DNA from: Nitrospirota bacterium
GTDB taxonomy: Bacteria > Nitrospirota > UBA9217
Direction of reading: 5' to 3'
DNA length: 64,000 nucleotides
Assembly: GCA_963840455.1 (NCBI GenBank)
Contig: CAWIYV010000010.1
Location: 288,001 to 352,000, forward strand
Below the pieces are notes generated by a model, which made no database searches, was not told the DNA's origin, and saw only the letters and a program-made list of their open reading frames with translations. Shown one piece after another: positions 1-64,000 of the stretch. Numbering within the stretch: the stretch's first letter is position 1; each line of letters opens with the position of its first letter. The position numbers and the translations under genes are program-made.

Positions 1-302
1 GTATCCAGGGCCGTGGTGTTCGTGCTGTGCGTCTTCCGGTCCTCGATCACGGACAGCTCACCGAAAAAGTGGAGCTCGGTGAGGACCGCCAGGGTCTGCT
101 TCCATCCGTCAGGCGTCGTCTTCGAGATCTCCACCTTCCCCTTGCGGATCAGGCAGATCCCCCGGGTCGCTTCACCCTCCCGGAAGATCGCAGACCCTTT
201 CGGATAACGCTCCACCTGGATCTTTTGCGCCACTAGAGCGAGTTCGGCGTCATCCAGGTCGCTGAGCAGCCTCTGCGGCTTGAGGTCCGGTATGCCTGTC
301 AT
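1..302 (-). CDS. Cyclic-nucleotide-binding (Crp/Fnr-type sensor) domain protein, runs off the window edge
   Basis: Not in the ORF track. Hand translation from ATG at 302 (RBS GGGAGGG): MTGIPDLKPQRLLSDLDDAELALVAQKIQVERYPKGSAIFREGEATRGICLIRKGKVEISK...FFGELSVIED. IFREGE, G-V-I and FGE are cNMP-binding motifs. Confidence 0.85.
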   Translation of the reverse strand, partial: MTGIPDLKPQRLLSDLDDAELALVAQKIQVERYPKGSAIFREGEATRGICLIRKGKVEISKTTPDGWKQTLAVLTELHFFGELSVIEDRKTHSTNTTALD

Positions 303-316
303 CTGGCCCTCCCTGT

Positions 317-493
317 TGAAGCTCCTGCAACAAGCTGCAGGGATGCTTCGATCCTCAAAGTAGATTATTTATTCTAATCGCTCGCTAAGCGCTCGCTCCT
401 GGATTTAAGCTCCCAACTGCAAGAGGCGTGGAGCTTCGATCCTCAGGGTAGTTTTTATTCTAATCACTCGCTAAGCGCTCGCTCCTGGATTCA
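317..493. mobile_element. Two tandem copies of a ~90-bp miniature element (IS200/IS605-like non-autonomous)
   Basis: Copies at ~317-406 and ~406-493 share AAGCTCC...CTTCGATCCTCA...TTTATTCTAATC(G/A)CTCGCTAAGCGCTCGCTCCTGGATT. A third copy is at 7834-7948. Copy 1 has the hairpin CCTGCAaCAAGCTGCAGG. Confidence 0.6.
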
Positions 494-3166
494 TGACTTT
501 GCAATCTTAACGGCCGTTACCTTGAGCGAAGGGATCTTGCAGACCGGATCGAGGCCGCTGCTGCTCGTCAGGACGTTGGCCGCCGCTTCATGGAAATGGA
601 AGGGGATGAACACCACGCCCCGTCCGGGCCTTCGGGAAACCCGTGCCTTGAGCGTCAGCGAACCGCGACGCGAGGTGACCGTGACCAACCCATCATGCTC
701 GATGGAAAGCTGCTTCGCATCCTCGGGATGGATCTCCACGTACGGCTCATGGGCCACTTGTTCAAGAGGTGCCACGCGCCGTGTCATGCTTCCCCCATGA
801 TACTGGAACAGCATCCGCCCCGTGGTGAGCGTAAACGGATACTCGGCATCGGGCTGTTCCGGCGAAGGTCTATAGTGTACCATAGAGAAGGCGGCTTTGC
901 CACGGGGGAAACCGCCCTTGAACAGGTACGGCGTGCCCGGGTGGTCCGGCGTCGGGCAGGGCCACTGCAGCCCGCCTTCGTCGTCGAGCCGGGAATAGGA
1001 TATCCCGGCCATGGCCGGCCATGCCTTTCCGATCTCCTGGAACACTTCCTCGGTATGGTGGTACGTCATCGGATGGCCGAGCCTTCTGCTCAACTCCATG
1101 ACGATATGGGAATCCTTCATGGCGAGACCAGGCGCGTTCACCACCCTCCTCACCCGCTGGACCCGACGCTCGGTGTTCGTGAACGTTCCCACCTTCTCGG
1201 CGAACGACGTCGCCGGCAGTACTACATGCGCCAGCTCGGCAGTCTCGGTCAGGAAGATGTCCTGCACCATGAGGAAATCCAGTGTTCCGAGGGCCTTTCG
1301 CGTATGGGCCATGTCCGGGTCGGTGATGACCGGGTTCTCCCCCATGATATAGAGCGCCTTGAGCCTGCCCTCCAATGCAGCGTCGATCATCGCGTTCGCC
1401 ATCAGGCCTTCGCGTTCAGGCAGCTTCACACCCCACAGCTCCTCGAACCGCTCGCGGACCTGCGGGACCACGACGCGCTGGTACCCCGGGTACAGGTTCG
1501 GCGAGCAGCCCATGTCCGTGGAGCCCTGGACGTTGTTCTGGCCCCGCAGCGGGTTCACGCCCGAGGATTCCCTGCCCAGGTTCCCGGTCATGAGGGCAAG
1601 GTTCGCAATGGAGAGCACATTGTCCGTGCCATGGGAATGCTGGGTGATGCCCATGGTGTAGTAGATCCCGGCCTTCTTCGATCGGCCGTAAAGGCGTGCC
1701 GCTTCGATGATCTTCTCCTTCGGAACGCCGGTGATCCGCTCCGCCGACTCAGGCGTGTATCCTTCGAGGTTCTTCCGGAAGCCCTCATCGAACCCCTCGG
1801 TCCGGGCCTCAATGAACTCCCGGTCCACGAGCCCCTCGTTCACGATCACATGCATCATGCCGTTCAGGAGCGCGACGTCCGTTCCCGGCCGCTGCTGCAG
1901 CCAGAGATGGGCCTGCCGGACGAGCGGCACCCGGCGCGGGTCCGCGATGACCAGCTTCGCGCCCTTCCGCACTGCCTTGATCATGCGGAGCGCCACAATG
2001 GGGTGGTTCTCTTTCGTGTTCGAGCCGATGACGAAGAGCACGTCGTTGTTCTCGATCTCGGCAAGGGAGTTCGTCATCGCCCCGGATCCGAACACAGTGG
2101 CCAGACCGGCCACCGTAGCGCTGTGTCAATAGCGCGCGCAGTGGTCCACGTTGTTCGTGCCGATGGCCGCGCGCATGAACTTCTGGAAGAGATAGTTCTC
2201 CTCGTTAGTGCAGCGTGCCGAGGCGAGGCCCGCAATTGCGTCGGGCCCCTCCAGATCCCGGATCCGCCTCAGCTGATGCGCCGCGTACGTGAAAGCCTCG
2301 TCCCAGGAGGCCTCTACGAGGGCCCCGTTCTTCCTGATCAGCGGGGTCTTCAGACGGTCCGGGCTGTTGACAAAGGAGAATCCGAACCTGCCCTTGGCGC
2401 AGAGCCAGCCCTCATTGATCGTGTCCTGCTGCGACGAGGCGCGGATCACTTCGTTCTTGCTGACATGCAGGGTGAGGTTGCAGCCGCACCCGCAGTAAGG
2501 GCAGACCGTCTCGACGCTCCTGATGTCCCGCTGCCGCCCCTTTCCCAGGGACGGCTTGCTGACCAGGGCGCCCGTCGGACACACGGTGATGCACTGGCCG
2601 CAGAACTCGCAGGAGAGGTCACGCTCAAAGGGCGGGCAGATCTTGGTCGCAAATCCCTTGTACGCGTAGTCGATGGCGCCCACGCCCTGCACCTCGTCGC
2701 AGACCTTTACGCACCGGCCGCAGAGGATGCACTTCTCCATGTCGCGCTCGACGAACGGGTTCCCGTCGCGCGTGGGATAGATCCGCCGTTCGCCGTGGAA
2801 CACCGGGGTCCGGATCTGGTACTTGTACGCCAGTTCCTGAAGCTCACACTCGCCGGCCCGTTCGCAGACCATGCAGTCGTACGGATGGTCGGAAAGAATG
2901 AGGTCGATGATGTCCCGCCGGAGGCCCTCGATATAGGGCGACGCCGTGGTCACCTCCATGCCGTTCTCCACGCGCGTGGTGCACGACGTCACCGGCTGCC
3001 CTCCTATCTCGACGATGCAGACACGGCAGGCGCCGGTGACCGAGAGCTTCGGATGGTGGCACAGGACGGGGATGGTGATGCCCAGCTTCTGGGCCGCCGC
3101 GAGAACGGTCGTGCCCGCGGGAACGGTGACCGGCATGCCGTCTATGTTGAGCGTGATATCACCCAT
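491..3166 (-). CDS. fdhA: Selenocysteine-containing formate dehydrogenase alpha subunit (Mo/W-bisPGD) with N-terminal NuoG-like Fe-S domain, 891 aa
   Basis: ORFs 2126..3373 and 491..2113 are in the same frame, separated by TGA 2126-2128 in VDHCARY-U-HSATVAGL, the catalytic Sec-His site. Start MGDITLNIDG at 3166. Has 2Fe-2S/4Fe-4S motifs, CPYCGCGC and PLRGQNNVQG. Confidence 0.95.
2094..2116 (-). promoter_or_regulatory. Bacterial SECIS hairpin of fdhA
   Basis: ACGGTGGCC-GGTCT-GGCCACTGT starts 9 nt after the UGA and closely resembles the E. coli fdhF SECIS (GGTTGCAGGTCTGCACC). Confidence 0.85.
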
Positions 3167-3168
3167 GG

Positions 3169-4932
3169 TCACTGTTTCCTGATCGCCTTGAACTTGCACG
3201 CACGGAAGCACGCGCCGCACTTGATGCAGCGGTCGGGATCGATGACGTGCACTTTTTTTGGCTCGCCTGAGATGGCCTTCGTCGGACAAACGCGCTTGCA
3301 GATGCCGCAGGCCTTGCAGCGCTCCTCGCTGACCGAGAAGGTAATGAGGGCCGTGCAGACACCGGCCGGACACTTCCGGTCCCGGATGTGCGCCAGGTAT
3401 TCGTCCCGGAAGTGGTTGAAGCTCGTGATGAACGGGTTCGGCGCCGTCCTGCCGAGGCCGCAGAGCGAGGTGGAGGCCATGACCCCCGAGAGCCGCTCAA
3501 GCGTCCTCAGGTCCTCGTCCTCGCCCTTCCCTTCCGTGATCCTTGTGAGGAGCTCCGACATCCGCTTCGTGCCGATGCGGCACGGCGTGCACTTGCCGCA
3601 CGATTCGCGCTGCAGGAACTCCAGATAGAACTTCGCTACCGACACGATACAGTCGTCCTCGTCGAAGACGACCATGCCGCCCGACCCTACGATGCTGCCG
3701 ACCTTCGCCAGGTTCTCATAGTCCAGGCCCAGGTCGATCATCGACGGCGGGATGATGCCGCCTGACGGCCCCCCGACCTGGATGGCCTTGAGCGCTTTGT
3801 CCCCCTCAATGCCACCGCCGATGCCGTATACGATATCGCGGAAGGACATCCCCATGGGGATCTCCACCAGGCCGTTGTTCCGCACCTTGCCCGAGAGGGT
3901 GAAGACCTTGGTGCCCTTGCTCGCCCCGGTCCCGATGGACGAGTACCACTCCCCGCCCTTGCCGATGATGATCGGTATATTCGAGAAGGTCTCGGCGTTG
4001 TTGATGACCGTCGGTTTTCCCCAGAGCCCCTGGACAGCGGGGAACGGCGGACGCACCCGCGGCATGGCCCGCTTGCCTTCGATGGACTCCATGAGCGCGG
4101 TCTCTTCGCCGCAGATGAACGCCTCGGTCCCGAAGCTGAACTCAATATCGAAATCGAAGCCGGTCCCGAAGACGTTGGGCCCGATGAACCCCTTTTCCCG
4201 CGCCTGCTCGATGGCTATCCGGAGCCGCTCCACCGACATATGATACCGCTCCCGGATGTAGACGAAACCCTTCGATGCGCAGATCGCATAGCCGCCGATG
4301 AGCAGGCCCTCGATGATGGCGTGAGGATTGCCCTCGGCGAGCGGGCGGTTCACCTCGCCCACGTTGCAGATGATGTACTTCGGGTGCGCCTCTTCACGCC
4401 GGCAGACCTTCCACTTCTCGCCGGTGAGGAAGCCGCTCCCGCCCCTGCCGCGCAGCCCCGACCGTACCACCTCGTCGATCACGTCGTCGGGGGTCATGCG
4501 GGTCATCGCCTTCCTCGCGGCAAGGTAGCCCTGCATGGCGATGTACTCGTCGATGTTCTCCGGATCGATCTCGCCGCAGGGGCCGAGGACGATCTTGTAC
4601 TGCTTCTCGTTGAACGACGCGTATTCTTCGCTGACCGTCCATTCAGCGATCGGCAGGCCGCCCACGATGTGGTCCTGGACGATGCGCTCGACCATGATCG
4701 GCGTCACCGACTGGTAGGTCGTTTTGTTCCCGTCCACGACAACATCGACCAGCACGTCCTTGGAGCAGAAACCGCGGCACCCGACCTTCTTCGGGGAGCA
4801 GCGGTGGCCGATCTGTGCCTCGATGCCCTTCTCGGAGATGTGGTGCTTGAACATCCCCAGCACCTCTTCGCCGCCGGCAGCGCTTCCCGAGGTGCCGAGA
4901 CAGACCTTTATTTCAACAGGCAGATTGCTCAT
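3169..4932 (-). CDS. NuoF/HydB-like flavin Fe-S subunit of the FDH complex (atypical NAD/FMN motif)
   Basis: SGLRGRGGSGF, CGEETAL, GLWGKPTVINNAET, ESCGKCTPCRIG, C-terminal 2x[4Fe-4S] and an N-terminal thioredoxin-like Fe-S domain. Confidence 0.92.
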   Translation of the reverse strand: MSNLPVEIKVCLGTSGSAAGGEEVLGMFKHHISEKGIEAQIGHRCSPKKVGCRGFCSKDVLVDVVVDGNKTTYQSVTPIMVERIVQDHIVGGLPIAEWTVSEEYASFNEKQYKIVLGPCGEIDPENIDEYIAMQGYLAARKAMTRMTPDDVIDEVVRSGLRGRGGSGFLTGEKWKVCRREEAHPKYIICNVGEVNRPLAEGNPHAIIEGLLIGGYAICASKGFVYIRERYHMSVERLRIAIEQAREKGFIGPNVFGTGFDFDIEFSFGTEAFICGEETALMESIEGKRAMPRVRPPFPAVQGLWGKPTVINNAETFSNIPIIIGKGGEWYSSIGTGASKGTKVFTLSGKVRNNGLVEIPMGMSFRDIVYGIGGGIEGDKALKAIQVGGPSGGIIPPSMIDLGLDYENLAKVGSIVGSGGMVVFDEDDCIVSVAKFYLEFLQRESCGKCTPCRIGTKRMSELLTRITEGKGEDEDLRTLERLSGVMASTSLCGLGRTAPNPFITSFNHFRDEYLAHIRDRKCPAGVCTALITFSVSEERCKACGICKRVCPTKAISGEPKKVHVIDPDRCIKCGACFRACKFKAIRKQ

Positions 4933-4950
4933 TGCTGTGGTCGCGACCGG

Positions 4951-5427
4951 CTACAAATAGCCGAGGAACTCCTCGCGTTCGTATCCCTTGATCAATTTGG
5001 TGACCTTGACCGGGTCCATGCTGCTGTGCACCTGCTTGTTCAGGATCACGACCGGCGCGATGTTGCACGCCCCGATGCAGGTGGCCTTCTGCAGGGTGAA
5101 GCTGAGGTCCTTCGTCGTATCCTCGTCGCCGGAAAGCCCCAGGGCCTCGCGCGCTGAGTCGATGAGCTTGTCCGCGCCCTTGATGTGGCACGCGGCGCCG
5201 CAGCACACGGTGAGCGTGTTCTTTCCGACCGGCCGGGTCCGGAACTTCGGGTAGAAGGTGATGACGCCGAAGAACCTGCTCTCGGGGATGTCCAGCTGCC
5301 GGGAGAACCAGGACACATGGTCCTCGGAAATATGGCCGAAGGTGTCCTGGATCCTCTGCAGGAGGGCGATGAGGCTGCCTTTGTCCTTTCGGTGCTGGTC
5401 CAGTATTTTTGCGAGGACTTTTTCCAT
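4951..5427 (-). CDS. NuoE/HydC-like [2Fe-2S] subunit
   Basis: LIALLQRIQ..FGHI, GVITFY, VCCGAACHIKG and TCIGACNIAP motifs. Confidence 0.92.
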   Translation of the reverse strand: MEKVLAKILDQHRKDKGSLIALLQRIQDTFGHISEDHVSWFSRQLDIPESRFFGVITFYPKFRTRPVGKNTLTVCCGAACHIKGADKLIDSAREALGLSGDEDTTKDLSFTLQKATCIGACNIAPVVILNKQVHSSMDPVKVTKLIKGYEREEFLGYL

Positions 5428-5484
5428 GGTCGTTCTCGTTGCGGGCCCGCCAAGGGCGGCCCCGCAACGATGCGGTGTGCAGAC

Positions 5485-5518
5485 AAAACGAGCCGCCGGA
5501 AGATATTTCGGCGGCTCG
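5485..5518 (-). terminator. Intrinsic terminator downstream of acsB
   Basis: On the - strand, a CGAGCCGCCGAA...TCCGGCGGCTCG stem followed by TTTT. Confidence 0.65.
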
Positions 5519-5573
5519 CAGATATTCAGCGTAAAACGATGCGGAAGGATGGTGCTACGCCCGTTCTCCCCTG

Positions 5574-7775
5574 TTAGAACATGGGGTCCATGGTGAGCGC
5601 CGGGTGCTGCTTTTCCGCCAGGTACGCCATGAGCTTGTCCGAGTCCTCGGCAACGGTCTCATCGGCGATCCGGTCAATGAGATCGGGAACGCCCTCTTCC
5701 GTGGCGCGCTTCTTGAACTCCTCGGCGAACGACTCCTTCAGGTTCTTGGTCATCCAGACGATCCGCTTGAACCCGCCCTCGGCGGAGAGGAACTTCTTGC
5801 TCGTGAGGAAGAACCGTCCGATTCCCATAAAGCCCGGGGTCTGGGCGCCGCCGCCCACGGTGCCGGCGAGGGTGGAGAACTTCATGCCGATGGGTGTCAT
5901 GCCGGTGAAACCGCGGTTCACGATCATGACGCCGTTCGCTTCGGGAACGATGGCAACGATGCACTCGAAGCAACCGCAGGACGTCATGGGATTGTCCATG
6001 ATGGAGTAGGCGTTGAAGTATTCGAGCGCCTGGTGCGAGTTCTTGTAAACATACTCATCAACGCTCCTCCAGCGGCCTTTCTTCGCGTCGAGGACCTCGC
6101 CCTTCACGACTGGTTGGTTGGCGCCGTTGGGGTCGATCTCGTAAGCCGCCTTGGCGTCGAGCCAGTTGTATGCGCCGCACAAGCCGAGCCGCTCCGGCGA
6201 CACGATGCACACGTGGTTCGGCGCGAAGCTCTGGCAAAGGATGCAGGAGTAGAACGTGTCAACGGACTCGTCGGTCATGGAGGCGAGGCGCACGTCGCGT
6301 TCATGGTAGGCCTTCTGCGCCTCGGCATGCATCTTCTTGACATCGGCCTCGTCCACATACAGCGTTACCTGGCACTTGTCCACGATATTGTTGAACTTGT
6401 GCTTCAGCTGGGTGGTCAGAATGTCGCCGAAATGGCGCAGAACGTAGCCCTCGTTCAGGGCCGCCTTGCTGACGCGGAACCAGTTCTGGTCGCGCTGGCC
6501 CATGTGCCAGATGCCCTGCGCCTCGTTGACGAAGTGGTGGATCTTGCGCTCCAGCACCGGCTCGAAGTCCTTCTGCATCTTGCGGCCGGCAACGTCGATG
6601 ACGACGCCCAGCGGCATCATGCCGCCCTTCTTGTAGCGCTCCTCGGCGTCGGTGCCCACGATGGTCACCTTGCCGTCCTCCACCTTGTCCAGGTCCACCG
6701 TGCGGAGCCACTCGAAGGCCGGCGTGCGCTGCCCGCCCATCTCGATGTGCATGTCCTCCTTGCGAATGCGCTCGCCCTCGAACGCAGGGCCGAAGGCCAC
6801 CGGGATGGGAGGCTTCGAGACCGTGATCTTGAGGCCGCGCACCTCGATGCAACGCTCCACGATCTTCTTGGGATCGAGTTCCTTCTCGACCTCCTCGTAA
6901 ATGGTAACGCCGGTGGGATGGATGGTCGGGATGTCCGTGTTCGCGATTGCCGGGAAACCCATGTTGATGGCGCCGGCGCCGGTGGTCCAGATGCGGTCGT
7001 TCAGCGGACCGAGCACCATGGCGAAAGCGAAAACCTTGTCCTTGGAATACTTGAGGATCTTTTTGAAATCGCCGCCCTTCATGCCGCCGAAGGTGATGCC
7101 CGCCCGCGCCGCCCAGTTCAGGGCGTAAATGGCGTGCTCCACCTCGGGTCCGAGCGGGACGAGGCGGGTATCCCATCCGAGCTGGACGCCTTTTCGAAGA
7201 AGTTGCTTGGTCATGCTGTCGCCGTTCACGTTGCCGCACATCAGGGTGAGGATGTTCTTCTGCTGCAGGTCCCGGGCGATCTCGAAGGCATGATCATCGT
7301 CATTGGCCGCGCCGATGATGCAGACATATCCTGGCATGGAACCGTCCACGAGTTGTACGCCGAGGTTCCGGAGGATCGTGTCCGAAATGAAACCATTATA
7401 GGTGAGCCCGATGGAATCATCCTTCACTGGTTCCTGGCCATAGATGTACCGGATGGCCATGATCATCTCCTGGGCGAAGAGCGCGGCCATGCCTGCATCG
7501 AGGGCTTCGCCCAGATAGGGCTTGTACATGTGCTCGACCGGTGCATCGGTCAAGAGCGGCTTCACATTCTTTTCGAGCGCGGTCTTCATGTCGCCCACGG
7601 TCCTGACCTCGAACCCGGTCATGGCGAACATCTGGGGGAGGAAGTACCCCGTATCGGGGAACTCGAACTTGAAGTCCGCGCCCTTTTCGGAGATGGCCTT
7701 CTCGACAAGCGCTTCGGCCTGCTTCACATAGTAATGTGAACCCAGGATGGCACCAGTAGCAATCGCTTTTGACAT
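5574..7775 (-). CDS. acsB: Acetyl-CoA synthase catalytic subunit
   Basis: 733 aa. A-cluster ligands YSCILCQSFAPNHVC, CGAY and PMTSCGCFEC; AFEGERIRK; N-terminal FPDTGYFLP. Confidence 0.97.
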   Translation of the reverse strand: MSKAIATGAILGSHYYVKQAEALVEKAISEKGADFKFEFPDTGYFLPQMFAMTGFEVRTVGDMKTALEKNVKPLLTDAPVEHMYKPYLGEALDAGMAALFAQEMIMAIRYIYGQEPVKDDSIGLTYNGFISDTILRNLGVQLVDGSMPGYVCIIGAANDDDHAFEIARDLQQKNILTLMCGNVNGDSMTKQLLRKGVQLGWDTRLVPLGPEVEHAIYALNWAARAGITFGGMKGGDFKKILKYSKDKVFAFAMVLGPLNDRIWTTGAGAINMGFPAIANTDIPTIHPTGVTIYEEVEKELDPKKIVERCIEVRGLKITVSKPPIPVAFGPAFEGERIRKEDMHIEMGGQRTPAFEWLRTVDLDKVEDGKVTIVGTDAEERYKKGGMMPLGVVIDVAGRKMQKDFEPVLERKIHHFVNEAQGIWHMGQRDQNWFRVSKAALNEGYVLRHFGDILTTQLKHKFNNIVDKCQVTLYVDEADVKKMHAEAQKAYHERDVRLASMTDESVDTFYSCILCQSFAPNHVCIVSPERLGLCGAYNWLDAKAAYEIDPNGANQPVVKGEVLDAKKGRWRSVDEYVYKNSHQALEYFNAYSIMDNPMTSCGCFECIVAIVPEANGVMIVNRGFTGMTPIGMKFSTLAGTVGGGAQTPGFMGIGRFFLTSKKFLSAEGGFKRIVWMTKNLKESFAEEFKKRATEEGVPDLIDRIADETVAEDSDKLMAYLAEKQHPALTMDPMF

Positions 7776-7801
7776 TGTTCTGCTCCTTATAATACAATTT
7801 T

Positions 7802-7994
7802 CACCGCGGAGATCGCGGAGTTCGCGGAGGAATTGAAGCTCCCTGCAGCAAACTGCAGGGAATCTTCGATCCTCAGGGTAAGTATGTTTATCCTAATCGC
7901 TCGCTAACCCGCAGCAAGCTGCGGGGAATACGCTCGCTCCTGGATTCATGAGCTGCTTCAGATTTTACTCAGCGCTCCCTGCGTCCTCTGCAGT
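7802..7994. repeat. Short-period (9-nt) inverted-repeat element interrupted by a miniature element
   Basis: Left arm CACCGCGGAGATCGCGGAGTTCGCGGAG (7802-7829), right arm CTCAGCGCTCCCTGCGTCCTCTGCAGTA (~7968-7994). Same family as 13185-13269. Confidence 0.65.
7834..7948. mobile_element. Longest copy of the IS200/IS605-like miniature element
   Basis: TGAAGCTCCCTGCAGCAAACTGCAGGGAAT...CTAATCGCTCGCTAACCCGCAGCAAGCTGCGGGGAATACGCTCGCTCCTGGATTCA. Two subterminal hairpins; homologous to 317-493. Confidence 0.65.
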
Positions 7995-8004
7995 AACTTT
8001 GTTC

Positions 8005-9345
8005 CTATGCCCTGCCCTTCAGGAAGCTGGGGAGCTGGTTCGCTTCGCGCGGACCAACGGTGATCTTCCACCCGGGCAGTTTTTCCTCAAGCGCGCCGGA
8101 GAGGATGGCGACGTATCCAGGGATGATGAGCTCCTTGTGCTTGATGTTCTTCTCCACGCCGCTCTCGGTGATGAACGCCGCGATCTTGCTGGCAGTGAAC
8201 TTGCCGGCCGCCCAGGCCGTGAGCACGGAAAGCCCCTCGTTGTCCATGACCGCGAGCCACGCCGGGACCTTGCTGTTCTCGACCTCGCCCCGTACGATGA
8301 AGTAGGAAAGCGAGAAATTGGTCGTGATCATGAGCGGAGACGCTTCCTTCGCGTCGCCGACCTTATAGATGTTCTGCGCGACCTGCATCGGCACCTGCGG
8401 GTCGGTGTAGATGTTCTGGCGCAGCGACAGGAGCGCGAGCATCTTCCACTTTTCCACGTTGTTCAGAATGACGATGGAGGCGTACTTCATGGTGCCGATG
8501 GCCGCGACCATGGCCTCGGCCAGGCTGTTATCCCGGCCCGCAAAGGCGATGATGGGATAGCCCAGCGGCTTGAAGTTCTTCTTGATGGCAGCGCGACGGA
8601 TGATGGTGTAGTGCTCGATCATGTCCTTGGCCTTGCGTGCACCGGAATCAAGGACCAGATCGTCCACACCCATGGCCTTCACCTTCTCCGAAAGAGCAGT
8701 GAGCGCGTCGAGCCCGTCGGCGGCGATGGCGAGAGAGGCCTTCTTTTCCTTGGCGATCTTGGCCATGGCCTCGGCGTTATCGGCCGTGGCGGCATAGATG
8801 AGCGGCCGCTTGTCTGCGCAGTGCACGATGCCGGCCTCGATCGTCGCGGGGTTCTTGCTCACCAGGATGATCGGCACGCCCGGCGCTCCATCCACGACCT
8901 GCTTCACGACGGACGCGAACTTAGCCGCATCGCCGCCTTCGTCGGTCACGGCAATGGCGTCGACCCGGAGCTTCTGGCCGACCCGGTCGATCTCGGAGGT
9001 CTTGACCGACTCGATCTTTTTGGCCGCAGCGTCGCCCGCCTCAGAGGCCTTGATCGCGACAGCAAACACGTTCGGATTGAAGAACTTCTTATCATGCCGG
9101 AAAAGGCAGATCTCCTCGCCCACCTTCACGGCCTTGTCTCCCTGGCCGAGGGTGATGCCCCGGATCGGCGGAGCCGCGGACTCGCCGAGGATCTTCTTTG
9201 CTTCTTCTGATGCATCGGGGCAGGCATCGAGGCTCGCCTGCTTGGCGGCAAGCTTCATGGCGAAGGCGAGGCAGGTCGGGTGGCCGCACTTCTTGCAGTT
9301 GGTCTTCGGAAGATGCTTGAATATTTCAACACCGGAAAGTGCCAT
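8005..9345 (-). CDS. acsC: Corrinoid iron-sulfur protein large subunit
   Basis: LPKTNCKKCGHPTCLAFA...CP 4Fe-4S motif; IYTDPQVP; GLSVLTAWAAGKF; VGPREA. Confidence 0.97.
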   Translation of the reverse strand: MALSGVEIFKHLPKTNCKKCGHPTCLAFAMKLAAKQASLDACPDASEEAKKILGESAAPPIRGITLGQGDKAVKVGEEICLFRHDKKFFNPNVFAVAIKASEAGDAAAKKIESVKTSEIDRVGQKLRVDAIAVTDEGGDAAKFASVVKQVVDGAPGVPIILVSKNPATIEAGIVHCADKRPLIYAATADNAEAMAKIAKEKKASLAIAADGLDALTALSEKVKAMGVDDLVLDSGARKAKDMIEHYTIIRRAAIKKNFKPLGYPIIAFAGRDNSLAEAMVAAIGTMKYASIVILNNVEKWKMLALLSLRQNIYTDPQVPMQVAQNIYKVGDAKEASPLMITTNFSLSYFIVRGEVENSKVPAWLAVMDNEGLSVLTAWAAGKFTASKIAAFITESGVEKNIKHKELIIPGYVAILSGALEEKLPGWKITVGPREANQLPSFLKGRA

Positions 9346-9368
9346 TTCTGAACTCCTTTCATTGAAAC

Positions 9369-9460
9369 GAGAGGGTAAGAAGTGATGAAGGAAGGAAGGT
9401 AAGCGCCGCGTTTTTGGACGCGTTGTTCTTACCCTCTTGCCCTGTCACCTTCGCAGCTTC
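9369..9460. repeat. Short-period inverted-repeat element between acsD and acsC
   Basis: GAGGGTAAGAA...GAAGGTAAG arm pairs with TTCTTACCCTC...CACCTTC arm. Confidence 0.5.
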
Positions 9461-9466
9461 GTGATT

Positions 9467-10408
9467 TTATCCCATCAGTTCGGCTATGAACTCCTTGGCC
9501 TTGGCCGCAGCGCCGGGGTGCCGCATGATCAGCATGTCCGCGCCCGCCGTGATCATGGCCGAGGCGGTGACCGCCTCCCAGGCGAGAGCCCGGTCCTCCA
9601 GGCTTCCCCACTCGGGAACTTCAGCATCAGGCGCCATGGTCTCCTTCACCTTCCAGACGTTCGCGCCGATGTCGCACACCACCGGGGTCTGCATCATGGG
9701 GTCGTTCTGGAGCAGCGCCGCCTGGCGGATGCGCTCCATCACGCTGTAGGTGTATTCGAGTCCGTAGCCCAGGGCCGACGACATGGGGTCCATGATGATG
9801 CGCTCTTTGTCGAATCCCATCTGAGTAAGAAGGATGTTGAGCTGCTTGGCCAGGTTCACGTCGAGCTGGCTCATGGCAATGAGCTTGTGGTCGTTCGCCA
9901 TGGCGGCCGCCGCAATGGTCTTGTAGTTCTCTTCCACGGCCTTGCCGATGGTGCAGTTCTTTCCGCGCGTGGCCGCAGCCGCCGCCTGGAGCACCTGGGT
10001 GTCCTTTTCCACGTGGCCGCTGCCGAGGATGATGAGCGGGATGTCGATGGCCGCGGCCACTTCCGCCGCGATCTTGGCCCCTTCATCGGCGCTCTTGTTC
10101 TTCTGATCGGGATGGGTCCCGATCAGCCTGAGCGCGACCACGTCGGCGCCGTTCTGCTGACAGAACTTCGCCCACTGCACCGGGTTCGACGCGGAGCCGG
10201 CAACGGCCTTTTTCACGGTCTCGGGCCAGTCATCGGGAGCGATATCCGTCACCTCGAGCGCGACCGCGGGCTTGTTCGGGAACGTGCCTTCGAATGCCAG
10301 GAAAGGAAGCGCGCTCGCACCGCCGATGGTCACGGCCTTAGCGCCAGACCCGAGCTGTACATTATAGATCTTACCGCTGTATGACTCTTTCGGTATCACC
10401 AGTGCCAT
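9467..10408 (-). CDS. acsD: Corrinoid iron-sulfur protein small subunit
   Basis: Start MALVIPKESY after GGAGGAGG. LDVNLAKQLN and ALGYGLEYTYSVMERIR motifs. Confidence 0.96.
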   Translation of the reverse strand: MALVIPKESYSGKIYNVQLGSGAKAVTIGGASALPFLAFEGTFPNKPAVALEVTDIAPDDWPETVKKAVAGSASNPVQWAKFCQQNGADVVALRLIGTHPDQKNKSADEGAKIAAEVAAAIDIPLIILGSGHVEKDTQVLQAAAAATRGKNCTIGKAVEENYKTIAAAAMANDHKLIAMSQLDVNLAKQLNILLTQMGFDKERIIMDPMSSALGYGLEYTYSVMERIRQAALLQNDPMMQTPVVCDIGANVWKVKETMAPDAEVPEWGSLEDRALAWEAVTASAMITAGADMLIMRHPGAAAKAKEFIAELMG

Positions 10409-10435
10409 AGAAGCCTCCTCCAGAAAATTTCGCAC

Positions 10436-10464
10436 ATACTATCAGATTTGCCGGTCAAGGACAA
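10436..10464 (-). promoter_or_regulatory. Putative sigma70 promoter for acsD-acsC-acsB
   Basis: TTGTCC-N17-TAGTAT with an extended -10 TG, in an AT-rich gap. Confidence 0.45.
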
Positions 10465-10566
10465 CAGAAAACATCACAAATTGTAACACTGTCAATGAGT
10501 TGCTAAATCTGCAATATTTCGTTCATATCGCGCGGCTGTCGGCCGGACCGCTTGTCCCCGTTCTTG

Positions 10567-11355
10567 CTACATTTCGAGATAGGAATGGGCGTACATGGTC
10601 TTGCCCATGATCATCTCCACGGTCTTGACCGTGTCCATCATGTCCTTGTCGAGGGGGTCGATGATGGCGTGCGTCAGCCCTTCCATGAGCAGCATGGTCA
10701 TGTAGTTCCGGTTGATGATATGGCGTACGTGCTTCGGCGCGCCGTTGGAGATGTTCGAGAGACCGACCACGGTCTGCATCGGCGGATCATTGAGGTCGCG
10801 GAACATCTTGATCGCCCGCGCCGACTGGATCGCCTGGTTCTGCATCGTCGCGATCTGCAGGATGAGCGGATCGAGCAGGATGTTCTCCATAGGCACGCCG
10901 AACTCCATGCCGCGCGCCATGATCTCGGATGCGATGACGCAGCGGTCCTCGGCGTCGGCCGGCAGGCCGCCCTTGCCGAGGGTGAGCGCGACGACCTTCG
11001 TGCCGTACTTGCCCGCCAGCTCCATCATGGGAAACCGCTCGGGCTCGTTCGACGTGGAGTTGATGATCGGGAGGCCCCAGGCATTGTTGTGCGCCTTGAT
11101 GCCCGCTTCCATGGCCTTCACGTTCGTCGTATCGAGGCAGATGGGCTTCTGCACCACCTCGTGCACGATCTTCACGGCCCAGTCCATGAGCTGCGGTCCG
11201 TCATCCTCGGCGGGGCCGATGGAAACGTCGATATAGTGAGCGCCTGCGTTGGCCTGCGCCACGGCAAGCTCCTGGATCGGCTTGGCGTCGCGTTTCATGA
11301 GCGCCTCGCGCACCTTCTTTGCCATCACACTGATCTTCTCTCCAATGACTATCAT
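10567..11355 (-). CDS. acsE: Methyl-THF:corrinoid Fe-S protein methyltransferase
   Basis: MIVIGEKI, pterin-binding TIM barrel (CLDTTN, IINS, LLDP, VGLSNISNG); adjacent to acsD. Confidence 0.93.
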   Translation of the reverse strand: MIVIGEKISVMAKKVREALMKRDAKPIQELAVAQANAGAHYIDVSIGPAEDDGPQLMDWAVKIVHEVVQKPICLDTTNVKAMEAGIKAHNNAWGLPIINSTSNEPERFPMMELAGKYGTKVVALTLGKGGLPADAEDRCVIASEIMARGMEFGVPMENILLDPLILQIATMQNQAIQSARAIKMFRDLNDPPMQTVVGLSNISNGAPKHVRHIINRNYMTMLLMEGLTHAIIDPLDKDMMDTVKTVEMIMGKTMYAHSYLEM

Positions 11356-11405
11356 GCTCTGAATATCTCCTTTCGAATCGGCATGTACGGCACACCGTTA
11401 GTCCA

Positions 11406-12287
11406 TTATTTCAGCAGTTCCAGCATTTCCGCGGCGGCCTGCGGGCCGAGGCTGCCCTTGTCCCGCGCCACAGCCACTGTGTGCCGGGCCAGCTCTCGAT
11501 ACAGACCCGCGAGCTCCGGCGTGCGGAGCCGTATGGCCTCGAGATGACCGCGCACGGTCTGGACATCTCCCCGCATGATCGGCCCGGTAAGGGCATCGGG
11601 TATCCCAGCGGCCTCGATGTTCGCCAGCGTCCCCCGGATCAGCGGGAGCACCGCTTTGAGCGCGTCCTTCCGCTCGGCGCCGAGCGCTTCGTAGAACCGG
11701 AGCCCGAGATCCACCAGGGCGACGAAAAAGTTCGATACCGTGACCGCGCCAGCGTGATACAGAGCAGCCGAATCCCTGCCGGCAGTCCATTTCGGCATCA
11801 CCAGCTCGATGCCGCCCATGGCCTTCACCAGCGACCGGGCGACTGCCATGGCCTCGGGGTCCGCTTCGACCCGGAAATAGGAACCAGGGATGTTCGTCAC
11901 CCCCAGCTCCATGCTCGGGACCGACTGGAGCGGGTGGAGGACCGCACAATACGCGCCTGCCGCGCTTGCCGCTAGCAGGAGATCGAGAGTCTGGGCGCCC
12001 GACGCGTGCACGACAAGCATACCGGACCGGAACCCGCCGCCTGCGGCGATAGCCTCACAGGTGCGTTTGATCGCTCCGTCCGGTGTGGTGATGAAGATGA
12101 TGTCCGCTAAGGAAGCTGCCTTGACCGCATCGGTCAGGGGTTCGCCGCTGCCGATGAACGCCCGCGCTCTATCCGCCGTTGCCCGGTTCCGCGCTGCCAC
12201 GGCGGTCACGGTGTATCCGGCCCTGGCAAGCAGCCGTCCGATGGCCCCGCCCACCCGGCCCGCGCCGATGATGGCAACGGTCTTCAT
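11406..12287 (-). CDS. Rossmann-like + DUF2520 protein (PanG-type ketopantoate reductase candidate)
   Basis: IIGAGRVG, TTPDG, HASGA, LHPLQS, YHAGAV and ALTGPIMRGD motifs; panB nearby. Confidence 0.8.
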   Translation of the reverse strand: MKTVAIIGAGRVGGAIGRLLARAGYTVTAVAARNRATADRARAFIGSGEPLTDAVKAASLADIIFITTPDGAIKRTCEAIAAGGGFRSGMLVVHASGAQTLDLLLAASAAGAYCAVLHPLQSVPSMELGVTNIPGSYFRVEADPEAMAVARSLVKAMGGIELVMPKWTAGRDSAALYHAGAVTVSNFFVALVDLGLRFYEALGAERKDALKAVLPLIRGTLANIEAAGIPDALTGPIMRGDVQTVRGHLEAIRLRTPELAGLYRELARHTVAVARDKGSLGPQAAAEMLELLK

Positions 12288-12299
12288 GATACGCTCTTT

Positions 12300-12385
12300 C
12301 GTGAGACGTGAAACGGAATACGTGAGAGCATCAACGCCATCGCGAATCGCCTGCTCGTTCCCCGTCGTACGTCTGACGTTTCACG
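12300..12385. repeat. Heptamer-period inverted-repeat element
   Basis: CGTGAGACGTGAAACG...TACGTGAG arm versus CGTACGTCTGACGTTTCACG arm. Confidence 0.55.
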
Positions 12386-12393
12386 GTGACTTA

Positions 12394-13164
12394 CTACGGG
12401 ATCAACTTGTCCAGGATCGTGAAATAGCTCGTGATCGCCCGGGAGTCCGGCGGCAGCTGGACGAGCGGCCTGCCGTTGAGGTCATACTCAAAGATCAGCT
12501 CGTCGGCGGGGACAAAGCCTGCGAACTCGACGCCCTGCTGTTCGATGGCGTGCAAAAGCGACCTGTCCTCGCTGGTCCCATCCTGCACGCGGTTCACGAT
12601 CAGCGCCACGCGCTTGACGTTCAGGCTAAGCTCCTTTACCAGCTCGCCGATGCGCCCCGCGGTCATGATCCCGCGCACCGATGAATCGCTGATGATGAGC
12701 AGCAGGTCCGTGTCCTGCGTGGTCCGGCGCGAGAGATGCTCCAGGCCCGCCTCGTTGTCCATGACCGTGTACGGATAATTGTCCGCCAGCTTGTCCATGT
12801 ACTTGCGGATGATGTTGTTCGCCGCGCAGTAACAGCCGGCGCCCTCGGGACGCCCCATCACCAGGAGGTCGAAGCCCTTTGCCTCGATGAGCGCCTGCTG
12901 GATCTGGTAGTCGAAGAGCTGCTCCATGCTCATGCCGCCCGGCCGCGGCGCTGTTGACTTCACCGCTTCGAGAGAGGTCTCCCGCAGCGCGCCCACGGTG
13001 GCGTGGACCTTCACGCCGAGCACATCGTTCAGGTTCGCGTTCGCGTCGGCATCGACGGCGAGCACGGCCCCGCGCTTTTTCTCTGTCAAATACCGTATGG
13101 TCAGGCCGCACAAGCTGGTCTTGCCCGTGCCGCCCTTGCCTGCAACTGCGATCGAAAAACCCAT
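12394..13164 (-). CDS. cooC: CooC/AcsF nickel-insertion ATPase
   Basis: True start MGFSIAVAGKGGTGKT (GAGG RBS); VDADAN, GCYC and DNEAGLEHLSR motifs. Confidence 0.93.
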   Translation of the reverse strand: MGFSIAVAGKGGTGKTSLCGLTIRYLTEKKRGAVLAVDADANANLNDVLGVKVHATVGALRETSLEAVKSTAPRPGGMSMEQLFDYQIQQALIEAKGFDLLVMGRPEGAGCYCAANNIIRKYMDKLADNYPYTVMDNEAGLEHLSRRTTQDTDLLLIISDSSVRGIMTAGRIGELVKELSLNVKRVALIVNRVQDGTSEDRSLLHAIEQQGVEFAGFVPADELIFEYDLNGRPLVQLPPDSRAITSYFTILDKLIP

Positions 13165-13184
13165 TACTACCTCAAAACCGTCCC

Positions 13185-13269
13185 ACCGCGGAGATCGCAG
13201 AGAGCGCTGAGAATAACAATTAATTAGTTCGAAAAAAACCTTCTCCGCGTACTCTGCGTCCTCTGCGGT
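13185..13269. repeat. Short-period (9-nt) inverted-repeat element
   Basis: ACCGCGGAGATCGCAGAGAGCGCTGAGAA ... TTCTCCGCGTACTCTGCGTCCTCTGCGGT around an AT-rich loop. Confidence 0.7.
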
Positions 13270-13277
13270 AAATGATT

Positions 13278-14006
13278 TTATTTTTTTATCCCGTATTTCT
13301 TCCGCACTTCCTCGATCTTCCCGCAGGTCATCTTGCCCTCCGGGCATGCCGCATAGAGACAGCCGGGGCCGGATTTCCCGAAGATCGTCGGCGCAATGAC
13401 TTTGACCAGGCCAAGCATCCGTTCGGCCATCTCTCGGATCTCCCACTGGGCCCGGTTGCAGCACCGGACCCGGAAGAAGTGCAGCAGTTCCCGGGCGTTC
13501 ATGGTCATGACGATCCGGGTCTCTGCAGCGTTCGGCAGCAGATACCGCGCGTCCTGCTGCCCCGCCTCGCCCTTGAAGCCGAGCTCTTCGAGCCGCTTGA
13601 GGACCTTGGTGTAGTTCGCCTGGGCCTCGGCCATGCACTGCTCGAACTCACGGGCAAGCGCCGGGTCCTGCTTGATGCTCGGCGGGATGATGTAGTCGAA
13701 CTGCTCGGCCCTGACGTACCGCTGGCTCTGCTGCGAATACGACGCCAGCCGGTGCCGTACGAGCTGGTGCGAGCAGGCCCGGGAGATCCCACCGATGCCG
13801 AAGGTGAACGAGATATGCTCGACCGGAGAAAGGTGGCCGATGGCTGCCAGCTTCTCCACGAAGGCCGCCTGGTCCTTTGCCTCGATCTTCTGCTTCAGCT
13901 CCTCCACGCCGGACGGGCTGTAGCAGAGCTTCGCGGCCATGGCGACGACCTCTTCCGGCTCCGGCGTATGCCGGAGGAGCACTACGTTCAATGCCGCTTC
14001 AGGCAC
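13278..14006 (-). CDS. thyX: FAD-dependent thymidylate synthase
   Basis: ThyX motif RHRLASYSQQSQR; GHLSPVEH; ARYLLP; AQWEIR. GTG start with GAGGAGG RBS. Confidence 0.96.
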   Translation of the reverse strand: MPEAALNVVLLRHTPEPEEVVAMAAKLCYSPSGVEELKQKIEAKDQAAFVEKLAAIGHLSPVEHISFTFGIGGISRACSHQLVRHRLASYSQQSQRYVRAEQFDYIIPPSIKQDPALAREFEQCMAEAQANYTKVLKRLEELGFKGEAGQQDARYLLPNAAETRIVMTMNARELLHFFRVRCCNRAQWEIREMAERMLGLVKVIAPTIFGKSGPGCLYAACPEGKMTCGKIEEVRKKYGIKK

Positions 14007-14117
14007 CGGCGTCCTCCTCAGGGCTCCCCGCCGACGACCCGAAAAGCCTCTTGATGATCCTCTACATTATCGTATGAATGTATAAAGAAAGAACAATTTG
14101 CCAGCAACGGGAAGGCT

Positions 14118-14147
14118 ATTATATAGAGAGCTGTTTTGTTCCGTCAA
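14118..14147 (-). promoter_or_regulatory. sigma70 promoter upstream of thyX
   Basis: TTGACG-N18-TATAAT with an AT-rich upstream tract. Confidence 0.7.
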
Positions 14148-14240
14148 GCAAATTTAAAAACAGGAAAGACAATAATTTTAATAAAACCATAATAACTGCT
14201 CATAACCGCATGAAATTCCTACGAAATGCAACGTACTCGA

Positions 14241-15041
14241 TTATTTGAAACTCTGCTCGTCGCTCGGAAATGCCCCGCTCTCCACTTCCTTTTTATAATC
14301 TCTGACCGCTTTGAGCGCCTGGTCCTTGAGCGATGCGTACCGTTTCACGAATTTCGGGGTAAAGCGGTCGAACAATCCGAGGAGATCATGGATCACCAGG
14401 ACCTGCCCGTCGCAATGCGGTCCAGCGCCGATGCCGATGGTCGGGATGGACAGGATGCCGCCGATCTCCCTGGCGAGAGATGACGGGACCGCCTCGAGCA
14501 CCACACTGAAAGCACCGGACTCCTGGACAGCGCGGGCGTCGGCCAGGATCTTCTCCCGGGCCGCTTCGTCCCTCCCCTGCACCTTGAACCCGCCGAGAGC
14601 GTGAATATGCTGCGGCGTGAGGCCGACATGCCCCATCACCGGGATGCCGGCAGCAACGATCGCCCGGATGACGGCAGCCACGGCAGTGCCGCCTTCAAGC
14701 TTCACCGCTTCAGCGCCGGCCTCCTTCAGGAACCTGCCTGCGTTCCGCACCGCCTCGTCGATGCCCGCCTGGTAGGACAGGAACGGCATGTCACCGACGA
14801 CCAGCGCGGTCTTCGCGGCACGGGCGACCATCCGCGTGTGATAGATCATCTCGTCCATGGTCACCGGCAGGGTGCTGTCGATACCCTGGACGACCATGCC
14901 GAGTGAATCGCCCACCAGGGCAATGTCGATCCCCGCCTCATCCACGATCTGGGCCGTGGGGAAGTCGTAGGCCGTGAGCACCGTGATCTTCCTGCCCTCG
15001 GCCTTCTTCTTATAGATGTCGGGTATGGTGATCTTCGGCAT
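14241..15041 (-). CDS. panB: 3-methyl-2-oxobutanoate hydroxymethyltransferase
   Basis: [30 protein letters not shown] and IGIGAG..CDGQVLV motifs. Confidence 0.97.
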
Positions 15042-15058
15042 GGGTGTCTATTCGACCG

Positions 15059-15439
15059 TTATTCCCTTCGCTTCCGCTCGATCGCATCGCGCATGGCATC
15101 GGGAGAATATCCCCGGATGATGATCCCCTCGACATCAACGACGGGCACTCCCCGCGAGCCGCTCTTTGCCATCATCTCTTCACGCCTCGAGGGGTCCTTC
15201 TCGATATCGTGTTCGACCAGCCTGACGCCCATCCCACGCAGGAACTCCCGCGCTTTGTTGCAGTAGGGTCACCAGTTGGTCTGGTACATGATGACGTCGA
15301 TGGCGCCGTACGACCGCTTCGGATCGCCCTCGATCGGCCCCCCGCGGCGCGTCTCCGCCCTGGCAAGGGATGACCAGAAGATCGCGATGCAGATGAGGAC
15401 CAGCGCACAGAGACCAATCGTAGCCTTGGCATCCCGCAT
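15059..15439 (-). CDS. Selenocysteine glutaredoxin-family protein (UPYC) with N-terminal signal/TM segment, 126 aa
   Basis: Read-through of TGA 15269-15271 gives MRDAKATIGLCALVLICIAIFWSSLARA...DVIMYQTNW-U-PYCNKAREFLRGMGVRLVEHDIEKDPSRREEMMAKSGSRGVPVVDVEGIIIRGYSPDAMRDAIERKRRE*. Grx fold with the GVP cis-Pro loop. Confidence 0.88.
15236..15253 (-). promoter_or_regulatory. Putative SECIS hairpin of the seleno-glutaredoxin
   Basis: GCGCGGG-AGTT-CCTGCGT, 15 nt after the UGA, with G in the apical loop. Confidence 0.65.
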
Positions 15440-15478
15440 TTTGTTGACCCATGACCTATGTCCCATGACCCGCCCTGT

Positions 15479-16450
15479 TTATACCTGCGGCCGCGGGTAC
15501 AGCCCGGCTGCCTTGACGATGCCCTCGATTGCGCTCTCCCACTCGATGGCCTGGATATGGACGCCCTTGACGCCGGGTATCTCGAGGATCTGGTGGATGA
15601 GCTCCACCGTAATCTTAAGGCCCTCGGCCTCCTGCAGCTCGCGCATCTTCTTCTTGTCCTCGCCTGCCGCCTCCTTCGCCTTGTTCATCCGGTCGATGAG
15701 CGCTTTCGGCACCGTGACCCCGGCGACCGAGGAGTCCATGTACTTCAGCATCATGGCGCTCCGGGGCACGATGATGCCGCCGAGGATAGCGGTCCTTTCA
15801 TGGAGGCCCAGGTTCCTCGCCTTCTCCATCTGGGACTTGAAGATCTCTACATCGTAGATCCCCTGGGTCTGGATGAAGTCAGCACCGGCGTCCACCTTCT
15901 TCTTGAGGTTGTAGGGCCGGAAGTCGATGGGGTCGCCCATGGGCGTCCACGATGCGCCGATGAAGAACTTCGGCGGGACGTCGATCTTGTCGCCGCCCTC
16001 CTGCAGGCTTTCGTCGCGCATCTTCTTCATGATCCCGACGAGCTGGCAGGTGTCCACGTCGTAGACGTTCTTGGCACCCGGGTGGCCCTTGAGCTTGCCG
16101 GCTGCGCTGAACTTCTGGTGGTCGCCGGCAATGCAGAGGCAATTCTTGAGCCCCAGGGCAGCTGCGCCGAGGAGGTCCGCCTGCATGGCGATGCGGTTCC
16201 GGTCCCGGCAGGTCATCTGCATGACCGGCTCAAGTCCCTCGCGCAGGGCGATGAACGCGGCAGCGATGCTCGATATGCGCACCACGGCGGTCTGGCAGTC
16301 TGTGATGTTGGCCGCATCGCAGAAGCCCTTCAGCTTGTGGGCCTTCTCCACGACCTCATGGGGATCGGCGCTCATAGGCGGCCCCAGCTCGGCAGTGACC
16401 GCGGGCTTGCCGCTGGCGATTACTTTTTCCAGATTGCTTCCGCTCTTCAT
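15479..16450 (-). CDS. metF: Methylene-THF reductase catalytic subunit
   Basis: VTAELGPP, ANITD, MQMTCRDRNRIAMQ, AGD and KKVDAGADFIQTQ motifs. Confidence 0.95.
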   Translation of the reverse strand: MKSGSNLEKVIASGKPAVTAELGPPMSADPHEVVEKAHKLKGFCDAANITDCQTAVVRISSIAAAFIALREGLEPVMQMTCRDRNRIAMQADLLGAAALGLKNCLCIAGDHQKFSAAGKLKGHPGAKNVYDVDTCQLVGIMKKMRDESLQEGGDKIDVPPKFFIGASWTPMGDPIDFRPYNLKKKVDAGADFIQTQGIYDVEIFKSQMEKARNLGLHERTAILGGIIVPRSAMMLKYMDSSVAGVTVPKALIDRMNKAKEAAGEDKKKMRELQEAEGLKITVELIHQILEIPGVKGVHIQAIEWESAIEGIVKAAGLYPRPQV

Positions 16451-16486
16451 CGAAACCTCCGATAGATAACGTCAAAAGCTGATGGC

Positions 16487-16556
16487 GCCACAGAGTCACG
16501 GAGAAATTCTAAACAGGCTTTTTGCTTTCCTCCGCGTTTCTGTGACGACGTAGTGG
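16487..16556. repeat. Short-period (8-nt) inverted-repeat element
   Basis: GCCACAGAGTCACGGAG ... CTCCGCGTTTCTGTGAC..GTGG; similar to 17812-17923. Confidence 0.5.
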
Positions 16557-16560
16557 ATAG

Positions 16561-17256
16561 TTACTTTCCTGCCTTTTTCTCTTCTTCCAAATCCATGATG
16601 TGCTCGTACACGAGCCTGCGCGGACCGCCATGGGTGCCTGTTGCCCAATTCCGAGGAGGCTGGATGGAATAGAGCTCCTCGATCCTGCCGAGTGCCTTCA
16701 TGCGCTCGACGATCAGGTACCAGGCGCAATCTATATCCTTGCCCACCTCACACTTGCCCTTGTCCGTGCCGCCGCAGGGGCCGTTCATGAGCGACTTGGA
16801 GCAACGCACCACCGGGCAGATGCCGCCGGTCATGTGCAGGATGCAGTTGCCGCAGCCGCCGCAGAGCTCGACGAAGAAGCCCGCCTTGGGAACGGCGCCG
16901 TAGAAGGTCGTGTTCACGCCGGGATAGACCGGGATGTTGCCGATACGGTCGGATAGGAAATTGACCCCCACACCGCAGGCCGTGGAGAGCACCAGATCGT
17001 AGGTCCTGACCTTCTCCATCAGGGGCTCGAAGAACTCGGGCTCGCAGTGGCGCTCGATGGCAGCATGGTCGACCAGCATGTCAACGCCTTCCTGGGTCGC
17101 CTTCATCCGGATCATGGACGCGAGGATCTCCGCTTCCTTGCCGCCGCCGGCATGGCTGATGGCCACGCAGGTGTTGCAGCCGAAGACCAGGACCTTCTTG
17201 AAGCCCTTGACCATGCCCCAGATCTCATCAAATGGTTTCTGTTGACCGACGATCAT
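16561..17256 (-). CDS. metV: Methylene-THF reductase Fe-S/Zn subunit MetV
   Basis: Start MIVGQQKPF. CGGCGNC, GICPVVRCSKSLMNGPCGG..GKCEV..CAW; directly upstream of metF. Confidence 0.93.
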   Translation of the reverse strand: MIVGQQKPFDEIWGMVKGFKKVLVFGCNTCVAISHAGGGKEAEILASMIRMKATQEGVDMLVDHAAIERHCEPEFFEPLMEKVRTYDLVLSTACGVGVNFLSDRIGNIPVYPGVNTTFYGAVPKAGFFVELCGGCGNCILHMTGGICPVVRCSKSLMNGPCGGTDKGKCEVGKDIDCAWYLIVERMKALGRIEELYSIQPPRNWATGTHGGPRRLVYEHIMDLEEEKKAGK

Positions 17257-17260
17257 TGCA

Positions 17261-17773
17261 TTACTCCTTTTCCGTGCCGCATAACTTCTGGTGTTTTGCG
17301 AGCGCGACCGGTGAAGGCCCGAGCTTCCGGACCTTCTCGGTGAACTCGGTGCAGATCTCCGCCCACCGCGGACCCATGGCGGCCGAGAGATTGAACATCT
17401 CAAGGCGCGCGGGATCGATGCCGACCCGGGACAGCAGCTTTTGCGCGTATTCGATCCTTCGTGCAGCGAACTTATTACCTTCCAGGTAATGGCATTGGCC
17501 TTTCAGTCAGCCGGCCACAAAGATGCCGTCCACACCCCGCTCGAAGGCACGGAGGATGTGGATGTGGTCCAGCTTGCCCGTGCAGGGCAGCCGGATGATC
17601 TTCACGTTCGGCGGATAGGAAAGCCGCATCACGCCGGCCAGGTCCGCTGCGGCGAAGGCGCAGTAGTGGCACGCGAAGGCCAGGATGTTCGGCTCCCATC
17701 CGGCAGGCGTCTCGTGCGGTTTCTCGATGGACGGCGGCGCGGCCTTTTCCGGAGCTTCTGCTGCTACAGCCAT
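17261..17773 (-). CDS. mvhD: Selenocysteine-containing MvhD/FlpD [2Fe-2S] subunit, 170 aa
   Basis: AFACHYCAFAAAD, RLPCTGK, DGIFVAG-U-LKGQCHYLEGN. TGA 17507-17509 sits at the Cys of the GCxxGxCHY motif, and the frame continues to TAA at 17261. Confidence 0.93.
17474..17490 (-). promoter_or_regulatory. Putative SECIS hairpin of mvhD
   Basis: Perfect stem ATTACCT-GGA-AGGTAAT 16 nt after the UGA. Confidence 0.7.
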
Positions 17774-17811
17774 GGATGCACTCCTCTCAAAAGAATCGAA
17801 GATCAATTTCC

Positions 17812-17923
17812 GCCACGAAGACACTGGGGCACAGAGAACATCAACTTCAGCTACGAAGAACTGCTCAGGACAATTACGATTTAACTCTTTTTGTCTTCCT
17901 CTGTGTCTCTGTGCCTCTGTGGC
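17812..17923. repeat. Short-period (8-nt) inverted-repeat element
   Basis: GCCACGAAGACACTGGGGCACAGAG ... CTCTGTGTCTCTGTGCCTCTGTGGC. Confidence 0.65.
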
Positions 17924-17939
17924 AACTCTTATGGCCTTC

Positions 17940-20900
17940 CTACGACCCGATGACTCCCGCCTCTTCGGACTCCACGGCCGCATCGATCATGGCGATGATC
18001 TGGTCGTCGCGGAAGTTGTTCACCTGGAACGCCTTGGCCGGGCAGATGCCGGCGCAGATGCCGCAGCCCATGCACTTGACCTCGTTGTGCGAGATCTTCC
18101 CATCCTTGTCGATGAAGGGCGACCCGAAGGGGCAGACCCGCAGGCACGAGAGGCAGGACATGCAGAGCTCCCGCTTGTGCTTGGCGATGATGCCCGAGAC
18201 CGCGAGCTTCTCGTGCGACAGGATGACCCCTGCGCGGCCCGCGGCGGCAAGCGCCTGGGTGATGGTCTCGTCGAGGTTCTTCGGAGCGTGGCCGAGGCCT
18301 GCCACGAAGAGCCCTTCGCTCGGGAAGTCCACCGGCCTGAGCTTGACGTGCGCTTCGAGATAATAGCCGTCGGGGTTGCGGGTGACCTTGTACAGGGCAC
18401 CGACACTGTCGGTCGTGGGATGAGGCCGGAGCCCGACTGAAAGGACGAGCCAGTCCGCATCGAACTGCAGTTCCCGGTCCAGCATGTAGTCCCAGGCCTT
18501 GACCTGGACCTTGTTCCCTGCCTGCACGACAGCGGGCTTTTTATCCACGTCGTACCGGACAAAGAGCACGCCGAGGTCGCGGGCCTTCTTATAATAATCC
18601 TCGCGCAGACCGTACGTGCGGATGTCCCGGTACACGATGACCACTTCCGCTGCCGGATTCCGCTCCTTGATGGCAATGGCGTTCTTGATGGCGTCCTGGC
18701 AGCAGACGCGGGAGCAGTACTGGGCAGGCTCTTCGCGGGAGCCCACGCACTGGATCATGACGAAGCGCTCACCGGACCTCGGGACAAGCTTCTCGCCGAA
18801 AAGCTTCTTTTCCAGCTCGCGCTGGGTGATAACGTTCTTGCTCTGGCCGGCAAGGTATTCCGTTGGCTGGTATTCAACGCCTCCGGTCGCAAGGATGATC
18901 GCGCCATGCTTCACGACCTTTCCGTTGCTCAGGGTCGTCTCGAAATTGCCGACAAATCCGTCGGTGTTCTTCACCTCCGCGCCGGTATGTACGGTGATCT
19001 TCGGATGGGCCTTCACCTCGGCGATCTTTGCAGCAAGGAACTGCTGGACATCAGAGCCGTCGAGGCTCCGGTAGAGGTTCCTCGCCAATCCTCCGAGCTC
19101 AGGGTCCTTCTCGATGATATGCACGGGATAACCCTGGTCGGCCAAGGTAAGCGCCGATGTCATGCCGGCAACGCCGCCGCCGATGACAAGCGCGGCCGGG
19201 GTCACGCCCACGGTCTCGCTCTTGAGCGGCTCCTGGAGCCGGGACTTCGCGACCGCCATCTTCACGATCTTGATCGCCTTCTTCGTGGCCACCTCGTTCT
19301 GGCCCTTGTGGCACCACGAGCACTGCTCGCGGATGTCGGCGAGATCGAAGAGATACTTGTTGAGGCCCGCCTCGCGGATCGTTTCCTGGAACAGCTTCTC
19401 GTGGGTCCGGGGCGTGCAGGACGCGATCACGACGCGGTTCAGGTTCTGGTCCTTGATCGTCTGTTTGATCACGTCCTGGTTGTCCTGGGCGCAGGCGTAG
19501 ATGGTGTTCGTGACGTAGGCGACGCCCTTTTCCTTCTTGATGGACTCGACGACCTGGTCGATCTCGACGGTGGACGAGATGTTCGTGCCGCAGTGGCAGA
19601 CGAACACGCCGATGCGCGGCGCCTCGCCGGCCACGTCCTTCTCAGGCGGCAGCTCCTTCTCGACCGTCTCGGTGCCGCGCGCCTCGGAAAGGAGGGCCAT
19701 GACGCTGCCGGCAACACCGCTCCCCTGCATGACCGTATCGGGTATGTCCTTGGGGCCCTGGTAGATGCCGGTGACGAACACGCCGTCGCGCGAGGTCTTG
19801 ACCGGCGCGAAGTGCGAGGTCCTGGCGAAGCGGTAGTCGTTCATCTCGATGCCGAAGGTCTTCGCGAATTCCGCGGCGTCCTTGTGGGGCTCAAATCCCA
19901 CGGACAGGACCACCATGTCGAATTTCTCGTTCGAGAGCTTGCCGTCCTCGCCGGCGGTGCGGAGGATGAGGTTGCCAGTGCCCGGCTCCTCACGGACCGC
20001 GGACACCATGGCGCGGCGGTACTTGACGCCGTAGTCGTTCTTCGCGCGCTCGACGTACTTGTCGAAGTCCTTGCCGAAGGCCCGCATCTCCATGTAGAAG
20101 ACCGTGGGCTCGATGTTCTTGTCGTGCTCCTTGGCGATGATGGACTGCTTGGTGGCGTACATGCAGCAGACCGACGAGCACCAGGGATTCGCGTTGTGAT
20201 TGTCCCGGGACCCGACGCATTGGATCCAGGCGACCTTGACCGGGTGCTTCTGGTCCGACGGCCGCTGGACAACGCCTTTATAGGGGCCTGACGCAGAGAG
20301 GATGCGCTCGAACTGGACGGAGGTGACCACGTTCGGCCAGCGGCCCAGGCCCAGCTCGGGCCGCACCCGCGCATCGTATCGGCTGAGGCCCGGCCCCAGG
20401 ATGATGGAGCCGACCTTCAGCTCGATCTCCTGGTCCTGGTCCTCGTAGTTGATCGCGTTGGCCTTGCAGGCCTTTTCGCAAAGACGGCAGCGTTTCTTTT
20501 GCGGGTCCGTGAGACAAAGGCAGCTCTTCGCATCGATGGCGCGCGTGTTCGGCACTGCCTGGGGAAAGAGCGAGAAGATGGCCTTGCGCTGGCCCAGCTG
20601 CTGGTCGAACTCGCTCGGCACCTTCTTGGGACACTTGGCCTCGCAGTCGCCGCAGCCCGTGCACTTGTCAGTTCTTACGTACCGCGCGGCCTTTTTGACC
20701 TTCACGGTGAAGTTGCCCGCCTGGCCGGAGACCGACGTGACCTCTGACAAGGTGTGGATGTCGACATTGAGATGGCGGCCCACCTCGACCATCTTGGGCG
20801 AGATCATGCACATGGCGCAATCGCCCGTGGGGAAGGTCTTGTCGAGCATGACCATGGTGCCGCCGACAGACGTGTCCCGCTGGACCATGTGCACCTTGAA

Positions 20901-20996
20901 ACCGCTGTCGGCGAGGTCAAGCGCCGCCTGCATGCCGCCGATGCCGCCGCCGACGATCAGAACGGAGCCGCGCTTATTGGTTTTGGATGCGCTCAT
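17940..20996 (-). CDS. hdrA: Heterodisulfide reductase subunit A-like flavoprotein with two FAD domains, 1018 aa
   Basis: Start MSASKTNK overlaps the hdrB stop. Two GxGxxG motifs, LDKTFPTGDCAMC, two QCVGSR..CSxVCC motifs, GVFVCHCG, ASCTPRTHE and ferredoxin motifs. Confidence 0.95.
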   Translation of the reverse strand: MSASKTNKRGSVLIVGGGIGGMQAALDLADSGFKVHMVQRDTSVGGTMVMLDKTFPTGDCAMCMISPKMVEVGRHLNVDIHTLSEVTSVSGQAGNFTVKVKKAARYVRTDKCTGCGDCEAKCPKKVPSEFDQQLGQRKAIFSLFPQAVPNTRAIDAKSCLCLTDPQKKRCRLCEKACKANAINYEDQDQEIELKVGSIILGPGLSRYDARVRPELGLGRWPNVVTSVQFERILSASGPYKGVVQRPSDQKHPVKVAWIQCVGSRDNHNANPWCSSVCCMYATKQSIIAKEHDKNIEPTVFYMEMRAFGKDFDKYVERAKNDYGVKYRRAMVSAVREEPGTGNLILRTAGEDGKLSNEKFDMVVLSVGFEPHKDAAEFAKTFGIEMNDYRFARTSHFAPVKTSRDGVFVTGIYQGPKDIPDTVMQGSGVAGSVMALLSEARGTETVEKELPPEKDVAGEAPRIGVFVCHCGTNISSTVEIDQVVESIKKEKGVAYVTNTIYACAQDNQDVIKQTIKDQNLNRVVIASCTPRTHEKLFQETIREAGLNKYLFDLADIREQCSWCHKGQNEVATKKAIKIVKMAVAKSRLQEPLKSETVGVTPAALVIGGGVAGMTSALTLADQGYPVHIIEKDPELGGLARNLYRSLDGSDVQQFLAAKIAEVKAHPKITVHTGAEVKNTDGFVGNFETTLSNGKVVKHGAIILATGGVEYQPTEYLAGQSKNVITQRELEKKLFGEKLVPRSGERFVMIQCVGSREEPAQYCSRVCCQDAIKNAIAIKERNPAAEVVIVYRDIRTYGLREDYYKKARDLGVLFVRYDVDKKPAVVQAGNKVQVKAWDYMLDRELQFDADWLVLSVGLRPHPTTDSVGALYKVTRNPDGYYLEAHVKLRPVDFPSEGLFVAGLGHAPKNLDETITQALAAAGRAGVILSHEKLAVSGIIAKHKRELCMSCLSCLRVCPFGSPFIDKDGKISHNEVKCMGCGICAGICPAKAFQVNNFRDDQIIAMIDAAVESEEAGVIGS

Positions 20997-21871
20997 AACA
21001 GGTTCAACTCCTTTAACAGGCCCATGGCGTCGACGAAATGCCGGTCCACCTGCATTGCCTCGGGGCTCATGCCCATGGAGACGCCGATGAGCTCGGTGAT
21101 GAAGTAGACGGGCAGCCGCTTCTCGATGCCGTATTTCTTTCCCACCGCGTCCTGGTAGGCGTCGACATTGAACTGGCAGAGCGGACAGGTGGTGACCAGG
21201 CAATTCGCACCGCGCCCGATGGCGTCGGTGAAGATGCGGGACATGAGCAACTGGGACTGGTCCGCGTCGTTGACCGAGGCCGACGCGCCGCAGCAGTCCG
21301 TCTTGTAGCCCCAGTCCACCGGGACTGCGCCCAGGGACCTCAGGATGGTCTCCATGCCCTGGGGGTTCTCTACGTCGTCGGGCACGTCCACGTCGAGGGG
21401 AAAACGCGTGAGGAGGCAGCCGTAGTAGCAGGCCGGCTTGAGCCCTTCAAGCTTCTTCACCGTCTTCGCCGTAAGCTCGCCGGATTTTGCTTTCGGCACC
21501 AGTACCTCGAGAATGCTCGAGACCTTGATGTCGCCCTTGATCTTCTGCGAAAGTTCGGCGTTGATAGAATCCTTGAGCGCTGGATCGGCAGCCAAAGCCT
21601 TTTGCGAGACCAGAGTCCTGCTGTAGCACGAAGAACAGGGGATCACGATCTCCGCGAGGCCGGTCGCCGCGGCTAAACCCAGGTTCCGCGCGGGCAGTGC
21701 GACAGCGAGGAAATCATCGGTCTTGGCCGCGGCAGTGGCGCCGCAGCAGTTCCAGTCCTCGATCTCCCTGAGCTCGATGCCCAGGTTCTGGAACACCATC
21801 TTGCATTGCACGTCATAGAGCTCCGATGACGAGTGCAGGGAGCAACCGGGATAGTAGGCAAGTTGTGTCAT
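20993..21871 (-). CDS. hdrB: Heterodisulfide reductase subunit B
   Basis: Start MTQLAYYPGCSLH. Two CCG domains (WNCCG..PCSSC; YYGCLL..DCCG..TCPLC). Confidence 0.94.
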   Translation of the reverse strand: MTQLAYYPGCSLHSSSELYDVQCKMVFQNLGIELREIEDWNCCGATAAAKTDDFLAVALPARNLGLAAATGLAEIVIPCSSCYSRTLVSQKALAADPALKDSINAELSQKIKGDIKVSSILEVLVPKAKSGELTAKTVKKLEGLKPACYYGCLLTRFPLDVDVPDDVENPQGMETILRSLGAVPVDWGYKTDCCGASASVNDADQSQLLMSRIFTDAIGRGANCLVTTCPLCQFNVDAYQDAVGKKYGIEKRLPVYFITELIGVSMGMSPEAMQVDRHFVDAMGLLKELNLL

Positions 21872-21891
21872 GGATTTCTCTCCGGGGACCG

Positions 21892-22494
21892 CTAGCGGCC
21901 CTTTGCTTTTTCGTACAGGGCCTTCACTTCCGAACGCGCCTTCACCTTGTCCAAACCGAGATGCAGCCGCTTCTTCTTCATCATATCCACCGCGAGACGA
22001 GCCTGGCCGACCATCTCGTCGATGACCGCCTTCACCTTCCCCTTCGAAAGCTCCTTGATCGCGGTCTTGGTCTCGTAGATCGTGAGGGCCTCGATCTCGT
22101 TGAAGCGGCCCAGGTGCCGCGTCGATGTCATGAATGCGCTGTGGAAGTCCGCGATACGGGGGGTGAGCGGCGTGGCGTGGGCCTTCTTGGCCATCTGCTT
22201 CAGGGTCTCGGTGATCCGCGCAGTCTGGATGTTGTTGGGGCAGCGCGTGCCGCAGGTATAGCAGGCCACGCACTTCCAGACCAGCAGGTTGTTCAGTGCG
22301 GCCTCCCGGTCGCCGACCACGATCAGCCTGATCAGGCGGTCCGGCGTGACACCCGTCTCTTCGCCGACCGGGCAGCCGGCCGCGCAGCGCCGGCATTGAT
22401 AGCAGGCCTGGAGGTTCTGGCCCGATCGCTTTTGGACCTCGTCCAGGAGCGGCTTCGAGGTTGCGGCATCATAGGTTAATACTGATGATGACAT
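21892..22494 (-). CDS. hdrC: Heterodisulfide reductase subunit C
   Basis: CYQCRRCAAGCP and CVACYTCGTRCP [4Fe-4S] motifs; start MSSSVLT at 22494. Confidence 0.92.
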   Translation of the reverse strand: MSSSVLTYDAATSKPLLDEVQKRSGQNLQACYQCRRCAAGCPVGEETGVTPDRLIRLIVVGDREAALNNLLVWKCVACYTCGTRCPNNIQTARITETLKQMAKKAHATPLTPRIADFHSAFMTSTRHLGRFNEIEALTIYETKTAIKELSKGKVKAVIDEMVGQARLAVDMMKKKRLHLGLDKVKARSEVKALYEKAKGR

Positions 22495-22566
22495 ATGCAC
22501 TCCCTTGACCGGATGGCCTTCGTTGGTTCCCGGCAAATCAAGTTCTTATTACACGGATGACTCTTT

Positions 22567-22674
22567 ACCGCGAAGACGCTAAGAACGCGAAGAAAACCTT
22601 GGGATTGCCGTCTCGGCAGAAAACCCTTCGCGACCTTCGCGCCTCAGAGTGGCCCTCTTTTGGGCCATAGCGGT
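22567..22674. repeat. Short-period (9-nt) inverted-repeat element
   Basis: ACCGCGAAGACGCTAAGAACGCGAAG ... CTTCGCGACCTTCGCGCC...GCGGT, with small internal hairpins. Confidence 0.6.
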
Positions 22675-22704
22675 TCCAACGCTCCAGGTTCCGGCCTGTC
22701 CCTT

Positions 22705-23268
22705 TTAAGACCGCTCTTTCAGAAGCTCCAGCATCTCCATGCGCGTGGACTCCTTGGTGCGGAAGATGCCGCGGACAGCTGAGGTGACCACCCGGGAGCC
22801 CGGCTTCTTCACTCCGCGCATGCTCATGCAGAGGTGCTCGGCATCGATCACGACCATGGCGCCCTTGGGCTTCAGGCTGCTCACGATGAAGTCGGCGAAC
22901 TGTGTGGTCAGCCGCTCCTGCACCTGCGGCCGCTTGGCAAAAATCTCGAGGGCCCGGGCCAGCGCGCTGATGCCCACGATCTTCCCGGCGCCCGGGATGT
23001 AGGCGATATGGGCCTTGCCGAAGAACGGCAGGAGATGGTGCTCGCAGACCGAGTAGAACGGGATGTCCCGGATCATCACCATCTCGTCGTGGGTCTCGCC
23101 CGCCATAGGCTTGAGCAGCTCGCTCGTGTCGGCCGCGATGCCCGAGAAGATCTCCTGATACATTTCGGCCACGCGCTGGGGCGTGCTTCGGAGCCCCGGC
23201 CGCTCAGGGTCCTCCCCGATGCCTTCGATGATGAGCCGTACGCCTTTTTCTATTTTTTTGAGATCCAT
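22705..23268 (-). CDS. folE: GTP cyclohydrolase I
   Basis: [34 protein letters not shown] and HLCMSMRG motifs. Confidence 0.97.
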
Positions 23269-23289
23269 CCCGATTGTGTATGATAACGC

Positions 23290-23847
23290 TTACTGGCGGT
23301 GAACGTCTATTACTCTTTTTTCCGTTACGATCATCTGCATCGGTATATCATGCAGGTCTGCAGGCGCATCCGAAACGATCTGGAGCTCAAAGGCCAGTGC
23401 CGCGGTCCTTCCTTTATATAAAGGAAGGAGCTTGTCGTAGAATCCCGCGCCATATCCGATGCGGTTCCCCTGCTCATCGAAGGCCGCGCCGGGCACGACG
23501 ATAAGACCGATGTCCTTGAGCTCTACGCGCATGCCTCCTTCCGGCTCGGGGATGCCCCAGGCGCCGGGGAGAACATCATTGTCAAAGCTCTTGATCTCGA
23601 AGAGCTCCAGTTCCTTCCCCTTCACCTTGGGGAGCACCACCCGCTTGCCCTCTGCAAGGGCCCGGCGGATCATGTGATGCGTTTCCACCTCGCTCTGGAA
23701 CGAGGCGTAGAACATGACGATGGACGCGGCGCGGTATTCCGGCAGGCTGAACAGTTTCGCCTCGATCTCCGCGCTCTTTACCCTCCGTTGCTCCGGCGTC
23801 AGCTTGAACCGCGCGTCCAGGACCTGTTTTCTGATCTTATCTTTCAC
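23290..23847 (-). CDS. 5-formyltetrahydrofolate cyclo-ligase
   Basis: WGIPEP, VVPGAAFDEQGNRIGYGAGFYD and HDIPM..IVTE motifs; GTG start. Confidence 0.94.
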   Translation of the reverse strand: MKDKIRKQVLDARFKLTPEQRRVKSAEIEAKLFSLPEYRAASIVMFYASFQSEVETHHMIRRALAEGKRVVLPKVKGKELELFEIKSFDNDVLPGAWGIPEPEGGMRVELKDIGLIVVPGAAFDEQGNRIGYGAGFYDKLLPLYKGRTAALAFELQIVSDAPADLHDIPMQMIVTEKRVIDVHRQ

Positions 23848-23853
23848 GGAGGA

Positions 23854-24633
23854 TTATTTCTTCATGAGCTGGTCCAGCGCCGCCTTGATCTTCTTTGCTT
23901 CTTCGACCGCCCCGGGTGATGCATCGAAGGGCGAGCGGCCGTCGAGGTCGGCCTTGACCGTGTCCGGCGTGTAGCTCATGAAACCCAGCACCTTCATGCC
24001 CGGCAGGTTCTTCTGCACGAACTCCTTGTCTGTCTCGCGCTGGATCTTGTTGCCCACAACGAAGACCTGCTTCACGCCCAGCCCCTGCGCCAGGGACTCG
24101 ATGTGCTTCGCGGTCTGCAGGCTCCGCTGGCCCGGCTCCACCACCACGATGAAGGCGTCGACACTGCCGGCCGTGCCGCGGGTCAGATGCTCGATGCCCG
24201 CTTCCATGTCGAGGATCACCACTTCATCGCGGCGCAGGATCAAGTGACTGATGAGACGCCGGAGAAGGGTGTTCTCGGGACAGAAGCACCCTGAACCCGC
24301 TTCGCGGGACTTCCCGACGACGAGGAGCCTGACACCCTCGTGCTGAACGCTGTAGGTCTCGGGAATGTCGTCGACCTTCGGGTTGATGCTGAACACCTTG
24401 GCCGATGAGCCCGGCCGCGCTCCGGTGCGCTCCTCGATCATGTCCGCCTGCTCGGCGAGCGGAAGGGCCTGCTTCGCCGCCTCAGGCGATATGCCCAGAG
24501 CGGACGCGAGGTTCGCGTCAGGGTCGGCATCGACAGCGAGGACCTTTCGGCCCTCCGCAGCGTAGAGCCTTGCCAGAAGTCCGGAGAGGGTGGTCTTGCC
24601 GACGCCGCCCTTCCCGGTAATTGCGATTTTCAT
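23854..24633 (-). CDS. cooC: CooC nickel-insertion ATPase (second paralog)
   Basis: MKIAITGKGGVGKT, VDADPDANL, GCFCPE and DMEAGIEHL motifs. Confidence 0.94.
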   Translation of the reverse strand: MKIAITGKGGVGKTTLSGLLARLYAAEGRKVLAVDADPDANLASALGISPEAAKQALPLAEQADMIEERTGARPGSSAKVFSINPKVDDIPETYSVQHEGVRLLVVGKSREAGSGCFCPENTLLRRLISHLILRRDEVVILDMEAGIEHLTRGTAGSVDAFIVVVEPGQRSLQTAKHIESLAQGLGVKQVFVVGNKIQRETDKEFVQKNLPGMKVLGFMSYTPDTVKADLDGRSPFDASPGAVEEAKKIKAALDQLMKK

Positions 24634-24662
24634 GGGAAAAGCTCCTGAAGAAACGACTCAAC

Positions 24663-24726
24663 AAAATAGCATCACAAAAGAGGAGGTGTCAAGGATTTTT
24701 TGTTACCGGAGGTTACAAATGGTAAC
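24663..24726 (-). promoter_or_regulatory. sigma70 promoter of the cooC-folE-hdr-metVF operon with upstream GTTAC/GTAAC boxes
   Basis: TTGACA-N18-TATTTT with TG extension; GTTAC/GTAAC half-sites at 24702, 24712 and 24722 (10-bp phasing). Confidence 0.55.
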
Positions 24727-24946
24727 GGATATTAGCAACTCTATAACGAACGCATGGCCTTTCAGTGCTGCGAAAGACCTTCGTTCATGGCTGGCGACTG
24801 GATCGAGCCGGCGAGCAAGCGATCGGGAAACGACGTTGGCATGAGAAACATATTGGCAGCGTGCTGCCAAGCAATTCGATTTCTGTTCTCTCTGGCAGCG
24901 TGGAGGAAGAACCTCTGCAGAAAGCAACACCTCACTACCGGACCAC

Positions 24947-25327
24947 TCATGCCGGCGGAGCCCCGAACAGCTTGTTGATCAGCGAATGAAGGTCGCTGGG
25001 CTGGAACGGTTTTTTCACATACCCGCTCGCACCCAGGGCGAGGCCTCGCTGAGTGTCCTCTTCCTTTCCCTCGGTGCTCACGATGATGATAGGGATGCTG
25101 GCAAACTTCTTGAGCGCCTTTACCTTCTGGATGAACTCGAGGCCGTTCATGAGCGGCATGTTGATGTCCACCAGCATCATGTTCACATCGGGGTTCTTCT
25201 CCAGCTTGTCAATGCCGTCCTGGCCGTTGAGCGCCTGGACGATCTCGCACCGGTACCGCATGAGCACCATTTTGTACATCTGGTGTATCAGGGCCGAATC
25301 ATCGACCACCAGCACCTTCTTGAGCAT
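24947..25327 (-). CDS. Single-domain CheY-like response regulator
   Basis: Start MLKKVLVVDDS; VDINMP, VSTEG, KKPF. Close paralog of the two CheYs in the che cluster. Confidence 0.9.
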   Translation of the reverse strand: MLKKVLVVDDSALIHQMYKMVLMRYRCEIVQALNGQDGIDKLEKNPDVNMMLVDINMPLMNGLEFIQKVKALKKFASIPIIIVSTEGKEEDTQRGLALGASGYVKKPFQPSDLHSLINKLFGAPPA

Positions 25328-25374
25328 TGCCTCATCCTCCTGCCGTCGTAAATGCATCGCGGTCAACTGCCGCG

Positions 25375-25770
25375 CTAGTTCTTGAGCGGGATCCCCAGCT
25401 CCTCGATCTTCTGCATCAGTTCCCGGATATCGACGGGCTTCTGGTAATAATGGGTGGCGCCGCGATCGTAGGCGTCCTGCCGGACCTCCTCGGAGCCATG
25501 CGCGGTCATGATGATGACCTTGGTCCCGGGCCAGTAACGCCTGATATACGTCAGGAGCTCCAGCCCTTCCTCGCCCAGTATGCCCGACATGCGGATGTCG
25601 GCGATCACCAGGTCGAATGCGTGCTTCTTCAACGCCTCCTCGGCGGGCTCGAGCCTGCTCGCCGTGATCACTTCCACGTCCCGGGACCGCAGGGCGTACG
25701 AAAGCGTCAGCAGGATGGTCGGCTCATCATCAACGATCAGTATCTTCTTGGGAGCGTTGGCCTCGCCCAT
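25375..25770 (-). CDS. Single-domain response regulator
   Basis: ILIVDDE, ADIRM, IMTAHG and QKP receiver motifs. Confidence 0.9.
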   Translation of the reverse strand: MGEANAPKKILIVDDEPTILLTLSYALRSRDVEVITASRLEPAEEALKKHAFDLVIADIRMSGILGEEGLELLTYIRRYWPGTKVIIMTAHGSEEVRQDAYDRGATHYYQKPVDIRELMQKIEELGIPLKN

Positions 25771-25880
25771 CGTAATGTTCTTCTCCGCGGTGCAGCGCTC
25801 ATGCTTGGAGGATTATACCAGAAAATCAATTTCATGAAAGTATTTATTGTCTGCTCCGCATCCTCCTTCACGTCCGGACA

Positions 25881-25896
25881 CGGACGGGCCCGTGCC
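25881..25896 (+). repeat. 16-bp target-site duplication, copy 1 (others at 27322-27337 and 28759-28774)
   Basis: Identical CGGACGGGCCCGTGCC flanks both IS elements. Confidence 0.9.
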
Positions 25897-27321
25897 TGTA
25901 ATGCCAAAATGATAATGTCCTATTCTGCCAAAGTAGAAATGTCCTAATTCCGGCTACAATGCCCTACCAATCGGGAGGGCACAGTGGCAGATAAGGACAT
26001 GATCACGATGAGCAGAAGGGAATCGAAACGTCTTCACGTTATCCATCAGGCATTGGACCGGAAGGTCAGCCAGGTCGCGGCAGCAGCGGTTCTCGGGCTG
26101 AGCGACCGGCAGCTCCGGCGGCTAATCAAGCGGGTTCGGACCGAGGGCGACGACGGCATATGCCACCGGTCTCGCGGCCGGGCGTCGAACAACCGGATTC
26201 TGAAGAAGATCAAGGAGCGGGCACTCAAGCTTTTTAAGCGAGAGTATGCCGACTTCAATCTTGCCCATGCCACGGAGAAACTTTATGAGGTCCATGGGAT
26301 CGCCATAAGCGATGAAACACTCCGGCTCTGGCTGAACGAGGCGGAGGTCCCCTATAAAAAGCGCCGAGTGAAGAAGCACCGGCAGCGGCGCGAACGGAAG
26401 GCCTGTTTCGGCGAGTTGGTACAGATAGACGGCTCCCATCATGACTGGTTCGAGGGCCGGGGCCCGTTCTGCGTGTTCATGGGGTACATTGACGACGCAA
26501 CGGGAACCGTTTATGGCCGATTCTATGATTACGAGGGCACGATGCCTGCCATGGACAGCATGAAGCGGTATATCAGGCTGTACGGTATCCCCCAGAGCGT
26601 CTATCTGGACAAGCACACCACGTACAAGTCATGGGCTAAGCCGACCATCGACGAACAGTTGTCCGGCCGGGAGCCCATGAGCCATTTTGAGAAGAGCTTG
26701 GCGGCCTTGGAGGTCGAGGTCATCCACGCCAACTCTCCCCAGGCCAAGGGCAGGGTGGAACGACTGTTCAAGACGCTGCAGGACCGCTTAGTCCGGGAGA
26801 TGCGCCTTCGGGGGATCAAGAACGTCGACGAGGCGAATACCTTCCTGGACGCCTATCTGCCGAAGCATAACAGTCGGTTCCGGAAACAGGCTCGTCTCAA
26901 GGCCGACCTGCACCGGCCGGCCCCGCATGCAAGAGAACTCGACCGCATCTTCTGCATCAAGGAGGAGCGGACGGTCAAGAACGACTTTACGATCGCGTAC
27001 AACGGCAAGCTTTACCAGATCGAGCAGATGACCCGGGCCAAGAAGGTCACCGTGGAGGCGCGTCTTGACGGCAGTTTGCATATCACTTACAACGGCCAGG
27101 ACCTGCGCTATCGGATGATTACGGAACAGCTGCCAAGGGAAACGCCGGGGCCACTCCCCCTGTTCCCAGCAAAGAAGCCTTGGATACCTCCGACCGATCA
27201 TCCCTGGAAAACGAGGCCCGCCCTCACACCTAGACGACGTCGAGAGCAGCCTCTATCGGCACCGTAAAAACCGGACATTTCTATTTTGGTAAGAATAGGA
27301 CATTTCTACTTTGGCTTGACA
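25897..27321 (+). mobile_element. IS1202-family (ISNCY) insertion sequence A, 1425 bp, apparently intact
   Basis: TGT...ACA ends. IRL TGTAATGCCAAAATGATAATGTCCTATTCT versus IRR reverse complement TGTCAAGCCAAAGTAGAAATGTCCTATTCT. Two repeated binding sites per end; 16-bp DR. Confidence 0.9.
25984..27267 (+). CDS. DDE transposase (IS1202/ISNCY family)
   Basis: N-terminal HTH; GELVQIDGSHHDWFEGRG, IDDATG, VYLDKH and SPQAKGRVERLF motifs. Confidence 0.93.
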   Translation: MADKDMITMSRRESKRLHVIHQALDRKVSQVAAAAVLGLSDRQLRRLIKRVRTEGDDGICHRSRGRASNNRILKKIKERALKLFKREYADFNLAHATEKLYEVHGIAISDETLRLWLNEAEVPYKKRRVKKHRQRRERKACFGELVQIDGSHHDWFEGRGPFCVFMGYIDDATGTVYGRFYDYEGTMPAMDSMKRYIRLYGIPQSVYLDKHTTYKSWAKPTIDEQLSGREPMSHFEKSLAALEVEVIHANSPQAKGRVERLFKTLQDRLVREMRLRGIKNVDEANTFLDAYLPKHNSRFRKQARLKADLHRPAPHARELDRIFCIKEERTVKNDFTIAYNGKLYQIEQMTRAKKVTVEARLDGSLHITYNGQDLRYRMITEQLPRETPGPLPLFPAKKPWIPPTDHPWKTRPALTPRRRREQPLSAP

Positions 27322-27337
27322 CGGACGGGCCCGTGCC

Positions 27338-28758
27338 TGTCCTCCCAAAGCGATAATGTCCTATTCTGCCAAAGTTAAAATGTCCTATTTCCAGCTACAA
27401 TGCCCGACCGTACGGGGAGGGCATGATGGCAGAAAAGGACAAGGTTTTAATGAGCCAGACGGAGTCAAACCGGCTTTATGTTATCCGCCAGGCACTGGAT
27501 AAAGCGATAACGCAGCGTCAAGCAGCAGAGATACTTGGATTAACAGATCGTCAGGTAAGGAGAATTGCCAGACGTGTTCGATCGGAGGGCACCGTTGGCA
27601 TTTGCCACAAGTCCCGGGGAAAGCGGTCCCATAACCGGATCGCAGAGAAGATACGGGACAAAGCCGTCACGATCTGCCGGGATACGTACAAGAAATTCGG
27701 TCCCACCCATGCCAGCGAGAAGCTGGTAATGAAGCATGGGATCCAGATCAGCGCTGAGACGCTCCGGGGGTGGTTTCAAGAGGAACAGATTCCCTATAAG
27801 AGTCGGAAGAAACGTCCCCATCGTCAGTGGCGAGAACGAAAGGCCCATCGGGGTGAGATGATTCAGATGGACGGATCCCATCACGACTGGTTTGAGGGGC
27901 GCGGTCCTTGGTGTGTTCTCATGGGGTACGTGGACGATGCCACCGGGACGGTGTATGGGCGTTTTTATGAGTATGAGGGAACGCTGCCGGCCATGGACGG
28001 TTTCAAGCGTTATATCAGGCTCTACGGGCTGCCGCAGAGCGTCTATCTGGACCGGCACTCAACGTACAAGGTCACACCCAAGCAGAGCATCGAAGAGGAG
28101 CTGAGCGATATCCAGCCGATGAGCCATTTCGAGAAAAGCCTGGCCGCGCTTGATGTAAGGGTCATCCATGCCTATTCACCCCAGGCCAAAGGTCGGGTCG
28201 AGCGGCTATTCGGGACCTTTCAGGATCGGGTCGTCAAAGAGATGCGATTGGCCGGAGTAACGAACATCGGGGACGGCAATACGTTCTTGGAGCACTATTT
28301 ACCCGAGTACAACAGAAAGTACGCCAAGGAAGCAGCACAAACGGCGGACTTCCATCGGCCGGTTGTAAGTAAACGGGCGCTTGATACGATTCTCTCGATC
28401 AAGACTGACCGATCACTCCGGAACGACTTTACGGTTGCCCACAACAAGAAGCTTTACCAGATCAAGAGCAGACATTCGAACGAAGAAGGTAGTCGTGGAA
28501 GAAAGAACCGACGGAACCATGCGAATCCTCCATAATGGCCAAAAGCTGAGGTATCAAGAAATTATTGCTCGCCCTCGTCAGACAAAGAAAATCAAGGGGA
28601 GGCCAAGATCACTAACAACGTGGAAGCCGTCTGCGTCGCATCCTTGGAACTCGACCGGGCAAGGCAATGGCCAAAGCAAGAGAAGAACTACAGGCAACAT
28701 CGTAAAACCGGACATTTCTACTTTGGTAAGAATCGGACATTTCTACTTTGGCTTGACA
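27338..28758 (+). mobile_element. IS1202-family insertion sequence B, 1421 bp, divergent from element A
   Basis: TGTCCTCCCAAAGCGATAATGTCCTATTCT...GGACATTTCTACTTTGGCTTGACA; bracketed by the same 16-bp DR. Confidence 0.9.
27423..28705 (+). pseudogene. Frameshifted IS1202-family transposase
   Basis: Intact DDE core (GEMIQMDGSHHDWFEGRG, SPQAKGRVER). An extra base near 28470 shifts YQIKS/DIRTKKVVVEER (element A reads YQIEQMTRAKKVTVEAR). A probable second shift near 28655 precedes the TAA equivalent to that of element A. Could be assembly error. Confidence 0.7.
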
Positions 28759-28774
28759 CGGACGGGCCCGTGCC

Positions 28775-28803
28775 TTGCTTTTCACCGACAAAAATGCTAA
28801 CCT
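28775..28803 (+). promoter_or_regulatory. sigma70 promoter of rlmN, abutting the target duplication
   Basis: TTGCTT-N17-TAACCT with TG extension; starts immediately after the DR. Confidence 0.6.
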
Positions 28804-28822
28804 TGCGCCTGCGAGAAAAGCA

Positions 28823-29878
28823 ATGACCACGAAAGCGATCCCCATAAAGACCCTTTCCTTTGACGAGCTCAAAGAAAAACTGGTCGCGATGGGCCTCAAA
28901 GCATACCGCACCGGCCAGATCTTCGCTTGGATCTACCACCAGCATGCCGTCTCCTTCAACGAGATGACCAATATCGCCAGGGCAGAGCGCGAGCTGCTTG
29001 CCGCGGTTTTTGCCATCACCGCTCCCACGGTCCTGCTCGTGGAGCGCTCATCAGATGGTACCCGGAAGTTCCTCTTCGGGCTCGACGACGGACACACCGT
29101 CGAGAGCGTGCTCATCCCCGACGAGGACCGGCAGACGCTCTGCATCTCGTCGCAGGTTGGGTGCCGGCAGGCCTGTCGTTTCTGCCTTACGGCCCAAAGC
29201 GGCTTTATCCGCAACCTGAAGGCCTCCGAGATCAGCGACCAGGTCCTGGAGGTCTCCCGCGTCCTGCGCAGGGAAGGATCGCGGGACATCACCAACATCG
29301 TGCTCATGGGCATGGGCGAGCCTCTCGCGAACTTCATGGAATTGACCAGGGCGCTTCGGACCATTACCTCCGACAAGGGACTGGGGATCTCGCCGCGCCG
29401 GGTGACGGTCTCCACGAGCGGCCTTGTCCCGGAGATCGGAAAGCTGGGGGCGTTAGGCCTGAGGGTGAACCTGGCCGTGTCGCTGAACGCCTCAACTGAT
29501 GAGGTCCGCGACCGAATCATGCCGGTGAACAAGCGCTACCCCATTCGGGAGCTTCTGGCCGCGTGCCGGCGCTTTCCCCTTGAGCCGAGACGGCGGATCA
29601 CCTTCGAGTACGTGCTCTTGAAGAGGGTGAATGATTCGCCCGAGGACGCCCTCCGGCTCGCGAAGCTCCTCCGGGGCATCAAATGCAAGGTGAACCTCAT
29701 CCCGTTCAATCCCTTCCCGGGCAGCGAGTTCCAGCGGCCCGATGACGGCATGGTGCGCCGGTTCCAGCGGGTCCTTCTCGACCACCACTATACCGCGCCG
29801 GTGCGCGAGTCCCGGGGCCGCGACATCTCTGCGGCCTGCGGCCAGCTCCGGGAGCGGGCTACGATTGCACTCCCGTAA
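28823..29878 (+). CDS. rlmN: 23S rRNA (A2503-C2) / tRNA radical-SAM methyltransferase
   Basis: TLCISSQVGCRQACRFC, MGMGEP, VNLIPFN and DISAACGQL motifs. Confidence 0.96.
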   Translation: MTTKAIPIKTLSFDELKEKLVAMGLKAYRTGQIFAWIYHQHAVSFNEMTNIARAERELLAAVFAITAPTVLLVERSSDGTRKFLFGLDDGHTVESVLIPDEDRQTLCISSQVGCRQACRFCLTAQSGFIRNLKASEISDQVLEVSRVLRREGSRDITNIVLMGMGEPLANFMELTRALRTITSDKGLGISPRRVTVSTSGLVPEIGKLGALGLRVNLAVSLNASTDEVRDRIMPVNKRYPIRELLAACRRFPLEPRRRITFEYVLLKRVNDSPEDALRLAKLLRGIKCKVNLIPFNPFPGSEFQRPDDGMVRRFQRVLLDHHYTAPVRESRGRDISAACGQLRERATIALP

Positions 29879-29891
29879 CGGCAACCCTGCT

Positions 29892-30500
29892 TCATGGTCT
29901 TTCACCCTGCCGCGCATTATAGATCATGCCGCCCTGCTCCGCGTAGCGCCTGAGGACCGCTGCGGCCTCGGCCCGGCAGACGCTCTGCACCACCGCGATC
30001 CCGCGTTCCTCGAGCTCCCGCTGCCATCTCGCTGGCTTCGCCCCTTCATCAAAGCCAATGCCGGTAACATCCTCCCCGGTTGCGCCGCATACCAGGCGCC
30101 GCACCCCAGACCAGGGAATGGCACCCAGACACATGGCGCACGGCTCCGTGCTCGTCACCAGCTCGAGCGGCGGCATGCCGCCGCCGCCCAGATCGTAGGT
30201 CCCCGCCCACTGCTGGGCGAGCATGATGGCGATGATCTCGGCATGGGCGATCGAACTGTTCAGGGAGATCACGAGATTCACACCGGCCGTGATGAGCCGG
30301 CCTGTTCCGCCGTTGAATACAGCCGCTGCGAATGGGCCTCCCGTTCCCGCCAAAATGTTCTGCTCGGCGAGTCCGATGACGAAGCGCATGCGGTCTTCCA
30401 CAGCGGGAAAGGCCGTGTCCGGCGGCGGCAGGGCCCTTTCCAGCCAGGGGGGCAGGGACAGGGTAATGACGGTTTGGGGGAGAGCGTTCTTCATGACCAT
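29892..30500 (-). CDS. Zinc-dependent nucleoside/nucleobase deaminase
   Basis: GGPFAAAV, AHAE and EPCAMC motifs. Confidence 0.88.
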   Translation of the reverse strand: MVMKNALPQTVITLSLPPWLERALPPPDTAFPAVEDRMRFVIGLAEQNILAGTGGPFAAAVFNGGTGRLITAGVNLVISLNSSIAHAEIIAIMLAQQWAGTYDLGGGGMPPLELVTSTEPCAMCLGAIPWSGVRRLVCGATGEDVTGIGFDEGAKPARWQRELEERGIAVVQSVCRAEAAAVLRRYAEQGGMIYNARQGERP

Positions 30501-30552
30501 GACTGGCGGTATGCTGATGGAGCTGGCGAGGATCGGGCGCGGCGTGGCGGGA

Positions 30553-30936
30553 CTACCCTCGCTTGCCGCTGATGATCTCGTTCACCACGCTCAAAAGGTC
30601 GGCGGTCTGGATGGGTTTGGCGATATAGGCATTGGCGCCGAGGGCAAGGCCTCGCTTGCGGTCCTCATCGGCGCCCTCGGTGGTGATGATGATGATGGGA
30701 ATGGCCTTGTGAACGGGGTCATTACGGACCATGGAAACGAGCTTGAGGCCGTCCATGATGGGCATGTTGATGTCGGTGAGGATGATGTCGAACTTCTGGG
30801 AGGAAAGCTTCTTCAGGGCGTCTATGCCGTCGTTCGCCTCGACGATCTTGCTACCGGGAATGCGCTTGAGGGCAAAGGTAATGAGCTGCCGCATCGTGGG
30901 CGAGTCTTCAACCACCAGGAAATTGTACTCCGGCAT
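30553..30936 (-). CDS. cheY: CheY-type response regulator
   Basis: LVVEDS, TDINMP, ITTEG, AKP; end of the che cluster. Confidence 0.88.
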   Translation of the reverse strand: MPEYNFLVVEDSPTMRQLITFALKRIPGSKIVEANDGIDALKKLSSQKFDIILTDINMPIMDGLKLVSMVRNDPVHKAIPIIIITTEGADEDRKRGLALGANAYIAKPIQTADLLSVVNEIISGKRG

Positions 30937-30949
30937 CGGATAACCTCCG

Positions 30950-31777
30950 TTATTGTTTCTCTTTCAGCAGGTCGAGGAAGCTTTGGATGGTTGAGAGCTT
31001 GCGCTCTGACTGAGAGTAGAGCTTCGAGGAGAAGAGCGCCGTGGCCGCGTGGCCTGCCAGCATGGAGAACAGCTCGTAGTCCATGTTCGAGAACTGCGTT
31101 TTCTGAATCAGGAGCTTGTAGATGACAATGGCGCCGATCACGTGCTCCTTGATCTTGAGCGGTATGCAGACCAGCGGGTGGGTATAATCAACACCCGTGA
31201 GGTCCGTCGGGTCCCCTTCCCGGTAGTATGACTCGCCATCCTTTGCCACCTTTCCGACAACGCCTTCGCCGGTCTTGATGGTGCCGTGCGCCTCCGGCCC
31301 CATGCCCTCCTGGGCGACGACGGCCAGTTCGTGCGTCTTCTCATCGAGCATCATGATGGAGAACTCTTCGGCGCCGATAAGGTTCATGACGATCTCGAGG
31401 ATGATCTTGAGGGATTCGTTGAAGTCCAGGGTCGAGTGCAACTGGTAGCTCGCCACGTAGAGGTTGGCCAGGTTGTTGTTCTCCGCCTCCACCTCGATGT
31501 AGCGGCTGGCAAAGTCCTTGTTCTCCTCTTCCACCTGGCGGTAGCGGTCGAGCAGGTTCTTATTTTCCTCTTCGAGGAACCTGAGGCGTTCTTCCAGGGA
31601 GTGCACCTTGAAGGTCCCCTCGCGGTCGGAGAACTTGTTGACCTCTTCGAGCTGGGCAAGACGGTACCTGAGCTTCTCGTTCTCCCTGAGCAGTTCCTGG
31701 GTGAACTCCTCCCCTTTTTTGAAAACCTGGAGGAACTCTTCGACCTTCTTGTTCAGGGTTCCGGGGTCCTTATCCAT
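30950..31777 (-). CDS. Coiled-coil + GAF domain protein
   Basis: Start MDKDPG with AAGGAGG RBS. Coiled coil, then LHSTLD...GEGVVGKVA..CIPLK..IGAI GAF pattern. Confidence 0.85.
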   Translation of the reverse strand: MDKDPGTLNKKVEEFLQVFKKGEEFTQELLRENEKLRYRLAQLEEVNKFSDREGTFKVHSLEERLRFLEEENKNLLDRYRQVEEENKDFASRYIEVEAENNNLANLYVASYQLHSTLDFNESLKIILEIVMNLIGAEEFSIMMLDEKTHELAVVAQEGMGPEAHGTIKTGEGVVGKVAKDGESYYREGDPTDLTGVDYTHPLVCIPLKIKEHVIGAIVIYKLLIQKTQFSNMDYELFSMLAGHAATALFSSKLYSQSERKLSTIQSFLDLLKEKQ

Positions 31778-31899
31778 CCTGCCCTCCTTGCCTCGGTTGC
31801 GACCAGCACCACGTCCCGGCATCCTTGCGCGTCGGTCGTTACATCGATGCACCGCCGCTCGGCAATCGGCGCACTGCGCCGTCACCAGCGATTTGACCT

Positions 31900-31928
31900 A
31901 TTATAATCAAGACGTCCGAAATTATCAA
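31900..31928 (-). promoter_or_regulatory. Internal sigma70 promoter for GAF-cheY
   Basis: TTGATA-N17-TATAAT. Confidence 0.7.
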
Positions 31929-31963
31929 GCCTATTTGTTCTGCGCGCTCTTTTCCTGCGCGTT

Positions 31964-33040
31964 TCAGGCCCTTCCGGAGCACCGGAAAGATATCTCGTCA
32001 GCCATCCGTGAGAGCGGCAGGACCTTGTCGACGGCACCCGAGCGGATCACTTCCTGGGGCATTCCGAAGATCACGGCGCTTTCCTGGCTTTCGGCGATAC
32101 ACTGACCATTCAACCTCTTGATGGCCAAGGCCCCGGCTGTACCGTCGTTGCCCATCCCCGTGAGCACCACGCCCAGGACCGCTGAGCCGCACGCCTCGGC
32201 GACCGAGGCCATCATCCGGTCCGCGGACGGTACATACTTGTCCGACGGTTCGCGGGGAACGAGCTCAATGAAGAGGCCCTCACGGTCGCGCTTGACCAGC
32301 AAGTGATGCCCGCCGGGCGCGATGAGCGCCATGCCCGACCTGATGCGGTCGCCCGCGGCCGCCTCGCTCACGATGAGCGGGGCGAGTTTGTTGAGACGCT
32401 CCGCAAAGCTCCGGGTGAACCCCGGCGGCATGTGCTGGGAGATGACGATCCCCGCGCCGAGGTCGCCGGGAAGCCCGGAGAGAATCGCCTGCAGGGCGGG
32501 AGGGCCGCCCGTCGAGGCCGCGATCGCCACGATCTCGATCACGCTCTTCCGCGGCGTGGTCTCCTCGTCCTTCCGGACGGCCGGGGCGACCCGCTCACGG
32601 GCCAGCAGGTCAACGGTGGAGCGCACCTTGCCCATCTCGAGCGAAGGCATGGCGCGTACCTTCATGAGAAGCTCTTCCCGGATGCCCTCGAGGCTTTTCG
32701 AGATCCGCGCTTCCGGCTTGGCCAGGAAGTCCACGGCGCCCAGCTCCAGGGCCCGGAACACGCTCCGGCTGTCCGAGCGTGATGAAATGACGAGGACGGG
32801 CGTCGGCCGCTCCTTCATGAGCCACCGCAGGAACGTGAAGCCGTCCATGTTCGGCATTTCCAGGTCCAACGTGATCACGTCCGGGGAGAGGCGCAGCGTC
32901 TTTCCGATGGCGTCGACGCCGTCAATGGCGGTGCCTACCACCTCGATGCCGGTGTCGATCGCCAGCATCTGCGATATGGCGCTTCGATTGAACGCCGAAT
33001 CGTCGACCACCAGGGCCTTTATTGTCCGTATCCTATTCAT
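31964..33040 (-). CDS. cheB: Chemotaxis methylesterase with receiver domain
   Basis: VVDDS/LDLEMP receiver; ASTGGP, QHMPPGFT and LTGMGNDG catalytic motifs. Confidence 0.96.
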   Translation of the reverse strand: MNRIRTIKALVVDDSAFNRSAISQMLAIDTGIEVVGTAIDGVDAIGKTLRLSPDVITLDLEMPNMDGFTFLRWLMKERPTPVLVISSRSDSRSVFRALELGAVDFLAKPEARISKSLEGIREELLMKVRAMPSLEMGKVRSTVDLLARERVAPAVRKDEETTPRKSVIEIVAIAASTGGPPALQAILSGLPGDLGAGIVISQHMPPGFTRSFAERLNKLAPLIVSEAAAGDRIRSGMALIAPGGHHLLVKRDREGLFIELVPREPSDKYVPSADRMMASVAEACGSAVLGVVLTGMGNDGTAGALAIKRLNGQCIAESQESAVIFGMPQEVIRSGAVDKVLPLSRMADEISFRCSGRA

Positions 33041-33926
33041 GGGGGCATCGCGGTGCGGAGGCTTGCCCGGCCCTTAGCCGCACCGGCTTCTGATAGACCA
33101 TGTCGTTCTGCAGCGTGCGAAGCGTGAAAGCGGTCGAGATGTTGATCAGGGATTCTGAATGGCCGAGCAGAAGGTAGCCACCATCCCGCAGCTTGTCATG
33201 AAAGGTCCCGATCACTTTTTTCTTAGCGTCCCGGTCGAAGTAGATGATGACGTTCCGACAAAAAATAATGTCCAGGTCGCGGATCAGACTGGACTTGAAA
33301 GGGTCCAGGAGGTTCACATAGCTGAAGGAGACCAGGCGGCGGACCGGATCGATGATCCGGAAGTCGCCTTTTCCTTCTTCGACGAAGTATCGCTTCAGCA
33401 TTTCCGGCGGCGTCGCCCGATGCGAGCCCTTCTTGTACACGCCCTTCCTGGCCGTGTGCAGGACCCGCTGGTTGATGTCGCTCCCCATGATCTCCACCTG
33501 CCAGTCGCGCCACCAGTCGCCGGACTCGAGCAGGAGGATCGCAATGGTGTAGGGCTCCTCGCCCGTGGAGCATCCGGCGCTCCAGATGCGCAGGCTCTTC
33601 CTCCCGGTGTCCTTCCCGCGAAGCTCAGGAATGATTTCGTCGGAGAACGCCCTGAGCTGGGCGCTTTCCCGGAAAAAATAGGTCTCGTTGGTGGTGAGAT
33701 TGTCCACGAGGACGATGAGTTCTTCATCGCGCCTCCGGTCGTAGCGGAGAAAATGATAGTATTCTTCGAAGCTCTTGAGCTGGTGCTGCTCGAGCCTGCG
33801 GTTCAGCCGCCGCTCCAGCAGGAACTTGGATCCGTCATCGAAGAAGATCCCGCAGTAGTCGTGGATGAAGTCGCGGAGAAGACGGAAGACGTCGTCGGGG
33901 AGCGAGATGAGCTGGTCCGTGAACAT
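33033..33926 (-). CDS. cheR: Chemotaxis methyltransferase
   Basis: TTNETYFFRE, IWSAGCSTGEEPY, IFCRNVIIYFD and LGHSE motifs. Confidence 0.96.
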   Translation of the reverse strand: MFTDQLISLPDDVFRLLRDFIHDYCGIFFDDGSKFLLERRLNRRLEQHQLKSFEEYYHFLRYDRRRDEELIVLVDNLTTNETYFFRESAQLRAFSDEIIPELRGKDTGRKSLRIWSAGCSTGEEPYTIAILLLESGDWWRDWQVEIMGSDINQRVLHTARKGVYKKGSHRATPPEMLKRYFVEEGKGDFRIIDPVRRLVSFSYVNLLDPFKSSLIRDLDIIFCRNVIIYFDRDAKKKVIGTFHDKLRDGGYLLLGHSESLINISTAFTLRTLQNDMVYQKPVRLRAGQASAPRCPHE

Positions 33927-35918
33927 TTATCTCCCCAGGGCTTCCTTGGCCGCCTGCCGGACGGTGGGGTCCGGATCGTCCGCGGCCATCTGCTCGAGGA
34001 GGAGGTCAGTGGCGGGATCCCGCCGATTCTTGAGGATCTCTGCTGCGGATTTCCTCACGCTCCAGTGAGGATCGAAAAGATGGGACAGAACGGACGGCCG
34101 CACGCTGACCCAGTCATAGGAAGAAAGGGCGCCCAGGACGGTCTTGCGCACTTCAGGGTCCTCGTGGCTGGCAAGGGACAGGAGCGGCTCCAGCGCTTCA
34201 CGGACCGATACCCTGCCGACAACGTCCACCAGGGCAAGGAGAAAGATATCACTGGCCTCCTTCAGGTGGCCCGCGAGGACTGCACCGAAACGGTCCGCGC
34301 CGACCTTTCCCAATGCCCGCGCAGCTGCCGCGCGGACCCAGAGGTCTTCGTCATCCAGCAGGGGGATGAGCGCCTCGGCGGACTCGGCAGATCCGGTCCT
34401 GCCCAGGGTCTCCGCCGCCAGCATCCGCACCTCGGGGTCATCGTCGGTGATTGCCAGGAGGAGCGGTCGGATGGCCCTGCTGTCACGGATCGTGTCGAGC
34501 GCGATGACGACGGCCTTCCGCACGTCGGCTTCTTCGTCCTTCAGGGCGAAGGACAGGGCCTCGAACACCCGCTCTGTGCCGAACCGGCCCAGGAGGCGTA
34601 CGATGTTCCGACGCATGCTGGCATCGCGCAATGTGAAGTCCGTGAGCAGTCCGTCCAGGACCGACTCGTCCCCGATGTCGGCGAGGGCGCGGATGGCGCA
34701 CTCCTGAACGTTCTCATATTCGTCCTCCAGGAGCTTCAACAGCGGCACGACCGCCCTCCTGCTCGTCAGCCTTCCGAGGGACTCCGCGGCCGCACCCCGG
34801 ACATGCCCGTTCTCGTCATCGAGCATCGAAAGAAGGGCATCCTCGGCCTCCCGCCTTCCGAACTCTCCCAGCACCACGGCCACGGCGCGCCGGACCAGGA
34901 CGTTGTCGTCCCCCAGACGCCCGAGCAGCAGCGGCACGCACTCCTGGCCCAGATTACGGAGGGCATGGACCACGGGCTCCACCATCTCCTCGTCGCGGAG
35001 CAGGGACAGGAGCTTCGGTACCGCTGCGGGCCTGCCTGTCCAGCCGAGCACGACCACGGCCGACTTCTGCTGCTCCCCTCCGCACGTGTCGATAAGTTCC
35101 TCGAGGAAAGGCATCGTGCGGTCCGCGATGCCGTCGCGCACTGCAGCGACGATCTTTCCGCGGTCCGCGGGGACGCTCTTCCGGAATACGGTCACCAGCG
35201 CCGCCACGGAAGCCTCGCGAACGATGCGCAGGGGATCAGCGAGGCCGCTGATGAGCGGAGGAAGGGTGTTCACGTTGCCGATCTTCCCGAGGGCCTCGAG
35301 CACCGGTTCACGCAGACTGCTCCGGCCAAGGGCCGCTATCAGCGGCTGCAGGGCGCGCTCGTCGCCGATCTCGCCCAGGGCCTCGGCGGCAGCGTAGTCG
35401 AGCCAGCCCTGGTCTCTGGAGCTCAGGCACCCGATGAGCGCGTCCACAGCGCGCCGGTCCCGGAGCTTGCCCAGGGACTCCGCCGCTGCCACGCGGACGT
35501 TCTCGTCGGCATCGTTCAGTTTTTCGAGCAGGCCCGGTACCGCGCGTACGTCGCGGATGTCCCCGAGGACGTCCACGGCGAACTTGCGCACATCGGGGTC
35601 TTCGCTGTCCAGGAGCGGCAGGAGCGGGCCCACCGCTGCCGCACCGATCTGAGACAGCGCCTCGATCGCCGAGTTCCGCGCTCCGGCGTTGTCCTCGGCG
35701 CTGAGACGCTGCACCAGGCCATTCGTAACATCGTCACCCCCGAAGGCAATGAGCCCCTCAACGGCGGTCTTCCGCACGCGCCAGTCCGGATCGCCCAGGG
35801 CCCGGAGCAGGAGGGGTATCGCCCCGCGCTCCGCGCGGCCAAGGTCCACCGCGGCCTCGCGCCGCTCTTCGGCGTCCTGGCTCTCCAGCTTCCTGCTCAG
35901 AAGTTCAAGGGTGGACAT
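33927..35918 (-). CDS. HEAT/PBS-lyase repeat protein
   Basis: Many L-D-x-x-x-x-VR-x-A-A-x-A-L-G repeats; lies between cheW and cheR. Confidence 0.92.
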   Translation of the reverse strand: MSTLELLSRKLESQDAEERREAAVDLGRAERGAIPLLLRALGDPDWRVRKTAVEGLIAFGGDDVTNGLVQRLSAEDNAGARNSAIEALSQIGAAAVGPLLPLLDSEDPDVRKFAVDVLGDIRDVRAVPGLLEKLNDADENVRVAAAESLGKLRDRRAVDALIGCLSSRDQGWLDYAAAEALGEIGDERALQPLIAALGRSSLREPVLEALGKIGNVNTLPPLISGLADPLRIVREASVAALVTVFRKSVPADRGKIVAAVRDGIADRTMPFLEELIDTCGGEQQKSAVVVLGWTGRPAAVPKLLSLLRDEEMVEPVVHALRNLGQECVPLLLGRLGDDNVLVRRAVAVVLGEFGRREAEDALLSMLDDENGHVRGAAAESLGRLTSRRAVVPLLKLLEDEYENVQECAIRALADIGDESVLDGLLTDFTLRDASMRRNIVRLLGRFGTERVFEALSFALKDEEADVRKAVVIALDTIRDSRAIRPLLLAITDDDPEVRMLAAETLGRTGSAESAEALIPLLDDEDLWVRAAAARALGKVGADRFGAVLAGHLKEASDIFLLALVDVVGRVSVREALEPLLSLASHEDPEVRKTVLGALSSYDWVSVRPSVLSHLFDPHWSVRKSAAEILKNRRDPATDLLLEQMAADDPDPTVRQAAKEALGR

Positions 35919-36438
35919 CGCCCGCCTCCGCCAGCGCCGCCTGTTCTTCTCCGCTCAGGACCCTGCTGATATCAAGGATGATGACGAGCCGGTCTGTCAC
36001 CTTTGCCACGCCCGCGATGAAGCCTGCCTGCCCGCTTGTCGCCGCTTCGGGCGCGGGGCCGATGTCTCGGACGGGAATATGCAGCACCTCGCGAACAGTG
36101 TCCACCACCAGCCCCAGCAGATCCTTCGCAGTACCGGTCCCGCCGTGCAGGGCCCCGCGGGTGATGATCATGCGCATCTTCCTTGGGTCGTTCTGGATAT
36201 TCGTGAGACCGAAGCGCTTGCGAAGGTCCACGACCGGGATGATCGCGCCGCGGAGGTTGATCACACCCTCAATGAACCGCGGCATGTGCGGGAGCGGTGT
36301 GATCTTGAGCGGCCGGAGGGCCTCGGTGATAACGCCGATGTCGAGGCCGAATTCCTCCTGCCCAACCTGGAACGTCACGATCTGGGCAGTCTTCTCAGCG
36401 ACGACGGTCTTCTTGTCCTTTTTCTTATTCTGCAGCAT
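35905..36438 (-). CDS. cheW: CheW adaptor
   Basis: EEFGLDI, ITPLP..IEGVINLRGAIIPVVDL and GLVVD motifs. Confidence 0.93.
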   Translation of the reverse strand: MLQNKKKDKKTVVAEKTAQIVTFQVGQEEFGLDIGVITEALRPLKITPLPHMPRFIEGVINLRGAIIPVVDLRKRFGLTNIQNDPRKMRMIITRGALHGGTGTAKDLLGLVVDTVREVLHIPVRDIGPAPEAATSGQAGFIAGVAKVTDRLVIILDISRVLSGEEQAALAEAGDVHP

Positions 36439-36533
36439 GGTTCATAGCACCATAGGTCGTTCGCATTGCGAATGAACACCGTGCAAATGCGCATTCGCAG
36501 CGCGACAACGCATTCCACCGTTCGTGGTCCGAT

Positions 36534-38624
36534 CTAGGTCGTAAAACGGTCGATCTCCCTTTTCAGCACCCCGGACTGCGCCGTCAGGACATCCACAGCG
36601 CTGGTCAGCCGCGCCGCCAGCGCCGCGTTCTCCCGCGCAGTCGATTTGATCCGCTCAATGGCCTTCACGATGAGATCACTGCCGGTCCGGACCTCGCTCG
36701 CCGCCCGGTTCATCAGGCCGACCTTGGCGCCCATATTCTCGACAGAGACGGTGATGTTCTTGCTGGCCTTGACCTGCTCGGCGGTCGCCGTCCGTACGAA
36801 CCGCGTGATGTCCCGCATCTTCTCGGCCGCACGCATGATCTGCTCGCTGCCGGCGCGCTGTTCCGTCGTGGCCCGCGCGATCTGGTGCGCCATTTCGTTG
36901 ATCCGGTCCACGGCCTCGTTCACCTGCCCCATTGCCATGACCTGTTCGGCCGCGGCCCTGCTGATGCTGCGGCTCATCTCGCCCGACTGGTCGGCCCGGT
37001 CCACGATCTTTCGGAGAGCGTCCCCCGCCTCTTGCGCAAGCCGGGTCCCCGCTTCCGCCATGAGGACCCCGTTCCGCATGACCTCCACCGCTTCCCGAGA
37101 ATCCTCCTGCACGGATGTGATGAGCGTCCCGATCTCCTGGGTCGATGCAGCAGTGCGATTCGCCAGCTCCCGGATCTGCGCGGCGACGACCGCAAAGCCC
37201 TTGCCGTGCTCGCCCGCCTGTGCAGCTAGGATAGCGGCGTTCAGGGCAAGGAGGCCGGTCTGGTCGGTGATGTCCTCGATGACGGTCAGGATTCCTCCGA
37301 TGTTCTCAGCGCGCCCGCCCAGCCGGTTGATGACATCTGCGGACCGCCGCGACTCATCCTCGATGCGGCGCATCCCCTCGATCGTCTTCTCGATGGAGCG
37401 CATGCCGAGGTCTCGGGCGTCGGCCGTGACCGCATCGGCGAGCCCGGTGGACTGCTTCGCGCGGGCCTCCACCTCCCGGACCGACGCGCTGATCGTGCTG
37501 GTCGAGGCTGCGGTCTCATCGGCCGCCGTCGACAGCGTTTCGACATTCCCGGCGATCTGGCGGACCGCTGCTGACATCTGCGTGATGGCCGTTGAGGTCT
37601 CCTCAATGGACGAAGAAAGGTCGGTCATGAGTCGCGCTACCTCGTCGATGGATGCCGCGGTCTCGATCACAGCGGAGGACGTCTGCTCGGACGTCTCGTA
37701 AAGGTCCTCCACGTTCCCTGCGATCTCCTTCAAGGAGAAGTGCATCTCGTTCACCGATGACGACGCCTCTTCGACGGACTCGGACTGCACCCGGCTCGCG
37801 TCACCGATGTTGGCCGCGACGCCCGCCACCTCGCCAGACACCGTTTCGAGCTTTCCGGAGGACTCCCGTACGCTGCCGACCATCTCCTTGAGACCGATGA
37901 CCATCTGGTTGAGCCCGCGCCCGAGCTCGCCGATCTCGTCGACGGTGTTCACCCGCACGTTCTGCGTCAGGTCGCCCGCCGCGATGCTGGTCGCCACGGC
38001 CTCAGCCTCGGCGGTCGGTGCCGCGATCATCCGGCGGACCATGAAATACACGAGTGTAGATATCGTCAGCACGATGACGATGCTTGTTGCCGCCAGCAGC
38101 AGTACGATCTTTGTGGCGTTCTCCCGGATCTCAGCGCGCGAGAAGGCAAGGTGAATGGCGGCAAGCTTCGTCCCTCCCAGCGAAACGTCAATGGACGCTT
38201 CAACGGGATCCAGTTCCTGATGAACCGCTGCCAGCAGCCGCTTCACATCCTCGCTCTTCTCCGCGGCGAGCACCTTCTTCACGCCGGGGTCCTCGACGTT
38301 AAAGCTGGCGTGCGCGCTGGTGAGTGGAGCGCCATCCGTTCCGGTGAACACGATGGCCAGGATGTCCTTCCCCTGCACCACATCCCCCACCAGGAGATTC
38401 AGCCCCAGGATGTCGCCTGACGCGAGGCGGTCAAGCGCCGCCTTCGCCAGGACAGCGCCGATCTCCCGGCCGCGGGCTTCGAGGGACCGCTCCTGGGAGA
38501 CGAGCATCATGCGGGCCACGAAGAACGTCCCGGCCATCATCAGGACGATGACCCACACGGACAAGGTGGCCACGAACTTCATCCCCATGCTCTTCCTGAT
38601 CCGGTCCTTGATCTTCTGGAACAT
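36534..38624 (-). CDS. Methyl-accepting chemotaxis protein, long signalling domain
   Basis: Two TM segments, [31 protein letters not shown]; start taken as MFQKIK. Confidence 0.94.
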   Translation of the reverse strand: MFQKIKDRIRKSMGMKFVATLSVWVIVLMMAGTFFVARMMLVSQERSLEARGREIGAVLAKAALDRLASGDILGLNLLVGDVVQGKDILAIVFTGTDGAPLTSAHASFNVEDPGVKKVLAAEKSEDVKRLLAAVHQELDPVEASIDVSLGGTKLAAIHLAFSRAEIRENATKIVLLLAATSIVIVLTISTLVYFMVRRMIAAPTAEAEAVATSIAAGDLTQNVRVNTVDEIGELGRGLNQMVIGLKEMVGSVRESSGKLETVSGEVAGVAANIGDASRVQSESVEEASSSVNEMHFSLKEIAGNVEDLYETSEQTSSAVIETAASIDEVARLMTDLSSSIEETSTAITQMSAAVRQIAGNVETLSTAADETAASTSTISASVREVEARAKQSTGLADAVTADARDLGMRSIEKTIEGMRRIEDESRRSADVINRLGGRAENIGGILTVIEDITDQTGLLALNAAILAAQAGEHGKGFAVVAAQIRELANRTAASTQEIGTLITSVQEDSREAVEVMRNGVLMAEAGTRLAQEAGDALRKIVDRADQSGEMSRSISRAAAEQVMAMGQVNEAVDRINEMAHQIARATTEQRAGSEQIMRAAEKMRDITRFVRTATAEQVKASKNITVSVENMGAKVGLMNRAASEVRTGSDLIVKAIERIKSTARENAALAARLTSAVDVLTAQSGVLKREIDRFTT

Positions 38625-38693
38625 GTTCCCTCTCTGCGCAATGACGGCCGCATCCTGCGGCGTTCCATGCACGATGCTGTCCTGCTGCAGTGA

Positions 38694-40787
38694 TCAGACT
38701 TTGAACTTCTGGAGTTCTGACTGGAGAGCGGCGGCCTTTTCCCGGAGCGACGCCTCGGCCATGTCCATCTCGACGGACACGTTGACGTTCTCTTCGGTGA
38801 TCTTCTGGATGCGCGCGATGGCGTCGCTGATCTGCTGGGCGCCGAGGCTTTGCTCGGAGGTGGACCGAGCGACCTGGGCGGCTTGGGACGTGGCGGCCTC
38901 CATGGCCTTGGCGATCTGTTTGCTCCCGACGGTCTGCTCTTGCGTCGCCACCTTCATCTGGCGGGTGATGTCCCTCGTTCTCTCGGCCGCCTGGGCGATG
39001 CGCTCGCTGCCCTTCTGCTGCTCCTGCATGGCGTGAGCGATCTTTTCGATCTGCTCCGCGATGTTCAGAGCCGCATCGGTGATCTGCGCCACTCCCTTGG
39101 CCTGTTCGGCCGTGGTCAGCTCGATGGCGCGCGCCATCTCCGCCGACTGCCGGGAGCTCTCGGCGACCTGCTGGAACACATCGCTCGTCACCTTGACGAG
39201 TCCCGTGCCGTTCTCCACAGCCTGCAGGCCCTTCGCCATTGCCTGCACGCTGGCGGCGGTCTCCTGCTGGACCGCGGAGATGACGTTGGCGATCTCTTTG
39301 GTGGAAGCGGCGGTGCGCTCCGCAAGCTCGCGGATCTCTTCGGCGACGACAGCGAATCCTTTCCCGTGCTCGCCCGCCTGCGCTGCCAGGATTGCCGCGT
39401 TCAGGGCGAGGAGGCTGGTCTGGTCGGTCACCTCGTCGATGACCTTCAGGATCTGTCCGATCTCCTGCGAACGCTTTCCGAGCCGATTGACCGTCTCCGC
39501 CGTGGCCTCCACGGTGGAACGGATGTTCTCCATGCCGGTCATCGCCTCACGGGCCGCGGCCATGCCCTGCTCCGACGCGCTCCGCGCGACCTTTTCCGCG
39601 AGCCTCGCCGACTCCAGGGCCTTTTGCTCCACCGCCTTCACGGTGGCACTCATCTCGGTGATGGAGGACGATGTCTGCTCCGCGGCCGAGGAGAGGGTCT
39701 CCGTGTTCTCCGACACCTGGCGGATGGACGCCAGCGTCTGGACGATGGAGGCCGCCGTATCGTCGGCTGCCAAGGACAGACCGCTGGCGTTCTGCGCAGT
39801 TTCCTCGACTGAGGCGGCCATCTCCGCGACCGAAGACGATGCGTCAGCGGCGGCCTGGGACATCTCCGCCGCGTTCTCCGCAACACCCCTGATCGAAGCG
39901 ATCATCTCGTCCACGGTCATGGCCGTCTGCTCCCCGGCCTCTTGCTGGACCCGTGCACCCTGGCTCATCTTCTGCGTTGCCGTGTTCATGATCTGCATGG
40001 CTTCGCCAAGGCCGCCCGTCATCTGGTTGATCCGGCCGAGCATCTCCCGCAGGCTTGAGGAAAGCGTGTTGATGGCGTTGCCCAGTTCGGCGATCTCGGT
40101 CTTTCCGCTCACCGTGACATTGCGCGCGAGGTCGCCGGCCGCCATGAGGCTCGCGGTCCCGGCCATCTCGCCCAAGGGGTCGGTGATCGTGCGCTTCATG
40201 AACAGGGTCACCAGGTACGTGGCGAGCACAAAGACGACGACCGCCACGATCACCGACCGCAGGAGCAGGTCCCGGATCGGCCGGTTCACAGCGCTCCCCT
40301 TCAGCGCGATCCGGAGTACGCCCATCTTCTTGCCGTCGGGCCCCATGAGCGGGACGACCTTTTCATACTGGTCCCCGCCCTCATCGACATAATCCTGCAC
40401 CAACGGTTCCGCGGCCTCCAGGGCCTTCCTGCTGCCGGGATCGGTCGCGGGGGAACCTTCGCGCTCCTTGTCCGTGGCATAGAGGACCTTCCCGTCCTTG
40501 TCCACAACCATGGCCCGGGAGATATCCCGGTCGGTCTCTCTGAGCCCCCGAAGCTTTTCGCTCATGCCGTCCATGGCGGAGAGCGGAAGACCGAACCCGG
40601 TGACCTTGTCGATGTCCTTCTTGACGCCCTCGGCCATGGCCGTGGTCCGTCCGAGCACTGCTTCCCGGTACTTGCCGGCCGCACTGGTGATATTGAGTCC
40701 CGTGTTCAATCCAAGGGCCACGAGGAGGATGCCGGCCGTTGCAACCACCGCCCTCGTCTTCAGCGTCATGGCGGTCCACAGTTTCAT
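38694..40787 (-). CDS. Methyl-accepting chemotaxis protein, long signalling domain
   Basis: Two TM segments, Cache-like periplasmic domain, [39 protein letters not shown] overlap with the upstream SBP gene. Confidence 0.94.
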
Positions 40788-41710
40788 TTTATCACCTTCG
40801 TCGCATCGGAAATAAGGTCCATGGAAGGTTTCAGCCCCAGGGCTGTCGCCTCCTTGAGGTTCAGGACCAGTTCGACCAGTTTGGGGACCTCAGGTGCGAT
40901 GTTTGCCGGGTTCTCGCCGTTCAGGATCCGCGCGACCATTCGGGCCGCTGCCTCGCCTTGCTCGGTTGCGCTCGGCGCGAGGGTCAGGATGACACCCTTG
41001 TCGCCTGAACCGCCGGTCTGGCTCATGGTCGGTATCTTGCTGCCATGGGCCGCCTTCACGATCTCGGCCAGCGCCTCGTTCACCGTCGCGCTGACGGAGA
41101 TGAACACCGCGTCGGCCCTGCCTGCGTACGTGAGCGCCCGGGCATCATCAAGCCGCTTGACGGCCATTTTCACCGTCTGGAACCCGTACTGGCCTTCAAG
41201 GGCCGTGAGCTCCTCGACCTGCTTCACCGAATCAGGCTCCAGCTCGTTGTAGACCACGGCCAGCTTGGTGAAGTTCGTGAGCTTCTTGGCATATTTGAGC
41301 AGGCTCGTGATCGGGACCTTGGAGCTGATGCCGGTCATGTTGCGTGCGGCAACGCCGATGCCAGCAGGATCATAGACCCCGGCGTAGACGATGGGGGTGG
41401 ATTTCGTTTCCCGGATGGCCAGGGCGGCAGGCGCGCCGCCGTAGGTCACCAGGACATTCACGTCGGCGACCACCAGTTTCCGGACGGCATTGGTCCACGA
41501 AAGCGGATCGGGCGCGGGCATCTGGAGCAGCGTGTCCACCTTGCGGCGGTCGAAGCCCTCCTTGATCAAGCCGTTGGTAAAGGCCCGATGAAGCTCCTGG
41601 TAGTAGCCGATGTTCCCTGCCATCACCACGCCGATGGTCTTGTCGGCCGCTTCCGCGGGCGTTGCGCAGATAAGCAATGCAGCACAGATCAGCCAGGTAA
41701 TCGTTCTCAT
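40784..41710 (-). CDS. Periplasmic solute-binding protein (ABC_sub_bind-like), no cognate permease in the window
   Basis: Signal peptide [21 protein letters not shown]; [32 protein letters not shown] and [11 protein letters not shown] patterns. Confidence 0.88.
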
Positions 41711-41720
41711 GCGCCCTCCG

Positions 41721-43607
41721 TTACCATTTCCACGACAGGGTGGCAAGAATGGTCTGGTTCGTGCCATCCTGTGTATCGTCAAGCTTGTCGTCGATCCTCC
41801 GGATCTGGTACCGGAGATCGTAGCCCAGGTTCTTCGAGACCCGGATCTCGAGGTCGGCGCCCGCAATCGTATCGACCGTCTTGATGGTCGTGAGATCGGC
41901 GATCCCGTTGCTCCCGGCGATCACGCCGGAGTTCTGCCAGGAGCCTCGTGACCAGCTTTTGGACACGTCGGCCGTGAAAATAATGGCATCAGCCAGTGCA
42001 TGGCTCAGCGTGAGTGCGGCCACATGCGCCGTGTCGGCATAGGGAACGCCGGTCTCGGCCGTGATGGCGCTGGAAAGGTCGGTGTAAGCGATGGGGCCGG
42101 TGTGCTTGTTCTGGAAGAACGAGTAGCTCGGCGTTACCGATGTCGTCTTCCCGACCAGGAAGGTGAAGGACCCGAGGAGCCGGTCGCGCTCGTTCGTCCA
42201 TTTGTCGGTGAACGGAGCATTGAGCCCGCTTCGCTCCTCGCGCACAGTTGCTCCGGACAGCAGCATATTGAACCACGGCTTGGGCGTCCAGGTAGCTGTC
42301 AGGCGGGCCTGGTCGGAGGTCTCCGGATAGGTGTTGTCCACGCTGTTCGCGGGCACGTTGGCGCTCTGATGGCTTATGTCACCGCGAAGGATGATCCTGT
42401 TCGTCACGCGGTAGGTCGCGCCAAGCCGGGCCATCGTCCGATTGACCTTGTCGTCCAGCTGCCACATCGTCGGGTCTATGTCGCGCTTGAGGTTCTCATA
42501 GCCCAGCTCTGCCCGCAGAGTGAGGTCCTTGGTGGCGCGGTAACGCACCAGACCAGTCATGATGTCCTTCTGATAGCTGATGGCGTTCCGGACCAGGTAG
42601 GTCGTCGAGACAGGCAGCCCCGCCGTGGTCACGGTGTCCGTCACAGCGCCCGGGTTGTTCGCATCCACTTCGTAGTGACGGTATTTGACGGCCACGGTGA
42701 CGTCCTTCGTCGGGATCCAGCTGAGGTCGCCAGCGGAGTTCGTGAAGTCGGATTTGGCTCCACTATCATTGTTCTTCCGGTCGCCTGTGGAGTACGTGAC
42801 AGCAGCGGCGATCCTGCCCGTGTGGGAGGTGTGGACCTTGAACGTGTCGGTCGAAGACTCAATGTCGGGCATTAGGTTGTGCGTGTAGGTGGTCGCTCCG
42901 CCCGTGTCGGTCAGGTACTTGTCCCGCGTATCTTTGAACTTCTGCGTGTCATGGCTGTACTCCGCCTCCAACCACTGGAGGTGGCTGTTGATGGTGACCT
43001 TCGCCCCCTCTGTTTCATAATCGATATCGCGGCTGCGGGACATCTTGTCGCCGGCAGTGAAGGAGTTCATGAACCGCTGTTGTATGGTGCCGTGCTTCTC
43101 CTGGCTCCTTGCCTCCAGATAGATATGGAACGGGAAGTCCGGCGCCTTGAAACGGATCTGTGCCCGGTTCATGGCGTTCGAAGCTCCATATACGTCCGCG
43201 GGGTTCAGGTCTGTCACGGTCATGCCGGTCGTGCTCTGGCCGATGGAATAATGGTCCAGGTTATGGAACATCGACCGGGACAGCATGTTCAGCATGATGA
43301 TGTCCTTGTATGCATAGTCGAACTCCGCGAAGTAGTCCTTGCTGTTCAGGACGTAGGTCTCGAGCAGCATGCGGGTCGGCAGCGGGTCGTACTCGATGAC
43401 AGCCGAGCCGGCCGGGGACGAGTGCTGGTACTCATATTCTCCCGCCATGGGATTGCCGCTCGTCATGTTCCAGCGGTATCCCAGCCTGATGTCCCCTTCA
43501 AAGGGCGTGCCGAGCTGGTACTGCCCTCCGGTGGGCGTCTTTTCCTGAGCCCAGAGCGGCGGCGCCAGGAGCACTATCAATGCGATCAGGTATATGATCT
43601 TTTTCAT
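41721..43607 (-). CDS. Outer-membrane beta-barrel, MtrB/PioB-like cytochrome-associated porin
   Basis: Signal peptide, alternating amphipathic strands, C-terminal LSWKW aromatic BAM signature; directly downstream of a decaheme cytochrome. Confidence 0.82.
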   Translation of the reverse strand: MKKIIYLIALIVLLAPPLWAQEKTPTGGQYQLGTPFEGDIRLGYRWNMTSGNPMAGEYEYQHSSPAGSAVIEYDPLPTRMLLETYVLNSKDYFAEFDYAYKDIIMLNMLSRSMFHNLDHYSIGQSTTGMTVTDLNPADVYGASNAMNRAQIRFKAPDFPFHIYLEARSQEKHGTIQQRFMNSFTAGDKMSRSRDIDYETEGAKVTINSHLQWLEAEYSHDTQKFKDTRDKYLTDTGGATTYTHNLMPDIESSTDTFKVHTSHTGRIAAAVTYSTGDRKNNDSGAKSDFTNSAGDLSWIPTKDVTVAVKYRHYEVDANNPGAVTDTVTTAGLPVSTTYLVRNAISYQKDIMTGLVRYRATKDLTLRAELGYENLKRDIDPTMWQLDDKVNRTMARLGATYRVTNRIILRGDISHQSANVPANSVDNTYPETSDQARLTATWTPKPWFNMLLSGATVREERSGLNAPFTDKWTNERDRLLGSFTFLVGKTTSVTPSYSFFQNKHTGPIAYTDLSSAITAETGVPYADTAHVAALTLSHALADAIIFTADVSKSWSRGSWQNSGVIAGSNGIADLTTIKTVDTIAGADLEIRVSKNLGYDLRYQIRRIDDKLDDTQDGTNQTILATLSWKW

Positions 43608-43616
43608 GTCAGCCTC

Positions 43617-44627
43617 CTATCGGACGAACGTGCCCTTGCCGCTGGGCGAGGGGAGATCGGTGCCATGGATCTGCGAATGGCAGTCGGTGCACCGGGTATA
43701 GACGTTCTTCTTGGACTGCGCCGTGGTGGAGCCGGCGAGCGGATGTGTCGGATGACACTGCAGGCAGAGGTACGGTTCCCGCAACGACAGCAGGTTATTG
43801 TTCACGGACCCGTGGGGCGTATGGCAGGCCCGGCAGTCCTCGGTCAAATCAGCGTGCTCATAGAGGAACGGGCCCTGTTTCTCAGAATGGCACTGGGTGC
43901 AGGTCTCCTTCACCGTGTCCTTGCGGAGGTTCCGGCCCGACATGCCGCCGTGAGCGTCGTGGCAGTCCGTGCAGAAGATCTTCTTCTCCGGCACCGGATG
44001 GTGGTTCGGGAGCCGGAAGTTCGCCTGTACGTCTGGGTGGCACTTGTAGCACAGGTCCGTCATCTCCCGGGGCTTCACCTTGAGGTTGTGGCCCATGTGG
44101 ATGTTGTGGCAGTCGGAGCAGGACACGTCGGACATGTTGTGCGTGCTCGCGTTCCAGTTGTGCAGGTTGAAGGTCGCGTTCGCCGTGTGGCACTTGAGGC
44201 AGATGAGCGATTTGGCCTGCGCCGGGATCTTCTTCATGTCCACCAGCGTCCGGTAGTCGCAGGCCGTCTGCTTCCCGGCCTTCGCGTCCTTTGCCACCTT
44301 CTCGGGTGTGAGGCCCTCGATGGCCAGGCTCCCCGGCCCGTGGCAGGACTCGCAATTCACGATGGGCATGCCCGACTCGCGCGACAGCTGGGCACCCATG
44401 GTGGACAGGTCGAAGTCGCGCCGCCGCGTGTCATGGAAGTGGCAGGCCTTGAGGCAGTTGTCCGTTCCCACGTAGTCCGCGTCGAGGCGGCCGGCGATCA
44501 TCTTCTCGTATTCCTTGTTCAGGTAGATCGGTTTCGTCTCCTTGAGCGTCGCGCACCCAGCCGCGACAAAGAAGGAACCGAGGATCCCGAGCAATATCCA
44601 TTTCCTCATTTTCAGCGTACGTTCCAT
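43617..44627 (-). CDS. Decaheme c-type cytochrome lipoprotein (DmsE/MtrA/PioA-like)
   Basis: Lipobox VAAGC; 9 CxxCH plus one CxxxCH (CLKACH); CTDCHSQIHG C-terminus; AAGGAGG RBS before 44627. Confidence 0.92.
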   Translation of the reverse strand: MERTLKMRKWILLGILGSFFVAAGCATLKETKPIYLNKEYEKMIAGRLDADYVGTDNCLKACHFHDTRRRDFDLSTMGAQLSRESGMPIVNCESCHGPGSLAIEGLTPEKVAKDAKAGKQTACDYRTLVDMKKIPAQAKSLICLKCHTANATFNLHNWNASTHNMSDVSCSDCHNIHMGHNLKVKPREMTDLCYKCHPDVQANFRLPNHHPVPEKKIFCTDCHDAHGGMSGRNLRKDTVKETCTQCHSEKQGPFLYEHADLTEDCRACHTPHGSVNNNLLSLREPYLCLQCHPTHPLAGSTTAQSKKNVYTRCTDCHSQIHGTDLPSPSGKGTFVR

Positions 44628-44658
44628 GATAAGTAAGTCCTCCTTTAGCGGGTCTGGG

Positions 44659-46686
44659 TTACGGACGTTCTCCGGATGTGTTCGGAGCACCGTACAGCAG
44701 GTAGCTTTTCGCCCCTGCGCACCATCCGAATGCATACGGGGCAGCGCCACACTGGCCGTCAATTGTATTGCCGACCGAATAGTTCATGGCGTTATCATCA
44801 ATCCAGTCAATTGAATCGTAGATCAACCTCTTCACATATCTGCTGTTATGCACGTACCCGCCCTCCTCATGGAAGAGCATGGCCATGTTAGAGGCAGCCC
44901 CCATATTGTTTTTGCCGGTCGTATTGCCGGTCCAGTCGGTGTCCCCAGTGGAGAGCCAGTTGCTGTAATTGAAATAGGGAAAGGCTCCAAAGGAAAAACT
45001 GGGGCTGCTTGCAAGAAGCGACTGCGAAAGTGCTTGCAGGGAGTCCTCATATTTTATTTTCTCCTGTTCAAGAACCTCGGCAAGGCCCGTGCTTGAACCC
45101 GCATGGCAGTTAAAGCAGATTTCGCTCGATACAGCCGTAATCGTTGTCCCATCCTTCATCACCGGTTGGAAAAGGTGATTGGCAGGCAAGCCCGGCCGGT
45201 ACATATGACACCCGACACAGGGGCCGCTCGTTCCGGTATTAGGAACAGAAGCTGTTCCTATCTCTTCATGCTTGAAAGACTGCGGATCGGAATAGCTCCT
45301 CCCGTAATATTCGTACCCGATGCCCCGGAACATGGTTCCGCCTGCAGTCAGGTAGTGCCCGTCAACAAGCATATAGCCAAGAGGAAAACCAAAAGTGTCA
45401 AACAGACTTCCGAAATCCTCTGTGGTTGTCTGACCCGTATTCAGCGCGTGGATCGTCCTGCCGCTCCCTCTTCCGGTATGACAAGGCAGGCACACATTCG
45501 ATGCGCCGATATCGGGATACTGATACGTGACCTGTGCAGCGGTCGGAATGATTGGTGAAGCCGGCCAGTTATTAACAGGTAGCGTATATGTTGCTCTGAA
45601 TGGTCCGGGATTACGAACCGTCCCCTTGTTGTCCGTATGGCACCCTGCGCATTCCAGCATTTGAGGCTTGAACTGGGGGTCATAGGCTATTACGGGGCTG
45701 CTTCCCGTTGCAATGCCGTCGGCAAGGGCAGTATTGTTGTTTCGCAGGGCATCGGCATAGGACGCAAATCCTGTTGTAGTATGGCATCTCTGGCACTGTG
45801 CTCTGCTTCCAAAGCCGGGAAGCGGTGTCGCCGGGGATGGGAAGAGGCAGGGGCCATCTTCACAGGACCAGTTATAAGCGCCCCAGGGGCCGGTTGAGTT
45901 TCTATTCGCGTGGAGCGAAGCGGCCCATTCGCGATTGATGTCGGCTGTTTTATGAGGATTGTGGCAGTCGGTACAGACCGTCTCACTTGCAAAGTTCATG
46001 GCGTAGCCGACCGGTTCCGTGCCGCTCAAGTTATGTCCGCCCCCGTCGTATGTGCCTGCTTTTGCGAAGTGCGTGTCGGTGATGATATATGAACTGCCTG
46101 TCGGAACAGATGTCAAATGAGTGGGCGTCGCTGCCGTGTTGAGGGGGTCGTTCGGATCCAGGAGTTCATGGCATCCCGTGCAGGTTCTGAGCTGGGCCGA
46201 AACCTGAAGCGTGGAGGTCGTGCCGATGACCATCGACGTGGTCGTGGCAAAACCAATGGGTCCGGATCCGCCGGCCGCGACATGGAGGCTCCCGCCGCCA
46301 TGGCAGGACTCACAGCCTACCACCGGCCGGGCAACGTTGCCCGTGTAGCCGGCGGTGAAGGAGTTTCCTGCGCCGTCCCCATTTGAGTCGTGGCAATTTA
46401 TGGTGCAGCCCGAGATCTGCCCGAGTGTGGGATTCCCTGCGCTGTACAGGTTCCCGAGAGGCTCCACATTCGCGTGCTTCGTCAGCATCCAGTCCGAGGT
46501 CTGCGACGTGTGACAGGACGTACAGGTCTTGAGCCCCACCGTCGGCGTTCCCACAGTGACGACACCGCTCACGGTCTGGACCGCAACACCGGTCGGCTGG
46601 TCCGTGCCGCAGGCGCCGAGCAACGCGCCGAGCACCAGGACAATCGCCAGCATAGATCCCAATAATCCCTTCTTGCGCACTTTCAT
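44659..46686 (-). CDS. Surface multiheme c-type cytochrome lipoprotein (OmcB/OmcC-like)
   Basis: Lipobox LLGAC; 9 CxxCH plus one CxxxCH (CTINCH). C-terminal GYVHNSRYVKRLIYDSIDWID resembles the Geobacter OmcB family (from memory). Confidence 0.88.
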   Translation of the reverse strand: MKVRKKGLLGSMLAIVLVLGALLGACGTDQPTGVAVQTVSGVVTVGTPTVGLKTCTSCHTSQTSDWMLTKHANVEPLGNLYSAGNPTLGQISGCTINCHDSNGDGAGNSFTAGYTGNVARPVVGCESCHGGGSLHVAAGGSGPIGFATTTSMVIGTTSTLQVSAQLRTCTGCHELLDPNDPLNTAATPTHLTSVPTGSSYIITDTHFAKAGTYDGGGHNLSGTEPVGYAMNFASETVCTDCHNPHKTADINREWAASLHANRNSTGPWGAYNWSCEDGPCLFPSPATPLPGFGSRAQCQRCHTTTGFASYADALRNNNTALADGIATGSSPVIAYDPQFKPQMLECAGCHTDNKGTVRNPGPFRATYTLPVNNWPASPIIPTAAQVTYQYPDIGASNVCLPCHTGRGSGRTIHALNTGQTTTEDFGSLFDTFGFPLGYMLVDGHYLTAGGTMFRGIGYEYYGRSYSDPQSFKHEEIGTASVPNTGTSGPCVGCHMYRPGLPANHLFQPVMKDGTTITAVSSEICFNCHAGSSTGLAEVLEQEKIKYEDSLQALSQSLLASSPSFSFGAFPYFNYSNWLSTGDTDWTGNTTGKNNMGAASNMAMLFHEEGGYVHNSRYVKRLIYDSIDWIDDNAMNYSVGNTIDGQCGAAPYAFGWCAGAKSYLLYGAPNTSGERP

Positions 46687-46766
46687 AACTTACCTCCCGT
46701 CTCATTGGTTTCAGTTCTCATGTTCCTGGCCCGCCTTAAATCTAAAAATAATGGTAATCACTATTT

Positions 46767-46795
46767 ATTGTAGCCTAAAAAATTGCTTTTGTCAC
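46767..46795 (-). promoter_or_regulatory. sigma70 promoter for the cytochrome-porin-SBP-MCP cassette
   Basis: GTGACA-N17-TACAAT with an upstream A-tract, in a very AT-rich gap. Confidence 0.7.
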
Positions 46796-46807
46796 TACTT
46801 TTTTTTG

Positions 46808-47557
46808 TTACGCACCAATTGCTTTTTCCACGTCCAGCAGGATATACAGTCGGTCGTCCTTCCGGGCAATGCCTTTCAGGAACTCCGCGCCGGCGCCCTG
46901 CGCCACGGTCTCAGGGGCCGGCCGAACGGCAGAAGACAGGAACCGCACCACCCCCCTGACCCGGTCGACGAACAGCCCCACCTGGTCATCCTGTCCCAGG
47001 CTCACGACGATGATGCGGGACTTCTCATCCCTGGCGCTCGCGGCAAGGCCCAGCCTGCGGTTCAGATCGACGACCGGCATCACCGTGCCCCGGAGGGAGC
47101 ATACGCCGACAAGATAGTCCGCCGTATGCGGCACCGGCGTGATCTCTTTGGGTGTCAGGACCTCCCGGACCCGGTCAACGGGGACAACATATTCTTCATT
47201 GCCGAGGAGGAAGGAGAGCATCTCGAGATCTTGCTCCTCCAGCTGCTGCTCCGGTTCTTCTGTCCCGGACACAACAGGCCCGGGCGCAGGCTCATCCTTC
47301 TTCTGAGGCCCCGGGGCAGCCGTGGCCGGCGGCGCTGTTGCGCTTATCTCGTTCTCCGGCAGCATCGCGGGAGCCTGCCCCGGAGCCGCGAGAGGACCAT
47401 TCGGCATGAACGGAGTCTCCTGGGGCAGGGGCGGGGACGCCGGGGCGGGGACGCCGGCCTCATTCTGCTCCGAAGCCGGGAATGCCTGATCGGCCCTCTG
47501 GGTGCTTACCGCCTTTGCCTTCTCCGCCGCCTTCTTTCTTGCCGCTAGGATATCCAT
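46808..47557 (-). CDS. cheW: CheW adaptor with Pro/Ala-rich N-terminal extension
   Basis: EEYVVPV, ITPVP..LVGVCSLRGTVMPVVDL and GLFVD motifs. Confidence 0.92.
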   Translation of the reverse strand: MDILAARKKAAEKAKAVSTQRADQAFPASEQNEAGVPAPASPPLPQETPFMPNGPLAAPGQAPAMLPENEISATAPPATAAPGPQKKDEPAPGPVVSGTEEPEQQLEEQDLEMLSFLLGNEEYVVPVDRVREVLTPKEITPVPHTADYLVGVCSLRGTVMPVVDLNRRLGLAASARDEKSRIIVVSLGQDDQVGLFVDRVRGVVRFLSSAVRPAPETVAQGAGAEFLKGIARKDDRLYILLDVEKAIGA

Positions 47558-47570
47558 AATGATTCCTCTG

Positions 47571-47636
47571 CAAGGTCCAATGCTGAACGCTCAAGGAACT
47601 GCGATCGCTCCTGACGTTAAACCTTGAACATTGAAT
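47571..47636. repeat. Heptamer-period inverted-repeat element
   Basis: CAAGGTCCAATGCTGAACGCTCAAGG versus ACGTTAAACCTTGAACATTGAA. Confidence 0.45.
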
Positions 47637-47637
47637 A

Positions 47638-48435
47638 CTATTTTAATTCCTCCGCCACGTCCTCCACGATCTCATCCGTGATGGCCGCCGCGCCCCTGCC
47701 GAAACCCTCGATCAGAGCGTTGCCTGCAATGACATTGATCAGCCGCGGCACGCCGTCACTGTAGCGGTAGAGGGCCGCGATCGCGCCCTCGTCAAAGAGC
47801 GGGGCGTCCCGTCCCGCCACGCTCAGCCGGTGCGCCACATACTCTCCGGTCTCTTGTTCGTCCAATAGACCGAGGTGGTACTGGAGCCCGATGCGCTGCC
47901 TCAGAGCGCGGTACGACCGCTTCGCCAGCCGCGTCCTCAGCTCTGTCTGACCGATGAGCACCAGGGCCAGGAGGTTACGGTCGTCGAGCTGGAAGTTCGT
48001 GAGCAGCCGGAGCTCCTCAAAGGTCTCCTTGCCAGGGATAAGCTGCGCCTCGTCGATGATGATTGCCGTCCGCTTGCCCGCTTCATAGATCTCATACAGC
48101 TTTGCGTTGATCCCCTCGAGCAGGCCGTGGCGAACATGCTGCTCCTCGTCAACCCCGAGGCGGAGCGCGACGGTCTGGAGGAGCTGCATCGGCGAAAGCC
48201 GGGGGTTGATGATCAGCACCGGATGGAACCGCTCGTCCAGCGAGTCGATGAGCGCCCGGGACAGCGTCGTTTTGCCGGACCCGATGTCGCCGGTCAGGAG
48301 CACGATGTCCATGTCCTCCACGGCGAGCTGGAGACGCGCCAGGGCCTCGGCGTGCTTCCGGCTCTGATACAGGAAACGCGGGTCCGGCGTCTTGCTGAAC
48401 GGCTTTTCCCTCAGCCCGTAGAATTCTTCGTACAA
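47638..48435 (-). CDS. ExeA/GspA-like AAA ATPase
   Basis: YEEFYGLREKPF, TGDIGSGKT, IIIDEAQ, LIGQ and GVPRLIN motifs; TTG start. Confidence 0.92.
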   Translation of the reverse strand: MYEEFYGLREKPFSKTPDPRFLYQSRKHAEALARLQLAVEDMDIVLLTGDIGSGKTTLSRALIDSLDERFHPVLIINPRLSPMQLLQTVALRLGVDEEQHVRHGLLEGINAKLYEIYEAGKRTAIIIDEAQLIPGKETFEELRLLTNFQLDDRNLLALVLIGQTELRTRLAKRSYRALRQRIGLQYHLGLLDEQETGEYVAHRLSVAGRDAPLFDEGAIAALYRYSDGVPRLINVIAGNALIEGFGRGAAAITDEIVEDVAEELK

Positions 48436-48445
48436 GTAGTTCTCC

Positions 48446-48533
48446 GGAGTCAGAAGCCGGAATCCCGGGGCACGGAGAACGGTGCACTCTCATCCCTTTC
48501 TCCTGCCTGCTGACCCCTGTCTCCTGACTACTC
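48446..48533. repeat. Heptamer-period inverted-repeat element
   Basis: GGAGTCAGAAGCCGGAATCC versus TCCTGCCTGCTGACCCCTGTCTCCTGACTACTC. Confidence 0.45.
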
Positions 48534-48541
48534 TTTACTTA

Positions 48542-50533
48542 CTACCGGCCCCTGGCCGCTGTTTTTTTCATGGCCCCTTCAATGAGGGACTCCACATCGA
48601 GCACCAGCACGACGATCTTATCGCCCAGCTCTGTGGCGCCGGCAATACCCGGCGTATCGGCGAGACGGCTGCCGAGCGGCTTGATGACAATCTCCTGCTG
48701 GCCCCGCAGGCGGTCCACCACGAGCCCCAGTCTCCGCTCAGCAAGCCCCACCAGGACAACAAAGTGCGTTTCCTGCTGGTCCGCCTGGGGCAGCGAGAAT
48801 GCATCGGAGAGCCGCAGCAGCGGAATAGTCTCGTCGCGGATCGCCATCACCTCGCGCGTCTCGATGGTCTCGATCTGCTCAGGCCGGACCCGCATGACCT
48901 CGAGGACCGAGCCGAGAGGCACGGCGAACCGGCGTCCGCTTGCCTCGATGATCAGCGCCTTGATGATGGCCAGCGTGATGGGAAGGGTCAGGATAAAGGT
49001 CGTTCCCACGCCTGTCTCCGTCTCGATGTCGATCATCCCCGAGAGCCGCGACACGTTGCGCTTCACCACGTCCATGCCCACGCCGCGTCCTGAGATCTCG
49101 GTCACCGTTTCACTCGTCGTAAAGCCCGGCAGAAAGATGAGGTCCAGGACCTCCTTGCGGTCGCGCTCGGCGTCAAGCTCGTCCTCCACCAGCCCCTTTT
49201 CCCGCGCCTTGGCAAGCAGCACGCGCGGGTCGATCCCGCCGCCGTCGTCCTCAACGGTGATCACCACGTGGTTCCCCGTGGGAAACGCAGTGAGCCGCAC
49301 GAGGCCGCGCTCGGGCTTGCCCTGCAACTTCCGCGCATCCGGCTTGGCGATACCGTGGTCGATGGCGTTCCGGATGAGGTGCATGAGCGGATCCGCAAGG
49401 TCCTCGACCATGAGTTTATCGAGCTCGGTCTCTTCGCCGCGGATCTCGAGGTCGATCTCTTTGCCCGCCTCACGGGCGTATTTCCGCACGGTCTGGGCGA
49501 GGCGCGTGAAGATCTGGCCGATGGGCACCATGCGCACGTCCAGGATGCCCTCCTGGATCTCGTTGAGCCGCCGCTCCAGGTTCTTATATGCCTTCGTGAG
49601 GGTCACTGCGATGCCGGTGAACCCCTGCTGGCCGCGCAGGTCCAGGGCAATGCGGCCGATCTCGCTCTTGATGATATGAAGCTCACCCACGGAGCTCATC
49701 AGGCTGTCCAGTTTGTGGATATCCACGCGCACGGTGTTGCTCACGGTCTTGAGCGTGGTCATCTCCGGCCGTACTTCCTGCATCCTGCTGTCGTCCATCC
49801 GAGGGACCGCCTCGAAGGACGTGTTCGGCAGGTTGGTCGCCGCCGCCAGAGCCTCCTGCGTTGCAGAGGTCCCGACCATGATGGTGAAGCCGATGCCGTC
49901 ACCGCCCGCGCTGGCAGTGGGCAAGGTGCAGATGATCTCCCCGTGATGCTTGAGCGTTTCGGTTAGGGTCCGGATGCCGCTCTCGAACTCAGCAAAGGAG
50001 AATGAGACCCGGACCAGGAAAAGGTTCTTACGCTCCCGGACGTTCTCGGTCAGCCGGTGCTCCTCATATTCCGTCAGCACCTGCAGCACCGCAGGATCGA
50101 TGGCAACCTGCGACAGGAGCGTCTTGCCGGCCGCATCCGCGGATTTCGCCGCGAGGATCCGGTCGATGAGGTCCAGCGCCCCGGCGATGTCCTCGAGTGG
50201 TAGGCCCTTCCCGGTCTGCTGAACGAGCCGCCCCAGGAGCCCGAGCGTGTCCGCCAGGGCGTCCAGGGTTTCTCGGCCCAGGCTTACCTTGCCGAGCCGG
50301 ACCTCGTCGAGAAGGAACTCGAGCTTGTGCGAGAGGTCCGCCAGGGCCTTGAGTCCGAACATCCCGGCGAGACCCTTGAAGGAATGGAGCGCCCGGAAGA
50401 GACCATTGACCGTATCGGGGTTGGCGCGGCCGCCGCCCTTCGCATCGTCGAGGGTCATGAGGGCCTGGTTCGCGGTTTCAAGAATATCCTCGGCCTCGGC
50501 CAGGAATTCCTGTATGGGTCGGTCAGATTTCAT
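48542..50533 (-). CDS. cheA: Chemotaxis histidine kinase
   Basis: HPt FRALHSFKG; TVRVD..KLDSLM; HLIRNAIDHG, DDGGG, SGRGVGMDVV; C-terminal CheW domain. Confidence 0.97.
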   Translation of the reverse strand: MKSDRPIQEFLAEAEDILETANQALMTLDDAKGGGRANPDTVNGLFRALHSFKGLAGMFGLKALADLSHKLEFLLDEVRLGKVSLGRETLDALADTLGLLGRLVQQTGKGLPLEDIAGALDLIDRILAAKSADAAGKTLLSQVAIDPAVLQVLTEYEEHRLTENVRERKNLFLVRVSFSFAEFESGIRTLTETLKHHGEIICTLPTASAGGDGIGFTIMVGTSATQEALAAATNLPNTSFEAVPRMDDSRMQEVRPEMTTLKTVSNTVRVDIHKLDSLMSSVGELHIIKSEIGRIALDLRGQQGFTGIAVTLTKAYKNLERRLNEIQEGILDVRMVPIGQIFTRLAQTVRKYAREAGKEIDLEIRGEETELDKLMVEDLADPLMHLIRNAIDHGIAKPDARKLQGKPERGLVRLTAFPTGNHVVITVEDDGGGIDPRVLLAKAREKGLVEDELDAERDRKEVLDLIFLPGFTTSETVTEISGRGVGMDVVKRNVSRLSGMIDIETETGVGTTFILTLPITLAIIKALIIEASGRRFAVPLGSVLEVMRVRPEQIETIETREVMAIRDETIPLLRLSDAFSLPQADQQETHFVVLVGLAERRLGLVVDRLRGQQEIVIKPLGSRLADTPGIAGATELGDKIVVLVLDVESLIEGAMKKTAARGR

Positions 50534-50538
50534 AATTT

Positions 50539-50643
50539 TATGATTGCTGATTTTGGATTGCGGACTTCCGGATCATGACCGGAGATCTTCTTGTGTTTTT
50601 CCGGAACGTTCATTCCCCAATCCGTAGTCTGCAATCCGCAATA
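50539..50643. repeat. Heptamer-period inverted-repeat element
   Basis: GATTGCTGATTTTGGATTGCGGACTTCCGGAT versus AATCCGTAGTCTGCAATCCGCAAT. Confidence 0.55.
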
Positions 50644-50644
50644 G

Positions 50645-51016
50645 TTACTTCCCCCCCACCGCTTTCTTCACCAGCACCATGAGGTCTTCCTTCTTGAACG
50701 GTTTGACCACGTAGCCCATGGCGCCCAGCGCCAGGCCCCGCTTCTTGTCCTCTTCGGTCTTTTCCGTGCTCACAATGATGAGCGGGATGTCCTTGAAGGA
50801 CGGGTTCGCCTTGACAAAACCGATGAGCTCCAGGCCGTTGATGTCCGGCATATTGATGTCCGTGATGATGAGGTCGAACCTCCTGCTGGGCAGCATCTTG
50901 AGCGCCTCGAAACCGTTGTTCGCCTCGGCGGCGAAGAAATCACCGGCCTCCTCAAGGGCGATCCGGATAACGGAGCGGATGGCTTTGGAATCCTCCACGA
51001 TCAGCACGTTCTTCAT
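50645..51016 (-). CDS. cheY: CheY-type response regulator
   Basis: LIVEDS, TDINMP, VSTE, VKPF; upstream of cheA. Confidence 0.9.
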   Translation of the reverse strand: MKNVLIVEDSKAIRSVIRIALEEAGDFFAAEANNGFEALKMLPSRRFDLIITDINMPDINGLELIGFVKANPSFKDIPLIIVSTEKTEEDKKRGLALGAMGYVVKPFKKEDLMVLVKKAVGGK

Positions 51017-52245
51017 TTCTTCTCCTTCTCGAGCTCGGCCAGCTTCCGTTCGAGCAGGGCCTTCTCCAGCGCCATGCCTGCCTGGTTCATGAAGATCTCG
51101 AGCGTTTCAACACCCCTGATGGACTTCAGGTCGGGAAGGTTGTCGCCATAGACGATGAGGGCGACCTTGTTGTCCACGACCAGCGGGAGCGCCAACACCA
51201 CGTCGGGCCTGGACCCTCCCACCTCGTTCACGAAATAATTGTTCTGGTCGTTGGACTCCATCGGGCCCAGGTAGGTGCGGCGGGATTCAATGACGTTCCG
51301 GAACAGGGATGGTGTGTTGAGCGGTATGCGGATATTCCGCACCACCTTGTCCGGGGACGCGCCGCTCGCCAGTTCGATCCCGAACTGGCCGAGTCCGCGC
51401 ACCTCGTCCTTCTTTACCATGAACAGGATGGCACGGTTCACTACTTCGCTCGCGTACCGGAGGGTCAGGAGTGTCACTTCGGCCGTGGCCGTGGGGAACC
51501 GGAGCTCGTCGAACATGGACTTGAGCGTCGTGATCTGCTTGGACGGCGATTCATTCTCGATCTTGGAGCGGAACTCCTCGCGGGCGGGCTCGGAGCTTGT
51601 TCGGGTGACGGGGGCGGGGCGGGACAGTACGGAGGACGGCGTCGGCGGGGCTGCTTCTGCAAAGGGGTCGGGTGTGGAGGAAGCTTTGGGCGTCGCCTGC
51701 GGTTTGGCGGCGGGAGAGGTCTTCCTGCCCTGGCCCTTGCGCTTTTCGTCGAGGATCCGCGTCCCCTCCATCAGGAGGTACTCGGCGCTCAGACCGGACT
51801 TCAGGAGCAGGTCCTGCGTATCGATCTCGATCTTGTCCTTCGGCACGACCTCGCCGAGCTCGAAATTGAAGAACCCCTCTTCCCACGCAAGCAGGTCATA
51901 GATGATCTCCTCGATCTGCTGGCGCACGACGTCCTCGATGACCTGAGCGGTCGTGGCCTTGGTCTCCACAAGGATCATGCCGAGGGGTTTGTCGGGGCTC
52001 ATCTTCTGGCGCGCGAGCGCCGCCGCGAGGTCCGCCTGGTCCACCATCCCCTGGGACACCAGGATGTTGCCCAGGGAGTCGCGAATGACATCGCTGCCGG
52101 CCTGGACCACCTGGCCGTTCTTGAACACGATCATCCCTGACCCTTTGCGGCTCCTGACAACAAGCGTTCCCGTCTTCTTGCTCAGACTGATGATCTGGAA
52201 GATGTCCGGCAAGGCGAGGTCTTCCAGACGGCCGACAAGGCTCAT
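51013..52245 (-). CDS. DUF4388 (PATAN-like) domain protein with C-terminal GAF-like region
   Basis: MSLVGRLEDLALPDIFQIISLSKKTGTL, LGNILV..G and LLAWEEGFFNF patterns. Confidence 0.85.
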   Translation of the reverse strand: MSLVGRLEDLALPDIFQIISLSKKTGTLVVRSRKGSGMIVFKNGQVVQAGSDVIRDSLGNILVSQGMVDQADLAAALARQKMSPDKPLGMILVETKATTAQVIEDVVRQQIEEIIYDLLAWEEGFFNFELGEVVPKDKIEIDTQDLLLKSGLSAEYLLMEGTRILDEKRKGQGRKTSPAAKPQATPKASSTPDPFAEAAPPTPSSVLSRPAPVTRTSSEPAREEFRSKIENESPSKQITTLKSMFDELRFPTATAEVTLLTLRYASEVVNRAILFMVKKDEVRGLGQFGIELASGASPDKVVRNIRIPLNTPSLFRNVIESRRTYLGPMESNDQNNYFVNEVGGSRPDVVLALPLVVDNKVALIVYGDNLPDLKSIRGVETLEIFMNQAGMALEKALLERKLAELEKEKK

Positions 52246-52283
52246 GCGGACTCCCGTATGGGCATGCTGCGCAGCATTGGCAA

Positions 52284-52311
52284 ATTATAGCAGTTTAGAC
52301 AAAAAATGCAA
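52284..52311 (-). promoter_or_regulatory. sigma70 promoter of the che operon
   Basis: TTGCAT-N16-TATAAT with TG extension. Confidence 0.7.
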
Positions 52312-52374
52312 GGTTATTTCACCGGTTAGGAAGGAGAGCGGCGGAACGACAAGGCGGGGAGAGGAGTCCGCCCG

Positions 52375-52872
52375 TTACGTGCTCCGATAGTTGGTGAACT
52401 GGAGCTCGATGCCGAAATCCTTGCCCTTGAGCAACGCGATGACCGCCTGGAGGTCGTCGCGGTTCTTTCCCGACACCCGGACCTGGTCCGCCTGGATAGA
52501 GGCCTGGACCCTGATCTTTGAGTCCTTGATGGCCTTGACGACCTCCTTGGCCTTGTCCGTCGGTATCCCCTGCTGGATCGTAACCTTCTGGCGTACGGTC
52601 CCGCCGAGCGCCGGCTCCACCTTGCCGTAGGACAGGTTCTTGGTCGGCACGCCGCGCTTCACCAGCTTTCCCTGCAAAATATCGATCACGCTCTTGAGCT
52701 TGTAATCATCGTCGGAAACGATGACCAGCGCGTCCTTCTCCTGGGTGATGGCGGACTTGCTGCCCTTGAAATCGAAGCGCTGGGAGATCTCCTTCATCGT
52801 CTGGGCGACTGCGTTCGTCACCTCGGCCATGTCGATCTTGGAAACAACGTCAAATGAATTTTCAGCGGCCAT
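52375..52872 (-). CDS. yajQ: YajQ-family nucleotide/c-di-GMP-binding protein
   Basis: [29 protein letters not shown] and LQFTNYR motifs. Confidence 0.95.
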
Positions 52873-52952
52873 ACGAACCTCCCCGGTGATTAAGAGAATA
52901 GTAATTGAGTGATTCGGAACGTACCTTCAATAATTTAATTACTATTTACGAA

Positions 52953-53837
52953 TTACTGTTCTATGATCTCCGTCCCCTTCGGGACTTTGAATCGGAACTG
53001 CCCATCGTCCAGGCCCACATTTTCCTTCACGTCGGAGAACTGGATGTCCGATGTGTTCCCGGACCGGTCATGGACGACCATGCGCGTGATCCTGCCGACC
53101 TCGTCAGAATAAAGCCGCAGTTTCCTCATGGCGGCCCCCGCCTTTTTCGGGACGAGGTCCAGCATGCGGGGCTTGTCCGCCTCGGGCATGGACACGGCGA
53201 AATCCTGCCGGATGGCCCCCGCGCCGAGCAGGAACGCGACCGGAATGTTGGCCTGCTCGAAGTCCTTGAACGTGCGCCGGATGGCCTGCTCGCTCTTCTT
53301 CGAATAGAACCACGCTTCCGCTCCGTCGATCATGATCAGTTGGCCGTTCGTATACTCGAGCCGGAGCTTGCCAGGCCGTTTGATCGCGAGCGTACCCTCG
53401 AATTTCTGGGTCTTTTCCACGGACTTGAGGAAGTTCTTCTGCACGACCCTTGCGGTCAGGTCCGCAAGATCGCGATAGTGCGCCTCGATGGCCTGAACAC
53501 CATCCATGCCGACGGCGGCAGGCACCGACGAGGATGGGACGGTGACCGCCGTTGCGGTGACAACGGAAGCGGTCTCCGCAGCAGCAGAGAACGTACTGCT
53601 GAAAACCAGCAGAAGCACACAGCAGCCAGCGGCACGGGCGAACGTGTTCGTCTTTATTCCGCATTCCGCAAAGAGCCATCCCCTCCCGTTTCCCCTCCCC
53701 TGTAATCCATTCCCTCCCTTTGTCCCTCCTCCCGAAGGGGAGGGGCCGGGCCGGGAATGCGTTTGCTCATGGGGAGGGGCAGCGGTGAGGATGCGCTTGT
53801 CTTTTCCCTTTCCGCACTGTTTCTTCCTAGATATCAT
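52953..53837 (-). CDS. lolA: Outer-membrane lipoprotein carrier LolA (start uncertain)
   Basis: GTLAIKRPGKLRLEY, IDG..WFY and FRFKVPKGTEII motifs; downstream of ftsK. The signal-peptide-like segment only begins near 53657. Confidence 0.85.
   Translation of the reverse strand: MISRKKQCGKGKDKRILTAAPPHEQTHSRPGPSPSGGGTKGGNGLQGRGNGRGWLFAECGIKTNTFARAAGCCVLLLVFSSTFSAAAETASVVTATAVTVPSSSVPAAVGMDGVQAIEAHYRDLADLTARVVQKNFLKSVEKTQKFEGTLAIKRPGKLRLEYTNGQLIMIDGAEAWFYSKKSEQAIRRTFKDFEQANIPVAFLLGAGAIRQDFAVSMPEADKPRMLDLVPKKAGAAMRKLRLYSDEVGRITRMVVHDRSGNTSDIQFSDVKENVGLDDGQFRFKVPKGTEIIEQ
53679..53790. repeat. CCCCTCCCC/GGGGAGGGG REP-like palindromic cluster
   Basis: On the - strand, nested hairpins CCTCACC..CCCCTCCCC..CCCCTCCCCTTCGGGAGGAGGG..GGGGAGGGG. 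Confidence 0.5.
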
Positions 53838-56040
53838 CGAGGTCCCTCACCGTCCCGTCCATGTTCTTCCTGACCAGCACCTGCCGGGGCTTGGAACCGT
53901 CGGCCGGGCCCACGATGCCGTCCTCCTCCATCATCTCGATCATGCGCGCGGCGCGGTTGTAGCCCACGCGAAGCCTCCGCTGCAGGAACGACGTGGACGC
54001 CTGGCCGTTCATCTGCACCAGCTCCACGGCGCGCTGGTAGAACTCGTCGCGCTCGCTGTCCTCCACGGCGGCCACCTCGGCCTCGGCTACTTCCTTCACG
54101 CGCTGGGCCAGGAACTCATAGTTGGGCACGCCCTGCTTCTTGATGAACTCCACCACCCGTTTGATCTCGGCCTCGGAGACAAAACACCCGTGCACCCGGA
54201 TGAGGTGGGCCGTGCCGGGCGGCTGGAAGAGCATATCGCCCATGCCGAGCAGGTTCTCGGCGCCATTGGCGTCGAGGATGGTGCGTGAATCGGTCTTGGA
54301 CGAGACCTGGAAGGAGACCCGCGTCGGGAGGTTGGCCTTGATGAGGCCGGTGATCACGTCCACGCTCGGACGCTGTGTCGCCACGATGAGATGGAGGCCG
54401 GCGGCGCGCGCCATCTGGGAAATACGCATGATGGACTCTTCCACCTCGCGCTGCACGGTCATCATGAGGTCGGCGAGCTCATCGATGATGATCACGATGT
54501 AGGGCAGTCGCTCGGCCTCGGGCACGGCTTTGTTATACGATTCGATGTTCTTGGAGCCCTTCTCGGCCAGCGTCCGGTAGCGCCGTTCCATTTCGGCCAC
54601 AAGCGCCCGGAGCGTCTCTGCCGCGCGCTTGGGCTGGGTGACCACCGGTGTCAGCAGGTGCGGGATATCGTTGTAGAGCGACAGTTCAAGCATCTTGGGG
54701 TCCACCAGCACGAGCTTCAGCTCGTTCGGCCGTGCGTTGAACAGGAGCGCCAGGATGATGGAATTGATGGCCACGCTCTTGCCCGAGCCGGTGGCCCCCG
54801 CGACGAGGAGATGCGGCATCTTCTCGATGCTGGACACGATCGATGCGCCGAAGATATCCTTGCCCATGGGCACCTTGAGCCGGGACCGGTTGGCCTGATA
54901 CTCGGCCGACTCGATGATCTGGCGGAAATAGACGATTTCGCGGGTGTTGTTCGGCACTTCAATGCCGACGGCCGCCTTGCCGGGCAGCGGCGACTGGATC
55001 CGTACCGAGGCAGCTTTCATGGCAAGCGCGAGATCGTCGGCAAGGTTCACGATCCTGCTCACCTTCACGCCCGGCGCCGGCTCGAACTCGAACATGGTCA
55101 CGACCGGGCCGGGGTGGACCTGGGTGATGCGGCCCTGGATGTCGAAGTCCAGCAGCTTCTGCGCGAGGAGCTCGGACTGGGCGATCATGTCCTTCTCGGA
55201 GACCTTCTTGACCGAAGGCGGCACCGGGTCAAGAAGGTCAGTGGATGGGAGCTTGTACGCGCCCTTGCCGTCGTCCATGAACTCGAAGGCGGCCTGGGTG
55301 GTCTTGGGCGGCTTCTCCTTCTTCTCCCGCAGATGCCGCTCGCTGGGATTGATGACCGGCACCTTCGGAACGGCCGGTGTTTCTACGATCTTCGGCGGCT
55401 CCTTGGGCTGAATCGGCCGGGCCTTGGCCTCGCGCGCCTTTTCGGCCCGCCCCCTTTGGATCGCCATGAACAGCGCCGCCTGTTCGACAAGGCCCATGTA
55501 CGCCTTCCGAAGGAGCGCGAATGCGTTCAGGAGCGAGAAGGGTGTGAGAAGAATCAGCGATATGACCAGGCTGGTGACGGTGATGATGAAAGCACCGGTG
55601 ATCGAAACGCTCTTCACCATGAGAATGACAAAGAGCTGGCCGAGCATGCCTCCCGACGGGATTGTCTCGCCGAACAGGACCGCCGTCTCGCCCTGGAGCC
55701 CGAGGAGCGTCGTGAGCGAGATGATGAGCAGGATGGCGCCGATCTTCTTGAGGAGCGGGTGGACAGCATCGCCGCCGAGGGCGAAGAACACCGCGTAGGC
55801 GAACAGGAATGCAGGAATGAGATAGGCGCTGATCCCGAACAGTTTGAGGAGCGCATCGGAGAGATAGGAGCCGATGACGCCGATGGCGTTCCTGGTCTCG
55901 CCGCCCTTGCCGGCCACGCTGAAGCAGGGGTCGGTCGCACTGTAGGTGACGAGCGCGAGCAGGAGCAGCAGCCCCGCCGCGAAAAGGATGAGGGCGACGA
56001 TCTCGTGCCCGTTCTTATTTTTTACCTTGGATGCCGCCAT
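53827..56040 (-). CDS. ftsK: DNA translocase FtsK
   Basis: N-terminal TM domain; MPHLLVAGATGSGKS, IIDELADLM, ATQRPSVDV; gamma domain SFLQRRLRVGYNRAAR. Confidence 0.97.
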   Translation of the reverse strand: MAASKVKNKNGHEIVALILFAAGLLLLLALVTYSATDPCFSVAGKGGETRNAIGVIGSYLSDALLKLFGISAYLIPAFLFAYAVFFALGGDAVHPLLKKIGAILLIISLTTLLGLQGETAVLFGETIPSGGMLGQLFVILMVKSVSITGAFIITVTSLVISLILLTPFSLLNAFALLRKAYMGLVEQAALFMAIQRGRAEKAREAKARPIQPKEPPKIVETPAVPKVPVINPSERHLREKKEKPPKTTQAAFEFMDDGKGAYKLPSTDLLDPVPPSVKKVSEKDMIAQSELLAQKLLDFDIQGRITQVHPGPVVTMFEFEPAPGVKVSRIVNLADDLALAMKAASVRIQSPLPGKAAVGIEVPNNTREIVYFRQIIESAEYQANRSRLKVPMGKDIFGASIVSSIEKMPHLLVAGATGSGKSVAINSIILALLFNARPNELKLVLVDPKMLELSLYNDIPHLLTPVVTQPKRAAETLRALVAEMERRYRTLAEKGSKNIESYNKAVPEAERLPYIVIIIDELADLMMTVQREVEESIMRISQMARAAGLHLIVATQRPSVDVITGLIKANLPTRVSFQVSSKTDSRTILDANGAENLLGMGDMLFQPPGTAHLIRVHGCFVSEAEIKRVVEFIKKQGVPNYEFLAQRVKEVAEAEVAAVEDSERDEFYQRAVELVQMNGQASTSFLQRRLRVGYNRAARMIEMMEEDGIVGPADGSKPRQVLVRKNMDGTVRDLDDI

Positions 56041-56049
56041 GGACCTCGA

Positions 56050-56859
56050 TTATTTCAGGGCAACATACAGCACCACCACAGCGGCGAGCGCCAGGCGGTA
56101 CCATACGAAGATGTTCAGTGAATGCCGCTCCAGATAGCGTATCAGGAAGCGAATAGCAAGGTAACCCACCACCGCGGAGCTGAGCGTGCCGAGAATGCAA
56201 CCCCATGCTGCGTTTCCCTGGAAGGTAATATGGTGCACCTTGTGCAGCGCCGCCCCGGCGATCACCGGCGTCGAGAGCAGGAAGGAGAACCGCGCCGAAT
56301 CCTCGCGCCGGTATCCGGCGGCGAGACCCGCGGAGATCGTGATCCCCGAGCGGGAGATGCCGGGGATGAGGGCGATAGCCTGGGCGACACCCACGAAGAG
56401 CGCGTGACCCAGCGTCATGTCCCCGAGGTGGCGGGTCTTGGACGAGAACCGGTCCGCCAGCCACATCAGAAGCGATCCAAAGACCAGGGCCCCGGCGACC
56501 AGGAGCGGGTTCCGGAACGCCGTCTCGACCATGTGTTCCAGGGTCAGGCCGACAATGACCGCGGGGATGGTGCCGAGCACGATGTACCACACCAGTTTGG
56601 CCTCGTATTCCATGGCCTTGCCCTGCACGACCCTCAGCGTCGCCTTGCCAAACTTGAGCCAGTCCCGCCAGAAGTACCACAGCACTGCCGTGAGCGTGCC
56701 GAAGTGCAGCGCCACATCAAAGGTGAGGCTGTTCATCAGTTCGCCCTGCCAGCCCGTTGCCCACTGGGCCAGGATGAGGTGGCCGGAGCTGCTGATCGGC
56801 AGGAACTCCGTCAGGCCCTGAATGATGCCGAGTATGATCGCTTCAATAATGAGTGCCAT
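56050..56859 (-). CDS. uppP: Undecaprenyl-diphosphate phosphatase
   Basis: QGLTEFLPISSSGH and ALIPGISRSGIT motifs. Confidence 0.96.
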   Translation of the reverse strand: MALIIEAIILGIIQGLTEFLPISSSGHLILAQWATGWQGELMNSLTFDVALHFGTLTAVLWYFWRDWLKFGKATLRVVQGKAMEYEAKLVWYIVLGTIPAVIVGLTLEHMVETAFRNPLLVAGALVFGSLLMWLADRFSSKTRHLGDMTLGHALFVGVAQAIALIPGISRSGITISAGLAAGYRREDSARFSFLLSTPVIAGAALHKVHHITFQGNAAWGCILGTLSSAVVGYLAIRFLIRYLERHSLNIFVWYRLALAAVVVLYVALK

Positions 56860-56959
56860 GATGTCATGATGTACGGCGTTGCTGCGAACTAACGTTGCAT
56901 TATTTCACAATGCATCGGGGATTTCAAGTTGTTTTGAACGCACGAAGAGGGATATTCGG

Positions 56960-57604
56960 TTACCAGACCGTGTGCAGCAGCTCTTGAAAGGACCGCTGCC
57001 ACGACCCTGACAACGCGGGCAGGGAGAGGACCTTCATGATGCCTTCGCGGTTCTTTCTGTCGCGGTGAAAGATAGTATTGGCAAAGGTAATTGAGACCGC
57101 CCTGAGGTCACGCTCCACCACCATAACAACATCACCGGCCCTCACCTCGCCCTCACGAAGCACCCGGAAGTAGCACCCTGTCCTGCCAGAATCCACCACG
57201 AGTTTCACCAGGTCTTCCCTCCCGTACCGCGCAGCAAGCGTCCCGCAGGGCTGGCGCGGCTGGCTTACCTGAACTTCCGCCGTGCCGATGCGATAGATGT
57301 CGCCGATGCAGACATCGTCCTCATGCATACCCGCGACCGACAGGTTCTCACCGAATGCCGCGGCCGGCATCGTGATGCCGAGCTTTGATTCCCAGTAAGG
57401 ATAGTGATCGAGGCTATAAACGCAGACCGCCTTGTCGTTCCCGCCGTGGTGCGTCCGGTCCCCCACGCCGTCGCCTTCGAATCCCTGTTTTGAAAGGAAG
57501 ACCGCTCCGGCAACGGGTTGTTTGCAGATCCCCGTCACGAGCTCCTTCTTGCCGAAGGTCTCCCGTTTGGGCGGGCCGATATTAAGGGCTTTGACGATCA
57601 TCAT
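56960..57604 (-). CDS. MOSC domain protein (YiiM-like, with 3-alpha tail)
   Basis: GD..GD..HHGG.DKAV, FGENL, SQPRQPC and GCYFRVL motifs. Confidence 0.92.
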   Translation of the reverse strand: MMIVKALNIGPPKRETFGKKELVTGICKQPVAGAVFLSKQGFEGDGVGDRTHHGGNDKAVCVYSLDHYPYWESKLGITMPAAAFGENLSVAGMHEDDVCIGDIYRIGTAEVQVSQPRQPCGTLAARYGREDLVKLVVDSGRTGCYFRVLREGEVRAGDVVMVVERDLRAVSITFANTIFHRDRKNREGIMKVLSLPALSGSWQRSFQELLHTVW

Positions 57605-57647
57605 CGCGTGTCCTTTCGAAACGGTCCGTCAGGAGGGTCTCGCGCCG

Positions 57648-57878
57648 CTACCGGCGATAGACCTTGCTCTGAACGACCGCAAGGATATAATCGTATCCCT
57701 CTTCCGTATGCGGGATGACGCAGTTGGAACAGTCCTTGATGCCGTTCTTCAGAACGAACGTGCCGTCGCAATCGAGCAGATAGAGCGGGCACCAGCAGAA
57801 AAGGCAGGACCTCCATTCGTTGAGGTCGTGACAGGGATAGAAGGCGCAGTCCTGGTGGGTAAAGAACTTGTAGTTCAT
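57648..57878 (-). CDS. Cysteine-rich small domain (zf-like) protein, 76 aa
   Basis: CAFYPCH, CLFCWCPLY, DC and KDCSNC.IPH motifs; GGAGGAG RBS; directly below a B12 riboswitch. Confidence 0.88.
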   Translation of the reverse strand: MNYKFFTHQDCAFYPCHDLNEWRSCLFCWCPLYLLDCDGTFVLKNGIKDCSNCVIPHTEEGYDYILAVVQSKVYRR

Positions 57879-57911
57879 GTCGTAACTCCTCCCTCGGGAT
57901 GTGTGGCTGTT

Positions 57912-58060
57912 CCAGGATAGGTCTTCCGGCTCCGGGCTCCATCCTACTCGCCCGCCTTCCCGTCCTGCTGTGGCGCAGGACAGTGGCTTGTTCGGGCTTT
58001 CGTTCCCTTTACGGCTGCGGGGCAGCGGGAGATTCTCACTCCTCTTCCCTGGCTTCCTGG
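57912..58060 (-). ncRNA. Cobalamin (B12) riboswitch
   Basis: In order on the - strand: AGGGAA, GAGTGAGAATCTC T-loop stem, GCTGCCCCGCAGCCGTAA, GCCACTG-stem-GGGAAGG, B12 box AGCCGGAAGACCT; closed by CCAGGA/TCCTGG pairing. Confidence 0.9.
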
Positions 58061-58233
58061 TCTTTACTTATTGTCTATAAAAGCGTTGCTCGCGCCCTGA
58101 ACCTCCTTACGTGAGACGTTCGGCTTCAGATCCGGCTTCGGCTCCTTAAATATCCGTGCTCAGACCCTTCCACCGTGGCAAAATGCTTTCATTGTTTTCT
58201 CGTCTCTGTCGCTGGCCCTTGTTCGCAGATAAT

Positions 58234-59202
58234 CTACCACGCCTGCCCCAGAAATTCAATCGTCCGGTTCTCCGACCAGTAGCTCCCATCGCTGTTAAAC
58301 TGTATGAAGCCCACGTGCCCGCCCGATGCCGGCATTTCAAGGTGGACGTACCTGCTGTTCTCTGCCTGGGCGATGGGATAACACCCGTCGGCGAGGAACG
58401 GATCGTCCAGGGCGTTCACGATCAGTGTCGGGATGGTGATCGATGAAAGGAACCTGCCGCTGCTGCACTGGAACCAGTAGTCCTCAGCGTCCTTGAATCC
58501 GTTGATCGGCGCAGTATACCGGTCATCAAAACCTTTAAAGTCCTTGATGCGGCCATACCCGTCGTCATTGATGACGCCCGGCATCTGCTCCATCTTCAGC
58601 TTGATCTTTTCATGGAGCGAGACCAGGAATTGCTTCATATATATATAATTCCTCGCCTTGGCCAGTTCCAGGGCGCCTGCCTTCAGATCACAAGGTACGG
58701 AAAAGGCAACGGCATTCTGTATCCGCGGGTCCAATGAGCTTCCCTTGCTGCCCAGGTACATCAGGGTCAGGTTCCCGCCGAGGCTGAAGCCGATCATGGC
58801 GGCCCTGTCGTAGGCGCCGTTCTTCAGGCCTTGTTGGACCACGCAATCCAGATCATCGATGCAGCCGTTGTGATACATCCGCAGCCTGCGGTTGATCTCT
58901 CCTGAACAGGCGCGGTAGTTCCAGGCAAGCACATCCCAGCCTTGCCGATTCAGCATCCGCGCCATGCCGACCATGTAGGCACGATGGGTATTGCCCTCGA
59001 GTCCGTGGGAAAGGATGGTGAGTTTCCGGCTCCCTATTCTCGACCAGTCGAGGTCCAAGAAGTCATCGTCGGGCGTAAAGATCCGCTCCCGCTGGTAGAC
59101 AACGCCGTTGACCTTGCGTGCCATCGTTGGATAAAGGGTCTGGAGGTGACCGTTGTTGAACAGGAACGGCGCGCGGTAGGAGGAACCGTGAATTATTGGC
59201 AT
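58234..59202 (-). CDS. YheT-family alpha/beta hydrolase
   Basis: NGHLQT, HGLEG, GFSLGG, NALDDPF and GGHVGF motifs; start MPIIHG. Confidence 0.92.
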   Translation of the reverse strand: MPIIHGSSYRAPFLFNNGHLQTLYPTMARKVNGVVYQRERIFTPDDDFLDLDWSRIGSRKLTILSHGLEGNTHRAYMVGMARMLNRQGWDVLAWNYRACSGEINRRLRMYHNGCIDDLDCVVQQGLKNGAYDRAAMIGFSLGGNLTLMYLGSKGSSLDPRIQNAVAFSVPCDLKAGALELAKARNYIYMKQFLVSLHEKIKLKMEQMPGVINDDGYGRIKDFKGFDDRYTAPINGFKDAEDYWFQCSSGRFLSSITIPTLIVNALDDPFLADGCYPIAQAENSRYVHLEMPASGGHVGFIQFNSDGSYWSENRTIEFLGQAW

Positions 59203-59244
59203 GCGGCATGACGCGGGAGTGCGGGCCGGGCCACTCCGCCGCAA

Positions 59245-60057
59245 CTAGCTATATTCATCATGTTCCTCTCCAAAGACCGCGTGGATGATCTCCCACGCCG
59301 TCTCCTCGACGGACTTGTTCGTCGTATCCACGACCGTCCAGCTCCGGTGCTTCCGGGCGAGGTCCCAGACGTATTCCACCTCGGCGAAGACGTTCTTCAG
59401 GTCGCTGTAGCTCGGCCGGAGGCCGGAGTTCTTCTGGCGCACCTTCCGGATCTTCTGGAGCACATCGGGGTCGATGTTGAGGCAGACGATCTTGTGCTGG
59501 TCGATCTCGAAGAGCTCTTCGGGCAGGGCGATGCCCGGAACGATCGGGACGTTCGCGACCTTGTAGCCTTCCTGGGCCAGATAGAACGAGGTCGGCGTCT
59601 TGGATGTGCGCGAGAGCCCGACCAGCACGATGTCCGCCTCGTGAAGGCGCTCGGCGCCCCTGCCGTCGTCATGCCCCAGCGTGTACTCGACCGCGTCGAT
59701 GCGCTTGAAATACCGCTCATCGACCCGCCGGAGCAGGCTCGGCGTCTCGAGCGGCTCCTGCTTCAGGTAAGCGGCAAGATTGAAGATCAGCGGTCCCAGG
59801 ATATCGTGATGCAGGATGTCGTGCTTCATGCAGTACATGCTGGCGTAATCGCGCATCTCCTTCTTGACGAACGTGAAGGCGATGAGCGCCTTGGCCGCCT
59901 TGGCCTGGTCGAGGACCTTCTTGAGGTTCGCCGTTGAATCGAGGTCGTGGAACAGCATCATCTTGGTGCGGGATCGCTGGAACTGCACGATGGCGGCGCG
60001 GACGATGTGCAGGCCGCTCTGGCCGGTAGCGTCGGAAAGTATGTAGATCTTCTTCAT
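59245..60057 (-). CDS. PEP synthase/PPDK regulatory kinase-pyrophosphorylase (DUF299)
   Basis: LSDATG, YFKRIDAVEY..HDDG, GLSRTSKTP, ANVP and SVEETA motifs. Confidence 0.92.
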   Translation of the reverse strand: MKKIYILSDATGQSGLHIVRAAIVQFQRSRTKMMLFHDLDSTANLKKVLDQAKAAKALIAFTFVKKEMRDYASMYCMKHDILHHDILGPLIFNLAAYLKQEPLETPSLLRRVDERYFKRIDAVEYTLGHDDGRGAERLHEADIVLVGLSRTSKTPTSFYLAQEGYKVANVPIVPGIALPEELFEIDQHKIVCLNIDPDVLQKIRKVRQKNSGLRPSYSDLKNVFAEVEYVWDLARKHRSWTVVDTTNKSVEETAWEIIHAVFGEEHDEYS

Positions 60058-60106
60058 GGCTGTCCTTTTTTGCGGGAGCGGAAAAGCCCGATGGCGATGC
60101 GCCGGG

Positions 60107-62584
60107 CTATGTCCGCGTCACCGGCTCCACCTTCCAGATCTTCTCCGCATACTCCTTGATGCTCCGGTCACTCGAGAACTTGCCCATGCCGGCAATGTTC
60201 AGGATGGCGCGGCGCGTCCACGCCTCCTGGTCGCGGTAGAGAGCGTCCACCTGATCCTGGGCTGCGATATACGATCCGTAGTCGGCCAGCAGCAGGAAGT
60301 GATCGCCCCCGCCGGTGAGACTGTCGAAGAGGGGACGGAACCGGTGCGGGTCGTCGGGCGAGAAGAAGCCCAATGCGATCATATCCAGCGTCTTCCGCAG
60401 CTCGTCATTCGAGTTGTAGTAGTGCCAGGGATCGTACCCCTCCTGCCGGATCTCGGCAACCCCGTCCGCGGTGAGACCGAAGATGAAGATGTTCTCCGGC
60501 CCGACCTCTTCCTGCATCTCGATGTTCGCGCCGTCGAGGGTGCCGATGGTGAGGGCGCCGTTCAGGGCGAACTTCATGTTGCCCGTGCCCGAGGCCTCGG
60601 TGCCGGCAGTCGAGATCTGCTCCGACAGGTCGCAGGCGGGGATGATCTTCTCGGCGTTCGAGACGTTGTAGTTCGGCAGGAACACGAGCTTCAACAGGCC
60701 GCCCACCGCGGGGTCGTGGTTCACCACATCGGCGACGCCGTGGATGAGCCTGATGATCAGCTTGGCCATGAAATAGCCAGGGGCGGCCTTGCCGCCGATG
60801 ATGACCGTGCGCGGGACGATGTCCTTCGCCCTGTCTTCGCGGATGCGGTTGTAGCGGGTGATCACGTGCAGGACGTTCAGGAGCTGTCGCTTGTACTCGT
60901 GGATGCGCTTGGCCTGGACGTCGAACAGCGAGTCCGGGTCCACCCGGGTCCGCGTCCGGGCCTCGATGCTCTCGGCCAGCCGCATCTTGTTCTCCCGCTT
61001 CACGGCGCGGAACTCCTGCCGGAATTCGGCGTCATCCGCCAGGGGCCTGAGGCTCGCGAGGCACGCGAGGTCCTTGAGCCAGCATTCACCGAGCCGCGAG
61101 CTAATGAGCTTTGACAGCCCGGGGTTCGCCTGGTGAAGCCAGCGCCGCGGGGTGATGCCGTTCGTCACGTTGATGATCTTGCCGGGGGTGAGCCGGTCGA
61201 AGTCGGCAAAGATCGTCTCCTTCATCAGCTCGGTATGGATGCGGGACACGCCGTTCACCGTGTGGCTGCCCACAATGGCAAGGTGCGCCATCCGTACGCT
61301 CCGTCCCGCATTCTCGTCGATCAGCGAGACCCGCTCAATGAGCCCGGCGTCTCCGGGGTAGCGGTGCCTGACGTCATCGAGGAACCGCTGGTTGATCTCA
61401 TAGATGATCTGGAGATGGCGCGGCAGGATCTCCCCGAACAGGCTGACGGGCCAGGTCTCGAGGGCCTCGGGCATGAGCGTGTGGTTGGTGTACGAGAACG
61501 TCCGGCGCGTGATGTCCCAGGCGCGGTCCCATTCGACGTGGTACACGTCCACGAGGATGCGCATGAGCTCGGGTATGGCGATGGAGGGATGGGTATCGTT
61601 CAGCTGAATGGCGACCTCGCCGGGCAGGTCATCGAGGTCCGCGTGGTACTTGGTAAACCGCCGCAGGATGTCCTGGAGCGTGGCGCAGACGAAGAAGTAC
61701 TGCTGCTTGAGCCGGAGCTCCCTTCCCATGATGGTCGTATCGTCGGGGTACAGGACCTTCGACAGGTTCTCTGATTCGTTCTTTTCCGCGACGGCCTGGA
61801 TGTAGTTGCCCTCGTTGAAGTACTTGAGATTGAAGTCGCGGGACGCCTTGGCCGACCAGAGCCGCATGTTGTTCACGGTGTCCGTTCCATAACCGGGCAC
61901 CGGGGTGTCAAAGGCCATGGCCATAACATCCTCGGTGTCCACCCAGTGGTGCCGGAGGCTGCCCTTTTCGTCCGTGTACTCAACGACGCGGCCGCAGAAC
62001 TTTACGGGGTACAGCACCTCGGGCCGGGGGAACTCCCACGGGTTCCCGTACCGAAGCCAGTTGTCGGGGTGCTCCACCTGGGCTCCCTTATCGATGCGCT
62101 GCGTGAACATGCCGTACTCGTACCGGATGCCGTAGCCGTAGCCGGGGAGGTTCAAGGTGGCCATGGAGTCGAGGAAGCAGGCGGCAAGCCTGCCGAGGCC
62201 GCCGTTCCCGAGCGCCGCGTCGCTCTCAAGCTCGCTGATCCGGTGGATGTCCAGGTCCAGGTCAGCAAGAGCGTCGCAGCAGGCGTCGTAGATCCCGAGG
62301 TTCAGCAGGCTGTTCGCGAGCAGCCTCCCGGTCAGGAACTCGAGGGAAAGGTAGTAGACCCGCTTGGCATCGGCCCGGTAGTAGCTCCGCATGGTCTCCA
62401 TCCAGCGCTCGATCAGCCGCTCGCGCACGGCCAGGGCCGTGGTGTGGAACCAGTCGCGGTGCGTAGCGGTGATGTGGTCCTTGCCCAGGGAGTAGATGAG
62501 GAGATTGACCAGGGACTTCTTGAGGGACTCCCTGTCCAGCCCGTGGTGATGATACCGGTATTCGCTCAGGTCCTGTGGCTTCAT
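60107..62584 (-). CDS. glgP: Glycogen/alpha-glucan phosphorylase
   Basis: LGNGGLGRLAACF, QLNDTHP, KRIHEYKRQ and PLP site EASGTGNMKF. Confidence 0.97.
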   Translation of the reverse strand: MKPQDLSEYRYHHHGLDRESLKKSLVNLLIYSLGKDHITATHRDWFHTTALAVRERLIERWMETMRSYYRADAKRVYYLSLEFLTGRLLANSLLNLGIYDACCDALADLDLDIHRISELESDAALGNGGLGRLAACFLDSMATLNLPGYGYGIRYEYGMFTQRIDKGAQVEHPDNWLRYGNPWEFPRPEVLYPVKFCGRVVEYTDEKGSLRHHWVDTEDVMAMAFDTPVPGYGTDTVNNMRLWSAKASRDFNLKYFNEGNYIQAVAEKNESENLSKVLYPDDTTIMGRELRLKQQYFFVCATLQDILRRFTKYHADLDDLPGEVAIQLNDTHPSIAIPELMRILVDVYHVEWDRAWDITRRTFSYTNHTLMPEALETWPVSLFGEILPRHLQIIYEINQRFLDDVRHRYPGDAGLIERVSLIDENAGRSVRMAHLAIVGSHTVNGVSRIHTELMKETIFADFDRLTPGKIINVTNGITPRRWLHQANPGLSKLISSRLGECWLKDLACLASLRPLADDAEFRQEFRAVKRENKMRLAESIEARTRTRVDPDSLFDVQAKRIHEYKRQLLNVLHVITRYNRIREDRAKDIVPRTVIIGGKAAPGYFMAKLIIRLIHGVADVVNHDPAVGGLLKLVFLPNYNVSNAEKIIPACDLSEQISTAGTEASGTGNMKFALNGALTIGTLDGANIEMQEEVGPENIFIFGLTADGVAEIRQEGYDPWHYYNSNDELRKTLDMIALGFFSPDDPHRFRPLFDSLTGGGDHFLLLADYGSYIAAQDQVDALYRDQEAWTRRAILNIAGMGKFSSDRSIKEYAEKIWKVEPVTRT

Positions 62585-62691
62585 GCGCTCCTCCTTGAGG
62601 AGTTGCAGGTCGTCGTGCAGACGCTACACCTGGATTATTTCATAAAGACCGCGGGTCCGCAAGGTGATAATCGAGAAAATCCGGGGTGATC

Positions 62692-63717
62692 TCAGATTGT
62701 GACGATGATCTTGCCAAAGATCTGGCGGGACAGGAGCTTCTCGTAGGCCTTGGATGCGTCCTCGAAAGCGAATACCGAGTCGATGACGGTCCTGAGCTTG
62801 CGAGGGAAGAGCGGCAGGTACTGGGGGACCGCTGCCTTGGGTCCCACGTACACGCCGTGGATGGCGAGATTCTTGCCGAACACCTGCCGGAGAGAGAGCT
62901 TCGCCTCGTCACCGCTGGTGGCGCCGAAGGTTATGACGCGGCCGCCGCGCTTCACCGCTGCGATCGAGCGGGTAAAGGTGTCTGCGCCCACATGATCAAC
63001 GGCGATATCTGCGAGCCTCCCGCCGGTGAATTGCTTCACGACTTCGATAAAGTCCTCTTTCCGGTGGTTGATGACAAGGTCCGCGCCGAGCGCCTTCGCC
63101 TTTTCGACCTTCCAGTCGTCGCCCACCGTCGTGATCACCGCCGCATTGAAGAGCTTTGCCACCTGGATGCATGCCGTGCCGGCGCCGCTTCCCGCCCCCT
63201 GCACCAGGACCGTGTCGCCCTGCCGGATGCCGGCGCGAAGGACCAGCGAGTTCCACGCCGTCGTATAAGTGACGCCGATACCGGCGGCCTCTTCGAAGGA
63301 GAGCCCCGCTGGCTTGGGGAAGAGGTTCCCTGACGGGACCTTGACGTACTCGGCAGACACGCCAGGCGTTACCACGCCGAGGACCGAGAACTCATTGCAT
63401 TCATTATCTCGGCCGCTGAGGCACGACCCGCAATGGCCGCAGGAGAGGCCCGGGTGCACGATGACCTCGTCACCTGGCTTAACGTGGGTCACCAGCCTGC
63501 CGACCTTCTCAACGACGCCGGATGCGTCGGACCCGAAGATATGCGGGAGCGGGATGGCCAACGGATACTTCCCCTCCATGACCCAGACATCGAGATGATT
63601 GAGCGAGAAGGCCCTTACCCGGACGAGAACCTCGGTGTCGTTGATCTCCGGCACGGGGAACTCGCCGATCTTGATGCTGTTGTGGCCTTTCTGTTCGTTA
63701 TAAAAGAGTGCTTTCAT
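62692..63717 (-). CDS. Zinc-binding MDR-family dehydrogenase/quinone oxidoreductase
   Basis: NHLD, GSDASG, structural Zn CGHCGSC..C and GAGSGAG motifs. Confidence 0.9.
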   Translation of the reverse strand: MKALFYNEQKGHNSIKIGEFPVPEINDTEVLVRVRAFSLNHLDVWVMEGKYPLAIPLPHIFGSDASGVVEKVGRLVTHVKPGDEVIVHPGLSCGHCGSCLSGRDNECNEFSVLGVVTPGVSAEYVKVPSGNLFPKPAGLSFEEAAGIGVTYTTAWNSLVLRAGIRQGDTVLVQGAGSGAGTACIQVAKLFNAAVITTVGDDWKVEKAKALGADLVINHRKEDFIEVVKQFTGGRLADIAVDHVGADTFTRSIAAVKRGGRVITFGATSGDEAKLSLRQVFGKNLAIHGVYVGPKAAVPQYLPLFPRKLRTVIDSVFAFEDASKAYEKLLSRQIFGKIIVTI

Positions 63718-63731
63718 GGCTGCCGCACCTC

Positions 63732-64000
63732 CTATACTTCCATGATGACCGGCAGGATCATGGGCCTGCGGTCCAGGCGCTTGTTGATGAACTTCTTGAG
63801 ACTGCTCCTCACGCGCGCGGAGACGAGCGACCAGTCGCCCTTGGCCTCGGGGATCATCACGAGGAGCGTGTCCATGACGACGTCCTTCACTTCGGCAAGG
63901 AGCTCCTGCGACGCGTCCTCGAACAGGAACCCCCGGGAAACGATGTCCGGGCCCGAGACCACCCTGCCCGTTGCCTGCTCGATGGCAAGGATCACGATGA
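63732..64000 (-). CDS. rnj: Ribonuclease J, C-terminal part (start outside the window)
   Basis: GPDIVSRGF...RRPMILPVIMEV, the typical RNase J C-terminus. Confidence 0.9.
   Translation of the reverse strand, partial: IVILAIEQATGRVVSGPDIVSRGFLFEDASQELLAEVKDVVMDTLLVMIPEAKGDWSLVSARVRSSLKKFINKRLDRRPMILPVIMEV

Follow-up and report, generated by a model that had tools for sequence, protein, structure and literature searches.

Within the 64,000-nt stretch of an uncultured Nitrospirota genome that we analyzed (the window), a chemosensory (che) operon carries, between its two cheW genes, a cassette of three genes for an outer-membrane conduit, one for a periplasmic binding protein (SBP) and two for chemoreceptors (MCP1 and MCP2). 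Gene families and order come from a Pfam scan of 24 genes and bear out the arrangement read in the initial annotation, DUF4388-cheY-cheA-ATPase-cheW-insert-cheW-HEAT-cheR-cheB-GAF-cheY, all on the minus strand (Table 1). The 10-nt gap between the barrel and SBP genes, which contains GGAGG, and the ATGA overlap of the SBP and MCP1 genes, both proposed in the same annotation, were also found in the sequence. G+C content falls to 0.561 at 44001–46000, over the cytochrome genes, compared with about 0.61–0.64 in the surroundings. Neither a mobile-element gene nor an ABC permease or ATPase gene for the SBP was detected among the 24 genes scanned, and the same Pfam scan showed no gene for a periplasmic or inner-membrane electron carrier inside the cassette. 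Among 14 named control genomes, only those of Synechococcus, Thermus and Deinococcus gave DUF4388 matches.

Table 1. Features of the che operon and of the cassette between its cheW genes (positions are those of the window).
Feature	Position	Strand	Basis or remark
DUF4388 (+ weak GAF)	51013-52245	minus	Pfam
CheY (upstream flank)	50645-51016	minus	Pfam
CheA	48542-50533	minus	Pfam
AAA_22 ATPase	47638-48435	minus	Pfam
CheW (upstream flank)	46808-47557	minus	Pfam
Sigma-70-like promoter candidate, GTGACA-17-TACAAT	46795-46767	minus	10/12 consensus matches; in 121-nt cheW-cytochrome spacer
cytC, MtrC-like cytochrome, 675 aa	44659-46686	minus	Pfam Mtrc-MtrF_II-IV_dom
cytA, MtrA-family decahaem, 336 aa from ATG at 44627	43617-44627	minus	phmmer
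MtrB-fold outer-membrane barrel, 628 aa	41721-43607	minus	AlphaFold2 + Foldseek
SBP, PF04392 (ABC_sub_bind) periplasmic binding protein, 308 aa	40784-41710	minus	Pfam
MCP1, 697 aa	38694-40787	minus	Pfam
MCP2	36534-38672	minus	Pfam; alternative start, ATG at 38624
CheW (downstream flank)	35905-36438	minus	Pfam
HEAT-repeat protein	33927-35918	minus	Pfam
CheR, CheB, GAF protein (between HEAT and last CheY)		minus	Pfam
CheY (downstream end)	30553-30936	minus	Pfam
Upstream che block, DUF4388(-GAF)/CheY/CheA/AAA_22 ATPase/CheW	46808..52245	minus	
Downstream che block, CheW/HEAT/CheR/CheB/GAF/CheY	30553..36438	minus	

By homology and predicted fold, cytA and the barrel belong to a genuine Mtr-type conduit, of which cytC would encode the surface cap. 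The product of cytA, rightly called a decahaem cytochrome at the outset, has nine CXXCH motifs and one CX3CH motif, a pattern found in 28 of 30 homologues, as well as a lipobox-like AAGC, and matches MtrA (6R2Q chain A) with an E value of 1.4e-43 over residues 53–327 (phmmer). The cytC product likewise carries nine CXXCH and one CX3CH, together with a signal peptide containing a lipobox-like LGAC. It matches the Pfam family Mtrc-MtrF_II-IV_dom (8e-15; 55.2 bits, cut-off 30), and a comparison with the PDB gave no sequence match to solved MtrC or OmcA. Since this cap is MtrC-like, its match being to MtrC/MtrF domain II/IV and nothing in it OmcB-specific, the label “OmcB-like” first attached to it was wrong. 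The cytC gene is missing from three of the 20 loci of the family and from a second Nitrospirota family (see below). For the barrel, an AlphaFold2 model built from 47 sequences (pLDDT 85.5) had 6R2Q chain B as its best Foldseek match (E 1.2e-18, TM 0.76/0.74), with TonB-dependent receptors as runners-up at a TM of about 0.4. Thus, the suggested MtrB/PioB likeness stands for the fold and not for the sequence: the Pfam family MtrB_PioB was not matched at E up to 0.01, and a 12-sequence profile gave no PDB match at E up to 10.

The SBP belongs to PF04392 (8.5e-32; 111 bits, cut-off 25.9), and its profile matches 3LKV, 6HNI and 3LFT in the PDB at E values of 7e-32 to 4e-30, some motifs being shared with these structures and others clade-specific. 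Table 1 of PMC10443332 lists L-Trp, L-Tyr or L-Phe as ligands of the three solved members of PF04392, so the SBP together with MCP1 could form an ordinary small-ligand receptor. MCP1 consists of a transmembrane segment, an sCache-like periplasmic domain, a second transmembrane segment, HAMP and a long signaling domain (MCPsignal 2.6e-42, HAMP 1.3e-10, weak dCache_1/sCache_3_2). Its sensor domain contains neither Cys nor His, the mature SBP contains no Cys, and no redox-cofactor motif was found in either, so that the step which would read the haem redox state is not visible there. MCP2 is a transmembrane chemoreceptor that matches only MCPsignal and HAMP, its periplasmic domain matching no Pfam family. 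When the SBP was co-folded with two MCP1 sensor domains, the score was 0.58, compared with 0.00 for the best of three controls; at least 96% of the contacts agreed between runs and the partner pLDDT was at least 92. Among solved complexes, 116 of 157 attain the mark used for calibration, compared with 2 of 215 mismatches; scores of 0.60 or under account for only 18 of the 157 and for both mismatches. The prediction that the SBP contacts the periplasmic domain of MCP1 is accordingly graded as weak support.

The cassette had been credited with its own sigma-70 promoter. A promoter-like site is indeed present, and both hexamers with the 17-nt spacing are kept in five of seven aligned cheW-cytochrome spacers of relatives, but the consensus match itself is not above chance (6 sites in 20 kb versus 3.4 ± 1.8 in shuffles). 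A stronger promoter-like site, matching 11 of 12 positions, lies at 31928–31900 upstream of the GAF gene, and none of the intergenic gaps of the cassette holds a minus-strand terminator-like site. One run search returned four RNA-labelled runs from three studies that match the locus, with word shares of 0.05–0.09. The RNA-library contigs, 150–516 nt long among the pieces listed and 90–99% alike, are scattered over cheW, both MCP genes, the SBP, the barrel, both cytochromes, the other cheW and the ATPase gene. One of them spans the cytC/cytA junction, and none of those seen bridges the barrel-SBP or the SBP-MCP1 junction; being fragments, possibly with DNA carry-over, they cannot establish a single transcript.

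Conservation analysis placed the cassette between two cheW genes in all 20 family loci retrieved, which come from 15 genera, and in the same position in three loci of the second Nitrospirota family, whose barrels are 28–29% identical. Upstream, the che gene order is constant in all family loci holding that flank, and downstream it is constant in the family loci, the second family and relatives without the barrel. The conduit thus stays linked in the synteny check that had been suggested, and the cassette is not a one-off insertion, because the loci of both families retain it. In each of the five barrel-less genomes of the family, the che cluster, MCP1 and MCP2 (the latter also present in the family loci) are retained and cytC, cytA, the barrel and the SBP are all missing; in one of them, a 108-aa remnant of the SBP still adjoins MCP1. 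This joint loss, with the MCPs left in place, indicates that the SBP belongs with the conduit, and the survival of MCP1 in all five indicates that the receptor can work without either. One barrel-less genome has a different sensor at the MCP1 position; it contains a CLSCH motif, and its Tll0287-like match is weak (E 0.0049). For the other four, whose sensor type is unchanged, the ratio of sensor to signaling identity is 0.63–0.76, compared with 0.69–0.86 in conduit-bearing family members; the MCP1 sensor would thus be just slightly more diverged where the conduit is gone, a shift too small to be convincing.

The trio of cytA, barrel and SBP also occurs, with a transducer, outside che clusters. 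Among 57 loci collected with a barrel profile, cytA precedes the barrel in 56, an SBP comes after the barrel in 48 of the 49 with at least 1 kb of downstream sequence, mostly after a gap of 5 to about 130 nt, and beyond the SBP lies a membrane transducer in 44 of the 45 with at least 3 kb. The SBP is absent after the barrel in 1 of the 57 loci, as well as in two stand-alone loci belonging to other families. Pfam scans of 13 stand-alone loci identified the transducer as an sCache_3_2-HAMP-MCP in seven, a broken one in L061 and a HAMP histidine kinase in four, with no clear type in L076. The stand-alone sCache MCP is orthologous to that of the cassette, the sensor domain of MCP1 being 30–37% identical to those of the stand-alone modules, and MCP-type and kinase-type loci are interleaved on the barrel tree. 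All five kinase sensor domains examined have a CXXCH in their periplasmic part, a hint of a c-type haem that would face the conduit. Neither the second family nor most of the stand-alone loci have a surface cytochrome. Judged by these gene neighborhoods, the core that moves together is decahaem, barrel, SBP and transducer, with interchangeable outputs. The initial annotation, which described one cassette in a che operon, is supported in that the cassette is a conserved, tightly packed unit; it missed this core, its occurrence outside che clusters and the joint loss of conduit and SBP.

The genome, which is 100% complete by markers, has three CheA genes and no detectable FlhA; the missing FlhA fits a non-flagellar chemosensory pathway and agrees with the non-motility role first assigned to the operon. 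It encodes 60 ORFs with three or more CXXCH, making extracellular electron transfer plausible, and the only MtrB-type barrel found is that of the cassette. A second locus of like design in the same genome comprises a TonB-dependent receptor, two PF04392 proteins and an sCache_4-HAMP-GGDEF-EAL protein.

The cassette is made of recognizable conduit, binding-protein and receptor parts that are tightly packed, conserved as a unit and, as far as conduit and SBP are concerned, lost jointly. We give an even chance to the reading that conduit and SBP are a redox input device for MCP1. The MtrA-like decahaem in its MtrB-fold barrel, capped by the MtrC-like cytochrome, would then serve at the outer membrane as the antenna of a sensory module that includes the SBP. 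Its haems would take up the redox state of something extracellular, for instance dissolved Fe or Mn, a mineral or electrode, a shuttle or another cell acting as partner. The SBP would relay this state across the periplasm to MCP1 and its sCache domain, and MCP1 together with MCP2 would drive the CheA/CheW/CheR/CheB pathway encoded around them. We infer that the signal consists of electrons, with the SBP as relay, and that the output is non-flagellar, perhaps type IV pili, biofilm or the expression of surface proteins. With somewhat less confidence, the module might be called an electroreception device, in which a haem wire reports the redox potential of external solids or solutes to an SBP docked on a chemoreceptor, thereby steering a non-flagellar chemosensory pathway, and the Mtr conduit is an antenna rather than a respiratory outlet; in relatives, the SBP would do so beside a haem-bearing histidine kinase.

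The conduit could instead be a working respiratory or Fe(II)-oxidizing MtrCAB that is merely co-expressed with the che genes, the SBP and MCP1 detecting an ordinary small molecule that cues its production. This would suit the sole MtrB-type barrel found in a genome with many multi-CXXCH ORFs, the MtrC-like cap with ten haem motifs, such a cap being usual in respiratory conduits, the persistence of MCP1 without the conduit, the candidate internal promoter before the cytochrome genes and the aromatic amino acid ligands listed for solved PF04392 proteins (PMC10443332). We nevertheless regard it as unlikely, since the SBP tracks the barrel and not the receptor, the trio recurs with kinases bearing periplasmic CXXCH, the cassette lacks a gene for a periplasmic or inner-membrane electron carrier, and the second family and most stand-alone loci dispense with the surface cytochrome. 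Less probable still is a role of the SBP in the structure or assembly of the conduit, for example as a periplasmic factor for docking or maturation, with no part in signaling and with the adjoining receptors sensing something else. The near-invariant adjacency of barrel and SBP and their joint loss would be explained in this way, whereas the transducer that almost always follows the SBP, the ATGA overlap with MCP1, the co-fold score (weak support) and the PF04392 proteins placed between a TonB-dependent receptor and a GGDEF-EAL sensor elsewhere in the genome speak for signaling; moreover, we know of no SBP-type partner of Shewanella MtrAB as solved (6R2Q). A chance neighborhood or a recent mobile insertion functionally unrelated to the che genes, at which the slightly lower G+C and the possible own promoter might hint, is already contradicted by the shared position in two families with such divergent barrels and by the lack of mobile-element genes among the 24 genes scanned, and can be practically dismissed.

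It is still an open question how bacteria locate insoluble electron acceptors or donors and commit to using them. Sensing genes and conduits are unlinked in Shewanella and Geobacter, which makes their coupling hard to pin down. With conduit, putative relay and receptor in one unit, a redox input device of the kind proposed here would offer a defined four-protein set for testing outer-membrane redox sensing, and Mtr/Mto-type genes in metagenomes need not imply iron respiration or iron oxidation.

Like Shewanella MtrCAB (6R2Q), the conduit is encoded in the order C-A-B and combines a decahaem homologous to MtrA, a barrel of MtrB fold and, as putative cap, a lipoprotein-like cytochrome with ten haem motifs and an MtrC/MtrF domain match. 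It differs in that the barrel has no detectable MtrB-family sequence match, the cap does not match the sequences of solved MtrC/OmcA, the signal of cytA is lipobox-like and one of its haem sites is CX3CH, and the conduit genes are followed by those for an SBP and receptors inside a che operon. The MtoAB and PioAB pairs of Fe(II) oxidizers resemble the second family and most stand-alone loci in having no surface cytochrome. The clusters of these pairs encode electron carriers (MtoD/CymA, PioC) and are not known to include a PF04392 protein and a sensor. With the binding-protein-dependent receptors named in passages of PMC10443332, Tar with maltose-binding protein and CtpL with PstS, the cassette shares a binding protein without transporter genes next to a transmembrane chemoreceptor, the contact being predicted with weak support; in contrast to them, its SBP gene is linked on the genome to a haem conduit of the outer membrane.

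The comparison with Geobacter Che5 made in the initial annotation holds in part. By gene order, the operon shares with Geobacter cluster 5 (Esn) the cheA-ATPase-cheW adjacency, which in G. sulfurreducens is GSU2222-2221-2220 (passages of PMC5585712), as well as cheR, cheB and cheY. However, it has two mcp genes, and the Geobacter beta-group cluster is described, in passages of PMC2577667, as having none, so the Nitrospirota operon is not simply that cluster. In the same passages of PMC5585712, EsnA is a separate GAF-type MCP without a periplasmic domain, and the role reported for the cluster is non-flagellar: esnB and esnC mutants fail on electrodes yet reduce Fe(III) oxide. The control of extracellular cytochrome expression once attributed to the Geobacter cluster is represented in the passages surveyed solely by unpublished preliminary results on “extracellular matrix material”; GSU1228/OmcI is also named in passages of the Geobacter literature. 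No Mtr-type conduit tied to a binding protein, chemoreceptor or che operon appears in the literature passages surveyed (including PMC8805035, PMC5566968, PMC12133095, PMC13647500 and PMC8235581). The Geobacter cluster contains no conduit, unlike the Nitrospirota operon. In Shewanella redox sensing and congregation, the genes are reportedly not linked to each other, and their coupling is taken to be indirect. The congregation of Shewanella around insoluble electron acceptors (PMC5789149) offers a parallel in the notion of outer-membrane cytochromes feeding into chemotactic behavior. In contrast to that system, the conduit, putative relay and receptors of the Nitrospirota cassette form one conserved unit.

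The window (C10:288001-352000) lies in a genome of 4.03 Mb on 14 contigs, whose completeness is rated 100%. Two cytochromes (cytC and cytA), a 628-aa protein (barrel), a binding protein (SBP) and two chemoreceptors (MCP1 and MCP2) stand there between two blocks of che genes. According to Pfam, the flanks of this che operon are functionally unrelated to it, with LolA, DUF520 and FtsK on one side and a deaminase on the other. The tight packing described in the initial annotation was borne out: barrel and SBP are separated by 10 nt with a GGAGG inside, and SBP and MCP1 overlap in ATGA. Gene coordinates further give a gap of 9 nt between cytA and barrel and a spacer of 121 nt ahead of the first cytochrome. 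Each MCP extends for ~445 residues past HAMP, far longer than in common receptor classes, and judged from length alone both would fit the 64-heptad class, the longest one (class name from an excerpt of PMC8235581). A second chemosensory cluster is located ~22 kb past the end of the window.

Location and content of the che operon and of related loci (G000, genome of the window; C10 and C11, its contigs; L-numbers, loci of relatives, except L099 from G000; positions without prefix refer to the window)
Feature	Position	Strand	Content
Upstream che block		minus	DUF4388 (plus weak GAF), CheY, CheA, AAA_22 ATPase, CheW (Pfam)
Middle block		minus	675-aa cytochrome (cytC), 336-aa cytochrome (cytA), 628-aa protein (barrel), PF04392 (ABC_sub_bind) protein (SBP), two transmembrane MCPs (Pfam)
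MCP1	38694-40787	minus	
MCP2	36534-38672	minus	
Downstream che block		minus	CheW, HEAT-repeat protein, CheR, CheB, GAF protein, CheY (Pfam)
Promoter-like site between cheB and GAF gene	31900-31928	minus	TTGATA-17-TATAAT, 11/12
Second chemosensory cluster	G000:C10:373897-378546		911-aa CheA frame, MCP, another DUF4388 protein
Second sensory locus, outside the window	G000:C11:480401-486700 (L099:4402-10698)		TonB-dependent receptor, two PF04392 proteins, sCache_4-HAMP-GGDEF-EAL protein (Pfam)
Histidine kinase beside stand-alone trio	L068:13076-15040		
ORF abutting MCP1	L121:12967-13293		108 aa
Phosphonate-bd-fused chemoreceptor	L035:12309-15215		
Phosphonate-bd-fused chemoreceptor	L121:7992-10805		
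Phosphonate-bd-fused chemoreceptor	L122:8108-10903		

Both cytochromes carry nine CXXCH motifs and one CX3CH motif. Over almost its full length, cytA is similar to chain A of 6R2Q, the Mtr complex of Shewanella (E 1.4e-43). Of 30 homologues, 28 share its 9+1 haem pattern and 24 have a lipobox-like motif close to the N-terminus. For the barrel, Pfam yields a weak outer-membrane-barrel match and nothing more, and sequence and profile searches of the PDB gave no match. Its AlphaFold2 model (47 sequences, pLDDT 85.5) is a large barrel of ~26–28 strands, an approximate count read off DSSP elements. The best Foldseek match of this model is MtrB (6R2Q_B; E 1.2e-18, TM 0.76/0.74), followed by TonB-dependent receptors at TM ~0.4. 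The 675-aa cytC has no sequence match to solved MtrC or OmcA, and matches the MtrC/MtrF domain II/IV family above the Pfam cut-off. Thus, the cytA match, the barrel fold and the cytC domain indicate an Mtr-type C-A-B set, with an MtrC-like protein in place of the OmcB-like lipoprotein initially annotated.

Among 36 further genomes of the window's family, 25 proved to have the barrel. In ~20 kb around the barrel from 20 of these 25 genomes, representing 15 genera, the order cheA-ATPase-cheW-[cytC]-cytA-barrel-SBP-MCP1-MCP2-cheW-HEAT-cheR-cheB is kept in every locus as far as the DNA extends; some loci have an extra MCP between MCP1 and MCP2, and cytC is absent from three. Identity to the window genes is uneven, with 72–86% for cytA, 60–87% for SBP, 52–85% for MCP1, 40–69% for the barrel and 39–56% for cytC. 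A second Nitrospirota family has the same operon, where cytA-barrel-SBP-MCP sits between two cheW genes without cytC (28–29% identity for the barrel, 55–56% for cytA). The cassette inside the che operon is therefore no one-off insertion, an outcome that, according to the initial annotation, would have refuted its proposal. In a barrel tree rooted on a paralogue without SBP, a root of uncertain placement, the che-embedded groups of the two families form separate, well-supported clades with stand-alone forms, found outside che clusters, between them. Some of the same che clusters of relatives (L035, L121 and L122) also encode chemoreceptors of 931–968 aa with a C-terminally fused Phosphonate-bd (PhnD-like) domain, which should be cytoplasmic, an odd site for a periplasmic-type binding domain.

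Scanning one genome per species with a barrel profile returned 57 loci, nearly all from Nitrospirota MAGs, the others being labeled Desulfobulbales (two), “Bacterium BMS3Bbin14” and “Betaproteobacteria”; these counts are not independent of the 20-locus family sample, because many genomes are common to both. cytA lies just before the barrel in 56 loci, the remaining one being cut off there. Where the locus extends 1 kb or more downstream, SBP follows the barrel in 48/49 cases (exception L071); where it extends 3 kb or more, either a receptor of the MCP1 type or a histidine kinase follows in 44/45 (exception L063). Thirty-one loci are che-embedded, 23 have no che gene in the DNA examined and three are too short to judge. 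Pfam analysis of 13 stand-alone loci revealed two forms. In one, SBP precedes an sCache_3_2-HAMP-MCP; in the other, it precedes a Phosphonate-bd protein, after which comes a histidine kinase of the HAMP-GAF or HAMP-PAS type. By sequence, the sensor domains of the stand-alone MCPs are orthologues of the MCP1 sensor, with which they share 30–37% identity. Among the kinases, each of the five sensor domains compared has a CXXCH on the periplasmic side. In the kinases of L068, L069, L074 and L087, which may be haem-c sensor kinases, the periplasmic domain falls outside any Pfam family and has a conserved CXXCH, then H.

Within the phylum, the barrel family occurs in 77 of 301 sampled genomes, including 39/63 of the window's family and 10/12 of the second; it was not found in three large families of this sample (0/50, 0/28 and 0/25 genomes). 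None of 20 loci from 12 further families is che-embedded; of the 19 that could be judged, 17 have SBP after the barrel. In a minority of decahaem-barrel pairs of the barrel family (L034 on G055:C32, L071, L100 and L108), the barrel is not followed by a PF04392 gene; such pairs may represent plain conduits, in which case they would serve as natural controls.

Five barrel-less genomes of the family (98–100% complete), whose che loci were located by ATPase search, all harbor the same che cluster in the same place, preceded by LolA and DUF520 in four, the loci extending that far. cytC, cytA, barrel and SBP are all missing from the che locus of each, an MCP1 orthologue (54–61% identity) is present in all five, and the other receptors are present in the four loci that extend further. 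Thus, SBP tracks the conduit, and the receptors track the che cluster. In L121, the ORF abutting MCP1 corresponds to the C-terminus of a PF04392 protein (E 0.0023), which indicates that conduit and SBP were deleted in this relative rather than primarily absent. In L122, the MCP1 position is taken by a receptor with another type of periplasmic domain, which contains a CLSCH motif and shows a weak Tll0287-like match below the threshold.

Conduit and SBP could be an input device for MCP1 that would pass on the redox state outside the cell, a reading for which we consider the case evenly balanced. It is suggested by the constancy of the cytA-barrel-SBP trio while the output varies, the haem motif of the kinase variant, the joint loss of conduit and SBP and the overlap of the SBP and MCP1 genes; co-folding of SBP with the MCP1 sensor (score 0.58 versus 0.00 in controls) weakly supports it. 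Its weak point is that we saw no residue or cofactor in SBP or MCP1 able to read the haem redox state. Moreover, the PF04392 proteins with solved structures have aromatic amino acids as ligands (excerpt of PMC10443332) and MCP1 persists without the conduit in relatives, both of which count against a redox input. The main rival, a respiratory conduit merely co-expressed with a small-ligand receptor, appears rather unlikely to us.

Apart from SBP, the genome has PF04392 genes only in the second sensory locus. Its combination of TonB-dependent receptor, PF04392 and GGDEF-EAL proteins makes the design shared with the cassette look like a general one, of which the cassette would be the haem-wire version. 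The TonB-dependent receptor is split over several ORFs, with Plug and barrel parts separate, and is possibly broken or mis-assembled.

The sigma70 promoter initially proposed for the cassette matches the consensus at 10/12 positions. Such sites are no more numerous in the region than in shuffles. TGACA-17 nt-TACAAT or TATAAT recurs in five of seven aligned, otherwise unalignable cheW-cytochrome spacers, indicating that the cassette may have its own promoter besides read-through from upstream. No terminator-like sites were found on the coding strand in the intergenic gaps of the cassette, and most of the genes are covered in part by contigs from RNA libraries of relatives, although contigs cannot demonstrate a single transcript. 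The promoter-like site that ranks highest in the region precedes the GAF gene, so that GAF and CheY, the last two genes, may be transcribed on their own. Flagella are an unlikely target of the che pathway, since FlhA was not found in this genome, which has three CheA genes, ~7 MCP genes and seven T2SSE-family ATPases. Sixty of its ORFs contain at least three CXXCH motifs.

Our literature search, which covered few supplements, retrieved no paper in which an Mtr-type conduit is linked to both binding protein and receptor. The proposed match of the backbone to the Geobacter Che5 cluster holds in part. The cheA-ATPase-cheW gene order resembles that of the Geobacter beta-group cluster, where cheW, the ATPase and cheA are esnB, GSU2221 and esnC (excerpt of PMC5585712). 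In contrast to that cluster, which an excerpt of PMC2577667 describes as being without mcp genes, the operon of the window carries two MCPs.
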